Positions 1 to 64,000 of a stretch of DNA of 64,000 bases are shown here, piece after piece. The DNA lies in the NCBI GenBank assembly GCA_001179505.1, contig CDMY01000259.1, positions 82,090 through 146,089 on the forward strand, read 5' to 3'. Origin of the DNA: Vitrella brassicaformis CCMP3155 (Eukaryota; Protista; Chromerida). Both the position numbers and the translations under genes were made by a program. The notes beneath the pieces are model-generated. The model was not told the origin of the DNA, did not search any database, and worked only from the letters and a program-made list of their open reading frames with translations. How positions within the stretch are numbered: the first letter of the stretch is position 1; each line of letters begins with the position of its first letter.

Positions 1-377
1 CTGAAGGTCCCACACATGGGGGTAAGCGGGATGGGGCAGCAACGAGGGCAGAGAGAGTGTCAGCTCAGCCTCCCAGTCAGTCTCACTACACACAAGTGGA
101 GGGTGACGGCAATGGAATGCATCACATACCCTCATTGGTGTGTTGCTTCAGGAATGCGCCGAGGGCGGTATCGCCCACCTGACGGGAGTGGAGATGAGCG
201 ACCTGATTCAGGCGATGGGGCGGGCGTTCGGTCCGAAGCGCGGTGAGCAGAAGGGGACCAAGACGATGGACCTCGTCGACGCCATGGCCCGGCCCTCGAG
301 GGCGGCGGGTGAGGAGGGAAAGACAAGATCGCATGAGACTGTAAAATAGCCATGTGTGTTATGCGCCTCCCTCTTTT

Positions 378-1310
378 CGGCCCGACATTCCCAAGACCAA
401 CCCTGTCGTGGCGCTACTGAATAGGTACGTGAACACGAGACATAATAAGGCAGTCAATCCAAGTGTGTGTACGTCTCCCGCTCTTTGGTGCTTAGAGGCG
501 TAGATGCTCACCTGGCTTGCGTCTGTGCGCGCGCGCGTGTGTGTGTGTGTATCGTGCAGATTGCTGCAGGTCAACCCAGCGGATCGACTCAAGGCAGATC
601 AGGCCTTCTTGGACGACGCGTTCATCGCGGCCCGTGCTCACAAGGCAGGTCAGTCAATCAGCTTATGGGCAACACTGAACCACTCCCCACCGCAAGTGTC
701 TCTGTCTTTCTGTGGCTGCTGGTGCTTTCAACAGCTCAAGCTGCTGCTGCCGCTGCTGCCGCCCTCGCACCACAGCCACCAGTGCAGCCGCCTCCTGCAG
801 CCGCACCACAGCACCAGCCGCCTGCAGTCAAGAAGAAGAAGAAGGCCGCGCACGAGAAGGCCGCGCACAAGAAGGCCGCGCACAAGAAGGTCCCGCACAA
901 GCCCAATAAGGTGTTCAAGAAGAAGCCCACAGGAAGCAGCCACATCGGGAAGGGGCAGCCGTCGGTCCAGGGCAAGGGCAAGAACGAGGTGGTGGGAGGG
1001 AAGCAGACGAGAAAGGCCATCGCAAAGAAGACACTCGCAGGAGCCAGCCATGGCGGCGGGAAGGCGCAGCCATTGGTCAAGAGGAAGGCCGCCAAGGCCA
1101 AGGCAGGGGACACGAAGGAGGCTATCGCAGAGAAGAAAGCCACAGCCACGGTACGAAAGAAATAGGATGAATGGATGACAGGATGACAGAGCCACGACAA
1201 GGACCATGGCGAGCTCTGTGTGTGTGTGCGTCTGTGCAGGCTCCTGTTTGTGAGGTCAAGGGCAAGACGAAGGTGCAGGCCATGCGGGCCAAGGCCGGCG
1301 AGGGCTGCGG
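378..1310 (+). pseudogene. Duplicated 3' fragment of the Ser/Thr kinase gene at 34.7-38.0 kb (last kinase exons plus Lys/Ala-rich tail)
   Basis: 378-~840 aligns by eye at high identity, introns included, to 36521-~36990 (RPDIPKTNPVVALLN|R, LLQVNPADRLKADQAFLDDAFIAARAHKA). It is followed by a K/A-rich exon (AAHKKAAHKK) and an exon at ~1240 resembling 37361-37410. The copy starts mid-exon with no splice acceptor, and no catalytic motifs lie upstream within the window. Confidence 0.7.
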
Positions 1311-1533
1311 GTGAGAGACAGACAAGCTGCGGGTGGATTCCCATGTATGTTGTGCGTCTCCATCCTCTTTTTTCGTCAGAAGACAGACCTTTGAATCGCC
1401 GTCTACATTTTATATTTCGTTGGCTGTGTCTCACTTTGTCAACGGACCTCTTCAGCAGAAGGGAAGACTACTGCATCAGTGCGGCGTGAGATTGCGGAGG
1501 GGCCGCAGCTGACGGCTGAGCAGATCGCACAAG

Positions 1534-1632
1534 ATGGCGAGGGCGAGAGAGGAGAGGCGTAAAGAGGAGGAAGAGGCCAAGAGGAAACAGGTGGGATGGA
1601 TGGATGGATGGGTGGGAAGGTTGACACGCACA

Positions 1633-1667
<35 letters not shown>

Positions 1668-3592
1668 GGAGGGAGAGAGAGAGAGACGAAACCAGGTACC
1701 AGCGAGATTTCTTTGGCCTCCCTGTCATCTTGCCGGTGTGTGCTGCCACCTAGCCGGTCGAGATGATCTCTTACTTGTCAACGCACCACAAAGACAGAGG
1801 TGAGGCGGGTGGGGGCAGACAGACGAGAACGGAGACATAATGCAGTTTATGCTCTGCTGTTTATTCAAAGGCACGTCAGCAGCGAGCCGCTCTCGTTCTC
1901 GGGACCGCTCGCCTCGCGCCGCACATCGGCGGGTGACCTTAGAGGGCAGGAGGGAGTTGAGCCATGAGCGACAGCGCCAGCGCCAGGAGGTGGTGGCTTA
2001 TTGGGGAGGAGGGGAGGAGAAGTTGCTGACGGACGAGGAGATCGATGCCATGATGCCGAGCGACGAGGAGACGGCGGCCATCGCCGAGCAGCGTCGGCGC
2101 GACAAGGAGAAGCTCAAACCCGAGGACATCGCTGCGGTGCGGAGGCTCATCGCCCTCCACCGCGACCCTCGGGCTACCGACGAGGAGGTCCTACGAGCCA
2201 AGCAGGAGATACCGAGGGAGGTAAGGAGGGATGAGGGACGATGGCAGAAGAGACGCAGAAGAAGAGGCTCAGCAATCATTGTGGCACTGCTGCGTATATT
2301 CCTTCCAGGTGTACCGCACCGTCTGCCATGGGCTGGAGCGCCACGAGATCGAAGACCTCACCAAGCTCCTGATCAGGAACTGCCGCCACGCCGCCTGTAA
2401 GTAGAGAGAGATGGAGAAGGAATGGATGACATGACATTCGACGACATACTTTCCCTTCTTCCCTTTGTCTGTCTTCTCCAGCCGTCATCGCCGCTGAGCG
2501 AGGCGTCCCTCCGGCCAGTTTGTTTCCGCCCCCCCTTCTCCCCCTTCTCGCCACACAATCCCACCCATCGCCACCACCCCCTCCCTCTCCCCCTCCTGCC
2601 CACGGTCCCACCTGCACCGTCGCCCCTCACCGCCACCCACCGACTGAGAAGATCGAGGTGCTGCCCGCCCCTGCGGGCTACTACCGAGTGAAGGTCTCGG
2701 CGGCGGTGTGGGGGGAGGGCGAGAGTGGGGTCACCGGCTGCATCGCCAGCACCGTCGCCCAGCGACCGTGTCAAGCGTGAGGCCAAGAGCGAGCAGCAGC
2801 AGCAGCAGCAGCAGCCGAAGCGCTGCTGCTAAGGAGAAGCAGCACTGCGGCGGTGCCATCGTCTGTCTGCGCACGACGCCGGTCGCCATGCTGGCAACGC
2901 TGCGGCTGGTGCGGGTGGTGGTTGTGCCGGTGGTGGGCCTGAGCGGGAGGCCATCGAGGCCGCCGTGAGCTGCACCCAGCACAAGGCGCTGTGGGCGAGT
3001 TTGGTGAGCTGCTGGTGACCCCGACTCTCTTCCCGCTCGACGACTGCGACCTCTACACAGAAGAGGAAATCGCTATGTGGCTGGCTATGAAACAGCGTTG
3101 CCGACGCTGATGCAGCAGTCTCCCGGCTGATCGTCTTGTCGGCAGCGAAAAGAGGGGGTCGTCAGACAATGGAGACGCCACGATTGGTGCGGGTGAGGCG
3201 CTGATGGGTTTGCCGGAGGCTGCGAGGGAGGGGGAGAGGCTGGAGGGCAAACACTCGCTGACCACGGCTGCAATGTCTGTGTCTGTGTCTGTCGTTCTTT
3301 TCTGTCTGCAGTCGCGGCGGGTTCGACGCCTCCCCCACTCCCTCCCCCTGTCCCGATGCCCGTCTACTTCGGCCGCCCGCCATACATCCCCCCTCCCTAC
3401 CGCCGCCCCCCCGCCGCCATGCCCCTGGTCAAGCCGGACAAGTGCTGCCTGGTGGAGGGGTGGGAGCGCCTGTGTGAGTGTGTGCATGATGGGGTCGTGT
3501 ATGTGTGTGGGAAGGTCCGGGACTTTGTCGTGTGGGTGTGGGAGGGCTGTGTGTGGGTGGCGACATGTGGGGGGGCCTGCTGCGTGTACTAA
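1534..3592 (+). pseudogene. Family-X gene copy 1: helical module exons, Pro-rich linker, Cys-rich tail; probably degenerate
   Basis: Spliced exons LLTDEEIDAMMPSDEETAAIAEQRRRDKEKLKPEDIAAVRRLIALHRDPRATDEEVLRAKQEIPRE|VYRTVCHGLERHEIEDLTKLLIRNCRHAA; terminal ORF 3356-3592 ends DKCCLVEGWERLCECVHDG...WVATCGGACCVY. In-frame stops and frame changes occur between 2780 and 3110. Homologous to 16.9-19.3 kb. Confidence 0.55.
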
Positions 3593-4029
3593 GTAGTTTG
3601 TTGCATCAAACGTGGGGGCTGCAGTGTGCGTGCGAGGTGCTGGTTTCTTTTTTGAGCGCGTTGTCTGACCGTCACCACACCACGTCCGTCTGTCCGTCCG
3701 TCCGTCCGTCCGTCTGTCCGTGTCTTCTGTGTGTTTTCACGTGCCGTCTGTGCTGTGGTCTGCTGTGGTCTGCTGTGTTGTGTTGTGTTCTGTTGGGCCT
3801 CTGCAATTTGCTGACATTTGCTGCTCTTGCTTAGCACTTGTGCTGTTCATTTGCTTATTTGCTGCCTGAGTGACGTTCTTGGGTGTGGAGGGCAGGAGGG
3901 AGGGAGGGATTGAGGGAGGGAGGGAGGGGACTGGGAACTCATGAGGAGGGCGGACGGGCGTTCCTTGTGGGGTAAGTCAGAGGCACGACACACACACACA
4001 CACACACACAGAGAGAGAGGGAGAGAGAG

Positions 4030-5075
4030 ATGGCACCTCCAACTTCTGGCGTGTTGTGTTGGTGCAGCGTCAGCTATGTGCACGGTCGCAATGGCGCCAC
4101 GCGAGCATTCCCTGTGGGCTTCTCGCGTGCAGACGTCCAAGTCGAGGGCAACGACTCCACTGCGGCGGCCATGGAGGCCATCAAGCTGCGCAACCAGCAT
4201 GCCAAGAAGCTCGGCCTTCCCCTCTTCGACTGAAGTATATGCGTCGGTGCGGCTGCCGGCTCACGGCAAGAATGTGTTTCTGCTGGGTAAGGTGCGAGTG
4301 CACTGGCGGTGGATCGTGCTGCCGGCCTACGGGTACATCACGGAGGCGGCTCATGTGGACTACTACGACAACGTGGAGTCGCGGCTGGTGTCAGTCAGTC
4401 AGTCTACCGCACACCGGCACTGCCGCCCGAGCCACAAGTGAATGTGGAGGTCTATAGTGTTGTGGTCAACTTCTCGCCGAAGCTTCAGGTGAGTCGGGGA
4501 ACAGACAGGCAAATATTCCGATCATGCATCTGCCTGCGTGTAGTGTGGCTGCTCTTCTGCGTCGTTTGTCAGATCCACCGACACGTCAGAGTTTGTGTTC
4601 TCTCTAAAGAGAGCGCGGCGTCGATGACGATCAGCGTCCCCGAGCCGGTCATGGGCCTCTCCCACACCCCTGCCACCGACTGGGTCCTCTCACACCCGCC
4701 TGTGCTCCTGTCCAGCCGCATCGCTCTCACCATCACCTTACCGAGGCCGCGGAGGGCCAATAAATCGGCGGCCACCTGACGCGCCCCCGCTACACCCCTG
4801 CGCCATCTGTGTGTATCGTCACTCACGAAGGGCGAGATTGGGAAGACACTCACCGTGGAGACACTCGTCTGCTGCACCGAGGTGCGTATGCGTGTGTGGA
4901 TAGATGGGAAGCACTGGGAAGCAGGATGCCTGAGTGCGTGTCTGTGGTGGTGTTGTGGTGTGTTCAGGTGACGGACACGGTGTGTTATATGAGCCACCTT
5001 GTGCGAGACGCGCCGACACATGAGCGACTTAACCCCTTCCTAAACCGAGACGCCAAGACGCCCGACGAAAAGTGA
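4030..5075 (+). pseudogene. Unidentified spliced coding fragments with an apparent frameshift
   Basis: Protein-like segments HGRNGATRAFPVGFSRADVQVEGNDSTAAAMEAIKLRNQHAKKLGLPLFD* continue in another frame as EVYASVRLPAHGKNVFLLG...; GT/AG sites and TG-rich introns are present; no family recognised. Confidence 0.3.
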
Positions 5076-5312
5076 GCAGATCAAGCGGACACAATCAAGA
5101 CCCCCAGACGGCCATCTCTCCCTCCCTCTGTCCATCAGGCTGAGGGCTGCAACGGCATCAGCCGTCAGTGCCGTGGAGCTGCGTATCGTCAGTATCTTGC
5201 TCGTCGCCATTCGCTGCATGCAAGACAGCCCTCCCCGCACCCAACCAACGCCAGGCCCCAACTCACCACATCCCTCCTGCTTAGCCCCGATTCGCCCACC
5301 CACGCCACGGCC

Positions 5313-7159
5313 ATGGTGACACAGCTCTCCAAGGACGACAGCTGGATCGATGAGGGGCTGAGAGACCGCCATGGTGGTCGGGATGATTGGCCGTGCGAGT
5401 CGAGCGTCTCCCTCAGCAGGAGGGTGCCCTTGCTGGGGCCGGGCACGGAGTCAGTGGGATCACCACATGTCGAATGCCCTGGTGTCGCGGATACAGCGGC
5501 TGGCGGCCCATCCAGGGGCACCAACACGACAGGCTCCCGCTGCCGAGATTCGACTCAGCACAGCGGCTGATGTTCGCCCGTCAGCACGCGAGGCGCCACC
5601 TGCCGACCTTTGACTATGGGGATCGAACAGCGGGCGTCCCGTGGCCACGGGCAACGGCCTCTACGGCGTTTCTGATCGCAGCCCTTCTCCCATCTCGCAA
5701 ACCCACCATATCTCGACAGACGTCACGGCAGCCCTCGCAGCTGGAAAGAGTGGGGAGCGAATGCGCCATGGCCGTCATTGGGCGGGTCTGCCAGATGCTG
5801 CCCGCCCCGGAGGTGCGGGCGCCTAACGCACCACTCCCTGGCTGCGTTCGATGCCGCGTCGTTTGTCAGCTACCGGGCGGCATCCGCCTGAGTGCTGGCT
5901 GGTTTAAGAGAGATGGAGGCTCTTGAGATGCTCATTCCGGCGTTACAGCTGTTCGCTCTGCTGGACGCGTGTTTGCCGCCGCCAACGAGAGAGGACGAGA
6001 CCCCCACGCCGCACAGAGAGACCGGCGGCCTGCCCCACGTGGCCATACTGTCAACCCGTCTGGGCAACGGCATCGTGCTCGCAGCTGGGGCGTCCGTCGG
6101 CTCTCATTAGGGCTACTCCCACCCCCTCGTCAGCATCCCAGAGATCGCTGGAGGTGCGTCTCGACAACGTGCCTCGAGAATACCACCATGACGACTCAGG
6201 CATCTTCCCCAGCCCGCCAAGCTTTTCCTGGAGGTCTTCTTGCGCACACTGTTGCGGGGCGACACAGCCACGAGCACCAGCCCGCCGCCCCGCCGGCTGG
6301 GGACGGCCGAGCCGCCCACACTCGAGCGGCGGCACTCTCAGAGACGCAGGAGCGAGACCCTGCAGCCCCCTACCTTTGCCCTGGTGAAGCCGGCCCAGTG
6401 CCTGACCATCAATGTGTCTTCCGAGCACCTGCACCTCATTCTGCAGCTCCCAAGCACTCCCCAGATGGACAGTGCGCATACGACGAGGGGCATTGCCCGG
6501 CAGCTCTCGTCGGTATGGCTGACCAAGGCAACTGCGGGTAAAGGGGGATGGCGCGGAGAGATGGCAGCTGTGTTTGGTTGCGAGGAGGGGGGGCAGCGGC
6601 CTGGCGAAATCCGTCCCGAGGTCGCGGCAGCTGTCGCGGAGCCACGCGAAAGATAGGGGTACACGAATTGGCGTCCATGTGCAGGTGAGTAAGCGGGGGC
6701 ACCAGGGACGAAATACAGACAGACAGACAGACAGACCACACTCCATGTATACTGTTTGTCATTGTCAGGCGGTTGGGTGTCACGTCAAGTTCGCCGCGTG
6801 GGTACTCGTTGAGACTCGGGGGGCCAAGGCATGCCGCACCCACTGCACTCTTCCTGAGGGTGAGTCAGACGCACAGACGAGATGGGTGGCTGTGCTGCAT
6901 GGTGGGTATGTGGCGTCTGTGTGAATCGTCAGGAGTGCCGGCGATGGGCACCGCTGGCCCTCTCATATTCAACCCGATCAGTGCGTCAACATCGACCTCT
7001 CCCCCTACTCCCTCCGCACACCCACGCCCCCATCCCTCCACTCACCGCCAAACCGGCCCCGGCAGAGGGCGACCCCTGTGTGTGTACGGTGCCCATTCAG
7101 TCAGCTGTATGTCCTTCGCGAGACTGCCTGAGGGGGTGGGCGTGATGACATATGAGTGA
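5313..7159 (+). pseudogene. Degenerate coding-like region, function unknown
   Basis: A single frame interrupted by several stops (MVTQLSKDDSWIDEG...*...LAGLREMEALEMLIPALQLFALLDAC) and further exon-like pieces with plus-strand splice donors; no recognisable motif. Confidence 0.2.
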
Positions 7160-8348
7160 ATGGCATCATGTGATGGTTGTTTGTGACGGCTGTCTGTCTG
7201 TCTGTCTGGCGTTGGCAATGCACTGAATGGTCCGGACATGTGTGTCTTCTTTTCGTTCTCCCTTCTGTTGGCCGCGCTGCCTAGCTCAGCCCACGGTGCT
7301 AGCGTCGACGTGTGAGTGCCCCTGAGACGGGTGTGAGTTGTTGATGCTTGGCTGTGGGCGACACAGCGCGGCCCTTTTGCTTGTCGGACATGTGCGGCCC
7401 CCACACGTGTGTGTGTATGCATTGCATCCATCGTCGTGTGCTGACTAACTTGAGATCTCCACGAGTGAATCTCTCTGACTTAATCCATTTGTGCCTTCCT
7501 GACGCCTCCTTGCAGTGCCATTGGCTCAGTGTATGTATACTCTGTGTGTGTATTACCTGATTGCACGACTAGAGAGCTGTTTTGTTAGCCATCTGACTGA
7601 CGTACCACTTGATCTGCCGGCCTTCGCAAGGCGGCCGGGGACCTCTTTACCTGACAGACAGACAGACAGGGCGATTCCTTGACTTAGAACAGCCGCCGGA
7701 CCGGTAGCCATCGTACCCTGAGATTCGCTGTGGATTGTCGCGATGCCTCTCAAAAGACCTCAACCAGCACTGGCCGCCGGCTTTGCGCTGTCCCTCAGAT
7801 TAAAATTGTCCAAGACCAACACCAACACAATAGTGAACCAACACAGAGAGAGCAGCCATAATGATTGCAAAACGGCAAGGCGCCAGCGAAGCGCCAGTGC
7901 GAAGCCCCATGGCAGCACGTCTGAGGTGCTCCTTTCGTACTTTGCCTCTCCCGCAAAGGACAGGCGCCGCCACAGCGGCCAACCCACACAGGCGCCTGGG
8001 TGCTGAGGATGGTGCTGGTATGTTTGTCCGTGATTGAGGGTTGGCTGATTGACCCTGTTCATTTCGTGAGAGACCGACAGACTCTGCCTGCCGCTATGAG
8101 TAAAGTATTTTCACACCTACACAACCTGGCCATGAGTCGCTCATCTGCTTTCAGGGCCTCCGTGGGGCCGCCCACGGGTGGTGTGCCATGACACGGGCAG
8201 ACTGTGGGCAGCAATCATTCAGCGTCTCGTGTGTCTATGAGCAGGCCAAGTCAACAGAGCAAGACGTCTGGCAAAATTGAAAGAACGGCACAAATGGGAA
8301 TCATCACACAGCTACACAGCAGGCTACGTCACACACTCAATTAATTAC

Positions 8349-11300
8349 CTAGCCTCCCTGGCTCCCTCCCACTGGTGCCCCTCCCACTCCCCCTCCCCCC
8401 GGCTGTCCTCCTCCTTGTCCACCACGGCCATCCCCACCACCACGACCCATCCCGCCGCCACGTCCCGCAGCCGCAGAGGGCGGACCACTCGGAGAGGAGC
8501 CCAACGACGCGAAGGGTGGTACACTGGACGGGTGCACGGAGAGCGCTGCAGGGCGAGGGCCAGGGAGGGGATATAGTCGGCTGAGCGAGCGAGCAGCGGG
8601 TCGGTGTATGGTGAGCGTCGGGCGCACGTTGGGCATGGCGGGCTGGGGAGTCCGCACGACGGAAGCTGGTGCTGACGAGGGGCCGGAAAACACCCCACCA
8701 CCACCATGGCCAGCAGAGAAGTGCAAGAATGCCACACAGACAGGACGCCACAGCTATGTCGAGTTGTACGCCAGCAGGCTCATGCATACCTGGACGGATT
8801 GTATGTTGCGGAGCGTCCGGGTCGGCAGAACCATCTCCCGGTGGAAGGCCCCCTGAGGGTCCCCAATGGCGACTGACAGCATGCAAAACAGACCAATGAC
8901 TCATTCACACATCGATTGCAACGGTGTCCGGTCAGCGAACCTTGGGGTGCAGCTGTCATGGTCTGATCGGTCGTCCATCGGTCGAAGTCCAGCCACAGGT
9001 CGGTCCGGCTCGGCCGACCCACAAACTCACGGGCACGTCCAGTCCCTGTGCACAGAGAAAGGGCTGAGACGATTGGTGCGGCGCCAGCCCGCATTACTCA
9101 CCTCCTGCAGCCTCAGACGAAGTGAGTATCTGACGCGACGAGTGCACCACACGGCCTGTTGACGCACATCCAGACAGACAGACAGGCAAATCGTGTGTGT
9201 GTGTGTGTGTGGTGTTGCGTGGTGGTGGCGGTGTGTGTACCTGAGTGGTCGACGGTCGCCACAGCATCCACACGACCACCTGTGCAGTGAATCCATCCAT
9301 ACACACGCCCCAGTCAGTGGATTGAGCGTGGTTGTGCCGCCGTCGTTCTCTCTCACCTGCACGGGCAGAACTCGCAGCACCGACAGCAGCAGCAGCAGCC
9401 GATGTGTCGTCACCGACAACAGCACCATTTGACGCACAGACAAGGACCACACACACACCATCGGTGGATGGATGGATGGATGTGAGTGTCGCTTCCTCTG
9501 ATTCTGCATATACCAGCATGCGATCGTGGAGCACCAGCTGCTCGGGATACGGGGGCGCCGGACATGGCTCGATGGGTGCGGGCAGACGGCACCAACAGAC
9601 TGGGCACAGACGAATAGGCGGGAGGAGATGCCTGTAAGTCATGAGAAAGCGACACACAGAGCCCATCCATTGTGTTGCATGTGGGCAGACTCACGCAAGC
9701 TCGTCAGGGCATACCTGAAACGACTGAATCGTCTGTAACATGTTGGCTGCACTCGGTGTCATCGGGCCGGCGACAGTGCGGGTGTAGACGCCCTCGGGGT
9801 CCAATGCACGAACTGGCAGAAAGCAAAAGCAAACAATTGTGACACTCGATATCGGCCCGCTGCCCACATCAACGAACCTTGATGCGCCACCGTAAGGATT
9901 TCCTGCATCTGCAAGCCGGCGACGAGGATGAGGGTGTTGAGTTGGGCCTGCAGGGAGGCGAGATTGCCGCCACCGCCACCCGCCATACCCCCTGTTTGCG
10001 AAGGAGAGAGAGGGGGGAGGGACGTATAAGTGGCTGGCTGACGATTTCTCGTTGGCTGTCTGTGTGTGTACCTGAAGCCGCGCTGCCCCCAGCAATGAGA
10101 TGCTCATGCGATGGATCGACAACAGAACCTGACAGAGAGACAGACACGACACACATGGACACGTAGGTGGATGGATGGGTTGCTTACTGCGATGGTCACG
10201 ATCTGTGTGAGCCGCAATGAGTGCCTGGTCATCCGATGGGGCACGACCATCACCTGACACACACCAACACACACTTAGGCAAGACCACACCGTTTTCCAC
10301 CCCCTCTCCCATCATCCATCCATCCATACCTTGCTGCGCTGTAGTAGGTGCGATGGCTACGTCAGAGCCCGCAGATGGCTCGGCCAGCGCCGCCGTCTCA
10401 CCGCCCCCGCCTCCAAACACACACACATCGAATGTCGGGTGTGCTCTCCCCTGTGTTGACGAACGACCTACGTGTCTGTGAGGTCTGCAGTGGCATGCAC
10501 AGTCGCTCGTCCACCGCATCATTGCCGTCAGCTGACACACAGACAGGGCAGAAAGGAACGTCGTGGTGCCCTTCTGTGCCTTGTGTGTGATAATGTTCGG
10601 TTCGCCCACTCCAGGGCTGAAGTGGGCGAAGCGAACGACCCAGCGGCACCCGTCCTGATGCGAAACGACATACATCAGACAGACACGTCAGTGCACACAC
10701 CATCCTCAGTCAGCACTATCCGCTCACCGCTGCTTCTGGAAGGCGGGCCGGGGGCCTCTGACGGGCGAACGTCGTCTCGCATCAAACCTGCAGCACACAC
10801 AACACACATGTGTGTGTCTATCAGCATGCCTGTGTTCTGAGCATCTCACTCGGCACACTGGAAGACGATGCTGCCGCTGCTGCCGCTGCACTTGCACTCG
10901 CACTCGCCTGCACACACACAGTCCCACACACAGAGATGCACACAGACGGCATGCCGCCAATCGACGCATCGAAGTTCCCATCCTCCCGTCCGTCCAGCCA
11001 TCCCATCCCACCTGTCTGGCGTTGGCCTCTTCCTCCATCCGCTGGCGCGCCTCCTCTTGACGCCTCTTCTGCTCCTCCTCGACTTCCCTGACCAGGGCTT
11101 CGAGCTTTTCGGGCTCCAGCTGGGGGCCCTCCGCAATCTCACGCCGCATCTGACACCACACACACACACACACACGGACACATGTCAATACATGGACCCC
11201 TCCGCTCCCACACCCACACCCACCCACCCACCCACTTACCGACTCTGGGGTTGGGAAGAACTCGTCATCGGCGGCCACGTAGCCCCTTTGTCGCTGCTGT

Positions 11301-11638
11301 ATGCTGGCCAAGTAGGTGGCCATGCGCGTGTGGTGGATGTACAGGTCGTGCAGGAGGGCGTCCAGGTCTGGGTCGGGTTCGACGTGTCTGGTGTGGGCGA
11401 AGAGCCGCACGAGGGTGGGGAGGATGTCGGCGAGGCGGTCGCGCTGGACGGCCGTGTGGGTGACAGCGTGCAGATCCAGCTCGTGTGGGCGGATGGGCAG
11501 CCCTCGCGCATAAGTCAGCAGCCCGGTCAAGTCAGCGATCTGACAACGGAAGGATAGGACAGGACAGGAAAGGTAAGGCCACCCATACACACACCTGTCT
11601 GATCGATCCCCAACCCTCCTCTCTCTCTCCCTCCCTCC

Positions 11639-11675
<37 letters not shown>

Positions 11676-14320
11676 TGTGTATGACACTGCTTACGTTACT
11701 GAGGGTGTATGCGATGCCCCGCTGGTCCCCATCCAAGAGTTCCGTCAGCACCAGGTCGAGCAGGCTGATGGCCATCCGCCGCACGGCACCAGGCAGGTCC
11801 ATCGTCTCAAAAGTGGTGTCGTCATACAGGCGGTATCGTGCGTGGTCCAATGTCAGCCGATCGATGACCATCCGCCACACGGCTATGTTGGGCATGCTGG
11901 CGCCGCGAGTGACCAGCAGGAAGCAGATGTGGGGCATGGCGCGGGGCAGGTCGGTCAGGGAAGAGAAGGCGTTGTTGAGCTGACGTGCCTGAACGACAAA
12001 CACGAATGCCATCCATCCATCCACCCCTCTCTCCCTCAGTCGTCCGCTCACCCAGTACTGGAGGGAGCGTGGGTCGGTGGTGACGCTGGTCATGCCCTGG
12101 AAGGCCTCGGCCACGAGAAGCATCGCCTCGCGCGTCTCGGCAGGGTGCAGCAGAGGGCCGAAGAGGGTGTGGAACAGCATGTCCACTTGCGGAATGGTGG
12201 CGCGGCGGGGGTCGATGCCGTCAGCGACTGTTGTGGTAGCAGTTTCCTGGAGTTGCGGCGCGCTTGTGGCGCGGCGCAGCTGGCGGCTTGTGCTGAAGCC
12301 GATGGGGTAGCTCTCTCCCGCCGGGATGAGATCCTGCTGGTAGGTCAGCTCCCCGTCATCGTCATTGTTGGCCGGAGCGCTGCCCCAGTCGTAATCGTCG
12401 TCATTGGCCGGTGCAGGCTGCTCTGACGGCTGCTGCTGCTGACGGGGCTGCTGCTGACAACACACACGCCCCAGCCAGCAACACACGTGCCTATGTGTGC
12501 CCATCCGTCTGTCTGAATGTGTTCAGGGTGTTGTGGTGCCCACGTTGGCCGCCGGTAGGGAGTTGCCCGAGCCCAAGTCGTCGTCCGAATCATCGTCACC
12601 GTTCCTGCCTGCCGACACAGACACGGGGGCCACGATGAGCTCCTGCGACTGGGAAGGGACGAACGGTGCGATCTTGGGCATCTGCACATCCTTGAGCGGC
12701 TCCTCCTTGGCAGTGTGGATGTCGGTGTCCTTGGTAGTGCTGACCATGGTGACGGCGGGGGCGCCGGCGGACTTCTCGGGGTCCTCCGCAACACTCGCGC
12801 CTGACGCATGGCACATGCAGGGAAAGGTGAGGGGTTTAGGTGGTGACCAGCGAGTCGCGTGCGTACCCGCAGCAGCAGGGGCCGTCTTCTTGTTGTTGTC
12901 TGTGTTGTTCTTGTCCTTGGCCTCCTTGTCAACACTACCAGCTACTGAACAACACACACAGACATCCACAGAGAAGGGCACAGTGATGAGTGAGTGGTCC
13001 GTCCGTCCGTCCTGTCTTCTCCGTGTTGGCTGTGGGTGGCTTGTAACCTTTGTTCTCGCATGCTGCTGCTGCTGCTGCTGCTCGGTGCGATTCTCCCCCT
13101 CCCCCTCCTCTCCCTTCTGACCCTCAGCCGTCCCCTCCTCACCGCACACGCCCACACCCACACCCTCACCCTCACACGATCCATCAACTCCAAGACCAAC
13201 AGCGACGTCAGGGGGCGACACCTGCTCGCCGCCCTCGCCACACGCAACAGCTCCCTCCTCACCCTCCCCCTCCCTGCCCTTGGCATCGTCCTTGGCCGCC
13301 TGGCCGTGGTCGTCGTCAGCTGTGTGGCCCTTGTCGATGTGGTGCTGGTCGACGGTCTGTGCGCCTTGTTCGGGTTTCGTCACGACGGGCGAGGCGGGTG
13401 GGCTTGCGCTCTCGATGAGCTGCTCGTGCTGCTTGACCATGGCCTCCACGGTGCACTTGGGCGGGCGTGAGGGGGGCTGTGGGGGTGTGGTGCGCTCGAG
13501 GGCGTCATTGCTGTGGTCGGATGGTGTCTGGAACTCCTGCTGCTGCTGCTGCTGCTGTTGGTCAGCCTGCCGTCCGCCGTCGCCATCGGTCTCCTCTGCG
13601 GGTTGGTTGCTGTCCTCTGGCTGGACGGCGGGTGACTCGTCCACAGTGGCATCAGCTGCGCACAGACAAACACATAGAGAGGGGGAGAAGACGGGAAACG
13701 TGTGGCAGAGGGGTGTAGTGGTGTTGTCTGATGGTGCAGTGGTGTGGAGGGGTGTGCGGCGGTGGTGGCGAGGCCTCTCTGACGTGTTGCTGACCCCAAC
13801 GTGGTGGCGCGCGACCCCTCTGACCACGTGTGTGTGCTGGTCTACACCCCCTGCCCCTTCCCCCCCGCTCACCGGGCTGCTCGTGTGGTTTGCTCTCGGT
13901 GTTTAGCTGTTCTTGGTTGCCGTCGTTGCCCTCTCCCTGCTGGTCTCCGTCGACGGCACCAGCCTCCTGGTGCTCGGTGGTGGTGATGTGGCCGTTCTCG
14001 GCTGTGGGCTGCTGTTGCTGCGCCTCAGGGGAGTCGCCACCGTCTTGACCGACAGGGGAGGGGTCTGCACACACGCGCACCACACCCCCCCCCCCACACA
14101 CATACAACACCATGTTGGACGCGAGACACGTGTGGCGTGTGGTGCGGTGTGTGAGGGTGTGTTTTGGCTGTGTGTGGGTGTGCGGTGGTGTGTGGTGTCG
14201 GCGCTAGAGGGTGTGTGATGAGATGCCGGGCTGGCGTGGACGTGGGGAGGTGTCTTGGTGTCTGCCCGTGCCACCCGTGCCCGTCTCCGTACCTTGCTCG
14301 CCGTGTTCTTGGTCTGACAT
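8349..14320 (-). CDS. Large multi-exon hypothetical protein: acidic low-complexity N-terminus, helical core, coiled coil, Gly-rich RGG-like end
   Basis: Splice chain from ATG 14320 (MSDQEHGEQ|DPSPVGQDGG...). Conserved-looking core PQVDMLFHTLFGPLLHPAETREAMLLVAEAFQ...LYIHHTRMATYLASIQQRQ and coiled coil LVREVEEEQKRRQEEARQRMEEEANARQ. Exons below ~9700 are less certain. Confidence 0.6.
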
Positions 14321-14799
14321 GGTGCGCAGTCTGTCAAGAAGGCCCTTGCCGTGACCGCCTGGCTCAGTGCTCCTCGGGAAACCTCAACACGTCGCCAACC
14401 TGGACAGACATGCGCACCAAAGACACACAATGCGCCAAATGCATGAGTCTTCCTGCGAGGATCTCCCCTCCTCGCCCTCGCCCGTGCGCCACTGACCCGC
14501 TGCCTCTCTCCCTAGAGGCCTGGCTCCCTGCCCGGATGAATCAGCACGACGCTGTCTGCCTGATGTGGCATGCACTTACCTGGTTTGGTCTCAGGAGCTT
14601 CGTGAGGGCTCCCTGTCGCCACACGTAGAGAGATTGGAACACAGGAAATTCCCGAAAGGAGAGAAAAGGCCGAAAAACTCGGAGGCTCTCGAAGGTCGTC
14701 GGCTCGCTCGGTCTTGAAACCCTAGCCCTGTAGAACCCTGGCGGTTTCTTTCAAAGGAGAGGACGCGAACTGGCCTCATGCAGTGAAGATCTGCCTTGC

Positions 14800-15462
14800 G
14801 TGGAGCTCGTATCCGGGGAGAAGGCGAACAACCGCCACATCGGCAAGCTCATCTCACCTCCGATGTGTCGTTCCTCACGCGCTGCACAGCCCTCGCCAAC
14901 ACCTCACCATGCCCCAGGCAGTCGGCTGCAGCTGCCCAGGGACAACGATCTGCCGCCCTTCCCTCCCCCTCTCTATGACGGCGAGAAGCATAAGCAGAAG
15001 GCGGCTGCAGAGGGCACAGAGGGCACAGAGGGCACAGAGGGCACACAGAGAGAGGGAGGGCATCCATCCATCCATCCATCCATCCATCCATCCATCCATT
15101 TTTCCTTTGTGTTGGTTTTGCGTTCCAGACTCCTGAGGGAAGCGCGAATATAACCCCTCCGTCTGGCCCAGCGCCCACCAAGCCCGTCACTCCACCCCCT
15201 CCCCAGGGCGTGCAGCAGCAGCACCAGCAGCAGCAACCTCCGATGCAGCCACCGCCACCGCCATCGATGAGTGACATGCCCTCAGCGGTCTGAAGCAGCT
15301 GAAGATGAACACCATCAGCGCTTTCGCCGGCAAGCGCAGACGGCTGCTGGGGGCTCCCTATCCGGGGTTGGCCAGGGATTTCCTCGAGTTCTTCCTGGAC
15401 CGAATGGACGCCTTCCCATCCCAGTGGATGAAGAGGGTCATCACTCTGTTGGTCGTGAGTGA
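14800..15462 (+). pseudogene. Pro/Gln-rich coding fragments with frame break
   Basis: Exon-like TPEGSANITPPSGPAPTKPVTPPPPQGVQQQHQQQQPPMQPPPPPS followed in another frame by LKQLKMNTISAFAGKRRRLLGAPYPGLARDFLEFFLDRMDAF; a 9-bp tandem repeat (CAGAGGGCA) sits in the intron. Confidence 0.25.
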
Positions 15463-16937
15463 CAGCTAGACTGTCGTGTAGCCACTGGCTGCCTGGGTAG
15501 TAGGGAGGGAGGGAGGGAGAGAGGGAGGGGTGGTTGTTTTTGTACGTTTGTGCGATGCAATGACATCATCATCGGATGCATGACATGATGGGTGTACAGT
15601 AGCCTGACTGTCCTGTGGATCAGAGACGGATGACTTGCGTGAGGACCAGCGGCTCAGCTCGTCTGCGGCCGTGTGTGAGTCTTTTTGCTCGCTAAGGGGA
15701 TGACAGCCTTGTCCCATGCGGTTGCGTCTTTATCCAGCAAACAAGGTGGTATGTCTACTAAGGTAGGCTGCTTCGCATGTGGCTGACGTCTGATGGACTG
15801 ACAACCGCATTTGTTTTATGTGGTTGCGGGCACGGCTTTTCCTCATGCACATATCTCTGCCCTGCCCTGTTCTGTGGGCTGCGTATCCTTGGTCCTGTGC
15901 TGTCCTCTCAGCTGTTGTCTGAAGGGGCGATGAGGCCTTCCAATGAATGGCCGTGCAGGGGGGAGACAAGGAAGTGGTGCCCTACGTGTCGTGTTTGGAC
16001 AGCGGCAGGGTGCAGTGGTCGATTACGTGCGGCGTGGAGGGCGGGTGCTTGAGCGATGCATGGCTAGAATGTGAACACATTATGGCTTTCGCTCTCGTAC
16101 ATGCCTCTCGTCGACCACATTGCAAAACTGGCGAAGAAACCCAGGTGGGTCTTCCGTGTGGTGTGTGTGTGTATGGAGGGGACGGGTCGAGAGCAGAGCA
16201 ACCATTGAGTGCATTGCCTTGCCAAGTCATTAACGCCATGCACGTACGTGTACGTGTGTCTGTTCATGCATGGTATGCGAGTCAGCCGTGTCGAAAGAGA
16301 AGGAAGTGGTTGCCGCCTTTGGTGGTGCTGTGGATGGTGGCCTCGCAGCGGAGGAGGGAGAGGGCCGCCGCGCGCGGGACATCAGCTCGGAGAAGTGGCG
16401 AGCACTCGCTGCAGACACACACACAGACAGAGAGACATAGACGTTGATGCATGTGTCCATGATCCTGTTATGTGTTCACTGACCGTCTGAGGTGCCCTCG
16501 TCCTACTTTGCCTCTGCCGCCACACACAGCGTTGCGCACGTGATGATTCCTCGCTCCATCACTGAGTCTCACCTAGTCTCACCTCGGGAAGGGGCTTCAC
16601 TCTTTCTCGCTCGGAATGGCAGATCAATTGCGGCAGATCGAAGGCTCAAAGCGTCAGAAAGGTGTTGGCGGAGGCAAGCGACGTCCGACGGGCCGCTTCA
16701 CCCTTGCTTTCGTTCATTTCCTCGCCGATCGCTGCTCGGCTGCCGAGAATTTCGCGACGGGGGCAGAGACGGCCTCCCCTCTTTTTTTTGTTTACTGTAT
16801 TTTCATGATGTCGGGCGTTGGAGGCTGTTATTCAAAGCTTTGTGCAGCGAATCGGTTGCCATGGACGCGGCTGCGGCGGCGAACAGCTGCGGCGGCGAAC
16901 AAGGACTGGCAAGGAGGTGCCGGAAGAGGGCACAGCA

Positions 16938-17564
16938 ATGGGTGAGGAGCCGGGCGACAGCGCCAGCGCCAGGAGGTGGTGGCTTATTGGGGAGGACAGG
17001 TTGCTGACGGACGAGGAGATCGATGCCATGATGCCGAGCGACGAGGAGATGGCGGCCATCGCCGAGCAGCGTCGGCGCGACAATGAGGACCTCAGGCCCG
17101 AGGACATCGCTGCGGTGCGGAGGCTCATCGCCCTCCACCGCGACCCTCGGGCCACCGACGAGGAAGTCCTACGAGCCAAGCAAGAGATACCGAGAGAGGT
17201 AAGGAGAGCACGAGGGATGAGGGCCGAGGGCAGAAGAGACGCAGAGAGAAGTCGGGCTCAGCTGTCACAGCAACGCCAAAAGGTGGGATGCTCTGCTGCA
17301 TGTATTCCTTCCAGGTGCTCCGCATCGCGCTCAACGGGCTGGAGCCACACGAGATTGAGGAGCTCGAGCAGGCAATTGTGCGGAACTGCCGCTGTGTCGC
17401 CTGTAAGTAGAGAGAGATGGAGAAGGCATAAAAGACGTGACACTCGACGACATACTTTCCCTTCTTCCCTTTGTCTGTCTTCCCCAGCCAACATCGCTGC
17501 TGAGCGAGGCGTCCCTCTGCCCAGTTTGTTTCCGCCGCCCCAAAACGTGAAACGCTTTCAGTGA
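16938..17564 (+). pseudogene. Family-X copy 2 (truncated, N-terminus frameshifted relative to copy 1)
   Basis: 16952-17540 matches 1966-2535 including two introns. The segment read as RQRQRQEVVAYWG in copy 1 is in a different frame here. Ends ...PPPQNVKRFQ* five bases before copy 3 starts. Confidence 0.6.
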
Positions 17565-17569
17565 GCGCC

Positions 17570-19300
17570 ATGATGACGGACGAGGAGACCAACGCCATGA
17601 TGCCGAGCGACGAGGAGATGGCCGCCATCATCGAGCAGCATCGACGGGACAAGGAGAACCTCAGGCCCGAGGACGTCGCTGCGGTGCGGAGGCTCATCGC
17701 CCTCCACCGCGACCCTCGGGCCACCGACGAGGAAGTCCTACGAGCGAAGCAAGAGATACCGATGGAGGTAAGGAGAGGGACGAGGGATGAGGGCCGAAGA
17801 GACTTGGGAAGAGACGCAGGAGAAGACGCTAAGGAGTCATTGTGGCACTGCTGCATATATTCCTTCCAGGTGTACCGCACCGTCTGCCATGGGCTGGAGC
17901 GCGACGAGATCGAAGACCTCACCAAGCTCCTGATCAGGAACTGCCGCCATGCCGCCTGTAAGTAGAGATGGAGAAGGAATGGATGACATGACTTTCTACG
18001 ACATACTTTCCCTTCTTCCCTTTGTCTGTCTTCCCCAGCCAACATTGCCGCTGAGCGAGGCGTCGCCCTGCCGACGTCTCCCCACCCCTTTCTCGCCACA
18101 CACGCCCCTCCCCCTGCCCCCGCCGTCTCCGACGCCCCTCCCTCTCCNNNNNNNNNNNNNNNNNNNNNNNNNNNNNNNNNNNNNNNNNNNNNNNNNNNNN
18201 NNNNNNNNNNNNNNNNNNNNNNNNNNNNNNNNNNNNNNNNNNNNNNNNNNNNNNNNNNNNNNNNNNNNNNNNNNNNNNNNNNNNNNNNNNNNNNNNNNNN
18301 NNNNNNNNNNNNNNNNNNNNNNNNNNNNNNNNNNNNNNNNNNNNNNNNNNNNNNNNNNNNNNNNNNNNNNNNNNNNNNNNNNNNNNNNNNNNNNNNNNNN
18401 NNNNNNNNNNNNNNNNNNNNNNNNNNNNNNNNNNNNNNNNNNNNNNNCCCCTCCCTCTCCCCCACCGCCACACACGCCCCTCCCCCTGCCCCCACCGCCA
18501 CGTACGTCCCTCCCTCCGTCCCCACCGCCACATACGCCCCTCCACCTCCCCCCACCGCCACGTACGCCACTCCCCCCGGCCCCATCGCCACCTATGCTCC
18601 TCCCCCCGTCCCCATCGCCGCATACGCCACTGCCCCCGTCCCCATCGCCGCATACGCCCCTCCCCCCGTCCCCCTGGTCCACCCCGCAGCCCGGTTCGTC
18701 CACTCCAGCCACCGATTTGTGCCCGTTCCCCGGTTCGTGCCCTCCCCGCTGCTCTCGCCGGCCATGAAGGAGGACGACAAGTGCTGGTGTGTTGAGATTG
18801 GGGAGTGGGTGGTGAGGGGGCTGGTGTGTGCGTATGAGTGTGTGTGTAACGGCGTGCGGTGCTTTGCGATGTGGGTGTGGGATGGGGTGAAATGGGTGGC
18901 CACGTGTGGCACGTGTCGGCTGTCTGGCAGGGACATCGGAGGCAGAGGGCCTGGCGGCCATCGCTGTCTACATTTTACATCCGGCTGTTTCTGTCTGGCA
19001 AGGACTCGTCACGATCTGATGACCCTTAATTTTATCATCAGTTGGCTCGTCACACCCTTTCACAGCGCTCGATGCCGGCCGGAGCATGCACGAGTGTCCG
19101 TGTTCCTCTCGTCATGCAGACGGACACTCGTGTGCTGTGTCCCTTCAAACCACCGTATTCTTAGCGATGATCGATCTTCTGCCTCGCGAAGGGCGCATCA
19201 AAAAGTTCCGAAGTTCCCCATATATCCGTGTGTCTTCCTTCCTGCGTGCACGATTCATGCAATTGGCCATGGATGTCAAAAAACGCACATAGCTACATAA
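17570..19300 (+). CDS. Family-X copy 3: helical module, 10-aa Pro/Tyr repeats, Cys/Trp-rich tail
   Basis: MMTDEETNAMMPSDEEMAAIIEQ...EIPME|VYRTVCHGLERDEIEDLTKLLIRNCRHAA|SNIAAERG... The frame is the same on both sides of the N gap; the tail DKCWCVEIGEWVVRGLVCAYECVCNG...WVATCG resembles the copy 1 tail. The stop position is uncertain because the frame runs on into a dispersed repeat. Confidence 0.6.
18148..18447. other. Assembly gap (300 N) inside a C-rich tandem repeat
   Basis: Run of N flanked on both sides by the same repeat family. Confidence 0.98.
18461..18670 (+). repeat. 30-bp coding minisatellite, 7 visible units (PTATYAPPPx)
   Basis: Units begin CCCACCGCCAC or CCCATCGCC every 30 nt; related units occur before the gap at ~18090-18147. 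Confidence 0.9.
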
Positions 19301-19335
19301 AAGAGACATACATAGATATGAATTGTCCGGCAGAC
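19069..19335 (+). repeat. Dispersed repeat R, copy 1, containing a 12-bp perfect hairpin
   Basis: 19100-19335 matches the reverse complement of 33594-33841; 19069-19090 exactly matches the reverse complement of 33365-33386; stem CACGAGTGTCCG (19089-19100) / CGGACACTCGTG (19121-19132). Confidence 0.9.
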
Positions 19336-19760
19336 GGAAAAATGACGATAGCTGGACGTCGACAGGGTGGACGGACCAATCTGAAGAGTCCATCCACCAA
19401 TCGAGATCGATCCACTTAGCCATCCAGCACCAAAACACCAAAACAGCTCTGTTTGTAGGTTTGTATGTGGGTGTGCATGCCATGCAAGTAGGTATGTAAG
19501 AAAACGCACCACGGTATCGCTCTTGGACCCGCCTACACAGACAGACACGAAGCCACTCACACGCACACACACATGCACACATATACACATGCACACACAC
19601 GCATGTCTGTCAGTCAGAAGGTAGACAGACGCGACACACACGCCCAGCCCAAATCCCGACCGCCATGAGCCAAAATGCTCGCACCACATACACACAGAAC
19701 ACACAAAGGAGACTGCCACCGTACCGTGTTAGAGGGGTGGTTTGATTTGGACCGGTCATG

Positions 19761-19900
19761 TCATGCGGCAGCCGGGCTGCCCGAGAAGGGCGGCTTGATG
19801 CCCTTGGGGATGGCGCTGAGCTTGTTAGAATACTCCTTGACGTCAGACAGCTCCTGGTTGTTCATCAGCTTCAGGTCGGCTATGCTCAGCACTCCGTCCC

Positions 19901-19935
<35 letters not shown>

Positions 19936-21750
19936 GGCATGTGTACAAGTGTGTGTATGGTTCTGAATGAGGTGTGTGTGCGTATGTACCGTTTTTGTCG
20001 AAGAATCTGAAGGTGCCCTGGATGTTCTCGAGGTCCTCCCTGCTCACGAGTTTGGTCTTCTCCAGCATGTAGAGCAGGAACTCCAGCTCGCTGACGGAGC
20101 CGCTGTTGTCCAGGTCAATGGCGATGATCCTGAACACAAACGCACAGGCACACACACACATGCATTGAGCGAATGTGTAGGCCGCGGGTGTGCTTTCGTG
20201 TGTACCGACCGACCGTTCGAGTGTGAGTGCCTTTCGGTAGAACATCTTCCTGTCGGCCGCCTGCTTCCTCCCCACTATCTCGCTCGTCACCTGCACAGGC
20301 ATACAGAGAGTATCGGACGTCCACACGCATCGAGAATGCCCTCTCTCTCTCTCATCCTCACCCCCTCCCTCACTGGCCCACTGACTTGACTTACCTGTCC
20401 AATGACGTTTGAGGTCATGATGACGCCGATGACGGCATACAGCATGCACACGCTCTTGGTCAGCGGATGGCTCGGCACCAGGTCTGGACAAACACACAGA
20501 GATAACCCGACAGAATGTGGCAAGGCGGTCTCTCTCCTCTGTGTGTGTCTTGTCTGTCAGCGTCTGACCTCCGTATCCGACGGAGCTGAGAGTGACAGTG
20601 GAGAAGTAGAGGGCCTGCAGGAAGCTCCAGTTCTCCATAGCCGAGAAGAACGCCTGACCAACACACACGACGTCAGTGCAGTCAAGGCTCAGTGCGTCAG
20701 TCCATCGTGTGGGTGCGTCATCCACCTACCGCTCCTAGTAGGAGGAAGATGAGTATCTGTCCGATGGCGAGGCCGATGAGTGTGTTGTGGCTGACAGTCA
20801 CATCGCCGACCATGTTGGCCGCAACCGTACCAATGGCGAAAGAGATTAGCGTGATGCTGCACACCACACACACACACACGGACACTTGCACTCAGACACA
20901 CCCGTCGCGGCCCTTGTGTGTGCCATGTGCCACTCAGCCACCTGATGAATATGTACACGATTTGGAAGGTCATCATGGCGGAACTTTCGGGCTCCAAGTC
21001 GCCGTAGCCCACTGTCGTGATCGTTATCTGGATGGAGCAGATGTGACAGACAGACAGCACACATCAACACTGCTTGTTCACTCACCGCCGAGAAGTACAG
21101 TGCATTGACGATGGGCCATCCAGCAACGAAGTGGTACACACACGCCCTGACATGACGAGCAAAGCAGGAGGATGCTGATTGTATATGGGCGTGTGAAATG
21201 CGATTTGGTTACCCGAACAGGAAGTGTGCAGTGAAGAGCCCAAACATGAGAGCCGTGAACCCCCATGACTTCATCGTGCCCTACATCCACCACATCCACC
21301 CATACACCCATCCCGTGACCACCACACACTGCTCTCCCTCCCAATATGCGCCGTGCACACAGACTGACCTCATATTCCTCGTCCGTGCTCACAAGCGACA
21401 GCATCGACGCCTGCCCGATGAACGACTGCGTCACGCCCCGAGCAAACCCCCGCCAGCCTACCGGCCCTCGAGCTGCCGGGTGCGGCGCGTTGGTGATGAG
21501 GGTGCGGACTGACGCTTCGGGCATCGATGTGGCTATCGATGTGGCTATCGATGGGGTCCCGACGATCTCACCATCCTGTGAGCACAGGGGTGAGAGGCAC
21601 AACAAAGGAGTGGCTGAGTGTGTGGCGGTGCGACTGGTGAGCGTTTCCTTACATCAAGGAATGGCCTGCGGTTCTCAATGTCGCCCGACATCAAATCAAT
21701 GCGCCTGCGAAGACCACGACAGAAGTGGAATGCGTAGACGTCCATCATGA
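19761..21750 (-). CDS. TPK: Two-pore-domain K+ channel with two C-terminal EF hands (plant TPK/KCO-like)
   Basis: Two pore loops ITTVGYGD and LSSVGYG|D preceded by NALYFS and QALYFS; four TM segments; EF hands IDLDNSGSVSELEF and FDKNG|DGVLSIADL; stop at 19761; start is ATG 21691 or ~21750. Confidence 0.9.
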
Positions 21751-22066
21751 TGTTGTGCAGAGTGCATGACTGACTGACTGTGATGCGATGCATCACCCAC
21801 CTGCGTGTCTGCTTGAGAGCTGGAGCTTCCAACAGAGATAATCTTATCCGGTGCTTGCGCCGTCGAATCCGTTGCGCTACGTCACGGAGCACTCACTGCT
21901 GCTCTCGACTGTCGCTCTCAGGTGAGAGAGAAAGTGTGTTCGACAGATGCGGTGCTGATCTTTTCTGCTGCTGAATCAGATCTTGCAAGAGATCTCCCGG
22001 GAGTGATATCACGACCGCACCAGATCTGCCGTTGAGCGCGCAGATGCAACGGTCACCTGGTCAATA

Positions 22067-23159
22067 ATGCACGATTTTATCTTTGTGATAGCACATCCCC
22101 TCGTCCGGGACCGTGCCCGGCACCTCCTCACGTTCATTGACGGGTCGCCCTTCTTCAAACACGTCCGCATATCCGTCGAACAGCTCTTCCCACAGGTGAG
22201 CATCGCCCGCCTCAGTCTCGCCTCCTGTCTCAGTGTGCTCCACACGTTCATGGCATTGCGTGCAGGATGCGCCGGCCTGCAGTGCCCGCGAGGTGTTTGA
22301 GGCTGTCATGGACGCTGTCGAGCCACACACGACAACCGAGAGCCTCTTCATCATCGATGGTAGAGACGACGGTCACCGGCACCCACAATGCCTGCCTTCG
22401 TTGCCCCCTGTCTGTTATCGCCCCTGCAGGCCTGCCGCGTTCGCTTGCCGACTGGAAGATTTGGCTGATGGCCCTCGGCTCCCACTCCCGCATCCGGTAT
22501 GTCGTGCTCATCGACCATCCTGACGGCATCATGCCGGCCCTCTCACAGACACTGAAGAGCCTCACCCTCCCGCCCCAACCAGCACCTTCGGAAGAAGAGA
22601 AGAAGGCGGACGAGGGAGCCGCAGAGAAAGCAGAGAAGGCAGGGACTACGGCTGAGGATGAAGGACAGAAGGAGAGGGAGGAGACAGAAGAGAGAGAGGT
22701 GAATCGGTCCCGTGAGGTGTATGAGCGGCTGCACGAGTCGTATGAGGCCTACGGGAGGGAGACGGTGCCCATTCTGAACAACCTCTACCGAATCGGCAAA
22801 CTCAGATCGGTCAGAAGGAAGAAGAGAAGAAATGGCCTGAAGGGTTCTCATCGGTGTGTGGTCATTGTAGATCATTCTTGATCCCTACGTCGACTTCTCT
22901 GCGTCTGTGGCCTATGGCTGGTCCTGCCTGAACGCCATCCTCGCACAAGCGGCCAAGGAGGACGACAGGCTCAGATTCTTCCGGCCACTGCCGAGTGAGA
23001 CAGAGAGAGAGGGAGACACCATCACGAGGCCACTTGCAGACACCAGCTGCGTGTGCGTGTTTGGCGTCAGGTTCCTTTGTGGAGGGCGAGGGGCGTGATC
23101 GGTTTGGTCAGCCATTCGGGGCTGTCAATGTGATGGCCGTGCAGACGGCCACACAGTGA
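22067..23159 (+). CDS. Nucleoside-monophosphate (adenylate/UMP-CMP) kinase-like protein lacking a P-loop
   Basis: Spliced FIIDG|LPRSLADW (cf. LDGFPR), YVVLIDHP, RLHESYEAYGRETVPILNNLYRIGKLRS (cf. NMP-kinase C-terminus). The N-terminal strand FIFVIAHPLVRDR has no GxxGxGK. Confidence 0.55.
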
Positions 23160-23527
23160 AGAACCAGCTTTGGCTGCGTGGGGACAGGTGGTCGGTGCAT
23201 GTGTCGATGAATGAATGAATGAATGGATACGTTCACTCATCCTTCATTCAAGGCAAGTATCAGACCGCAAGCCCTCTGCTGCTTTGCTGCCTGGGTGCGA
23301 ATAGCTGCCATTGACGTCTCCCGTGGCCGTGATGGCCACTAGGCCACGGGAGCCGTCGGCGCAGCATTCTATAACCAGTCAGCACCTCCACAGAGGAGGG
23401 GGTCATGTCATGTCGAGATAACTCGTCCCACCACATCTCACCCCAACCCAGAGAGACACGCAGCAACAAGGCGAGAGTTCCTCGTCGAGCACACGCCAGG
23501 ACATCCATCCATCCATCCATCCATTCA

Positions 23528-26500
23528 TCAGTCGGTGCTGGGCTCCTCCAGTGCATTCAATATCGCAGGCAGACACCGGAAACACTCCGGCAGCCACGGC
23601 AGCGACACGAACGGCACCTCCAGACCGTCAAAAGCGAACAGCGTCCTCTCCCGTATGTCCCGCTTCAGCACACTCGCATCGCGCAAAGACAGGGAAGGCC
23701 CATCGGCAGCCGGAGGCACCTCCATGGCGTCAACAGCTTCGTTGTTGCTGTCGTCCTCTGCATTGTCGCCAGTGGTGGTGTGATGGTGTCGAATGGCCGG
23801 GATCTTGGGGTATCGCTGACTGAAATGGGTCAGGATCAGGTACCCACAGCCGGTGCGCTCGGCTGAGAGAACAGAGGGCAGGGAAGAGGTTGCAGAGCGC
23901 TGGTGTCAGTGTATCTCTGTGTCCTTTCTGCGCGTACCGATTTGGAAGGCTTCGTCGAGTGTGCTGTGGAGCTTCTCGATGGCCTCGGTGCGCAAACCAT
24001 CCTCAAACGTGGCTGACAGAATGCACGAACACACAACAGCTCACGAGAAATCGACAGGGCAATGCTGTTATAGCCAGGCGCACCTTCGTGTATCAGCAGG
24101 TCACAGTTCTTCGCGAGAAGGGCCACCGCGTCGCATGGCCGCGTGTCGCCCGAGTAGACCACGTCAGGCAGCCCATCCATCGCCACACGAATGGCTGCGT
24201 CATCAGAGAGGAATAGTGAGCATGGGAACCCACAGACATGCCCACTCTGTCTGCCCATCTGCGTACCGAATGAGTCGGGGATGTGATCCACGAGTATGCT
24301 GGCCACCCTCACGCCCAGCGCATCCAGCAGTGCATGACGCGACGCAACCCAACACGATGGCGCCTTCTCACCACCACCACCACCGGCAGCAGCGGCAGCT
24401 TCACTCTCGCCACCGTCGGTGCACGGCACGGTCCAGCAAGCCGATTGGTCTTCCTGTGGGGTGAGGTTGACGAAGCTCTCGGGCGGCGTGAAGGGTGCGT
24501 CGTGTGGTCGGATGATGAATCCCTCGGCCGGCAGGAAGCAGTGGGGGATGGCCTCCACACACTTGTGGTAAAAGGAATAGTACCGCTGATCGACACGCAT
24601 CCACCCGCTGATACCCGCCCGCCACAACAAGTGTCTGCCTGTGTGGGTGTCTACCTGCATTTTGTGTGGAGCCATCAGCACGGGGGCCTGCTCCTGCGGC
24701 CACATCCGCCCCCGCAGCGACAGCAAACGGGCCACACCTGCATGCACAGTAGACCAACCGCGCCATACCATCCAAGTACACACGGGCACAGTTGATCCAC
24801 CTACTGACTGACCCAGGTGATGGTCTGCGTGTATGTGGGAGACGTACACCACCCTGAACACATCACATTGGGAGGGCCGGACTGCCAACCAATGGTGCAT
24901 TGTGTTCGTTGTATTGGCTCACTTGATCCGCTTGAGTGTGTCGGCAAAGCTCTCGTCCGACGTCTCGATCAGCCGCAGCTGTGACACGCTGCCCTCACCA
25001 AAGTCGAGCAACATACCTGCCCCAGAACAGAACAAAACAGAGCACACACACGGCCTCCCTACCTCCACCCATTCCCCTGTGCTGTGTGTGTCGTGGGTGT
25101 TGGCCCCTTACCTACCGAATGTCCGTGACATCTCGAGGAGTATGCCCGACACGTTGCGGAACTGCCCTGGCATCGCCGCACCCGTGCCCAGGAACCGCAC
25201 ACGGGGATACACACACCGCTGTGTTGGGTGGCGGGCTGGGGGTGTCTGGTCGTGCAGTTGGCGGCACTTTGCCAGCCGGTCGGCCACCACAGGAGTGTCC
25301 AGGCGAGACAGCCGCTGAGAGGAACACGGACAGAATGAGGGACAGCTGCACAGTGTTGATCGTCTGACCTTTTTTGAGAAGGTTGGCTTCGCCTTTCTGA
25401 GGCAAGAGGAATCATCAGCACCGACCTGCACACACACACACACACACACACACATCCACGCAGCACCTCGCCAAATGACTTTCGACACACTCTCTCACTC
25501 ACTCACCCGGACTGGCGGCGAGAGCGTGACCTTCATCAGTGGCGCCACAGCCACATCCCCCTGCTCCTCACCCTCACCCTCCTCTTCATGCCGCCTCTTT
25601 CCACCCACCTCGTCGCCAGACGACGCACCCCTCATCACCGCATCGCCATTGCCGACATCGCCGCTGGGCTGCTCTTGCTCGTCAACGGCCATGGCGGCCG
25701 GGCCGCCGCCATTGGAGGGGCCGTTGTGCGTGCATGGCGGGAAGAGTGAGGGGAGTGCTTTCGCGAGGACGGCGTTGAGCGATGCTGACGAGGGGAAGAA
25801 AGACAGCTCAGACGAGGCGGTGTCGCCACTGAGAGAGACAGCCGCGTACGCGCAGGGAAATGTGTGTGTCACCAGTGGTGTGTGTGTCGATGGTTACCGG
25901 TTGCAGAAAAGGTGCCGCACTTTGAGTTGCGAGCGGGAGGCCAGACAGCGCATGAGGGCGTCGTAGGAGGCAGTCCTCACCAGCTGAACATACAAACCAA
26001 TCAGACCACCAAAAACAGGTGGAGGGATAGATTAGAGGGATCATTCTGCATGTTTTGCTGGGCGCACCGATGGGTCAGTGAGGTGAAACACGTGCGCCAG
26101 GTGGTCAAGGCCATATGCTTCACTCCCGCGCGTCAGTGCTTCAGTCTGGCAGGGCGCACACGCACCATAAGTCAATGAATGCCTCCACTTCTGTCGTGCG
26201 TGCGTCCATCCATCCATACCATTTGCTTGACGTGTTGTTCATTGAGTGGCTGCAGGATGACGAAGCTCTGCCCCCTGAACCCAGGCTCGCACACGTCCTC
26301 CGAGCGCACCTGACACATACAAAGGCAACACACATGCACACACACCCCTTACACACGCGCCACACACACAACACCCTCGTCCACCCCACTCACCACAGTG
26401 CCGTCCTCCAGAGTGACGCTCTGCCCGCTCTTGAGCTTGCCAAACAGCGGCCCCTTGGGCACCTTAAGCGCATTCGCCCTCTCCACATCAAACTTGCCCG

Positions 26501-27718
26501 CCACATCGGGGCACCGACCCACACACACGACCGACGTCTGCCCGTCAGCAGGGGAGCATGTCGGCACCACTGCGTTGGGGAACACCGACGAAAAGCCGGG
26601 ACTCTGCGAGACGTCGCTGCTGCCGTTGCCTCTGAGGCGCTTGTGGGGGAGGGAGGGGGCAGGGGCGTCGGCTGGTGCTAAGGTGGTGGTGGCCGTGTCG
26701 TCGTGATGTGTGTCTTGGGCGGCCTTGATGGGCAGCAGCTGGATGTTGAATGAGTCGCCCAGGTCGCACTCCGTCGGGGACGAGACCTCGCATATCGTCA
26801 CGTCGATCTGACGCCTGCAGTGATGATAGAGCGGCCATAGTGCACGGACTGCGTGTGTGATTGACTATCATGCGCTTACAGGAATGCAAAGGTGCGTCTG
26901 ACCCACTCGAAGTAGTCCTTGAGCGGCGGAGGCCCCCATATGCGGATGGCGTCGGCACCGCTGCCCTCCAAAGTCAGCAGCAGACCTGTAGACACGTACC
27001 GATGATTGACGAGCAGTGGAGGGAGTGTCTGTGGCCACCTGGCAGTCCTCCGACGTTTTCTGCGTTGAGTGCAGTGAGGATGATGTCACGTGTGCGGGAC
27101 ACACGCATCCGATGCTCAAGGCAGAACCTGCACCCATATATCACACTCACACAATTTCTCGTGGAGTGTGATATCTTCTCGTAGCTCAAGCGATGCCCTG
27201 ACCTCTGCGTGTTTTCGCCCGCATTGATGAGAATGCTGCAGCCAGGCAGACAGACAAGCACAAGCACAAGCACAAGCACAAGCACAAGCACAAGCACAAG
27301 CCAGATTGTTTCGTTGCTTCAGTCAGTGTCTGGGTCTGCTCGTGTGTGACTGACTGACTGACTGAGTTTGACTGACCGTTCGCCCTCTTTGAAGAGCTGC
27401 AGGCCGGGAGGCACCGCCAGGGGGTGTGTGCCCAACACCTGCAGGTGCAACAATGCGTCACAGACGCTCGAGATGCAAAAGGGATGGAACGTGTTGAACG
27501 TGCCATGTCGTGTGCGGCACCTGGGCAAAGATGTGCATCGGTTTGACAGTGCACCGTCCCAGAGCCAGATCTTGGAGTAGCTTGGATAGCCGATGCCTCA
27601 ACAGCTTGCCTCTCTCTGTTTTGACCCTTTTCAGATACGAGCTTGCGACAGAACGGCACTCGCCGCTCAGCGCTCGACGATGAAGCAATTGAGATGTGCA
27701 AATCATTCTTCGATTCAT
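23528..27718 (-). CDS. ELAC2: Long-form tRNase Z (ELAC2/Trz1)
   Basis: N-terminal pseudo-motif QVLGTHP...INAGENTQR|FCLEHRM; exosite KGPLFGKLKSGQSVTLEDG; FLGTGAAMPGQFRNVSG; LLDFGEGS; SHIHADHHLG; VVYSGDTRPC; LIHE|ATF; LILTHFSQRYPK. Two in-frame ATGs (27718, 27538). Confidence 0.95.
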
Positions 27719-27997
27719 TCATTCATCAATAGGTCACGAGTAATAAAGTCACTTGCCACGCGGCCAAGGGGTTGACCAACATGAAGGTGTGTCGCATGGC
27801 ATACCGCACCTTAGACACGATGGACGACGTCGGAATGCGATTTGTCGATGCGGCACGAGGAATCGGTCCCACAACAAACACACCTCCGTCGTCCATGGCC
27901 TCTGCCGGGCTGGTCCATGACGCTTTATCCATGTCACTTTATCCATAGGGGCATGAGACAATGCGCCCCACCCACCCTCGCCCCATCTTCTCATCAG

Positions 27998-30809
27998 TCA
28001 TGATGCAAACATGTCCACATCGTCCTCCGCCCCGCCGGCCCCACCAGCACCCCTCAGCAACGTGTCCATCGCTGACACAACCAGAGGGATGCGGTGTGTG
28101 TGAGTGCGTGTGTTCCCTCCCTCTCTTTGTTCAGGCCGGATGACCCACCTTGTTTCCTCATGTCTTGGTCGAGAGTGCCGTCGGGGAGGACGTCTTGCCT
28201 CTGGTAGACCTGCACGTACGACTCGCTGAGGGCCACCAGCTGCGGCAGCACCGCCGTCACGCGCAGATCCTCCATCTCATACCACTGATTCGACGGCTGA
28301 TCAAACATACCAGCGACACACACGACCGCACAATGCCGAAATGCTCGGGTGTGGTGGTCTGATCCCTCCCGCTTTCCCTCCCTCACTAACCGCATGGAGA
28401 ACGTGTGCGCGGTATTTGCCGTCGTGCGGTTTGCCCTCGTGGCACACGTTGGCGATCAGGTCGTACCGGGTCACCGGGTTCTCCTCCTGCGCCTCGGGGT
28501 GCACGTCTACCACACACACACACACACAGAGAGACAGAGAGAGAGAGAGATGCACCCGACCCCACCACCATGTGTGTCTCCACACGTACATTCTCTGAGG
28601 TCGAGGTTCTTGACGGGGAACGTGACGATGGTGGGGTTCTTCTCGAGGAAGAAATTGTTCTTGGAGAAGCGCTTGATGTGGAAGACCAGGTAGGGCGGCA
28701 GGCGCCAGAGAGAGTACCGCTTCACCTGCCCGCGCATCGTCTCGTGCCGCGTCTCGCCGTCGAACTTCTGCAGCAGGTCGAAGATCGGAACCTGATAACA
28801 GAACAGAGAAAGATAGAGCACCAAGAAAACGAGACACATGCTGTGTGTGGCATGTGGGTGGTGTGGATGGGTGAGTGCGGGGGCGTACGGTTGGGATCAT
28901 GTTGCGGTCGAGGGAGTCCTTGAAGATGGGCGAGGGGGGCACCTCCAGGGTCAAGTAACTGAGGCAAGGAGGGAGGGAGGGACGGAGGGGACGGATGTGT
29001 CCGTGGCGGTCGAGCCATCGGTGAGTGGTGTTTGTAGTGTGTGCATGGTTACAGGAACGGGGTCTTGGACTCCTCTGGAGGCTTCACCGACTCATCGGCT
29101 GCACACACACACACACAAAGTGCACGTTCCCCTCCCTGCCTCCCTGTACACCCTCTTCCTCACCGTTGACATCTGACGTCTTGACGAACACATCCCCCTG
29201 GAAACACTGATGCACCACCGAACCTGCACGCCAAACAAACCAGTGCTCAATCGGCCCGCCAGCCGTGTGTGTGTGTGTGCGTACTTCCGGTTTGTTTGTC
29301 TTTGAGTTTGGCGTGTAGCCTGTTCATGAGCCACACAAAGAAGGTCAGGGGGTCCTCCTGCTGCCCGATGCGGAACTTCTTCTCACTCGCCACACCCACT
29401 GCCTGCATACACACACCATGCCACACCATACCACACCACACCAGACGGACACACGTGCATCTGTGTGTCGCTCTGCCCGTCGCTCCCTCCCTCCCTCCCT
29501 CTCCCTCTCTCTGCGTGTCTGTCTCACCTGCATGAACTCGTGTGGCGACACGATGCCCTTGAAGTTGCGCGGGTTGAAGATCTTGCGCAGCAGCTCGCTG
29601 CAATTCAGCAACACCGGGTCGGGCCTCTGCACAAACAAACCAGTAAGACCGTAGACTGCAGCGGGAGGCGCTCGCTTGTGTGTGACTCACTTATTGCACA
29701 CCTGTTTGTGCGAGAGGTCCAGCAGCAGCAGTGCGTTTCGCAGGGGGATCACTTGACACAGAAACTGCACAACGACATTGCAGTAGTCCGTCCGCTTCAG
29801 GTCGTTCAAACCGATGCAGCCTGACACAACACAACACACCCAGTGTGTGTATGAGCGAGCCAGCCTTTCGTGTGGAAGGCTCTCCCGCCCATGCCGTCCC
29901 ACCAGGGATGAAGTCGGTGCCGTCGAGTGCCTTGCCGTAGACGAACCGCTTGCTGCTGAGGTCCTTGACCTCATCGGGCGTGTACGTTGGCTTCAAGTTG
30001 TACTGAACACACACACAGCCACAGATAGGCAGGCAGCAGGTGGGAAGGGTGCGCCTGTCGTAGCTGTGTGTGTGGGTAGTGCGGCAACCTTGATGTCGTT
30101 GAGGGAGGCGTCCTCGACCAGGTAGTTCTCGGGCAGACAATACACCTGCAGCAATGCACCGCACCCATCAATGCAGCGGTGTGTGCGTGTGTGGCCAGGC
30201 AGGGCAGCCCACTCCAGCCCACGTTGCAGTCGCTGAGGTTGATGTACACGTAGTGCCCCTCCTCCAACGCATGGGTGTACGAATGGGTGTTCTTGCCACG
30301 ACCTGATTGACACACCCATCCATCCATCCATTCACCCACCCAGGCACACACACCTTATCGTCTATCTCTCCCTCCCTCCCTCCCCCCTGTCTGCCCGGCT
30401 CACCCTGGAAGTATTTGCCGCACACGAGGCAGCAGTAGACGTGAAGGTTGGACAGGGTGATAGAGCATAGCTTCTCGAAGTCAAAGTCCAGCAGGTGCCG
30501 ATTCACCGTCCCGAGGTAGGGGCACGTCCGCCGCTGAGGGCGGACTCTCGGCGCCCTCTTCCCGCCCCCTCTCTGCTCCTTCTTGACGATATCCTTCTTG
30601 TCCTCCTCCGCCTCCACCTTGACTGACGCAGTCGACTGCGCATTGTTGGAGCCCGTCACGGTGACGTCGGCCTCGTCATCGGTCTCGCGCTTGATGGGGG
30701 GAGAATAATCGTGCGACCTTTGGGGTGCACGCACCTTGATGCGCTTCGCCGGCGGCGCGTCGGATGCACCAGCCGCCGCTGCTGCTGATGCGCTGGCGCT
30801 CTCGGACAT
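27998..30809 (-). CDS. USP39: U4/U6.U5 tri-snRNP protein USP39/Sad1 (ZnF-UBP plus inactive USP domain)
   Basis: CPYLGTVNRHLLDFDFEKLCSITLSNLHVYCCLVCGKYFQG|RG; GLNDLKRTDYCNVVVQ; FHIKRFSKNNFFLEKNPTIVTFP; YDLIANVCHEG; WYEMEDLRV. Confidence 0.97.
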
Positions 30810-30848
30810 GCTGGCTTGATGTTTCTTCCGCTGCGTGCCGTGGCATCC

Positions 30849-30879
30849 AGCTCGCCGAAAAGCTCGCAAATAGATCTGC
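30849..30879 (+). promoter_or_regulatory. Candidate bidirectional promoter motifs (AGCTCGC x2, AGATCTGC) in the 96-bp USP39/RbfA spacer
   Basis: AGCTCGC at 30849 and 30861, AGATCTGC at 30872; the same words recur in other divergent spacers. Confidence 0.55.
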
Positions 30880-30905
30880 CCATTGATGGCTCAAGGGAGG
30901 CTCAG

Positions 30906-33126
30906 ATGGAGGCCATGAGGCGTGCTGCAGCTCCAAGATCCGCTTCCATCATCCCCTGCGTCGTCTCGCGTTCCTTCAGCAGTCAGGGCGGTCCGCCCCG
31001 CTACCGGCTGAATGTGTTCAAAAAGCTGGACCAGGAGTACCTCGCATGGAGCCTCAAGAAGATGTCAGACACTGTCGAGCAGGCTGAGCGCGTCAATGAC
31101 TCCATCAAGGGATTGGCGGACAAGGCGCATCGATGGGAGATGCCGCAGCAACAGCAGCAAGATCCGGCCGAAAGCGACCCCGACAGCCGCGTCCAGAAGG
31201 GGCCCAAGTACCGCGACCAGTTGAGGGACAATGTCGGGGCTGCCGGGGAGACCTTCGTGCCGCCGCTCTATGTGCCGCACCGGACAAGGGGTCACGAGTA
31301 CCGGCAGTTTGCAAAGAACATCTACACCGACACCCCTCCGCCCGCACAGCGAGAGTGGCTCAAGGCAGAGAGCGGCGAGGGAGATGGAGAGGGGTATGAG
31401 GGCAGCTCGTCTCGGCGGGAGGAGTTCTCTGATCTGAACTTCGCTGGCGAGGAGGAGGAGGATGTGTTTGCGCGTTATGAGAGTCTGAAGGATGAGCCGC
31501 TGTACCAGGACCTGACGCACGAGGAGGCGCGCAAGATGCAGGAGCTGCAGATGCGCCGCAAGCTGCTGGACCGCCGGATGAGGTGGCTCAAGATGAATAT
31601 GCTCCCAAACCCACAAAAAGACGGTAGGTATGACGGAGGGAGGGAGGGAAGATGCGTTCGTGCAGGGAGCGGCTCTGTGTTGTCCCCACTTGTACATTCT
31701 TCCAGCCAAGATGTATCTGCGTCAAGTGGACAGCGAGGCTGCTACGAATGATGACGATGAGGAGGAGCGGCTGTACCCGCCGCCATTCATGGACGAGCGA
31801 CCAGACTCACCACGCATCACGCGCATGGTGGTAAGCTGCGGTGGCCACGCGCACCGCACCAGCCACCGTCCCCGCCTCGCGACGCGTGGCCGATGGATGT
31901 CTGTCTCGTGTGGGTGGGTGTTGGTCAGAACGAGACTCGTCATTTGGAGGTGGAGAGTCGTCTTCGTGCCCGCATCCGTGAGGAGAAGTGGGAGGTGGCC
32001 CGCATCCTCAAAGAGCCCGCACCCACAGTCGGGGGCGTGGTGCTCGACCACCAAGAGTACCACGTACAACGACGCACGGTGAGCGAGGCAGACTTACTGG
32101 AGGGAAGAAACAGGCACTTACCTGGTTGGGATGATTGATTTGCTCTCTGTGTGTGCGGTGCGGGTGTGTCCATCCATCCATGTGCTGTGTAGGTTCGTAT
32201 TGGTCGCCTGATTCAGTCTGCTCTCGAGCAAGTCATCACATGTACGTACGCGAGACGGGGGGTGGCCAATATGTTTCCAAGTCACCGCTCTCTGTCTGTG
32301 TGTGTGATGGTGGGTTGGCAGGCACGACCCCCCAAATACTGCATGAGATGCTCGGAGGTGGGCCGGCAGACGCACTCACACACTCACACATACATACATC
32401 CGCGCAGACACATATGGACATTCGGTGTGTGTGTTGTATGCGCGTGTGTGTGGTGTGTGTCAGGCGCGTCCATCACCGTCAACCACATCGAGCAGAGGAC
32501 CTATCGGTCAAGATGCTACGTACGTCATCACAGCCACCACACAGACAGACATCCATGCACTCACTTGCTGTCTGCCTGCCGGTCTGTCTGTGTGGTCAGG
32601 TGTACTACTCGTTGGTGTCTGACCATGACCCTGAGGAGGTGCAGCAGAAGCTGGACACTGCCGCTCCCAAAATACGGTGCATGAATACATGATACACAAT
32701 ACACCGATCCCTCCACCCAGACAGACACGAAAGCATTGTGACATTCTGCAGGTATGAGCTGGCGCGAAGGCTCGAGCTGGGTAAGCCAGGCACACAAAAG
32801 GGAATAGAGGGCGTGTCTCGAACGGTCCGTCGTGGGTCTGTCTGTCTGTCTGTCTGTTTGTCCGTGCTGTCTGTGTTGGCGCAGTGCGCACTCCTGAGAT
32901 TGCCTTTCGACGGAACGACGACGGCTCGCAGTTCGACAAACACCGCCTGATGAGCCTACACATGTACGTACGCCATGGCCAACGGCTCTCCTCTGTCGGC
33001 ATCATCGATTCTTGTGCTAATGGCTGTCTGTGTCTGTGGGTGTCTGTCAGGTCGAGTGATGAGCGTCGCGCGAGGGCCCGCCGAGTGCAGTCGACATTTG
33101 CGAGCGTCATGAACCACGTCAAGTAG
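30906..33126 (+). CDS. RBFA: RbfA-domain protein with long N-terminal extension, probably mitochondrial
   Basis: C-terminal spliced sequence VRIGRLIQSALEQVIT...ITVNHIEQRTYRSRCY|VYYSLV...KLDTAAPKIR|YELARRLELVRTPEIAF follows the RbfA KH-fold pattern. N-terminus MRRAAAPRSASIIPCVVSRSFSS looks like a mitochondrial presequence. Confidence 0.75.
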
Positions 33127-33364
33127 CGTACGTAGCCTACCTTCGTCCCACTGATTTGGTGTACCTGTCGGTCGTTACACGCGTGTATGCGTGTTGACGA
33201 TGCTGTGCAAATGGGTGCGTGTATGTGACTCTCAGCCGGTTAACAATGGTCTTCACTGACGCAGCTAAGCATCAGCTGTCACGCCATACATCACCACGGT
33301 CTTTGTTTCCTACACACACGCAGTCGTAGAGGCCCACTTCCGGGCCGGTGTCTCAACCACTCTC

Positions 33365-33841
33365 TGCATGCTCCGGCCGGCATCGATCAGGCGGTGTGAG
33401 AGGGTCCCCGATGAGCCAGACTGGCGATTGAATTATGCAAGTCGAGGTTCAGATCGTGATGAGACAGGAGTCCTTACGAGACACAGATACATATCTGCAT
33501 GTCCCCCCTTGGGCTAATATGACCTAGGATTACGGGACCTACCTACTGTATATAGTACGATTCTCTGCTATATGCAACAGGGACCTGTTTTGAGTCTGCC
33601 GGACAATTCACATCTATGTGTGTATGTCTCTTTTTTGTACCCACCGATGTGAGGGCGTTTTTTGACATCCATGGCCAATTGCATGAATCGTGCACGAAGG
33701 AAGGAAGGAAGAGACACGGATATGTGGGGAACTTTGGAACTTTTTGATGCCGCTGTCGCGAGGCAGAAGATCGATCATCGCTAATAAAGGTGGCTGAAAG
33801 GCACACGAGTGAGTGTCCGTCTGCATGACGAGAGGGACACA
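33365..33841 (-). repeat. Dispersed repeat R, copy 2 (inverted, segments in permuted order)
   Basis: 33594-33841 is the reverse complement of 19100-19335 with small indels; 33365-33386 is the reverse complement of 19069-19090. Confidence 0.9.
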
Positions 33842-34092
33842 GATGACGAAACAAAGTAGGCAACGATTCAGTTTGAGAGAGAATCTCGCGCAGGCTCTTT
33901 CTGCATACCCCTTCGGGGGGCCGGGGTGGCAAGGTCCCCGTGAGGTGAATGAACGAACAGTCAGCGTCAGCAGACACAGACCCCCATCGCCACACACTGA
34001 CTGAGCTGGAATAAGCGCCGTACGCTAGCAATGACGCACTAGAGGAATGACCAAAAGTAACGAGCTTGCGGCGAGATTTGCGGGAATTCTCG

Positions 34093-34120
34093 CCGTCTCG
34101 AGACGGTTTTCTCGAGAAAA
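34093..34120. promoter_or_regulatory. Two abutting perfect 14-bp palindromes with a TCTCGAGA core upstream of the kinase gene
   Basis: CCGTCTCGAGACGG (34093-34106) immediately followed by TTTTCTCGAGAAAA (34107-34120). Confidence 0.5.
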
Positions 34121-34690
34121 AGACAGAGCAAACAGTTTCCGAGCCGGCTGTCCTTATCTCTCACTGTTCGCCTCACATCTCCTTCGTTTCTCCTCATTTT
34201 TCGGCGGGAATCGTCGGGCACCACCCGCCCGAGGCCCACGCAGCCCCCTCCGCTCGCCGTTTTCGAAGAGGACGAGTCCACCTGACCCGCCCTGACCCGC
34301 CCGCCCGTCAGACGCTGACATCATCCTGAGCCTCCCTCCTCCCTTGGTGAGTGGTCGTTGGCTTGTGTGGTCCGCCCCGTCCCCTCCCGCCCATCCCGAC
34401 GTGTCCGAAGTCCGTCTGTCACTTCCTTCCTTTACGCCGTGCCGCGAGGGAGGTCAGCCGGTGGCGAGGCAGGACATCAATCACATTTTCAAGACACGCC
34501 GCGATTACTTGTAAATTCTCTTCTGAAAATGGGGGCCGCATGCAGACGGGACGCCCAGCAGCTCGCAAGAACTCGGCCTGCAGCCTCGTCGGCAGCCCAG
34601 TTTGCAGCAGAAGAAGGAGAGAAGCACCGCCGAGCACTGTCTCGCACCGACCACCAAGAAGACAGCCGCCGAGCTGTCAAGCGTGAGGCC

Positions 34691-37600
34691 ATGGCCGGCC
34701 CTCCCGACGCCGCCTGGGCGATGGTGACTGGCGACGCGTGGGCCCAATCGCACTTCAACTTCAAGGAGTTGAAGGGAGCCGGTGGGCAGAGACAAGCCGC
34801 CACCATTGCAGTGATGCAGTATGTCTCCGTCTCGCTGTCTTCAGGGGCGAGTGGGGTTGTCGTTTCGTGTGAGCAGAGGCCTAGCAGCAACCTGCCGGAC
34901 GTGCCGGCAAACGGCCCTCTGGCTCTCAAGATGGTGAGCCTATACGGCCAGAGAGCCACTGGCAGAGGGCTAGAGGGTGTCACTGTTTTGGTTGATTGAC
35001 ATACTCATGTGTGTGATGCATTCATTGCAGCCCAAGCTGCCGCCCAACCCAACACCGGACGATATCGATGACGTGGAATATAGCACCCAGGAAGAGGTAA
35101 TGGATTCATTATCGCTCACCCCCGCCCGCCCGGCAACGCATTGTCGTTTGTGGTGCGTTGACTGCAGGTCAAGATGGGCAAAGAGGTGGCCGGCAACGAC
35201 AACATATGCACGACCTACGCCATGTTCACCACCTTGACCGGCCCCCAACACCAAAAGCGATTCTGGATCGTCCAGAAGGGGTGTGAGACGACTCTGGGGG
35301 TGTGGATCGACGCGGAGAGGGCAAAAGACATCGCAGCGGGCATGTACGGTACGTTACCTTCTCAGTCAAGCAATCAATCAGACACTCAATCACACAAAGG
35401 TATGCCTGTCTCTGTCTGTGTGTGTCTGTGTGTGTGTGTGCGTGTGTGTGCGTGTGTGTGCGTGTGTGTGTGTCCATTGGATGCGACCAGGGATTGGCGT
35501 TGACAAGGTGTTGTTGAAGTTCTATCCGTTGCTCAAGGGGGTTGCTCACATGCACTTTAAGAAAGGTGCGAAGAGCCGGACATTCAACAGATACACAGGC
35601 GTGCAGACACCGAGTACGGCGTTTGTTTCCTGCCTGCAGTAGCCCACCTCGACCTCAAAGCCGAGAACGTATTCCTCACCAACACCGAGACGGTCAAGAT
35701 AGGAGACTTTGGTACGGAGGCATAGACTCTTTCCCTTGTGTGCCTGTCTGTGGATGTTTATCGGTCTGGCTGTCTGTCTGGCTGTCTGTCTGGCTGTCTG
35801 TCTGTCTGGCTGTCCAGGATTGTCGGAGAAGTTTGACGCCTCCATCAGCCACCACACTCCGCAGATGGTCGGCGGCACAAGCCAGCCCGCAAAAAAAAGA
35901 GACATCCATCTATTGGTTGGTGCATTGATGGCTTGGTGGTGCAGTGTACGCTGCCTTACCGGGCCCCAGAGATGCTGGGAGGCAAGACCGACTACACACT
36001 CGAAGTGGACATGTGGTACACATTTGTGGACTGACACACATCATGGATCTGTCTGTCCATCTGACGCCTGTGTCTGTGTGTGTTTGTGTGGTGTCTGCAG
36101 GTCGCTGGGGGTAATGTTGTATGCCGCCCTCAAGGGCGTGGCTCCCTTCAAATTCACCCTGGACGACGATTATGGCCGGGTACGCCGAGCCCACATCATG
36201 AGATTGCGTATTGTGTCTGTGTGTGTGATGTCTTTGACTCATTGTGCAGTTTGATTTGCTCAATGAGATCCTAAGGCACCGACGGGCGCCGCCGGCTTAT
36301 CTGTAAATACTCGAGAGCCTGCCTCTCGTGCAAACCCTCGTCGCGCAGGGCGAGGTAATACACACATACTCGGAAAGCGTGTGCGTGTGTGTGGGGTGGT
36401 TCTGATTGTTTGTGCCCTCCCTCCCTCCCTCCTTACTTTGATCATCAGGCGCTCAACACGCTCCGAGCTCGTCATATGACCGAAGACGAAGAGCTGGAGG
36501 AGCTGCACAACATGCTCGGGCGGCCCGACATTCCGAAGACCCACCCTGTCGTGGCTCTACTGAATAGGTACGTGAAGACGGAGACATAATAAGGCAGTCA
36601 ATCCAAGTGTGTGTACGTCTCCCCCTCTTTGGTGCTTAGAGGCGTGGATGCTCACCTGGCTTGCGTCTGTGCGCCCGTGTGTGTGTGTGTATCGTGCAGG
36701 CTGCTGCAGGTCAACCCAGCCGAGCGACTCAAGGCAGATCAGGCCTTGTTGGACGACGCCTTCATCGCGGCCCGTGCGCACGAGGCGGGTTAGTCAATCA
36801 GCTTATGGGCAACACTGAGCCACTCCCCACCGTAAGTGTAAGTGTGTCTCTGTCTTTCTGTGGCTGCTGGTGCTTTCCACAGCTCAAGCTGCTGCTGCCG
36901 CCGCTGCTGCCGCCCTCGCACTACAGTTGCCAGTGCAGCAGCCCCCTGCAGCCGCACCACAGCACCAGCCGCCTGCGGTCAAGAAGAGGCGCGTCATTCC
37001 GAAGAGCTTTGCCAAGAAGGCCGCGCACAAGAAGGCAGGGAGGGTGGTCAAGAAGGACATAGTCAAGAAGCCGAAGCCACCAGCCAAGGCCAAGTCAAAG
37101 TCCTGCCAGGCCAGCAAGAACAAGGCCAACAAACGTATCGCACAGAAGCCGGGTGAGTGGAGGGGAAGGTGGTGCCACAAGTGCAAAGCTGGCAATGGAT
37201 CATTCTGCTGCTGTGATGTGTGTCTGTCGTCTTCCCACATTCAGTCAGCAGGCGTGTTCGCGAGGCGCCGTCTGCCCCGCAAGTACGCAACATACCGCAA
37301 TTCACACCTCACCGTGAGTTCATGTCTCTCCCTCTCTCTCTCTATCTCTGTCTCTGTTTAGGGCGCTGCTGTTTGCGACACCAAGGCCAAGGCCAAGGTG
37401 CAGGCCATGAGGGCCAAGGTGCAGGCCAAGAGCGGTGTGGCGAAGAAGCGCATCGCTAACAAACCTACTGGTACACGCCGACGACACTGAGTGACGGGTG
37501 CGCTCATATGCCTTTCGATCCTTCTGTGTGTGCCGTGTCTGTAGGGGTGGGTGGCAAACCCAAGGCCAAGGCCAAGACTCGTAGATCCAATCGCAAAGGT

Positions 37601-38012
37601 GAGTGACCAAATACACACACACACCTCACCTGAATCCATTCACCGTGCCTCCCGTGTGCCCTCCTCAGCGAAGAGCGGCAAGGACGTCAAGAAACCCATC
37701 CACAAGAAGCCGCCCGCCCCGCCAAAGGGCCGCAAGGCCGCCAGGAAAGCCAACAGTGCCGCAGCGGCAGGCACTTCCACGCCACGCGACGCCACGAAGA
37801 AGCCACCCAAGAAGCATCAGCCCAAGAAGCCCACCAAGCCGGCCGCACCCGCACCCGCCGCCGCACCGCCCCAGCAGCAACAGAATCGTAAGAAGCGCAA
37901 GGCGGGAGGCCAGCAGCCGGAGGGGGACAATCGAGGCGGCAAGGTGGCGAGGCAGGGCGTGATGACGCGGGCCATGTGCCGGAGCCAGGCCGCCTCGTCC
38001 ACCCAGCACTGA
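34691..38012 (+). CDS. Non-RD Ser/Thr protein kinase with long Lys/Ala/Pro-rich tail; in-frame TAA at 36304
   Basis: GAG|ASGVV, ALK, HLDLKAENVFL, KIGDFG, TLPYRAPE, DMW|SLG, LLQVNPAERL. Exon 36250-36354 reads FDLLNEILRHRRAPPAYL*ILESLPLVQTLVAQGE with phase-0 junctions on both sides. Alternative start is ATG 34529. Confidence 0.9.
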
Positions 38013-39431
38013 GAGAGGAGGAGGGGGGGTGGGAGGAAGGGAGCGTGTGCATGTTTCTTAGAAGGGGCTGTTTGAAGAGAAGTTTTTGAATCGTATCAGC
38101 AGTGGGTCGATCCATTCATATTAATGATGCATTCCGCTGTGCGCCTGCGTCGAGTCACCGACCCGTCGAGTGTGTGGGATGGATGGATGGATGTGTGTGT
38201 GTGTGTGTGTGTGGGATGGCCGTCTGTATGTCTGTCTGTCTCTCTCTCCGTCTGAATATATGTGCTGCATTGCCCCCAGGGGTGGAGAGGGCTCTCGAAG
38301 CCACACACCCGCATCGCGTTAGTCCCTCTCTCTCTCTCTCTCTGTCAAATGAGTGGTATTGGCAACGGTTTCTTTCATCGGGGAGATTGCGACTACGAGT
38401 GAGTGGGTGGCCTGTTTCTCGCTGCATTCATTGCATACATGGCCGGCTGGCTGGCTCTTTCTGGCAAGGTGGAGGACGCACCGAGGCACCCGGGTCGGCT
38501 GTCCGTCTGTCTGTCTGTTTGTCTGTTTCTTGGGGCTGGCTGTGTGTCTGTGTGGTCTCGTCAGTTTGTCTCTCTCATCGTTTCGTATGAGTGCCAGTCT
38601 GCCTGCCATCTGAGAGCGATTTCTGCACGAGAATCTGTCTGTCTGTCTGTCAATCCGTGGCCACTCTCTCTCTCTCTCTGGTTGGCTGCTTTTGCTCTTG
38701 TCGTTGGTGGGAAGGTCGGCAACAGGCCATATTCCTGTCTGTCTGCGCAGCCAGGAAAATGGCCGTGGTGTAAGTGAGTGAGAGAGCCGGTAGAGAGCCG
38801 TTTCATTACACATTCGGAAAGACACACACATAAACGGATAGTGGGGGGCGTACTTCTAGCTCTTTCGGCGGGAGGATGTCCCGCTCTCATGCTCACGGAG
38901 GTGGAGGATGACTCGGCCGGCCTTCCCTGTCTCTCTCTCTCTGTCTGTCTGTCTGTCTGTTTGTCGTTGCGCCCTATCTTTTTGCCTGGATGGATGGATG
39001 GATTGGTCTCTCCCCTTTTGTTTTCACCGCTGAGTCCGTGTGTGTGTGCGCTTGTGTGCGTCGGTCGACCGATCAGCCACCCACCCGCCCAGCTGATGGG
39101 AGATTCAGGGTGGAAGGGCAGCCAGCCAGCCATGGATGTATGGATGGAAAGGTGCAGCGTGAGACGGGTGCGTCCCCCCATACCAACCCCCGTGCACCAA
39201 CAGACAGATAGATGCGACAACGAACAGGGAGAGACAGATGGGAGAGACGGACTGATGTGTGTGATGGATGAAGATACCCATTTACGATGGATACGAACAA
39301 GGCAGGGTCCGCCAATGGATCAACCAATGAATTACCTGTACACGCCTTCATTCGCCCAGCCAGCCAGCCAGCCAGCCAGCCAATCAGCACACACCAACGT
39401 GCGTGTGCGCAAGCCCCAAGTCCAGTGACTG

Positions 39432-42121
39432 TCATGCTGTCGCCTCAAGGCCCTGCCCCTCCACATACACACCGTCCCTCCAGTCTGCCAGGGCAGCATT
39501 GGCCTTGAGGATGCCCTTGTCGCGCCACATACGGTGAGAAGTGCACCAGGAAGGATTATACAGGTCCTGGAGAGAGAAAGCACTCGTCAGGAGATGCCGA
39601 TTTACTGTAACCAGCGCCTTGCCTTGTACCGTTGCTCTCTTCAGCACATTGTCAAGTTCACACAGGTCCTGACAGACAGACGACACACAGCACCATGGAT
39701 GGATGGATGGATGGCCGCCCAATGGGTTGCCTGATCTGATCTGGACTCACCTCGTCGGAGAACATCGCCACACGGCCATTCACCTCATGCGGAATCAACT
39801 CAAGCATATCCCGCACCTGTAATCAGCCCACACACACAGCCATCCACCCATCCATCCATCCATTCACTGCCTGACCCACCAGCCGCCTTTCCTTTCTCCT
39901 TTGTAACGTGCGCATCTCACCGTCTGCATGCCTGTGGCGATCTGTCGGCTGTCTGTCTTGGCGTCAGTGCCGGGTGTGCCTTCCCATGTGGTGTAGACAT
40001 CTGTGAGGATGCGGGTGAGGGTCAGCAGGGCGGCAGGCTGCAGTGCGTGCAGCCGCTTCAGCAAGTGGCACAGAATGCCTAGAAGGAGAAATAAGTGATC
40101 GATCCACAGATGTCATTCGCCTGTGTGTGCACGTGGATCTGACCTTCCATTTTGTCGGGGTCCCACCACTTGAGGTCACCCAGCACTTGCAGGGCCCTCA
40201 CCCACTCCCCCACTGACAAGGAACTCGGCCGCCTGTCAGCACAACACACAAACACAGCACAGATAAGGTAGACACCCGAGAGAAAAGCAGTGCGGGTGTG
40301 CGTTGCGTCATGCGACTTCTTCTCACTCACTTGGCCAGTTCAGCCACGATGTCTTCGAGCGTGTCGCACGCCTCAGGAAGGGGTCCCAGTGTCAGCCGCC
40401 CTCTGCCCCACCTGTCGGCGTCCCATCCTGACACACGGAAACGACTTGCCACGCTTCAAGCGATAGGAAGAGGAGCTTGTGTGTACTTCCTGACCTCGAA
40501 TGATCGCCCGTTCCTCGGCGGACAGGCAGGACGACACAAAAGGATTCGACTCGGCCGCATTGGACTCGTCGTTAGTGGCCACCGGCAGATCTGCAGATCC
40601 AACGCCGATGGACCGTGTCCCTTCGCCAGCTGGAGGCAGAGCAGGATACCGCTGGAAGTGCTCGTGGTAGCGCATGATGCCCACCAGTACACTGCATACG
40701 CACAAAAGAAGCGCAAAAACACTCGATCAGACAAAGATAGTATTCGTATCACTCCTCCTCTCCATACGTGGTCAGCTGCGCTGGCTCCAGCTCTGCTCGA
40801 TGCCTCCGTGCATCCCGAAGAGCACGGCTGACGAAGCGAAGCGCCGCTGGGGAAGAATAAGCGGGGAGGGAGGGGTGGATGTGGGGGTGGGGGTCCGCCG
40901 CTGCTGAGGGCGGGGCGAGCCGCATGTTGTTGTGCCCGAGGAAGAGAGCCACGCTCGCGAACAGCTTTGAGAAGTACTCGGATGGGCATAAATGGAGCTG
41001 ACGGATATGGAACAAATGAAACAATGACACTAAGCAACGGGCAGAGAAGGCGTGCCATTGGTATGCCACCTGTCTCTCTGTGACGGTGATTATCTGCTCG
41101 AAGAGCGTTGGCGACAGCAGCGGCACCTCGATATCCCCTTGCCACTCAAGATCTCCGCCGCCCTCCTGAACGGCCTGCTGCCGCATCTCCTCGAGCGTCA
41201 GGTACGCCGGCAGAAGGGTCGCCACGTCGGCTGGAGTGAAGTAACACAGCTGACACACGAACCAACAGCGAAGGACGGATCCGCAGGGAATACATGCATC
41301 ACATATAGATACATCCATCAGTCCTCACACATACCTGTCTTTCCACTTCGCTGGTGAGCTTCCGGAGCAGCGGCAGATGGAAGAACCGATGCCTGATGTC
41401 CACACACATGAAGGAACGATTCAGTCAGTCAAGACGCGCACAATGAGTCGGTCGTTATCCGCTCACTTTGCCAGGGCCTTGGCCAGCAGAGCCGAGTCGT
41501 TAGCTGTGAAGTCCTGCCACAGCTGTGCGCCCACCGGCCCATCCTCACCCTCCTCGCCCTCCTCCGACGACACCAATGCAGCTCCATCCCGGGCATCCGC
41601 CTCTCCCTCAGCGGATCGGGTCTCCGCCAGTGGCCGCCTGATGCCGCCCCAGACGCTCAGCTCGCGCTCCTCCGACCCGCCAGACAACAGACGCTCGGCC
41701 ACCTGCCCAGAGCAACACACAGATCCCCCCCGTTATCATGAGATCGGCCATCCATCCATCCATCCATCCATCCATTTTATGTGCATACCTCGTTGAGCAT
41801 GCGTGTGTCGCGGACTCCCACGCAATGGAAGCCGAACAGAAGACGGCACAGCTGAGCCGGGCTGCGACAGACCAAGATCAACACAACCAACACAGTCATG
41901 GCTTCCTTGTCCCCACTGCCTTCAGCCGTTGCTCACCTGAATTGCGGCAGAAGTGCAGTCGCCCGAGCAGCGTATCTCTCCCACAGCTTGGGATCACTGG
42001 CGTGGGGCGTCCGGGCGGCCTTTTCGATGGATGCGAGCAGCCCTTGAGTACCGTTCTTGGCGGTTGCGTAGAGGGCGTCCCGACGATGCTGCAGAAGACG
42101 GAGAGGCGCCTGAGGAGCCAT
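39432..42121 (-). CDS. Helical-repeat (heptatricopeptide/OPR-like) putative organellar RNA-binding protein
   Basis: Spliced repeats DPKLWERYAARATALLPQF|SPAQLCRLLFGFHCVGVRDTRML; DFTANDSALLAKALA|KHRFFHLPLLRKLTSEVERQ|LCYFTPADVATLLPAY; LSVGEWVRALQVLGDLKWWDP. Basic N-terminus MAPQAPLRLLQHRR. 3' end approximate. Confidence 0.55.
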
Positions 42122-42135
42122 GCCTCAAGGGCCAG

Positions 42136-42158
42136 AGATCTGCTGTGTTGAGCTCGCA
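42136..42158 (+). promoter_or_regulatory. AGATCTGC and AGCTCGCA in the 92-bp divergent spacer
   Basis: AGATCTGC 42136-42143, AGCTCGCA 42151-42158, between ATGs at 42121(-) and 42214(+). Confidence 0.55.
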
Positions 42159-42213
42159 AGTGGGCGATCCGTCGAGAAGGGCCGTAGAAACATCCAGCCG
42201 TCGAAGCATCGTC

Positions 42214-44587
42214 ATGGCAGCGGCAGCGGCTGCAGGGAGTGCGGCTGAGAAACGGAAGCGACCAAGTCCTGGTGGTGGGGCTGAGGATGAGTGCGGCAAT
42301 CTGGATGAGAGCATCGCACACTGCCAGCAGCTCTTGGACGCGCTGCAGGAGATCAAGAATGACCTCATGCAGCAAGAGCGGGCCATTGGCGGGACGGCAG
42401 ATACCAGCGAGCCATCTGTAAGCAGGCAGAAATGGAGGAAAAGGCACGGCTTAAGTCACATGCACTGTTCGCGTGCCTTCCTCTTTGTGCTGTCGTCATC
42501 AGGCCGAGTGCATGCGTGAGATCTTGGCCTTCAACGTGGGCGGCGACACGACCGTCAAGGCTCGGCGGTCCACTCTGTGCGCCGTCAAGGGCACCGTGAT
42601 GGCACTCCTGTTCTCGGGCCGCTTCGACGCGGGATTCAGACGGGACAGCAACAACCGCATCTTCCTCCAGCTGTTTCCGGATGCTTTTACGTGGTGGGCA
42701 GACACAGCATGACTGGGGCAGGGCGTGGATCTCACACTGCCCCTCTGAGTGTGTGCGTGCGCTTTGTTTTTCAGGTTGGTAGGGCAGCTGCTCACATATG
42801 TCGGCGAGCAGACAATCGATAGCATCGTCATACCAGATTCCAGACGAAACGACACGCCGTTCAAGTAAGCCACACCGACAGGCAGACAGACAGACAGATA
42901 TACAGACGGCCGCGCGAGTTGTTGTGGTTGACATGTTGTGATGTGGCTGGTGTCTGTCAGGTATTGGGTAGAGTTGTTGATGTCGGACCCCGGCTACAAG
43001 CGCCGTGCGAGCCGTGTGCAGATCCCCCCCCTCACACAAGACCAGCAGGAGGAGCAGCAGCAGGGAGCGGGCGGCGAGCAGCAGCAGCAGCAGCAGCAGA
43101 GAGATGCTGAGGACCTCTCTGTAGAGCTGACGAGTATGATCAGGAGGGCCAAGGCTGACAGGGATGCCCAGATGGAGCGCCTCCAGGCCATCAGGCCGCT
43201 GCTCAAGACTGGCAACGTAGAGGACGATGCGGTGAGGTGAACAGAGATGGGCAGAGGAAGGCCAACTCGATGACGCGCTCTGTGCGTCATTTCCATGTTG
43301 GCAGTTGGTGTCGATTGAGGTGTCTGGTGCCGTCGTGACGGTGACCAAGGGCGTTGCCACTTCGCTCGGTGACGACTCCACCTTCGCAAACATATTCCTC
43401 AAGTGAGCAGCTGCCGTCACCGCACGCACACACAGACATCTCCACTGGATGCGATGCTGTCTGCGCGTGTGTCAGGTATGACCGCAGTAGTCATGAGGTA
43501 GATCCAGCGTACGTGCGGCGCATCGTGGACGCGGTGGCACGTGCCCACATGATGGGTGTGGCCGTCAAGGCGCTCGATGTGCAGGGGGCGGTGGGGGAGC
43601 TGGCCATCAAGGGATACCGACACGCACTCACAATGTAAAAACGGTGTGCGCACACAAGGCTGCTCAGCACACAAGGCCAGGCCTTGACGCCTCTTCTGTG
43701 TCTGAATGTGTGTTAGGTACGGTTTGGATAGCGATCGCTATTTGGGCCCTGTCGACGGGCTCCTCAAGCTGGAGCACCTGCAGAAGATGCGGCAGTGGTG
43801 TGAGGACGAGGAGGAGGACCCTCCTGCCATTCCCTCCCACTTGGGCGAGCCGCTCATCCGCATATACAAGTGAGGAAGAAGACCGAAGCAACTGCCAGCA
43901 TGACGGTCATCTCTCACTCTGCCTCTATGTGTCGTGTCAGGGCGACTGTGGATGGGTGGAAGTGGTTGGATTTCCTGGAGGCCGTCAAGGGCCACTCCCC
44001 TCTGCTGCTCATCTCCAAGGTCGACGCCACCACCGAGCTGTTCGCCATCATCATCGACGGGCCCATCGAGGTCGCGGGGGCGGCCGAGACCGAGCACGAC
44101 ACGAGAGCGCACGCCTTCAAGCTGCAGGGGACCGACAGCCACCCATACGTGGGCTACATGGGCTGGCGGAGCAACATGTACATCGCGGGCACACAGGTGG
44201 GTACTCATTCGAATGAGCGATTCAGGCAGGCGGTCATGGTGATGGTCTGCTCTCCATCCGTGTGTGCAGGAGAGAGTCACCCAGACCATCGATTTGTCTT
44301 CACCCGCCTCCGACGCGCCGGCCGTCCTTGTCACCGCATGTTTCGATTTCGGCATCCGACCGGCCGCCCAGCAGATCGGTGCCCCAGCAGCGGCCAGCGA
44401 CGAGACCATGAAGCGCTGCCAGGGGTACATTCTGGAGCACGACCAGCCCGACGTGTGGCTCCAGTGGCAGCGGCCGAGTGTGAGGCCGGGCCACCACGGC
44501 TGGGACGATGATAGCGTGTACCAGTGGTGTTCAGTGAAGGGGTTTCACTTCAACCTGTCCGACTTGGAGGCATACAAACTGGGGTGA
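42214..44587 (+). CDS. KCTD-type BTB plus TLDc-like domain protein
   Basis: BTB-like FNVGGDTTVKARRSTLCAVKGTVMALLFSGRFDAGFRRDSNNRIFLQLFPDAF; TLDc-like LIRIY|KATVDGWKWLDFLEAVKGHSPLLLISK and C-terminal FNLSDLEAYKLG*. Confidence 0.7.
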
Positions 44588-44768
44588 GGATGGGGGCCCT
44601 AGCCGTCCTGTTTGTACAGTGCAGTGCAGTGCAGTGCACAGACCGTGATACGCAATGGTTGCGTGAATGAGTCGATTCACACCCCAAAGAAGTCGAGTCA
44701 CATGAATAAGTCTTCATCTTTCATTGCCGCCACATAAAAGCACCCCGCGTTTGACACGCGCCCCTGAG

Positions 44769-45868
44769 CTAGCTACGACGACCACTCTCAGCCATCTTAT
44801 TGCGCCAGAGAGATACGCCCGTGGCAGCCAACTTCAGCGGCCCATTGCTCACGCCATCTCTGCTGGCGTGGCACAGCTCGGGCGGCAGCATCTCCAGCTC
44901 CTCGCACCGCAGGCCACCAACACCCTCACACAAATCCTTCACACCTTCGAGGCTCAACGCAAACGGCGGCCCGCCCTGACGCACGCAACGCACAGCACAC
45001 AAATGGGGAGTGTGACTTGAATGGCATATCTCTCTCATGTGTCACCTACCTCCTTGTTGCAGATAGCGAAGATGGCGACCATCAGCAGCCCGCTGTCCTT
45101 AAGCAGCGAGTGCATGCGCTTCGCCCACGCATCCTGACACAGACACACAATAAGCATCGGGCAGCCGTCCAAGCAGGTGTGCATTTCTCACTCTCATGTC
45201 TGGGTGAATAGCGCAGAGGAACGTGTAGTCGAGTATGAAGTCCACCACCCCACCCATCCACGTCAGGTCAGAAGCCACCTCAGGTATATCGAGGCCAATC
45301 ACCTCTAGTGGCGGGTCAGACAGCCCGCCCATGTCATGCCCACGACCTGAATGAATGAGTGAGTGAATGAGTGTGTGTAAGGCACCACACCAGCGTATGT
45401 GTCAGCTGCTTGTGTGCGAGAGTATGCTGACCGCATCCCGACACGAGTGCCTCTGCGTTAAAGACCACACCGTCGGCCACATACTTGACCAACACGTGTC
45501 GGGCGCCACAACGAGCCGCCCTCTGCAAGCAAGCCAAACAGACGGACGGACAGATCATCACGTCATGTAACAAAATGAATTTCATTGAGTGAATCAGTCC
45601 CCCACCTCCCATAATGTTCCATCGCGATGGCGTTGTCAGCGGCCTTGCCTTGGTCGCCGCCGCCTCTCAGTCGGGCCAGATCAGGCAGCAGGACGGCAGC
45701 ATGCTGATGTGTCGCCCTGGTCCGTCTTCGGAACGATGGGCGGGGGACGGGCTCGTGTGGGCGGCTGGCCGATGGCGGGAGGCCGGGCGATGACTGTGGT
45801 GAGATGGAGATGGATGCGCCATTTGCGAGCAGGACGGACGCCGTGGCTGGCAGAGATAACAGCTTCAT
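44769..45868 (-). CDS. Thiol/halide (TPMT/HOL-family) SAM methyltransferase, possibly degenerate, with N-terminal leader
   Basis: ALVSGC|GRGHD...VIGLDI...VDFILDYTFLCAIHPDMR|DAWAKRMHSLLKDSGLLMVAIFAICNKE|GGPPFALS, matching HOL-type motifs. The spacer between GLDI and DFILDY is only 13 aa. Exon 1 joins the enzyme frame only via a shifted acceptor (CAGAG). Confidence 0.8.
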
Positions 45869-45947
45869 TTGACAGATGGCTGACGAGGATGAACCAGGCT
45901 GCGGATCTGCTTGACGAGAGGGCAATGAAACGCACAAGGGGGAAAGG
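45614..45947 (-). repeat. Leader/5'UTR segment duplicated at 63522-63868
   Basis: Near-identical direct repeat. Visible differences include a 3-nt insertion and a 17-nt deletion flanked by CGCCA microhomology in this copy. Confidence 0.95.
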
Positions 45948-45951
45948 AAGC

Positions 45952-45971
45952 AGATCTCTTTCCAGCTCGCA
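45952..45971 (+). promoter_or_regulatory. AGATCT and AGCTCGCA in the methyltransferase/AP2S1 spacer
   Basis: AGATCT 45952-45957, AGCTCGCA 45964-45971. Confidence 0.5.
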
Positions 45972-46047
45972 CTCTGTGAGCGTGGCGAATTCGCTCTACA
46001 CAGAAGCATGGGCGACCAACAACCGAGGGGCCTCTGAGTGAGTGTCG

Positions 46048-46476
46048 ATGATTCGGTTCATCCTGCTGCAGAACCGGCAGGGAAAGACCCGCTTGTCCAA
46101 GTGGTATGTGCCTTTCGATGCTGCCGAGAAGAACAAGCTGGAGAGCGAAATACACCGGGCCGTCGTCACCCGGGACCGCAAGTGGACCAACTTCCTCGAG
46201 TACCGGTCCTACAAGCTCATCTACCGGCAGTACGCCGGGCTGTTCTTCACCTTCTGTGTGGACGTCAACGACAACGAGCTGGCCGTCCTCGAGCTGATCC
46301 ACCTGTTCGTGGAGGTGCTCGACGGCTACTTCGGCAACGTGTGTGAGCTGGACCTGGTCTTCCACTTCGACAAGGTCTACCACGTGCTGGACGAGCTGCT
46401 GCTGGCGGGGGAGGTGTCGGAGACCTCACAGGCCGTCATACTCGAGAAGCTCAGGCTGGTCGACAAGCTGGACTGA
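46048..46476 (+). CDS. AP2S1: AP-2 complex sigma subunit, single exon
   Basis: [20 protein letters not shown]...[24 protein letters not shown]...[34 protein letters not shown]; 142 aa uninterrupted. Confidence 0.95.
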
Positions 46477-47460
46477 ATCATCACGACGGCAGATCAGATG
46501 ACTGAATGAATGATGGCTGGGTGGGCGCAGGGCTGCTCTGCTTGCGTGTGGAAAAGACTGACTGATGCAGCAGATGGGCTGTTGTTTGGTGTGTTCCGTG
46601 TTTCGCTCATCAGCTGTCGACCAGCATTGGCCGAAGCGCTTGTGACGCCGAGTACGCTTCTCTCGGTCGAAAAGGCGTCTCGTACGTCGCAGAGTGGGTT
46701 GGCAAATTCAGGTCGATAGCAGCGAGGTGCGATTAATCGAGAGAGTGCGTGTCCCTGTCTGTGAAATGAAGACGGAAAAGGTGTGTGCTGGGAACCCTTG
46801 TGAATGATGGCTGAGCGTTGTTGCGACCGTCAGTAGATGGGCAGCATCGTGGAGGTACCAAATGCGTTCTTCATCTGTATGAATCAGTCGGACACTAAGT
46901 CAGTCACCAGCCGGCAGCACGTCCACACACTTCCCCCCACACACACACACACACACACGGGGAGAGAGAGAGAGAGAGAGGTCCATTCCATTCATGTCGG
47001 CCAGCAGCAAGGCTCAAAAACTCAGGCACATCGTTCGTTCGTCACATCGACAGAGTGCGACAGAGACACCACCGAGTGAGCTACGAGGGAAAAGGGCCGC
47101 CTGCCTGCCTACCGAGAGAGCTAACCACAACGACACACACACATCCACACACACACTGCCTACCTACCTACCCACCTGATTGACACTGGACGAGCGCATT
47201 CCGCGACGTCCGTCGTCAGCTTTCCTTGAGCAAAAAAAGAACCCTTCCCGACACCCACGACAAGAGAGAGACCACAGGAAACCACAAGGAGAGAAATCAC
47301 GCACCCTCACACCGCCACACCGCACCCACATGTGCCCGATAACGTGAAAAACTCATGCCTGTGTGCCTGGCTGGCTGTTGGTGTCAGCAAATGGGTTGGT
47401 GGTGCCATGCAGTCACTCTACGGACGGACGTACGAAGGCAATCAGCGAGTGTGTGTGAGT

Positions 47461-48123
47461 CTAGTAGAGGTTGTCGGCCTTCTCGAGCTTGACGATCTTC
47501 TCGGCAATGCCCTTCTGCAGCGTCGAGCGGATCTCGTCGTTGATGAACGAGAACGTCTGCATCACACACGTACACACAGACAGCACATCAAGTCCACTGC
47601 ACCGATGCCACCATTCTCCCCCCCTCTCTGCGCCTGTGTGTCTGTGTCGCTTTCTAACTGACCTGTGCGGCAAACTTGGCGACATTGTCTGGTCTGAGGC
47701 AGTAGGCGTTGGAGGATCCCGGGGGGTTCTTAAGGCAGCTCTCGTTCCAGCCGTCGGGGGGGCAGGACACCACTGGGAAGACAGAGTGGTAGGAGGCCGT
47801 CCCGGAGAGCGCGTCGGTGCCGCCCGCACAGCCCACAATCAGCATCGGCTCGATGGAGCGGTTGTAGTACTCCAGGGCCTGCTCCAACTTGCTCGGCTGC
47901 ACACACACACACACACACGGAACAGAGAGAGAGGGAAAGGTGCCATCGATGGATGTGTGTGTGTGTTGTGTTGCGTAGTGTGTTGAGTACACACCTGTTT
48001 GTGTGCGGAGCAGATGCGAATGTGCGAGGGGACGCCGAACTTGGTGAGGTTGTCCTGGATCTTCTGCAGGTGCGGCATGTCCGAGTCGCTGCCCGCAAAG
48101 ATGCCCACACAGCAACTGAATCA

Positions 48124-48157
<34 letters not shown>

Positions 48158-49494
48158 GTGAGGACAGTACGTGTGGTGTGGTGTGGTGTGGTGTGGTGTG
48201 TTGGCCACAAACGTCGCACCCCTTGATGAGTTTCTTTGAGACCAGGTTCATGAGCAGTCTCTTGGGCGGCGTGAGGGGGGAGGCCGGGAACTCAAAGGTC
48301 TGCCCGGTGATTCTCTCGAACACATTGATGTACCGATACACACACTCAACCACCTGACACACACACACACACATCCATCCATCCAGCCATCCCTTGCTTT
48401 GCTGTGCTGTGTTTGTGTTTGTGTGGGTCTGTCTGACCTGTTCCTCTGTGAGTGTGGGGACCGCCTTGCCGGGTTTGAAGCCCTGCTCGAGCAGCACGTC
48501 CCTCACGTACTGCTTGGAGAACTCCTTCACCTTGAGCTCCGGCCTGGCGGCCAGCAGCTCGCTGACATCCTTGTACTGCCCGCCCTTCATGGCCTCGACG
48601 ATCTGCGGCCACTTGGTCTCGAGCTCCTTGGCGTCGCACAGGCGGCTGCTGTCGGGCGTGTTGACCTCGTCAATGACGTGCAGCTTGCCGCTCTCGTCGG
48701 TGCCGAACTCGTACTTGGTGTCGATGAGCACGAGGCCGCGCTTGGCGGCCAGCTCCTGGCCTCTGGCGAAGAGCTTGAGGGAGATGTCCTTGGCCTGCTG
48801 CGCCAGGTCCTTGCCGATGAGGGCCTCCACCTCTTGGTAGGTCATGTTCTCGTCGTGGCCGACCTCTGCCTTGGTGGTGGGGGTGAAGATGGGCGTGGGG
48901 AACTGCTGGAAGCGCAGAAGGCCGTTCTGGACGGGGAGGCCGCAGAAGGTGCGCTCGCCCTTCTCGTATGCGGCGGCCATGCTGCCCCAGAGGTAGCCGC
49001 GGACGATGCACTCGACGTTGAGGTTCTTCATCTTCTTCTGGATGACCACATTGGGGTCGGCGTCGTCGGTCACCAGGGCGTTGGGGATGATGTCAGACGT
49101 GTTCTCGAACGCCCAGCGAGTGATCTTGTTCAACAACTGACCCTGCAAGCAAGCAATCAATCACACACACACACACACACACACAGACGCACACACACAG
49201 ACGCACACACATGGATGGATGGATGGATGAGTGCGCCATCCCTCCCTCCCTCGCCGCCTCTCAACGCTGTGCTGTCCTGCGTACCTTGAAAGGGATGAGG
49301 TTTGGCAGGACGTAGTCGAACGCCGAGACCCTGTCGCTGGCGACCATGAAGACGTTCTTGTCGGTCATGTAGATATCCCGCACCTTGCCCTTCTTGACAC
49401 GACCCAGCTCGGGCAGCAGGCAGTCGTCCAGCGTGTAGCCCAGGTGCTGGCGGATCTTGCTCTTCGTGTCAGACTCAGTCATGACGTGGCCCAT
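47461..49494 (-). CDS. PAICS: Bifunctional SAICAR synthetase (PurC)-AIR carboxylase (class II PurE-like), PAICS architecture
   Basis: PurC: [20 protein letters not shown]|[49 protein letters not shown]. PurE: [20 protein letters not shown]|[20 protein letters not shown]. Confidence 0.96.
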
Positions 49495-49864
49495 TGCTTT
49501 GCTTGACGGACGATGGAACGACGGGAGAGAGGCGACTGGCGGATTAGCTGCTGCGACAAAGGCGAGAACTCACGAGCGCTGAGTGGCGATGGATGAGCAG
49601 GTGGCTGAGCTGGAATGGAGGAAAAGGGAGGGCAGTTTTCGGGGAGACGGCGTCGCATGCGATCCAAGCTCGCATTTTGAGCTCGCAGACGGTGGCGACA
49701 GCAGAAGAGGCCAGGAGACAACGGCAGAGTGCTGCGTGGGCCAGGCTCAGCAGCAAGCTTTGACGAACTCATAGATCAGCCTGTTTGTGCGCCGTTCGAG
49801 GCGGCCAATTCATTGCTCTCGGTGTTGTGAAGGCGTTGGTTGCGTCGGTTCGGTTCGTCCGGTG
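49495..49864. promoter_or_regulatory. 370-bp shared divergent promoter of the PAICS-like gene and PFAS
   Basis: Lies between opposed ATGs; contains the palindrome TCGCATGCGA (49653-49662) and AGCTCGCA at 49667 and 49680. Confidence 0.7.
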
Positions 49865-52800
49865 ATGGGCATAGAGTTCATGGGATCTGACGATGCGCCT
49901 TCGATGAGCGGATCTCCCGCCATCCTGCACTACTACCGCACACCCGGGCTGTCCGAGTACAAGCGGCAGGGCCTCCTGCAGGAGGTCAGAACAGACATCG
50001 CAAGCGATGTGGTGAGCCGCTGAGCCACTCACAGACAGCAGATGGGTCGTGCATTGCCCACACCACCACCTGCCCCTGCTTTTGTGTGTGTCTGCATCAC
50101 TCCGTAGGAGTCGCTGGACACCGAGGTGTGTTACAACGTGGAGGTGACTGCCCCCCTGACGGCCAAGGAGGAGGATGCCCTCACGTACCTCCTTAGCGAG
50201 ACCTTCGAGCAGCAGCAGTTCGGCAGCAAGTCGTTCCTGAGGGAGCTGCATGCCTCGAGGGGCGGCAAGGGCGGCATCCTAGAGGTGGGGCCGCGGATGA
50301 CCTTCTGCACTGCATGGTCGTCCAATGCAGTGGCCATCTGCCACAGCTGCGGACTCACCAAGGTCTGTCTGCCAGAGGCGCACAGAGGATGAGAGGGGAG
50401 GGGATTGTTCCTCTCTCTCGTGTGTGTGTGTGTGCAGGTGACCCGCATCGAGCGCAGCCGACGTTATCTGTTCGCCTTTGGGAAGGCGAGCGACCCCACG
50501 ACCAATGTGCAAGGTCCGGTCCGCAGAGGCATCCGATCCATCGATTTGTGTACGGATCTGTGTGTGTGGATTGTGTTGTGTTGTGTTTCGCCGCATGGGT
50601 CATCAGACTTCCTGCAGGAGGTGGCGCCCAAGGTGCACGACCGCATGACCGAGTGCGTCTACCCTTTCCCCATCACCTCGTTCGAACTCAAAATCAAAGT
50701 CAGCACACACACACACACACACACACAATCTGACAGTATTTGTGTATCTGTTGTGTGCTGTGTCGTGTGCAGCCGGAGCATTGGGTGTCTGTCGACGTGA
50801 TGGGCAAGGGCCGTGCCGCCCTCGAGGCCATCAACAAGGAAATGGGCCTCGGATACGACGAACAGGTCACACACACACAAACACACACACACTCAGAGGC
50901 ACCCACCCCAGACACCCGCTCGTTCATTCGGCCATGGCCCCCCACTGTGTTGTGTGTGCCTTGCAGGATTTGGACTACTACACTCGTCTGTTTCGTGACG
51001 AGCTGAAGCGCAACCCCACGTCGATCGAGTGCTTCGACCTGGCCCAGGGCAACAGTGAGCACAGCCGCCACTGGTTCTTCAACGGCAAGCTCGTCATCGA
51101 CGGCCAGGACATGCCCGAGACGCTCTTCCAGCTCGTCAAGAAACCCTTCAAGATAAACCCCAGATTTAGGTGGGCTGATCTCTGTCGTCCATCGGTGTGT
51201 CTGTGTGACACTCGTTCATTCATTCATTTCGTGGATGGATGCAGCACTGTCGCCTTTCGCGACAACTCGTCGGCGCTTCGCGGCTACGTCCACCAGAACG
51301 TGCACCCATCGCCTGATGTCGACGGCAAGGCCGCGCCCTACAAAGTATGTCTGCCTGCCTGCCACATACAAAGACAGGCATCATCAATTCGCGCATGCGC
51401 ACGTGTGTCTGTCTGTGTGTGTGTGTGTGCCCATCCATCCATGCATCGGTGGATCAGTCTGTGACGAAGGACTACGACCTGACCTTCACGGCAGAGACGC
51501 ACAACTTCCCATGCGGCGTGGCGCCCTTTCCCGGAGCTGAGACCGGCACTGGCGGGCGATTGCGGGACGGGGCAGCCACAGGCCAGGGGTCACTCATCAT
51601 CGCCGGCACGGCGGCATACTGTGTGGGGGCACTGAGAATCCCTGGGTGGGTGAGCGGGACAAAGAGGGAGGGAGGGGGGGTGAGGGGGGCATGTGTGGAT
51701 GGATCGACGTGTGTGTGGGTGATTGGAGTGGTGCAGGTATGACATGGAGTGGGAGGACTCGGCCCGTGAGTGGAGCTACCCGTCAAACATGGCGGACCCA
51801 TTCGATATTCTCATCGAGGTCACACACACACACACACACACTCTCACTGATGACGACTCGACTCACACGTGCGTGTCTCTGAAGCTGCTGTGTCTCTGCG
51901 TCTGCGTGTGTTGCGGTGGTGCAGGCGTCGAACGGTGCGTCCGACTACGGCAACAAGTTTGGCGAGCCCATCATCCAGGGCTACACACGCTCCTTCGGAC
52001 TCAGACTGCCGGACGGAGAACGGTACTCACACACACGCACACACGTGCCCACACACACAACCCGCTCATGTGTGTGTGTGTGTGTGCTGGTGCACTCATG
52101 TGCCGTGTCGTACGACGCAGTCGTGAGTGGATCAAGCCCATCATGTTCACGGGCGGCATCGGGCAGATGGACCACCGACACATCAACAAGGGAGACGCCG
52201 AGAAGGACATGAAGATCGTCAAGATCGGCGGACCCGCATACAGAATCGGTACACACGCACACACACCCATACACAGGCACTCATCGGTCCTCCTTGTGCG
52301 GTGTGTCCACAGGGATGGGTGGCGGGGCGGCCTCATCGATGGTTGCCGGCGACAACCAGGCCGATCTCGACTTCAATGCCGTCCAGCGAGGAGACGCTGA
52401 AATGGAAAACAGGGTACACAACACACACACAAACAGCACACAAGGATAACCCCCAACCAGCGTGGTAATACCTTCCTGCATGGTGTGGTATCAGGCCAAT
52501 CGTGTGATCCGTGCGTGTGTGGAGCTGGGCGAGGCAAACCCCGTTGTCTCGATCCACGACCAGGGCGCGGGCGGCAGCGGCAACGTCCTCAAAGAAATCA
52601 CCGAACCGGGCGGCGGGTTCATCGGTCAGCGACATTCCCTCCCTCCCTCCCTCCCTCCCCCTCTCCCACACACCCCTACACAAAGGGCACTTTCGCTCTC
52701 ACTTCCAATCAGACATTCGGAAGATGTTGTGTGGCGACAAGACCATGTCGTTGCTGGAGCTGTGGGGGGCCGAGTACCAGGAGAACTACGCGCTTCTCAT

Positions 52801-55800
52801 CCGCCCCGAGTCGGTGGAGCTGTTCGACACCCTCTGCAAACGTGAGAAGGCCCCGTACAGCGTCGTTGGGCACATCACTGGTACACTCACACTGACTGCC
52901 CCAATCCTTTCTCCGTCCATCTCATCTCCATCGCTCTATTGTTCTCTGTGTGGGTGTGGGTGTGTGTAGGCGATGGGATCGTGCGTGTGTGGGATGCCGA
53001 GGACGGCACAACACCAGTCGACCTGCCTCTGGAGAAGGTGCTGGGCAAGATGCCACAGAAGGTCTTCAAGAGCGACAGAAAACAGTCCATCAGCAGACCA
53101 CTACAGGTCAGCACGACAGACAGGCAATGAGAGGCAGGCGGGCTGTCATGTGTGTACGTGGGTCGGTCGGTCGGTCGGTTGTGTGTTTGTTGTGTGCAGT
53201 TCCCGGCTGATGTGACGGTCATGAGTGCGCTTGACCGTGTGTTGCGGCTCAGCTCCGTGGGGTCGAAGCGGTTCCTCACCAACAAAGTCGACCGGTCCGT
53301 CACGGGCCTCATCGCACAACAGCAGTGCGTCGGGCCGCTGCAGGTACCACCTCACACAATCACAGACATACACATGGATGGATCCCTGCTGTGTGTCGGT
53401 ATCCGGCCGTCGACAGTTGACTCTCTCCGATGTGGCAGTGGTTGCCCAGAGCCATCTCGGCACGACAGGTGGCGCGACGGCCATCGGCGAGCAGCCCATC
53501 AAGGGCTTCCTCGACTGTGCCGCCATGGGCCGGCTGGCATGCGCTGAGGCGCTGACTAACCTCGTGTGGGCCAAGGTGACGGCTATCGAGGACGTCAAGG
53601 CATCGGGCAACTGGATGTGGGCCGCAAAGGTCAGATCAGAGAGAGGGGAGGGGAACGATTTCTTTCAACGGCTGCACTGCATCTGTGTGTGGTGGGTGTG
53701 TATGGAATGCATGTGTGTGAGTAGATGGAGGGCGAGGCGGCGAATATGTACGACGCTGCCAAGGCCCTCTCGGACTTCATGATTCAGATCGGCATGGCCA
53801 TCGATGGAGGCAAAGACAGGTCAGCCAACCCCACACCAACCCACCCCCCATACACACCCCCTGCTGCCTCCTTTCAGTCTGTCCATGGCCGCGCGCGACC
53901 CCATAGCGAAGGAGACGGTCAAGGCCCCCGGCGAGCTGACGATATCGGTGTATGCGCCGTGCCCCGACGTCAACCTGACCGTCATGCCCGACCTCAAGTG
54001 CGGCGGTGATGGTGTGCTGCTGCTGATCGACCTGGACCTGAGGGGCTGGTGTCTGGGCGGCAGCAGCCTCGCCCACTGCTACGGACAGATCGGCGACCAA
54101 TGCCCTGACGTCGATGTGAGTGGGGGAGGCCACAGACGGGAGAGGACATGGGGGAGAGAGAGTGGTCTGCGGCTGTCTGCAGGCTGCATCGCTGAAGAAC
54201 GCCTTCAACGCGGTGCAGGAGCTGATTAAGAAGCGGCTCATCACCGCGGGCCACGACAGATCTGACGGCGGGCTGATCACCACAGGTGTGCACCCGCAAC
54301 AGACAAGCACTCAACATCGCACACACGTGACAGCCCTCCCTGTGGTGTGTCGTCGCAGTGCTGGAGATGGCCTTCGGCGGCAACTGTGGCGTCACCATCG
54401 CACTCGACAGCCTCCCGGCATCGGTCGACTTCCTCCACGCCCTCTTCAGCGAGGGACCCGGGCTCGTCTTTGAGTGCGCCAAGGCCAACGAGGCGGCTGT
54501 GCGTGAGGTGCTGCAATGGCACGGTATGGGCGCGGCGAGTGTGCATGCGATTGGGGGAGGGAGAAACGACACCAAAGTCGAGGTAGGTTGAGAAAAAGAG
54601 ATGCGGGGGGTGCCTTGTCATGGTGCGGTGTGATGTGGTGTGATGTGGTGTGTGCAGGTGTCCGTGGGTGGCAAGGTGCTGCTGTCCGATGACGTGAGGC
54701 AGCTGCGGGACATCTGGGAGGCCACCAGCTTCCAGTGCGAACTCAGACAGGTAGGTGATAACCGACACACACCACACGAGAGCCTCTGTTCATTCATTCA
54801 CCTGTGTTTCCTTATCATCTCTGCAGTGCAACCCCGAGTGTGTGGCTCAGGAGCGTGACGGCCTCAAGCACCGCACAGCCCCGCCCTTCAAGCTGACCTT
54901 CGACTTCCACCCCACCTCTGACGCCAAGCTCACTCAGGCCGACAAGATCAAGGTCGCCATCATCCGGGAGGAAGGCAGCAACGGCGACAGAGAGGTAGGA
55001 ACCACAGACACACAAGTGTCCGCCCGCCCCACAGACAGACACACGCACACACACGTGTGCCTGTTTGTCTGTGTGTCTGTGTGTCTGGTAGATGGCGACG
55101 GCCTTCCACATGGCAGGCTTCGAGGCGTGGGACGTGACCATGACCGACATCAGCAGCGGGCGCGTCAACCTGCAGGACTTCAGGGGCGTCGTCTTTGTGG
55201 GCGGCTTCAGCTACGCCGACGTGCTCGACAGCGCCAAGGGGTGGGCGGCCACCATCCTGCTCAGCGACAAGCTCAACGGGGAGTTCGAGGCCTTCTACAA
55301 GAGGAACGACACCTTCTCTTTGGGCGTCTGCAACGGTAGGTACTCCAGCCATCAGGCTGGCTGGCTGGCTGGCTGGCTGGCAAGTAGTCGGTCGGTCAGT
55401 TCTGCCACCTGTTTGTTTGTGCGTGTGTGTGGCTTCAGGGTGCCAGCTGATGGCCCTCTTGGGGTGGGTGCCCGGACTTGAGAAGAACATCCCACGCGAC
55501 AAGCAGCCAAGGTGGGCGGCGATCGCGATCGCTCTACTCACACGTGACCTGTTGTTCCCTCTCTGTCTGTCTGTCAGGTTCATTCACAACGCCAGCGGCC
55601 GCTTCGAGTCGCGATGGTCGGCCGTGCGCGTGGAGTCGAGCACATCCATCATGCTGCAAGGTATGAAGCACACACGCCCATCTATCCACCCACACCTCCG
55701 CGGCTCCCTGTTTGACTGACGTCATGTCATGTGCGTGTCTACTAGGCATGGAGGGCTCTACTCTCGGCATCTGGGTGGCCCACGGTGAGGGCCAGGCCTA

Positions 55801-56125
55801 TTTCCCCGACCCTAGTGTGCTCACACAGTGCCAGCGGGACCGAGCCATCCCCCTCACATACGTCGACGACCAGAACCAGCCCACCGAGGCGTACCCCTTC
55901 AACCCCAATGGCTCACCGCAAGGCATCGTCGGCCTCTGCAGCCCTGACGGCCGCCACCTGGCTCTCATGCCGCACCCGGAGCGGTGCATCCTCACCTACC
56001 AGTGGCCGTACGCGCCGCAAGGGTGGACCAAACAGCACAGGGAGGGGGAGCTGTGGGGCCGGCACGTGGCACCCTGGATCAAGATGTTCCAGAATGCACG
56101 ACAGTGGTGCGAGAGAAATGCCTAG
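49865..56125 (+). CDS. PFAS: Phosphoribosylformylglycinamidine synthase (large PurL)
   Basis: [142 protein letters not shown]|CQ, MPHPER. Confidence 0.98.
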
Positions 56126-56636
56126 TGAGTGGCTGGGTCTGTCGGTGGCTAGCGAGGTGGATGCGTCAGTCGGGCGGCTGCCTGACTGTCTCGTGTGTGC
56201 GTGATGACTGGCTTGTCTTTTTCCCTCTGTCACTCACTCTTCTGTCTGTGTGGTGTGAATCATATCATGCTGGCCGATCGACCAATGTGGTCATTTTTTG
56301 AATGTCGTCCGTCGTGTGGCGTGATCGATCGTGTCCGTCGGTCCGTCCCGAGAGAGTGCGTGGCGATCGAGTAAGGCCCTCTGGATCTCGCGAGCAGTGG
56401 CGGGATCCATAGGACAGTTTTCGTGTTTGTTTATGTGTGTGTGACAGTCAGTCAGCTATGTCTCTGTCTGTGTGCAGCGACCGATCGCCCACTGAATACG
56501 TAGACGTACACACAATCGCAATCAATCGGCATTTCCCGCGACGAACACACAAGCTGATTGTCACACGTCCCCACTCACAAGCAATTGCTAGCGAGCGACT
56601 TGAAGCAATCAATCGAGTACGTGTGAGTCGAGAGAG

Positions 56637-57846
56637 ATGGTGAGCGGTGACGTGGAGAGCCAGACGCCCCTCATCGGGCAGCGCGGCCAGCTGGTGACCA
56701 AGGACATCGAAGTGGACATTCGCAGAGACTTCATCCTCAAGGTAGGTTAGCCACGTGTCGATAGATGTCTCACAACAGCTGACTGAGCGTGACTTGCCTT
56801 GTCCTTGTTTGTGTCTCCTTGATCAGGTGTATGGGATACTCGCCACGCAGATCATCCTCACCGTCCTCGTCGCGCTGCCCTTCGTACTCGTCGACGCCGT
56901 CCAGAGTGACATGAGACAGAGAGACAGAGAGAGAGAGAGAGAGACAAGGACACCGTCTTGTCTGACTCGTCTGTGTGTCTGTGTGTGTGTCTCGGTGCAT
57001 GCAGCGTTTGTGCGCGACAACTCGGGCCTGATTGGCTTTGTGACCATCCTGAGTGTGTTCGGCTTCCTCATAACCTTTTCGCTGAAGCCCGAATCGATCA
57101 AAACGCACCCCTACGGCCTACTCGTGAGCCGCGGGCAGCGAGACACACAACAAAGACATTGCTCTCATCTCTCTGTTGGTTGCAGACGCTGTTTGGCTTC
57201 ACTGTCGTGGAGGGGGTCTTCATCGGAACGCTGTGTGTGTTCCTGACGCCCTCGAGCGTGCTCTTCACCGTGGGTGTGTGTGTGGTGATCGTCGGATCGC
57301 TGACGGCCTGGGCGGTCTTCGCCAAAGCCGACTTCACAGGTACACACACGGCGACATATATGTGACATACACACCCAACCACACACACGCAATGTCTTGT
57401 TGCAGGGTACGCGCCGTTCGTCTACGTGGCGGGGCTGGTGTTTGTGTTGTTCCTCATCGCCGGCCTCCTCTTGATGCCATTCCTGCCTGGCGTACGCACA
57501 ACTCAGACAAGACACAGAGGCCACACACATGTGACTCGCTGCGTGTGTGTCTCTGTGTGCAGGTGTCGGTCTTCAACATGGTCATCTCAGCGTTGTTGGT
57601 GCTGTTCTTCTCGGCCTACCTGGTCATCGACACGCAGGCCATATTGGGCGGCCAACACAAGTATCAGTTCACAGTGGACGACTACGTCTTCGCCGCACTG
57701 GTGAGCCCCACCCCCAACACGCGCAGTGACACACACGGCAATCAGTGTGTCGTTCGTTTTGTGTCGTGTTGGTCGTGTAGGCGATTTACCTCGACATCGT
57801 CAACATGCTGATCCAGCTGCTCTCAGCATTCGGACAGCGCAAGTGA
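56637..57846 (+). CDS. TMBIM/Bax-inhibitor-1 family (LFG-type) multi-pass membrane protein
   Basis: IRRDFILK|VYGILATQIILT, HPYGLL, SAYLVIDTQAILGG, DDYVFAAL|AIYLDIVNM; about seven hydrophobic segments. Confidence 0.93.
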
Positions 57847-58232
57847 GAGCAAGGCCGACAAACAAGAGGGGACAAAGGAAGGACAGCCACACAAGACTGA
57901 CTGACTGACTGACGACGTGTAAGAGAGATCAACGGCTAACAGACTTCTCGACTGATTGATGGATGCATTCACATTCAAGTCACTGATGTGATGGGGTGAA
58001 CACATCGTAATTCATTCAATGTCATTGTACGTTGTTGACACATTCGAAAAAAGCGCTGTGCTGCGTGTCTGAGGGAGGTGCACATTCGGATGGCACGGCC
58101 ACTCACTGTCATTCACCCATCCACACGACAAATGTCTATCTCGTCGAGTGTTCGGCACATCATGCAGTGTAAATAAGGTACACAGACACATCCGTCGATC
58201 CATCGATGTCTGTCTATGGCATTGTCAGTCGA

Positions 58233-59644
58233 TTAGAGGTAGACGGAGAGGTGGTTGGGCCACGGCTTCCTCTTCATGGCCTTGCGCTTGATCTCCCCGT
58301 ACTTGTCGTTCCACTCCCACATGCGCTCCAACTCACGACCACTCTGATTGATCACACAAACACACAACACATCCATGCATCCATGCATCCATCCATCCAA
58401 TACAGAGCACAATCTATACCACGCAACGAACGCCCCACACCTATTTGCTTGACGTGATGTCGTGTGTGTCAGTCACCTGGTTGACGGATGCCGAGAGTTT
58501 CTTCATGGCTTGTTTGAGGTCGTCGGCGGTGACGGGCCGCAGCTCAGTGGGGCTCGCGATGGCCTGGTCGCCCATCACCCCAGAGGCAGGGGCCGATGGC
58601 ACGTTGCCCTCCTTTCTGAGGTGGGACTCGAGCTGGCGGGCCTGCTCATGGCTGATCTTGGTCACGCCATCGCGACACACTTCCTTGATGTCACTACCTG
58701 CAATGGATGACAGACACGTAGGCCGAGGCCACTCAGACGTGTGATGCGATGCAGTGTGGCGGTCTGTTCCTCTCTGTCTGCTGAGAGACTGACGGACCGG
58801 TGTAGCCCTCCATCTGAAGCGCGAGGTCGGTGACGTTGACGTCAGGCGCCAGGCGGTTGTTGCTCAGGGTCACCTGCACACACACCCAGCGAATCGACAC
58901 ACGCAACGGAGTCCATCCATTCCATCCTGCCCACTCACTCATTCACCCACTCACCCTGAGTATCTCCTCCCTGGTCTTGTTGTCGGGCAGGTCCACCAGG
59001 ATGCGCCGCGGCATCCGACGCAGCACGGCCTCATCCAACGCAAACGGCCGGTTCGTCGAACCTGAACAAAAGCAAAGACCCATTCGACACACACCAGCTG
59101 CTGCCGGTGAGGTGCGAATGGCGGCGTGTGTTGTGTTGTGTTGTGTTGTGTTGTGTGCGCACCGATCACAACGACCCGGTCTCTTGTGGTCCTGAGGCCG
59201 TCCCACTCCTGCATGAGGGTGGTCTTGAGGCTGGTCAGCGTGCCGTGGGTCGTGTCGTCGCCGCGATCGCGGCTGCTCAGCAGAGAATCAACCTGACAAA
59301 ACATTACACCACACACATCGTGGCTGGCCATCCAGATGGCTGCAAATATAGGATAGGCATGGGTGGGTGCGTGTGTGTGTGTGTGTCCCTCCTGCGCTCA
59401 ACACCAGCCCCCACAACCTTAAGAAGGGGGCAAGTGTGCGATCGACAGGGGGTCGGCTCAGGTCCGTGTGGCACGACAACGAGCAAAACTCAAAAGGAAT
59501 GCAGTCAACCGCTTCTGAGCTCTCTGTTAGCGTGCTGCCCATCTGGTGTCTGTCTGTCTGTCTGGGTGGTGAGTGTGTCGCATTGACCTCGTCCAGGAAG
59601 ATGACGCAGGGCGCCAGCTTTCTCGCGAGCGTGAACACAGCCTG

Positions 59645-59690
<46 letters not shown>

Positions 59691-62600
59691 GCAGAGAGAG
59701 AGAGAGACGTTGAGCCTTCTGTGTTGTGTGCCCCTTCTCACTCTCTCTGTCTGTGTGGACGTACCTTTGCCATTTTCTCTGATTCTCCGAGCCACATGTT
59801 CTCGACAGATGATGCGTCGACCGACAGGAAAGTGGCCCCTCCCTCCGTCGCCACAGCCTTGGCCAACATGGTCTTGCCCGTGCCTGGCGGGCCGCTGATC
59901 CAAGACACAAAAGAGGCATCGTGTTTGGGGGTCGCTCTGTGCAGTGGTGTGTGTGTGTCTGTGTGTGTGTGTGTCTCACAAGAGCAGCACGCCCTTGACG
60001 GCTTCCTCAGCGATGCCCTCCTGGTAGAGGTGGGGGTACTTGAGCTGCAGTTGAAACAACACCCACGCCACATCGCACCAGTTGATTCACATCGGATAAC
60101 CATAACCACAACCAGCCAGCCTCTAGCTAGAGTCATATGAATGTAGGTAGACGCACCGGGTAAGTGATGCATTCCCTCAAGAGCTCCTTGACCTCCTCCA
60201 GCCCCCCGATCTGGTCGTACGTCACGTGAATGTCTTGCGGAGACACCACGTTGGCCACCAAAGACTGCGCAGCACACGGAACGGGCACACGAAGACAGCC
60301 AGCAATGGTCATCGATCTGATCCGCCTCTTCGTGTCTGTGCTTCTCGTGTGCGTGGCGGTCCGTGCGCACTTTTTCGTGCTTGTTGCTGGCGAGGCTGGC
60401 AACCTCCTCACGACTGCGCACCACAGGCTCGCCCGGACGAGGAACCACACCCTGAGAGCAACAAGCACCACATCGATACGTATACGATCGGTGTGTGGTG
60501 GGGGGGCAGTTCGATGTAATAAATACCTCTTCCATCAGGGCCGACTCGAGGCTTCTGGGGCTGACGTCACGCAGCCGCGCCATCATCTGGGAAGAGGAGG
60601 AGGATGGAGACGCTGACGTGTCGCCAGGCCCATGTCTTATTGGCTGTGGCTGTGTCACCGCGGCCCCCATCCGCTTGAAGGGCGAACCCCCGCCCTCGCC
60701 CTCAGATGAGAACCCTATGGCGCTGTCGAAGACGCCTCCGGCCTGCTTGCTGACCTGTGGGGGATACACACACATGGGTGATGATAAGTGTGGGGTTTGG
60801 TGGCCGACTGACCTCTGTCTTGAGGGCTGCTGACAGGATTGCCTTTGTTTGGTCTGAGTCGAGCAGTGACTTGGAGAGCAGCGGCCGGAGGGACTCTAGG
60901 TTGGGGCAGGTGAGACCGTTTAGCTCCATTGTCGCCTGGTGGGCCGACACACACACACACACACACACACAGAGGAGAGATCATATGCAGACGTACCGGT
61001 AGAACAACTGTCTGTGTGTGAAGGTTGGTGACCTGACCTTGAGCAGCAGCTCGTTGCACCGCCAGATGTGCATTCCGCGGTCGGCTTCCACCCATCTGCA
61101 TGGATGACATGCAGCCACAGGCAGAACGGGTCCGAGTACACTGACTGCCTTTGAGAGCACACACACATATGGCCATGCGCACCTGTTCCACCTCTCCTTC
61201 ATGACGGCATCGCGCGGCGGGCGGATGTCGACATTGTCGAGCTTGTCCAGCAAGACCTTGGCCTCTGCGCTGTTGACCAGCTTCTGCTCCTCGTCCTCGA
61301 CGACTTCCCTGTCCACACACACACACACACATCCATCCATCCATCCACACACAGAAATAACCGCCTCTCCCTCTCCCTCTGGCTCTCTCTTCCAGTCCCC
61401 CCTGCCCCTTCCGTCTCTCACTTTTCCTCTGTCTGAGTGTCTTCTTCGGTCCTCTGCGGCCATGGCGGCTGCATGCCGCCGAAGGGGAAGCCTCCCTGCT
61501 GTCGGTGGTGCACGGGCAGCACCTGGATGGAGATGTGCTTGATGGCGGGGTCCTGCCGCAGCTGGTCCCGCAGGAACTTTTCCACCTGCTGAGGGTCCTT
61601 GCCGATGAGGCCGCCGAGGAACTGGCCGAGGAACTCAATGCAGCCGGGAGGCACGTTCTGGGGGATGGATGGCATGGGGGTGTGGCCCGCTCCCTCCTCG
61701 TCGGATGTGTGCTGCTCGTCGTCGATCCCTGGAGTGGGGGCTCCCTGCTCCTGCATCTTGGCTTCCATGAAGTCGCGCATCATCTGTTGGATCGCCTGGC
61801 CGATCCACACACAACACATGACGGAAACACGAATCGGCCACAGACATCGTCCCTCACACACATATAAGCGTACCTGTGGCGGCGGCAGTGATGGGTCCCA
61901 CGACCCTCCAAGCGACACCGAGAATCGAGGCGACGGCGAGTCCTCCCTCTTGCCCTTACCATCCCTATCCCTCCTCGACTCCTTCCCCTGCTGCCGCTGC
62001 TGCTGCTGCTGTGGTTGTTGCTGCTGGTCACCAAACCGATGCGGCATACCGAACAGCCCACCAAGTCCGCCACCCGGATAAGCGCCCTGCTCAGGGATAA
62101 TCCGGCTGAAGTAGACATTGACGCGTCGCTGGCCCTGCCCCGGCGCCAGCTGAGCTGACAGATCGCTGGCGAGCAGCCCGGAAGTGCTCGAGGGAGGGGG
62201 GGAAGAGGCCGATGATGCCGGTGAGGGGTCAGCCGCCTCTGCGCCAGCTGCGCCGGCGGGTGGGTGGAGGGCGGGGTCGTCAGCCCCGATGAGGACGAAA
62301 AACACCCGGGAAAGCCGGTTGGTGAGCTCGTTGACCAGCAGCTTGCATGACTCGGCTGACCTCAGTACCGACCGGCCGCGATCACGCAGCACCACCAGAA
62401 ACGGGGGGTCTGACAAATACGCAATCCCATCTGTATGTGTGTGTTTTGGGGAGGGAGAAGGCGCACTTACGGACCTCGGCTTGGTGCTTTCGTCTCTTCT
62501 AGTAGAGCGTTGATGGCCTGGTAAGTGGTGATGGTCTCGCGGTTGATCTTGAGGCTGGCCGCGGCCTCGTCGATGACCGATCGGATGGACTTGTCGTCAA

Positions 62601-63790
62601 CCAACACAATCCGCGAACCTGACACGACACACATCGACACGCATGACAGGTACGTCCGAGGCCTGCATGGCATGGATTGCGTGTGCTGGTTTCTGACCGA
62701 CAGACCTGTGGAGTGCCCGAGGGCTACGGCTAAGACATCCAGCATGGAGTGCGTTGCTCCAGAAGAGGACAACCGGACACCGCCACTCAATCTGCACAGT
62801 ATGTGAACGACAGACACCAGCACCATAAAGAGACCGCTGGCCGCTGCCATGCCCTTCTCTCTCTCACACACACCCACCCAGGCAGATGGTAGAGGTCGGC
62901 AGTGACTTCGGGCGTGTGGCTGAGCTTCACCCCGCCCCACAGCTGCTGTAACGTGCCCCGCTCGATGAGTGTCTTCTGGCCCAGCAGGCCATTCCGGTGA
63001 TGGAACTCGAAGAAGAACCGCCGCAGCAGGGAGGACGAGAAACCCACGGTGTTTGATGACGGTGACGGTGATGGTGCTAGTGGCGATGAGCTGGCGTCTT
63101 CCTGGAAAGGCGTCATGTCCGCATTCACCAAGGAATCTACTCACAAGCCAGACACCGGGACAATGCATGAAGGTCTGTCTGTAGATCTCACTCCCCTCTC
63201 TCTGTGTGTGTAGGCCAGGCCCAGCCCACCTCACCGGATTCGAACTGCAGCTGGCCGATGTCGAGTGCGCTGGCGCCCAGAGCAGTCAGCTTGTCACGGG
63301 GCAGCGGACTCGACACACGTTTCCTCCACCCTTCCCGCAACTTCTGGAGCACCTTCTGATGCACCTTGGCGTAGTTACTCGGCCCCTCCTCGCCGTCAGG
63401 CTTGTCTGCATCGTCATCTCCACCTCCCCCTCCCTCACTTCGACTCTGGCCTGGGCTAACAGCTTCGGTGGGTACTGGCTGTGGCGATGGGTCCGCATTG
63501 ACCACGCCGAAACGCCTGGCGATGTTCCATCGCGATGGCGCCGTGCTGTCAGTGGCGTTGTCAGCGGCCTTGCCTTGGTCGCTGCCGCCTCTCAGTCGGG
63601 CCAGATCAGGCAGCAGGACGGCAGCATGCTGTGTCGCCCTGGTCCGTCTTCGGAACGATGGGCGGGGGACGGGCTCGTGTGGGCGGCTGGACAGTGCGGG
63701 GAGGCCGGGCGATGACTCTGATGAGATGGAGATGGATGCGCCGTTTGCGAGCAGGACGGACGCCGTGGCTGGCAGAGATAACAGCTTCAT
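58233..63790 (-). CDS. AAA+ ATPase of the Msp1/ATAD1-spastin group with long N-terminal region (plant-type C-terminus)
   Basis: [40 protein letters not shown]|[36 protein letters not shown]|GSDIKEVC, C-terminal [10 protein letters not shown]; start at ATG 63790 (MKLLSLPAT...). Confidence 0.93.
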
Positions 63791-63868
63791 TTGACAGATG
63801 GCTGACGACGATGAACCAGGCTGTGGATCTGCTCGACGGAGGGCAATGAAACGCACAAGGGGGAAAGG
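63522..63868 (-). repeat. Leader/5'UTR segment duplicated at 45614-45947
   Basis: Encodes [23 protein letters not shown]...[19 protein letters not shown] plus ~80 nt upstream. Confidence 0.95.
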
Positions 63869-64000
63869 TTGGTTGGTTAAGGGTTTGACGAGACACCTGT
63901 CCCTAAGCCCGGCGCTACCTTCCGGCGCAACCAGGCATCTTCTCTGTCCACAGCACACACCAAACAGGCAACAGGCACATGCAGAATGCATGCACAAGGC

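Follow-up and report, generated by a model that had tools for sequence, protein, structure and literature searches.

Copying of an AAA+ ATPase gene's 5' end into an eroded methyltransferase paralogue as the probable origin of a shared leader in Vitrella brassicaformis

A TPMT/HOL-like methyltransferase gene and an AAA+ ATPase gene share their 5' leaders in a 64,000-nucleotide stretch of Vitrella brassicaformis CCMP3155 DNA (contig CDMY01000259.1, positions 82,090 to 146,089; referred to below as the window). We consider it probable that the leader is native to the ATPase gene and was copied into an already eroded methyltransferase paralogue, where it left a non-functional scar; that the ubiquitin-like pentapeptide RLRGG within it is there by chance; and that a LINE inserted into the donor locus afterwards. 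The two copies are:

45614..45974, minus strand: copy A, a putatively B-derived segment replacing the 5' part of methyltransferase exon 1 and the upstream region (blastn, alignment, match at the end of scaffold C324)
63522..63868, minus strand: copy B, 79 nt of 5' leader sequence and the first ~89 codons of AAA exon 1 (ATG at 63790, alignment)

As the sequence-only reading had noticed, about 340 bp of upstream region and first coding segment are shared between 45614-45947 and 63522-63868. The copies lie in direct orientation, both on the minus strand and about 18 kb apart. They are 95.0% identical over 320 nt (blastn, E 7e-142), and a column-by-column comparison counted 12 substituted positions and three indels, of 1, 3, and 17 nt; the reading frames of A and B diverge beyond the 17-nt indel. 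Common to both are about 79 nt 5' of the ATG (45868 in A, 63790 in B), followed by about 87-89 codons that include RLRGG. The true length of the repeat is about 361 nt: its 5' limit in A lies at 45974, 27 nt beyond the earlier 45947, and B's counterpart of these 27 nt is found on scaffold C324, past the LINE insertion. DNA and protein searches of the 72.7-Mb genome revealed no leader copies besides A and B. No relatives of the leader were found among 1.84 billion representative proteins, and a protein bearing it was absent from every collection searched. A recent duplication of a 5' UTR with a first coding segment is thus supported, while the portable cassette that had been proposed is not, the two copies being related by descent and having no relatives elsewhere. 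Changes affect 3 of 78 UTR positions (3.8%) and 9 of 252 coding positions (3.6%), the latter comprising two synonymous and seven nonsynonymous changes. Leader divergence looks neutral, and the two leaders would since have drifted apart by about 4%.

Copy B continues into a long gene, the parts of which are as follows:

63239..63521, minus strand: remainder of AAA exon 1, unique orphan sequence, acidic/Gly-rich and then helical-looking (ORF reading)
58250..60320, minus strand: AAA+ ATPase domain exons of the copy-B gene (Pfam AAA, E 1.2e-11)
about 59741-59905, minus strand: Walker A exon of the AAA gene (exon-like segments)

The copy-B ORF runs in frame past the end of the repeat to a GGTGAG donor near 63240, and is open for about 200 codons, with codon-usage scores resembling those of bona fide low-bias exons. 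In the unique remainder of exon 1, for which an exhaustive phmmer search revealed no homologue, the codon-usage score was highest in the ORF frame. The AAA domain matches PDB sequences of Cdc48/p97 D2 and AFG2, with E values down to 8e-23. We infer that copy B is the native, donor copy, and that the leader would be the original 5' end of this gene (the 5' UTR and the first ~89 codons of exon 1).

The methyltransferase gene at copy A spans 44769-45606, as against an earlier reading that extended down to 43500. Its only paralogue in the genome, P, is located on scaffold C644 (L010), and comparison with P defined the following features:

45606..45623, minus strand: recombination junction, GATGGAACAT, identical to B and 8/10 versus P, then native tail (three-way alignment)
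45523..45605, minus strand: methyltransferase intron 1, 83 nt, GC 0.45, ending in CAG with a second AG 2 nt on (homologous to P intron 1)
45522-45432, 45346-45192, 45133-45050, 44975-44769, minus strand: remaining TPMT/HOL-like exons (comparison with P)

Introns of A and P are alignable at 64-85%. In blastn and three-way alignments, A-P homology runs up to about 45623, where A/B identity ends. A is a chimera, B-identical upstream of 45614 and P-homologous downstream of about 45623, including intron 1 and its donor. The junction falls in a 10-nt stretch where the donor and P agree at 8 of 10 positions, and 8 nt of native, P-homologous exon-1 tail precede the conserved GAG/GTGGGG splice donor. 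Because the 3' junction lies in this stretch of near-identity, templated break repair or template switching is the likely mechanism. A leader piece of about 361 bp would have been placed, with its orientation kept, some 18 kb from its source. There it would have overwritten most of exon 1, and the sequence upstream of it, in an older TPMT/HOL-like paralogue that had already eroded, leaving the last 8 nt of the recipient's exon 1 before the conserved donor. Such an event resembles MMBIR/FoSTeS or synthesis-dependent repair, in that about 361 bp were apparently copied from a nearby template in direct orientation, in place of resident sequence, and with one junction in a 10-nt stretch of near-identity, though here the mechanism is read from junction anatomy alone, with no outgroup for the 5' junction. 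The repair may instead have been RNA-templated, since the copied piece contains no intron.

The recipient is degraded in comparison with P. Deletions of 5 and 124 nt have cost A the W..EWD..PSP block, and some 22 residues are missing behind its GLDI motif; A has neither the N-terminal Trp-rich block nor the complete Rossmann core of TPMT/HOL enzymes. In an exon-by-exon search with Pfam TPMT (PF05724; cut-off 26 bits), the best exon of A scored 21.7 bits and its P counterpart 28.7. The copied leader enters the donor at 45605 in phase 2, whereas the methyltransferase frame requires phase 0 at the CAG acceptor at 45523, so that with the conserved splice sites the main product is predicted to be a 131-aa nonsense peptide ending at a premature stop. 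The same CAG acceptor is used, in phase 0, by P; local introns end in CAG, and one proven acceptor is nearly identical to that after copy A. The native phase-0 frame contains a stop and no ATG that could serve as a start codon. A reading of copy A in its original frame as SRWNIMG/EGGSLW, put forward earlier as resembling the start of HOL enzymes, meets a stop after about 20 codons. An in-frame junction through the recipient's own splice sites, the mark of functional exon shuffling, is absent, and the functional leader fusion implied by the sequence-only reading is doubtful, the leader being out of frame with the TPMT frame under conserved splice sites. We conclude that copy A is most likely a non-functional chimeric scar.

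Three non-canonical routes are predicted to restore the frame: splicing to the distal gAG acceptor, which lies 2 nt further on (265 aa), use of a weak GTTACA donor, which gives a 49-nt intron (277 aa), and intron retention from an ATG at 45612 (208 aa). With two splice variants and one intron-retention form in frame, copy A could be a young functional exon-1 shuffle, in which fusion through the distal gAG or the alternative donor redirects the enzyme to the AAA protein's compartment. In A, the methyltransferase exons are open and mutually in frame, with a dN/dS of about 0.4 versus P, and the last exon of P contains a 2-nt frame break, so that A might be the working, surviving copy. The first exon of P, too, resembles a signal peptide with a basic stretch behind it, and a replacement leader could therefore be tolerated; moreover, it is the 17-nt deletion in A that puts the gAG route in frame. 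We nevertheless regard a functional shuffle as unlikely. The conserved native acceptor is CAG, while GAG, found 2 nt on, is the least favoured splice acceptor context, and a 49-nt intron with a GTT donor is unlike any of the nine local introns. In addition, the leader substitutions look neutral, A has lost both the N-terminal block conserved in TPMT proteins and some 22 residues of the core, and leader-bearing proteins are missing from the collections searched. A little less likely still, copy A may be a presequence transfer at its earliest stage, the 17-nt deletion together with the gAG acceptor (or the 49-nt intron) giving an in-frame, retargeted methyltransferase; if true, this would be a dated, mechanistically resolved case of targeting-leader spread in a complex-plastid alga.

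The direction of copying, from B to A, is suggested by parsimony with P as the single outgroup and none on the AAA side. The methyltransferase family had been hinted at earlier as the donor, a suggestion that is refuted by P: its exon 1 is different, resembling the leader neither as protein (BLASTP E 2.5) nor as DNA (local alignment z about 0), and P-A homology begins where A/B homology stops. The A-P divergence (dS ~0.28) greatly exceeds that between the leader copies (~0.037). An origin of the leader at the methyltransferase locus, followed by copying to the AAA gene, is improbable. It would suit the observation that the repeat in A is nearly the whole of exon 1, ending 8 nt before the donor like an exon-sized unit, and the lack of an AAA-side outgroup, but it turns the resumption of A-P homology at the very end of A/B identity into an unexplained coincidence, and it has to accommodate a P exon 1 unrelated to the leader, and a leader that is out of frame with the methyltransferase in A while continuous with a 200-codon ORF in B.

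Beyond the 5' end of copy B, the window is occupied by a mobile element (element X), and a neighbouring gene lies head to head with copy A:

63869..64000, minus strand: (CCAA)n-tailed 3' end of element X (LINE-type retrotransposon), 79 nt upstream of B's ATG and reaching the scaffold end
63859..63868, no strand assigned: target-site duplication GGGGGAAAGG, 10 nt, with a second copy at C324:119636-119645
46048..46476, plus strand: AP-complex sigma subunit gene, head to head with copy A (Pfam Clat_adaptor_s, E 5.8e-54)

At least 41 near-identical copies of element X exist, most of them located where scaffolds end, and its family occupies at least 57 loci. Its homology edge lies at 63867-63869, its (TTGG)n tail varies between copies, and a family member, L035, contains RVT_1 (E 1.5e-24) upstream of an X-like ORF. 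The element thus combines the attributes of a LINE: a reverse transcriptase in the family, a 3' tail, and a target-site duplication. As in LINE insertion by target-primed reverse transcription, the RT-bearing family and 10-nt target-site duplication are accompanied by a microsatellite-like 3' tail, by a 5' junction with additional nucleotides, and by many near-identical, scaffold-breaking copies. Element X does not belong to the duplication and only cuts short what can be seen of the repeat in copy B. It inserted recently within the upstream part of B, the donor locus, 79 nt 5' of the ATG, and probably after the duplication; the scaffold ends, and the repeat appears to stop at 63868, because the LINE inserted there.

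The position of B, 132 nt from a scaffold end and adjoining a high-copy element, could point to an assembly artefact in which one copy is a mis-join or a collapsed repeat. This is very unlikely, since A and B are separated by 12 sites and 3 indels, coherent genes flank each copy, the target-site duplication recurs on C324, beyond the LINE, where homology also runs on for 27 nt, and an independent Logan contig, L012, crosses the 5' junction of A with 100% identity and A-specific variants. A transcript contig of the sigma-subunit gene, L011, is 100% identical from 45965, its start falling within the duplicated segment.

The leader itself opens with a 13-residue hydrophobic core broken by Pro, Thr, and Ser (maximal Kyte-Doolittle value 1.74 over 11 residues). 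Residues 25-70 have a charge of +8/-2 in A and +8/-3 in B, with 15-17% Ser/Thr, 15-17% Pro, and 17% Arg, i.e., they are transit-like: net positive, hydroxylated, and with few acidic residues. The earlier reading is supported in so far as a mildly hydrophobic opening precedes a net-positive stretch rich in Ser, Pro, and Arg, and the organism does have a complex red plastid. Judged by composition, the leader of the AAA gene may be an N-terminal sorting signal with a signal-peptide-like start and a basic, Ser/Pro-rich, transit-like stretch. Chromerid bipartite signals share the short hydrophobic start and the +8/-2 Ser/Pro/Arg-rich stretch, but the hydrophobic core of the leader is weak and interrupted, and no aromatic residue is found near its plausible cleavage sites. 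Candidate sites after residue 15 or 19 precede Asn or Ser rather than an aromatic residue (usually Phe) or Leu at +1, and the first Phe is residue 45; Vitrella keeps the Phe less strictly than Chromera does (PMC6668581). The cargo of the leader is an AAA ATPase with an orphan N-terminus.

RLRGG, read directly from the sequence at 45659-45673 (A) and 63584-63598 (B), is identical to residues 72-76 of ubiquitin (C-terminus LRLRGG), but is preceded by Ala instead of Leu, and by 70 residues of low-complexity Ser/Pro/Arg instead of a ubiquitin fold; no Pfam family, ubiquitin included, was found in the 203-aa exon-1 product at E<=0.1. Six-frame translation of the window contains three matches versus 0.65 expected, two being copies by descent and one unrelated, and the chance expectation is about 50 per 10^7 residues; RLRGG neither exceeds chance nor recurs independently. 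We conclude that the pentapeptide arose by chance in a disordered presequence rich in Arg, Gly, and Leu, and that it is present twice because it was copied with the leader. The earlier claim that it is a genuine deubiquitinase-type site of a bipartite plastid-targeting cassette is scarcely credible: it could appeal to the fact that in both copies RLRGG closes a basic, transit-like stretch, and to the ubiquitin-derived import machinery that chromerid plastids carry (PMC5487736), but there is no beta-grasp domain upstream, the motif occurs at chance level, its two occurrences count as one, the residue after GG (residue 70) already differs between copies (G versus S), and in Toxoplasma PUBL an isolated RGG ahead of the ubiquitin-like domain is neither processed nor needed (PMC5487736).

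The arrangement recalls the gain of presequences through shuffling or duplication of first exons in complex-plastid algae and in apicomplexans, where a 5' UTR and a signal- or transit-like first coding segment are copied before another gene, near the first intron. It differs in that the junction lies 8 nt inside an exon, not in an intron, and in that the copy-A fusion, known from sequence alone, is out of frame under the conserved splice sites and the recipient is an eroded paralogue. The shared leader is best seen as an ordinary young segmental duplication that produced a chimeric and probably dead gene start. It is evidence neither of a mobile targeting cassette nor of ubiquitin-type processing in chromerid plastid import. 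Scaffolds C259 and C324 are neighbours, parted by the LINE that recently entered the 5' region of the AAA gene. With both parents identifiable, the chimera is a clean example of the raw material for leader shuffling.

The two copies of the repeat, together with the neighbouring features on which the argument below depends, are as follows.

45614-45974, minus strand: copy A, before the methyltransferase exons
45522-45432, 45346-45192, 45133-45050 and 44975-44769, minus strand: exons of a TPMT/HOL-like methyltransferase, 3' of copy A
63522-63868, minus strand: copy B, in exon 1 of an AAA ATPase gene
63869-64000: end of a LINE-type element, X

On the minus strand, copies A and B align from 45947/63868 down to 45614/63522, with 95.0% identity over 320 nt (blastn, E 7e-142). 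Column-by-column comparison revealed 12 substitutions and three indels: copy A has one additional nucleotide at 45917 and three at 45707-45709 (an extra His codon), while 17 nt of copy B, at 63541-63557, have no counterpart in A. The copies share an ATG (45868 in A, 63790 in B) and approximately 79 nt 5' of it. The sequence at both sites was as described in the sequence-only reading, as was the RLRGG pentapeptide encoded in each copy (45659-45673 and 63584-63598). The repeat-encoded leader (5'UTR and first coding segment) had been seen as a portable cassette. A whole-genome DNA search and a six-frame protein search of the V. brassicaformis CCMP3155 genome (72,700,666 bp, 1064 scaffolds; PMC4501334) returned copies A and B only. 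We conclude that there is no leader family but a single sequence occurring twice. Copy B exon 1 matched none of 1.84 billion representative proteins, either in an exhaustive phmmer search or in a word-index search. The leader and methyltransferase exon 3 had no matches in metagenome and transcriptome contigs, and four unspliced ORFs around A and B had no exact-product record, in collections that may omit Vitrella.

On the upstream side of copy B, scaffold C259, which carries the window, runs for a further 132 nt, and these are the end of element X. This element is high-copy: at least 41 copies at about 100% identity were found, mostly scaffold-terminal and pointing outward, with flanks that vary between sites. 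On the minus strand, the last part of X is an ORF from a family of repeats that is large and diverse, with at least 57 loci; because a fuller member of this family encodes a reverse transcriptase (RVT_1, E 1.5e-24) just upstream of its X-like ORF, we identify X as the 3' end of a LINE-type retrotransposon. X and the AAA gene point the same way, with the (CCAA)n tail of X adjoining 63869. The far side of the insertion was located by a mismatch-tolerant pattern search at the end of scaffold C324 (junction region G000:C324:119593-120050, L037/L041), where LINE 5' sequence is followed by about 82 nt of extra junction sequence and then by GGGGGAAAGG. The latter is identical to 63859-63868 and constitutes a 10-nt target-site duplication; beyond it, C324 continues with 27 nt that match 45948-45974 with 2 mismatches, and then with unrelated sequence. 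Since the target-site duplication is followed by resumed repeat, we conclude that the duplication came first and that the LINE then inserted into the B-locus repeat. The full repeat is about 361 nt long (45614-45974 in A; no second copy of the sequence past 45974 was found), and scaffolds C259 and C324 are adjacent in the genome, bridged by the LINE. An interpretation of X as a subtelomeric repeat was rejected, given its site-specific flanks, the reverse transcriptase in its family, and the target-site duplication.

X belongs to a recently active LINE-type retrotransposon that breaks many scaffolds. One locus (L026, G000:C77, 2974-3334) has a tandem duplication of the initial ~176 nt of the LINE 3' end; another (L021, G000:C722, about 300-345) has TTTAGGG repeats, degenerate and telomere-like, ~25 nt from an insertion of the same LINE.

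An assembly artefact, which would have undone the repeat, is unlikely. The copies differ at many positions, a Logan contig from an independent assembly (L012) matches 45822-46967 exactly, A-specific variants and the 5' junction included, and the target-site duplication on C324 agrees with copy B. The repeat is real and recent.

The methyltransferase locus has a single paralogue in the genome, P (G000:C644, locus L010, 23827-26934), which is about 74-81% identical to window positions 43721-45623, including intron 1 and the exon-1 donor GAG/GTGGGG. A plus-strand ORF (43870-44511 in the window, 75-818 in L010, both plus strand) was duplicated along with the methyltransferase; it retains about 81% nucleotide identity and about 100 well-conserved residues, in which no Pfam domain was found. 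The homology between P and A ends where the identity of A and B starts: in a three-way alignment, A equals B through GATGGAACAT and tracks P thereafter. The P sequence at this junction, GACGGAGCAT, matches the donor at 8/10 positions. On the 5' side of the junction, P exon 1 contains an ORF of its own, 70 codons long, which starts hydrophobic, includes a basic stretch and terminates in phase 0; its last residues, Phe-Trp-Glu, supply the first Trp of the TPMT domain. The possibility that the leader is a diverged homologue of P exon 1 was rejected (BLASTP E 2.5), and the DNA local alignment score of the leader against P exon 1 plus 450 nt upstream was no higher than for shuffled sequence. As neutral introns of A and P retain 64-85% identity, a homologous exon 1 would have been detectable. 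Because A/P homology begins where A/B identity stops, and because P exon 1 is unrelated, copy A is a chimera in which a B-like 5' part is joined to a P-like 3' part, with the methyltransferase family as the recipient; the polarity comes from one outgroup, P. The sequence-only reading had hinted at this family as the donor, which is contradicted by the dissimilarity of P exon 1 to the leader and by the restriction of P homology to the 3' side of the junction. The methyltransferase duplication and the copying of the leader differ greatly in age (A-P synonymous divergence of about 0.28 versus about 0.037 between leader copies). LINE 3' transduction was rejected as the copying mechanism: copy A is without X sequence or tail, and the repeat resumes beyond X.

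As deduced from P, the native methyltransferase has a phase-0 junction between exons 1 and 2, with exon 2 following a CAG acceptor. The imported ORF of copy A reaches the conserved donor at 45605 in phase 2, and its stop lies at 45563, 51 nt past the repeat end. Five introns proven by L011, a transcript contig of the neighbouring AP-complex sigma gene, are 79-139 nt long and all end in CAG; at the end of one, the motif is almost the same as in the acceptor that follows copy A. Models of copy A were translated locally as a frame check, with the following results.

Translation of copy A models
Canonical splicing, donor 45605 and CAG acceptor 45523: product of 131 aa, cut short by a stop in exon 3
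Exon 1 read in its native phase-0 frame: interrupted by a stop, no ATG
Start at ATG 45612, spliced canonically: terminates after 23 aa
Start at the leader ATG, gAG acceptor 2 nt downstream of CAG: in-frame product of 265 aa
Start at the leader ATG, GTTACA donor and 49-nt intron: in-frame product of 277 aa
Start at ATG 45612, intron retained: in-frame product of 208 aa

The start SRWNIMG/EGGSLW, earlier likened to that of HOL enzymes, corresponds to the CAG-spliced ATG-45612 frame and runs into a stop after about 20 codons. When the 17 nt of B were put back, the leader was at the donor in phase 1, likewise out of frame. Recent exon shuffling, as proposed earlier, holds as to the recency of copying (divergence of ~0.037); a functional fusion is doubtful, the leader being out of frame with the methyltransferase at the conserved splice sites. 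Compared with P, copy A has suffered 5-nt and 124-nt deletions that remove the W..EWD..PSP block, and lacks about 22 residues after the GLDI motif; both losses leave the frame open. In the last exon of P (L010 about 1250-1290), a 2-nt gap relative to A causes a frame break and an in-frame TGA. The dN/dS between A and P (about 0.41) points to past constraint, and both TPMT-like copies of the genome now have defects. The best reading of copy A is that the 5' end of the AAA gene, as a templated copy of ~361 bp, overwrote the start of an eroded methyltransferase paralogue, out of frame.

Upstream of copy A, and head to head with it, is the AP-complex sigma gene. Its spliced contig L011 matches the window at 100% identity and begins at 45965, within the segment copied from the AAA locus (overlap 45965-45974); the imported piece is now part of the very short intergenic region between the two. 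Other short dispersed duplications (0.25-0.6 kb, 82-89% identity) are present in the window, as are recurrent compound (CA)n(GA)n microsatellites, often intronic, one of which terminates L012.

378-876 and 36521-37036: dispersed duplication
1968-2535, 16954-17541 and 17571-18072: dispersed duplication
19097-19341 and 33588-33843: dispersed duplication, inverted
1614-1704, 3974-4048, 28500-28574, 46915-46997 and 59627-59725, among others: compound microsatellites

Local segmental copying seems to be common at this locus. An Rfam scan of window positions 43-64 kb gave no match, and a search for a long FGAM ORF found none.

RLRGG had also been read as a deubiquitinase-type processing site, which our results do not support. 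The pentapeptide occurs three times in the six-frame translation of the window (GC content of 58.9%), in copies A and B and at an unrelated position, 57422; LRGG was observed nine times versus 6.2 expected, and by composition about 50 chance occurrences of RLRGG are expected per 10^7-residue proteome. Pfam analysis of the 203-residue exon-1 product revealed neither a ubiquitin domain nor any other, the 70 residues preceding GG are of Ser/Pro/Arg-rich low complexity, and the residue after GG is Gly in one copy and Ser in the other. In Toxoplasma PUBL, an RGG directly before the ubiquitin-like domain is unprocessed and dispensable (PMC5487736). We conclude that RLRGG is a chance motif carried along in the copying.

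In copy B, the ORF stays in frame for 200 codons, up to a GGTGAG donor near 63240, and is followed by exons of a classic-clade AAA+ ATPase (Pfam AAA, E 1.2e-11), the Walker A exon being closest to Cdc48/p97 D2 and AFG2. By codon-usage log-odds, trained on AP-sigma and PurC-PurE, genes proven by transcripts, the leader frame ranks first of six, with a margin comparable to those of two bona fide exons, the Walker A exon and methyltransferase exon 5, both from low-bias genes (GC3 about 0.7). This score fits a coding role for the leader as an exon in the AAA gene, its native setting. After the duplication, however, divergence reached the same level in the UTR (3/78) as in the coding part (9/252), and only 2/9 of the coding changes are synonymous; at least one leader copy has therefore been drifting neutrally.

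The chromerid alga Vitrella has a complex red plastid, and its plastid proteins carry a signal peptide and a transit peptide (PMC6668581). The leader starts with a 13-residue, mildly hydrophobic core (maximum Kyte-Doolittle 1.74 over 11 residues), followed by a stretch rich in Ser, Pro and Arg with a charge of +8/-2 to -3. No aromatic residue is present near a plausible cleavage site; Phe is less conserved in Vitrella than in Chromera (PMC6668581). In composition, the leader resembles a bipartite signal, and it may serve a sorting role in the AAA protein.

Follow-up and report, generated by a model that had tools for sequence, protein, structure and literature searches.

Two intact genes of de novo purine synthesis lie head to head in Vitrella brassicaformis CCMP3155, with 370 bp between their start codons. 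One encodes PurC and PurE as a fusion protein, for steps 6 and 7 of the pathway, and the other the large FGAM synthase, PFAS, for step 4. Overall, we read the locus as an ordinary Vitrella bidirectional-promoter pair, kept probably for pathway coordination, and give this reading an even chance of being correct. The locus belongs to contig CDMY01000259.1, on which both genes are annotated publicly (GCA_001179505.1). Coordinates below refer to the window, the whole 64,000-nt stretch of this contig that was analysed; positions on L001 convert to window positions as 59495 minus the L001 position. The PurC-PurE gene (minus strand) starts with the ATG at 49494 and PFAS (plus strand) with the ATG at 49865, exactly where the first-pass annotation had put them. 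Public gene calls agree with this arrangement and with both gene ends (stops at 47461-47463 and 56123-56125), and the head-to-head layout is confirmed to the single base: the genes occupy opposite strands, their 5' ends face each other across the 370 bp and no gene intervenes. The enzyme identities that had been assigned from the sequence are upheld by concordant Pfam, NCBIfam and TIGR01735 matches, and the assignment of the DNA to a free-living apicomplexan relative is borne out by its source, Vitrella.

The fusion gene (minus strand, ATG 49494, stop at 47461) consists of six exons encoding 499 aa. The six exon translations tile the 499-aa database protein P0001 without a gap, and all five predicted introns are confirmed by two transcript contigs, L002 (JGI 3300017297) and L003 (Logan ERR558152), which match the window at 100%. 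P0001 carries an N-terminal SAICAR synthetase domain (PF01259) and a C-terminal PurE domain (PF00731) in a single polypeptide. When Pfam and NCBIfam profiles were scanned exon by exon, exons 1-3 matched SAICAR_synt, whereas AIRC/PurE was matched by exons 4-5. Exon 1 (49285-49494, 70 codons, P0001 residues 1-70) matches PF01259 with an E value of 5.7e-8 and is followed by a GT donor after 49285; L002 and L003 support this exon. The SAICAR synthetase core is encoded by the 235 codons of exon 2 (48438-49142, residues 71-305; PF01259, E 2.9e-44; NF009251, E 9e-61). Exon 3 (48220-48353, residues 306-349), delimited by transcript junctions, supplies the C-terminal end of PurC, matching NF009251 positions 275-310 of 315, together with the linker, and ends in phase 2. 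PurE begins in exon 4 (47995-48115, residues 351-390), which contains the GSDSD and SAHK motifs and matches PF00731 (AIRC) with an E value of 5.9e-10. Its core continues in exon 5 (47663-47896; PF00731, E 0.0012), which aligns with human PAICS (2h31) and with the class II PurE of T. denticola (3rg8). Exon 6 (47461-47556), ending with the TAG stop at 47461-47463, is established by the transcript contigs and by the tiling of P0001.

Describing this gene as "PAICS-like" fits only one half of the product. Human PAICS is alignable solely over residues 349-497, that is, the PurE half, whereas the PurC half matches the PurC of M. abscessus, about 300 aa long, and yeast Ade1 (E 2e-42). By sequence comparison, the PurC half is thus assigned to the long yeast/mycobacterial type, not to the type found at the N-terminus of animal PAICS. 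Among solved structures, the PurE half is matched best by human PAICS (E 1e-18), followed by the class II PurE of T. denticola (E 1.5e-16); no class I mutase scores better than 1e-8. The Vitrella PurE half has the SAHK and CPP motifs in common with class II, with AGGTD in place of the class II loop AGRSN. Class II PurE is a direct AIR carboxylase that does not need PurK. PurC-PurE fusions are widespread among protists, occurring in Perkinsus, dinoflagellates, euglenids and diplonemids.

PFAS (plus strand, 49865-56125) comprises about 27 exons, from a first exon at 49865-50011 to a last one at 55746-56125 that includes the stop at 56123-56125; one of its introns spans 52023-52120. The annotated product is 1351 aa long and has the Pfam architecture FGAR-AT_N, linker, two AIRS_C domains and GATase_5. 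Scored exon by exon, ten of the exons align in order with TIGR01735 and cover positions 30-1306 of its 1307. Both parts of the glutaminase active site can be read from the translation: the Cys motif straddles an exon junction (GVCNG, ending at 55337, joined to CQL, starting at 55441) and the His-Pro-Glu motif, MPHPER, lies in the last exon. Two exact-pattern scans of metagenome contigs yielded no PFAS transcript contig, and a search of representative proteins with the last exon yielded no entry identical to Vitrella PFAS. Since neither PFAS nor PurC-PurE shows an N-terminal targeting extension, both enzymes are probably cytosolic.

The spacer between the two ATGs (49495-49864, 370 bp) is 59% GC. 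It contains no TATA box, inverted repeat, Rfam match or tRNA, and no open reading frame with a family match; a scan for sigma-70 promoters and terminators returned nothing, as expected for a eukaryote. The first-pass annotation had spoken of a 370-bp promoter. The figure is correct for the distance between ATGs but overstates the promoter, because two transcript contigs with 100% identity run into the spacer, L002 to 49643 and L003 to 49576. The PurC-PurE 5'UTR therefore takes up 149 bp of it or more (49495-49643, minus strand), and the untranscribed gap can be 221 bp at most. Two copies of the 8-mer AGCTCGCA, 13 nt apart on the plus strand (49667-49674 and 49680-49687), lie 24-44 nt past the most distal PurC-PurE transcript end. 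The window holds six copies of AGCTCGCA, all on the plus strand and five of them within divergent spacers; all three local divergent spacers contain it, whereas about 0.005 shared 8-mers would be expected by chance. Furthermore, a transcript contig ends at 45965, coinciding with the copy of AGCTCGCA at 45964.

The AGCTCGCA pair is a candidate for a generic element, either of promoters or of initiators, and possibly marks the PFAS transcription start. Because AGCTCGCA recurs in neighbouring divergent spacers of unrelated genes, the data suggest that the promoter in this spacer is generic rather than purine-specific; it is the only recurrent element found there, and nothing purine-specific was found. 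In the arrangement that we envisage, the two genes would be transcribed away from each other, out of a short region that they share and that has the architecture of Vitrella's ordinary bidirectional promoter. The PurC-PurE mRNA starts at 49643 or beyond, and the PFAS mRNA probably within the next 220 bp. If PFAS started at the AGCTCGCA pair (49667-49687), the two start sites would be merely some 25-40 bp apart. One nucleosome-free region would serve both genes and impose on them a common basal on/off state.

Head-to-head pairs are over-represented in Vitrella, where the median gene spacing is 92 bp (Woo et al. 2015, PMC4501334). Within the 22 kb surrounding the locus, three of the eight gene junctions are divergent, their spacers measuring 92, 179 and 370 bp, and the other two pairs join unrelated genes (TPMT and sigma-adaptin in one case, two unnamed proteins in the other), in keeping with the earlier remark that divergent pairs of unrelated genes are common here. 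Divergent pairs being the rule in Vitrella, the layout alone is not beyond chance. In a genome whose genes mostly belong to divergent or convergent pairs, the two purine genes may be neighbours by accident, sharing a generic promoter region like thousands of unrelated pairs, with no pathway-level regulation or selection, an explanation that we consider a serious one with somewhat less than an even chance of being right. The occurrence of AGCTCGCA in spacers between unrelated genes fits it well, as does the argument of Woo et al. (2015, PMC4501334) that genes clustered head to head are thereby co-expressed only modestly. Moreover, the pair was singled out after the fact among some 23,000 junctions, and, by a rough estimate, chance alone should yield about one pair of neighbours from the same pathway in a genome. 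Against an accident stands the low a priori probability for this particular pathway, about 1e-3 for any two of some five pathway genes among 22,817 to become paired.

The absence of the pair elsewhere also fits a chance origin. A synteny comparison, proposed when the pair was first noticed, showed that PFAS and PurC-PurE are not kept adjacent in Perkinsus or in two Symbiodiniaceae. Inspection and tblastn searches revealed no PFAS within the flanks of PurC-PurE that were compared, in Perkinsus, in the two Symbiodiniaceae (Durusdinium and S. pilosum) and in a diplonemid-like contig; in Chrysophaeum, neither PurC nor PurE adjoins PFAS. The arrangement is thus lacking in all five other eukaryote genomes examined. 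No Chromera-labelled protein was present among the best 120 matches of either protein word search, and of two entries considered as possible Chromera proteins, P0007 turned out to come from a euglenid (Eutreptiella) and P0009 from a relative of Eutreptiella. On the reading that we prefer, an ordinary bidirectional-promoter pair retained for coordination, the pairing would have originated in the chromerid lineage; it would probably have been retained because it helps to coordinate the enzymes, as one element in a broader consolidation of the pathway through fusions and pairs. The proposal of a purine mini-cluster, putatively co-regulated, is partly supported.

Joint descent of the two genes from a bacterial pur operon, by horizontal transfer, or from an ancestral eukaryotic cluster is very improbable. 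Among cluster representatives, the full-length proteins nearest to the last PFAS exon are indeed bacterial large PurL proteins (about 48% identity) encoded in pur operons, but animal PFAS is nearly as similar (43%). In the bacterial loci, purine genes are likewise clustered around a large purL, as in purB-purL-purF-purM-purN-purH (L009/L010), and in one case (the P0290 contig) purL is divergent from purF-purM-purN across about 140 bp. Unlike the Vitrella pair, however, these operons are polycistronic and intron-free, and the genes that they join to purL are purF, purM, purN, purB and purH, with purC and purE in no case among them. Both Vitrella genes contain many spliceosomal introns of the local type, and the PurC-PurE fusions of Perkinsus, dinoflagellates, euglenids and diplonemids are unlinked to PFAS. 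Horizontal transfer and operon ancestry were rejected on gene content and phylogeny, and there is no sign that the pair descended from bacterial pur operons. Even less credible is an artefact in which the genes are not truly adjacent or one gene model is faulty: nothing was found in its favour, misassembly is ruled out by DNA runs from several independent studies that contain 0.95-0.97 of the words sampled from 47300-53200, transcript contigs of two assemblies run colinearly with the window as far as 49643, within the spacer, and the PurC-PurE exon models reproduce P0001 exactly.

A broader version of the preferred reading can be put forward only tentatively, and we think it rather unlikely to hold in full: the ten-step purine pathway may be packed in about five Vitrella genes, four of them forming two divergent pairs: PFAS would be paired with PurC-PurE, and a PurF-PurD-PurM-PurN fusion on another scaffold with purB. 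Two such pairs among five genes, if both exist, would have a probability of about 1e-7 by chance. If true, this would represent a eukaryotic operon-like solution in which fusions and bidirectional promoters keep enzymes in step. Apicomplexan parasites have lost the de novo purine pathway, and chromerids are their free-living relatives. The Vitrella pair would make a tractable case for testing whether chromerid pathways are co-regulated through bidirectional promoters, even though, on present evidence, the pairing may be mere coincidence, this genome being made up of divergent pairs.

Compared with the generic head-to-head pairs of chromerids (PMC4501334), the purine pair shows the same short spacer, opposite strands and lack of a TATA box, as well as a spacer motif common to neighbouring divergent spacers. 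It differs from them in that both partners belong to one short pathway, and its spacer, at 370 bp from ATG to ATG, exceeds those of the neighbouring divergent pairs (92 and 179 bp).

Metabolic genes of eukaryotes are usually scattered, the vertebrate PPAT-PAICS pair being the textbook exception for purine synthesis. That pair, PPAT (GPAT) and PAICS (AIRC), forms a unit with a bidirectional promoter (Brayton et al. 1994; Gavalas and Zalkin 1995; both as cited in PMC2871058). The vertebrate unit resembles the Vitrella locus in that two genes of de novo purine synthesis, including one for the bifunctional PurC-PurE enzyme, are transcribed divergently out of an intergenic region that they share and that is only tens to hundreds of bp long. 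The two differ in the partner, which is PFAS (step 4) in Vitrella and PPAT (step 1) in vertebrates, and in the PurC half, which in Vitrella is of the long type. In addition, none of the other eukaryotes examined shares the Vitrella arrangement. The different partner and the lack of linkage in five other eukaryotes speak for the independence from PPAT-PAICS that had been claimed at the outset. If the Vitrella locus is indeed a second, independently formed divergent purine pair, it would provide a small, clean example of convergent genome organisation.

Public annotation of the window sequence, which is eukaryotic, rich in introns and 55-65% GC, places a 499-aa SAICAR_synt+AIRC protein (P0001, the PurC-PurE fusion) at 49494..47461 on the minus strand. 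A 1351-aa protein with FGAR-AT_N, linker, two AIRS_C and GATase_5 domains (PFAS) is placed at 49865..56125 on the plus strand. Both identities and coordinates equal those of the first-pass annotation, and the head-to-head arrangement is real, the two annotated genes lying on opposite strands 370 bp apart. Window positions were obtained as 59495 minus the position in L001, the database locus of the same DNA, on CDMY01000259.1 of assembly GCA_001179505.1 (Vitrella brassicaformis CCMP3155).

The PurC-PurE exons were read from the three minus-strand frames and GT/AG sites. Six were found, at 49494-49285, 49142-48438, 48353-48220, 48115-47995, 47896-47663 and 47556-47461. Their translations cover P0001 end to end, with one codon split between exons 3 and 4; in a word search exon 2 is 100% identical to it. 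When each exon was scanned singly, SAICAR synthetase matches fell in exons 1-3 and PurE matches in exons 4-5. Two spliced transcript contigs from separate assemblies, L002 (JGI 3300017297) and L003 (Logan ERR558152), match the window at 100% flanking all five introns. The open frame contains no in-frame ATG upstream of 49494, and since the family profiles start about 20-30 residues into the protein, it carries no targeting extension. At the other end, positions 1551-3145 of L002 correspond to 45965-47559, so that this contig joins the PurC-PurE mRNA without interruption to sigma-adaptin, the convergent plus-strand gene with its ATG at 46048. The 3'UTRs of these two genes therefore abut or overlap within the 985 bp that separate their stops.

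PFAS was resolved in the plus-strand frames into about 27 short exons, from the ATG at 49865 to the stop at 56123-56125, whose cores account for 1338 of 1351 annotated residues. Scanned individually, ten of these exons align colinearly with TIGR01735, spanning positions 30-1306 of its 1307, and the protein carries the HPE motif and the glutaminase cysteine (GVCNG|CQ). Introns of both genes (47557-49284 and 50012-55747) are short, 58-142 nt, and in transcript orientation tend to have a CA-rich start (GTCACACACA...) and a TG-rich end (...TGTGTGTGCAG): (CA)3+ occurs near the 5' end in 13/30, (TG)3+ near the 3' end in 19/30, and both in 7/30. The two ends could base-pair with one another.

The two genes had been said to share a 370-bp promoter. 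As a divergent spacing this value is exact; however, it is measured from ATG to ATG. Transcript contigs reach into the spacer as far as 49643 (L002) and 49576 (L003), so that at least 149 of the 370 bp are PurC-PurE 5'UTR and at most 221 bp are left before the PFAS ATG. Scans of the 370 bp found neither a TATA box nor an inverted repeat, and no match to an RNA family or a tRNA. The spacer was compared with two further divergent spacers of the same 22 kb, of 92 bp (42122-42213) and 179 bp (45869-46047). All three contain the 8-mer AGCTCGCA, where by our own calculation about 0.005 such shared 8-mers are expected by chance; the purine spacer has two copies, at 49667 and 49680. A window-wide pattern count gave six occurrences, every one on the plus strand (the others at 30861, 34560, 42151 and 45964). 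Five of the six lie in divergent spacers, 45-200 nt upstream of the plus gene's ATG; one of these five, at 30861, has a minus-strand ATG (30809) on one side and an open plus-strand frame on the other. At two sites a second full or near copy is found 13-14 nt away, and at three AGATCT occurs within 20 nt.

One end of L002, the one corresponding to the sigma-adaptin mRNA 5' terminus, lies at 45965, within the copy at 45964. This one data point suggests that AGCTCGCA is the start site of plus-strand transcripts, making it a candidate core-promoter or initiator element of Vitrella. If plus-strand transcripts do start there, PFAS transcription would begin near 49668-49681, just 25-40 bp away from where the PurC-PurE transcript ends. 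As the sole recurrent element recognisable in the spacer, AGCTCGCA is generic, not purine-specific.

The layout is equally ordinary. Public gene calls at L001 give, in window order, a 580-aa protein (minus), a 579-aa protein (plus), TPMT (minus), sigma-adaptin (plus), PurC-PurE (minus), PFAS (plus), a Bax inhibitor (plus) and an AAA protein (minus). With a further, partly fetched gene upstream of the 580-aa protein included, there are eight junctions, of which three are divergent, the purine spacer being the longest of the three. This bears out the earlier caveat that divergent pairs are common in the window and agrees with the excess of head-to-head pairs in the Vitrella genome, which has 22,817 genes in 72.7 Mb with a median gene spacing of 92 bp (Woo et al. 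2015, PMC4501334). Head-to-head layout is thus the default of this genome, and co-expression of such pairs has been argued to be only modest (Woo et al. 2015, PMC4501334). For about five purine pathway genes among 22,817, adjacency of any pair has an a priori probability of about 9e-4. Over all pathways and some 23,000 junctions, by our rough estimate, each genome should hold about one pair of neighbours from the same pathway, so a single purine pair proves little. PurC-PurE and PFAS may be co-regulated, as the first-pass annotation proposed.

Adjacency of the two genes was absent from the loci fetched for the proposed synteny comparison. No PFAS was called within 10 kb on either side of PurC-PurE in Perkinsus marinus, Durusdinium trenchii, Symbiodinium pilosum or L005, a diplonemid-like contig. 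Local tblastn of these four loci, using 14 Vitrella exons and five PFAS proteins as queries, found none (positive control, 99 matches); the dinoflagellate genes examined span 40-50 kb, which limits the reach there. In the stramenopile Chrysophaeum taylorii the divergent partner of PFAS is an EF-hand protein. No Chromera protein appeared among the best 120 matches of either word search. As the first-pass annotation held, apicomplexans lack purine synthesis: it is listed as lost there and present in chromerids (Woo et al. 2015, PMC4501334). In that study, EC 4.1.1.21 is filled for Chromera and blank for Vitrella (Figure 2-source data 1, rows 413-416). Yet the Vitrella protein scored there as 6.3.2.6 has the PurE domain as its C-terminal half; the PurE half was therefore missed, and the published pathway table is incomplete at this point. 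Organisation of these steps in Chromera may differ.

The description of the fusion as PAICS-like fits its architecture and its PurE half, which human PAICS and Treponema class II PurE match better than class I mutases do; it does not fit the PurC half, whose matches are the long mycobacterial and yeast PurC. PurC-PurE fusions are common in protists, including Perkinsus, many dinoflagellates, the euglenid Eutreptiella and the diplonemid Rhynchopus. P0001 was compared with P0007 (Eutreptiella), its relative P0009, P0119, P0116 and P0073 for tree grouping and indels. In a tree of 22 sequences the Vitrella fusion groups with euglenozoan (euglenid, diplonemid) and Perkinsus sequences (support 100/99), outside dinoflagellates. 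A 2-aa insert is absent from it and from euglenozoans, and it has a short C-terminus in common with euglenids. L005, a 1.17-Mb metagenome contig with intronless genes, carries two tandem PurC-PurE copies (7075-8508 and 10001-11356; 477 and 451 aa); in sequence this contig is nearest to Rhynchopus. The GSDSD, SAHK and AGGTDALSG motifs have been lost from the C-terminal half of P0087, P0102, P0112 and further Symbiodiniaceae/Amphidinium entries, and PF00731 finds no match in it; the PurE half looks degenerate in these copies. Among P0332-P0431 are many metatranscriptome proteins of about 330 aa (some about 700 aa) that score near the query self-match (454 bits); P0332, which also carries PF07445, exceeds it. 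Such scores at only about 72% query coverage suggest two PurE domains in tandem.

Altogether, the first-pass interpretation is partly supported. The purine pair is confirmed as real, intact, expressed at least in part and independent of the vertebrate PPAT-PAICS unit. We found no paper describing the pair, both genes of which were already publicly annotated. While PAICS has PPAT as its partner in vertebrates, PurC-PurE is paired with PFAS in Vitrella, a linkage absent from the other eukaryote loci examined. A bacterial contig (ENA) encoding P0290, the closest full-length representative to the last exon of Vitrella PFAS, has large purL head-to-head with a purF-purM-purN operon, about 140 bp apart: a prokaryotic divergent purine cluster centred on large purL.
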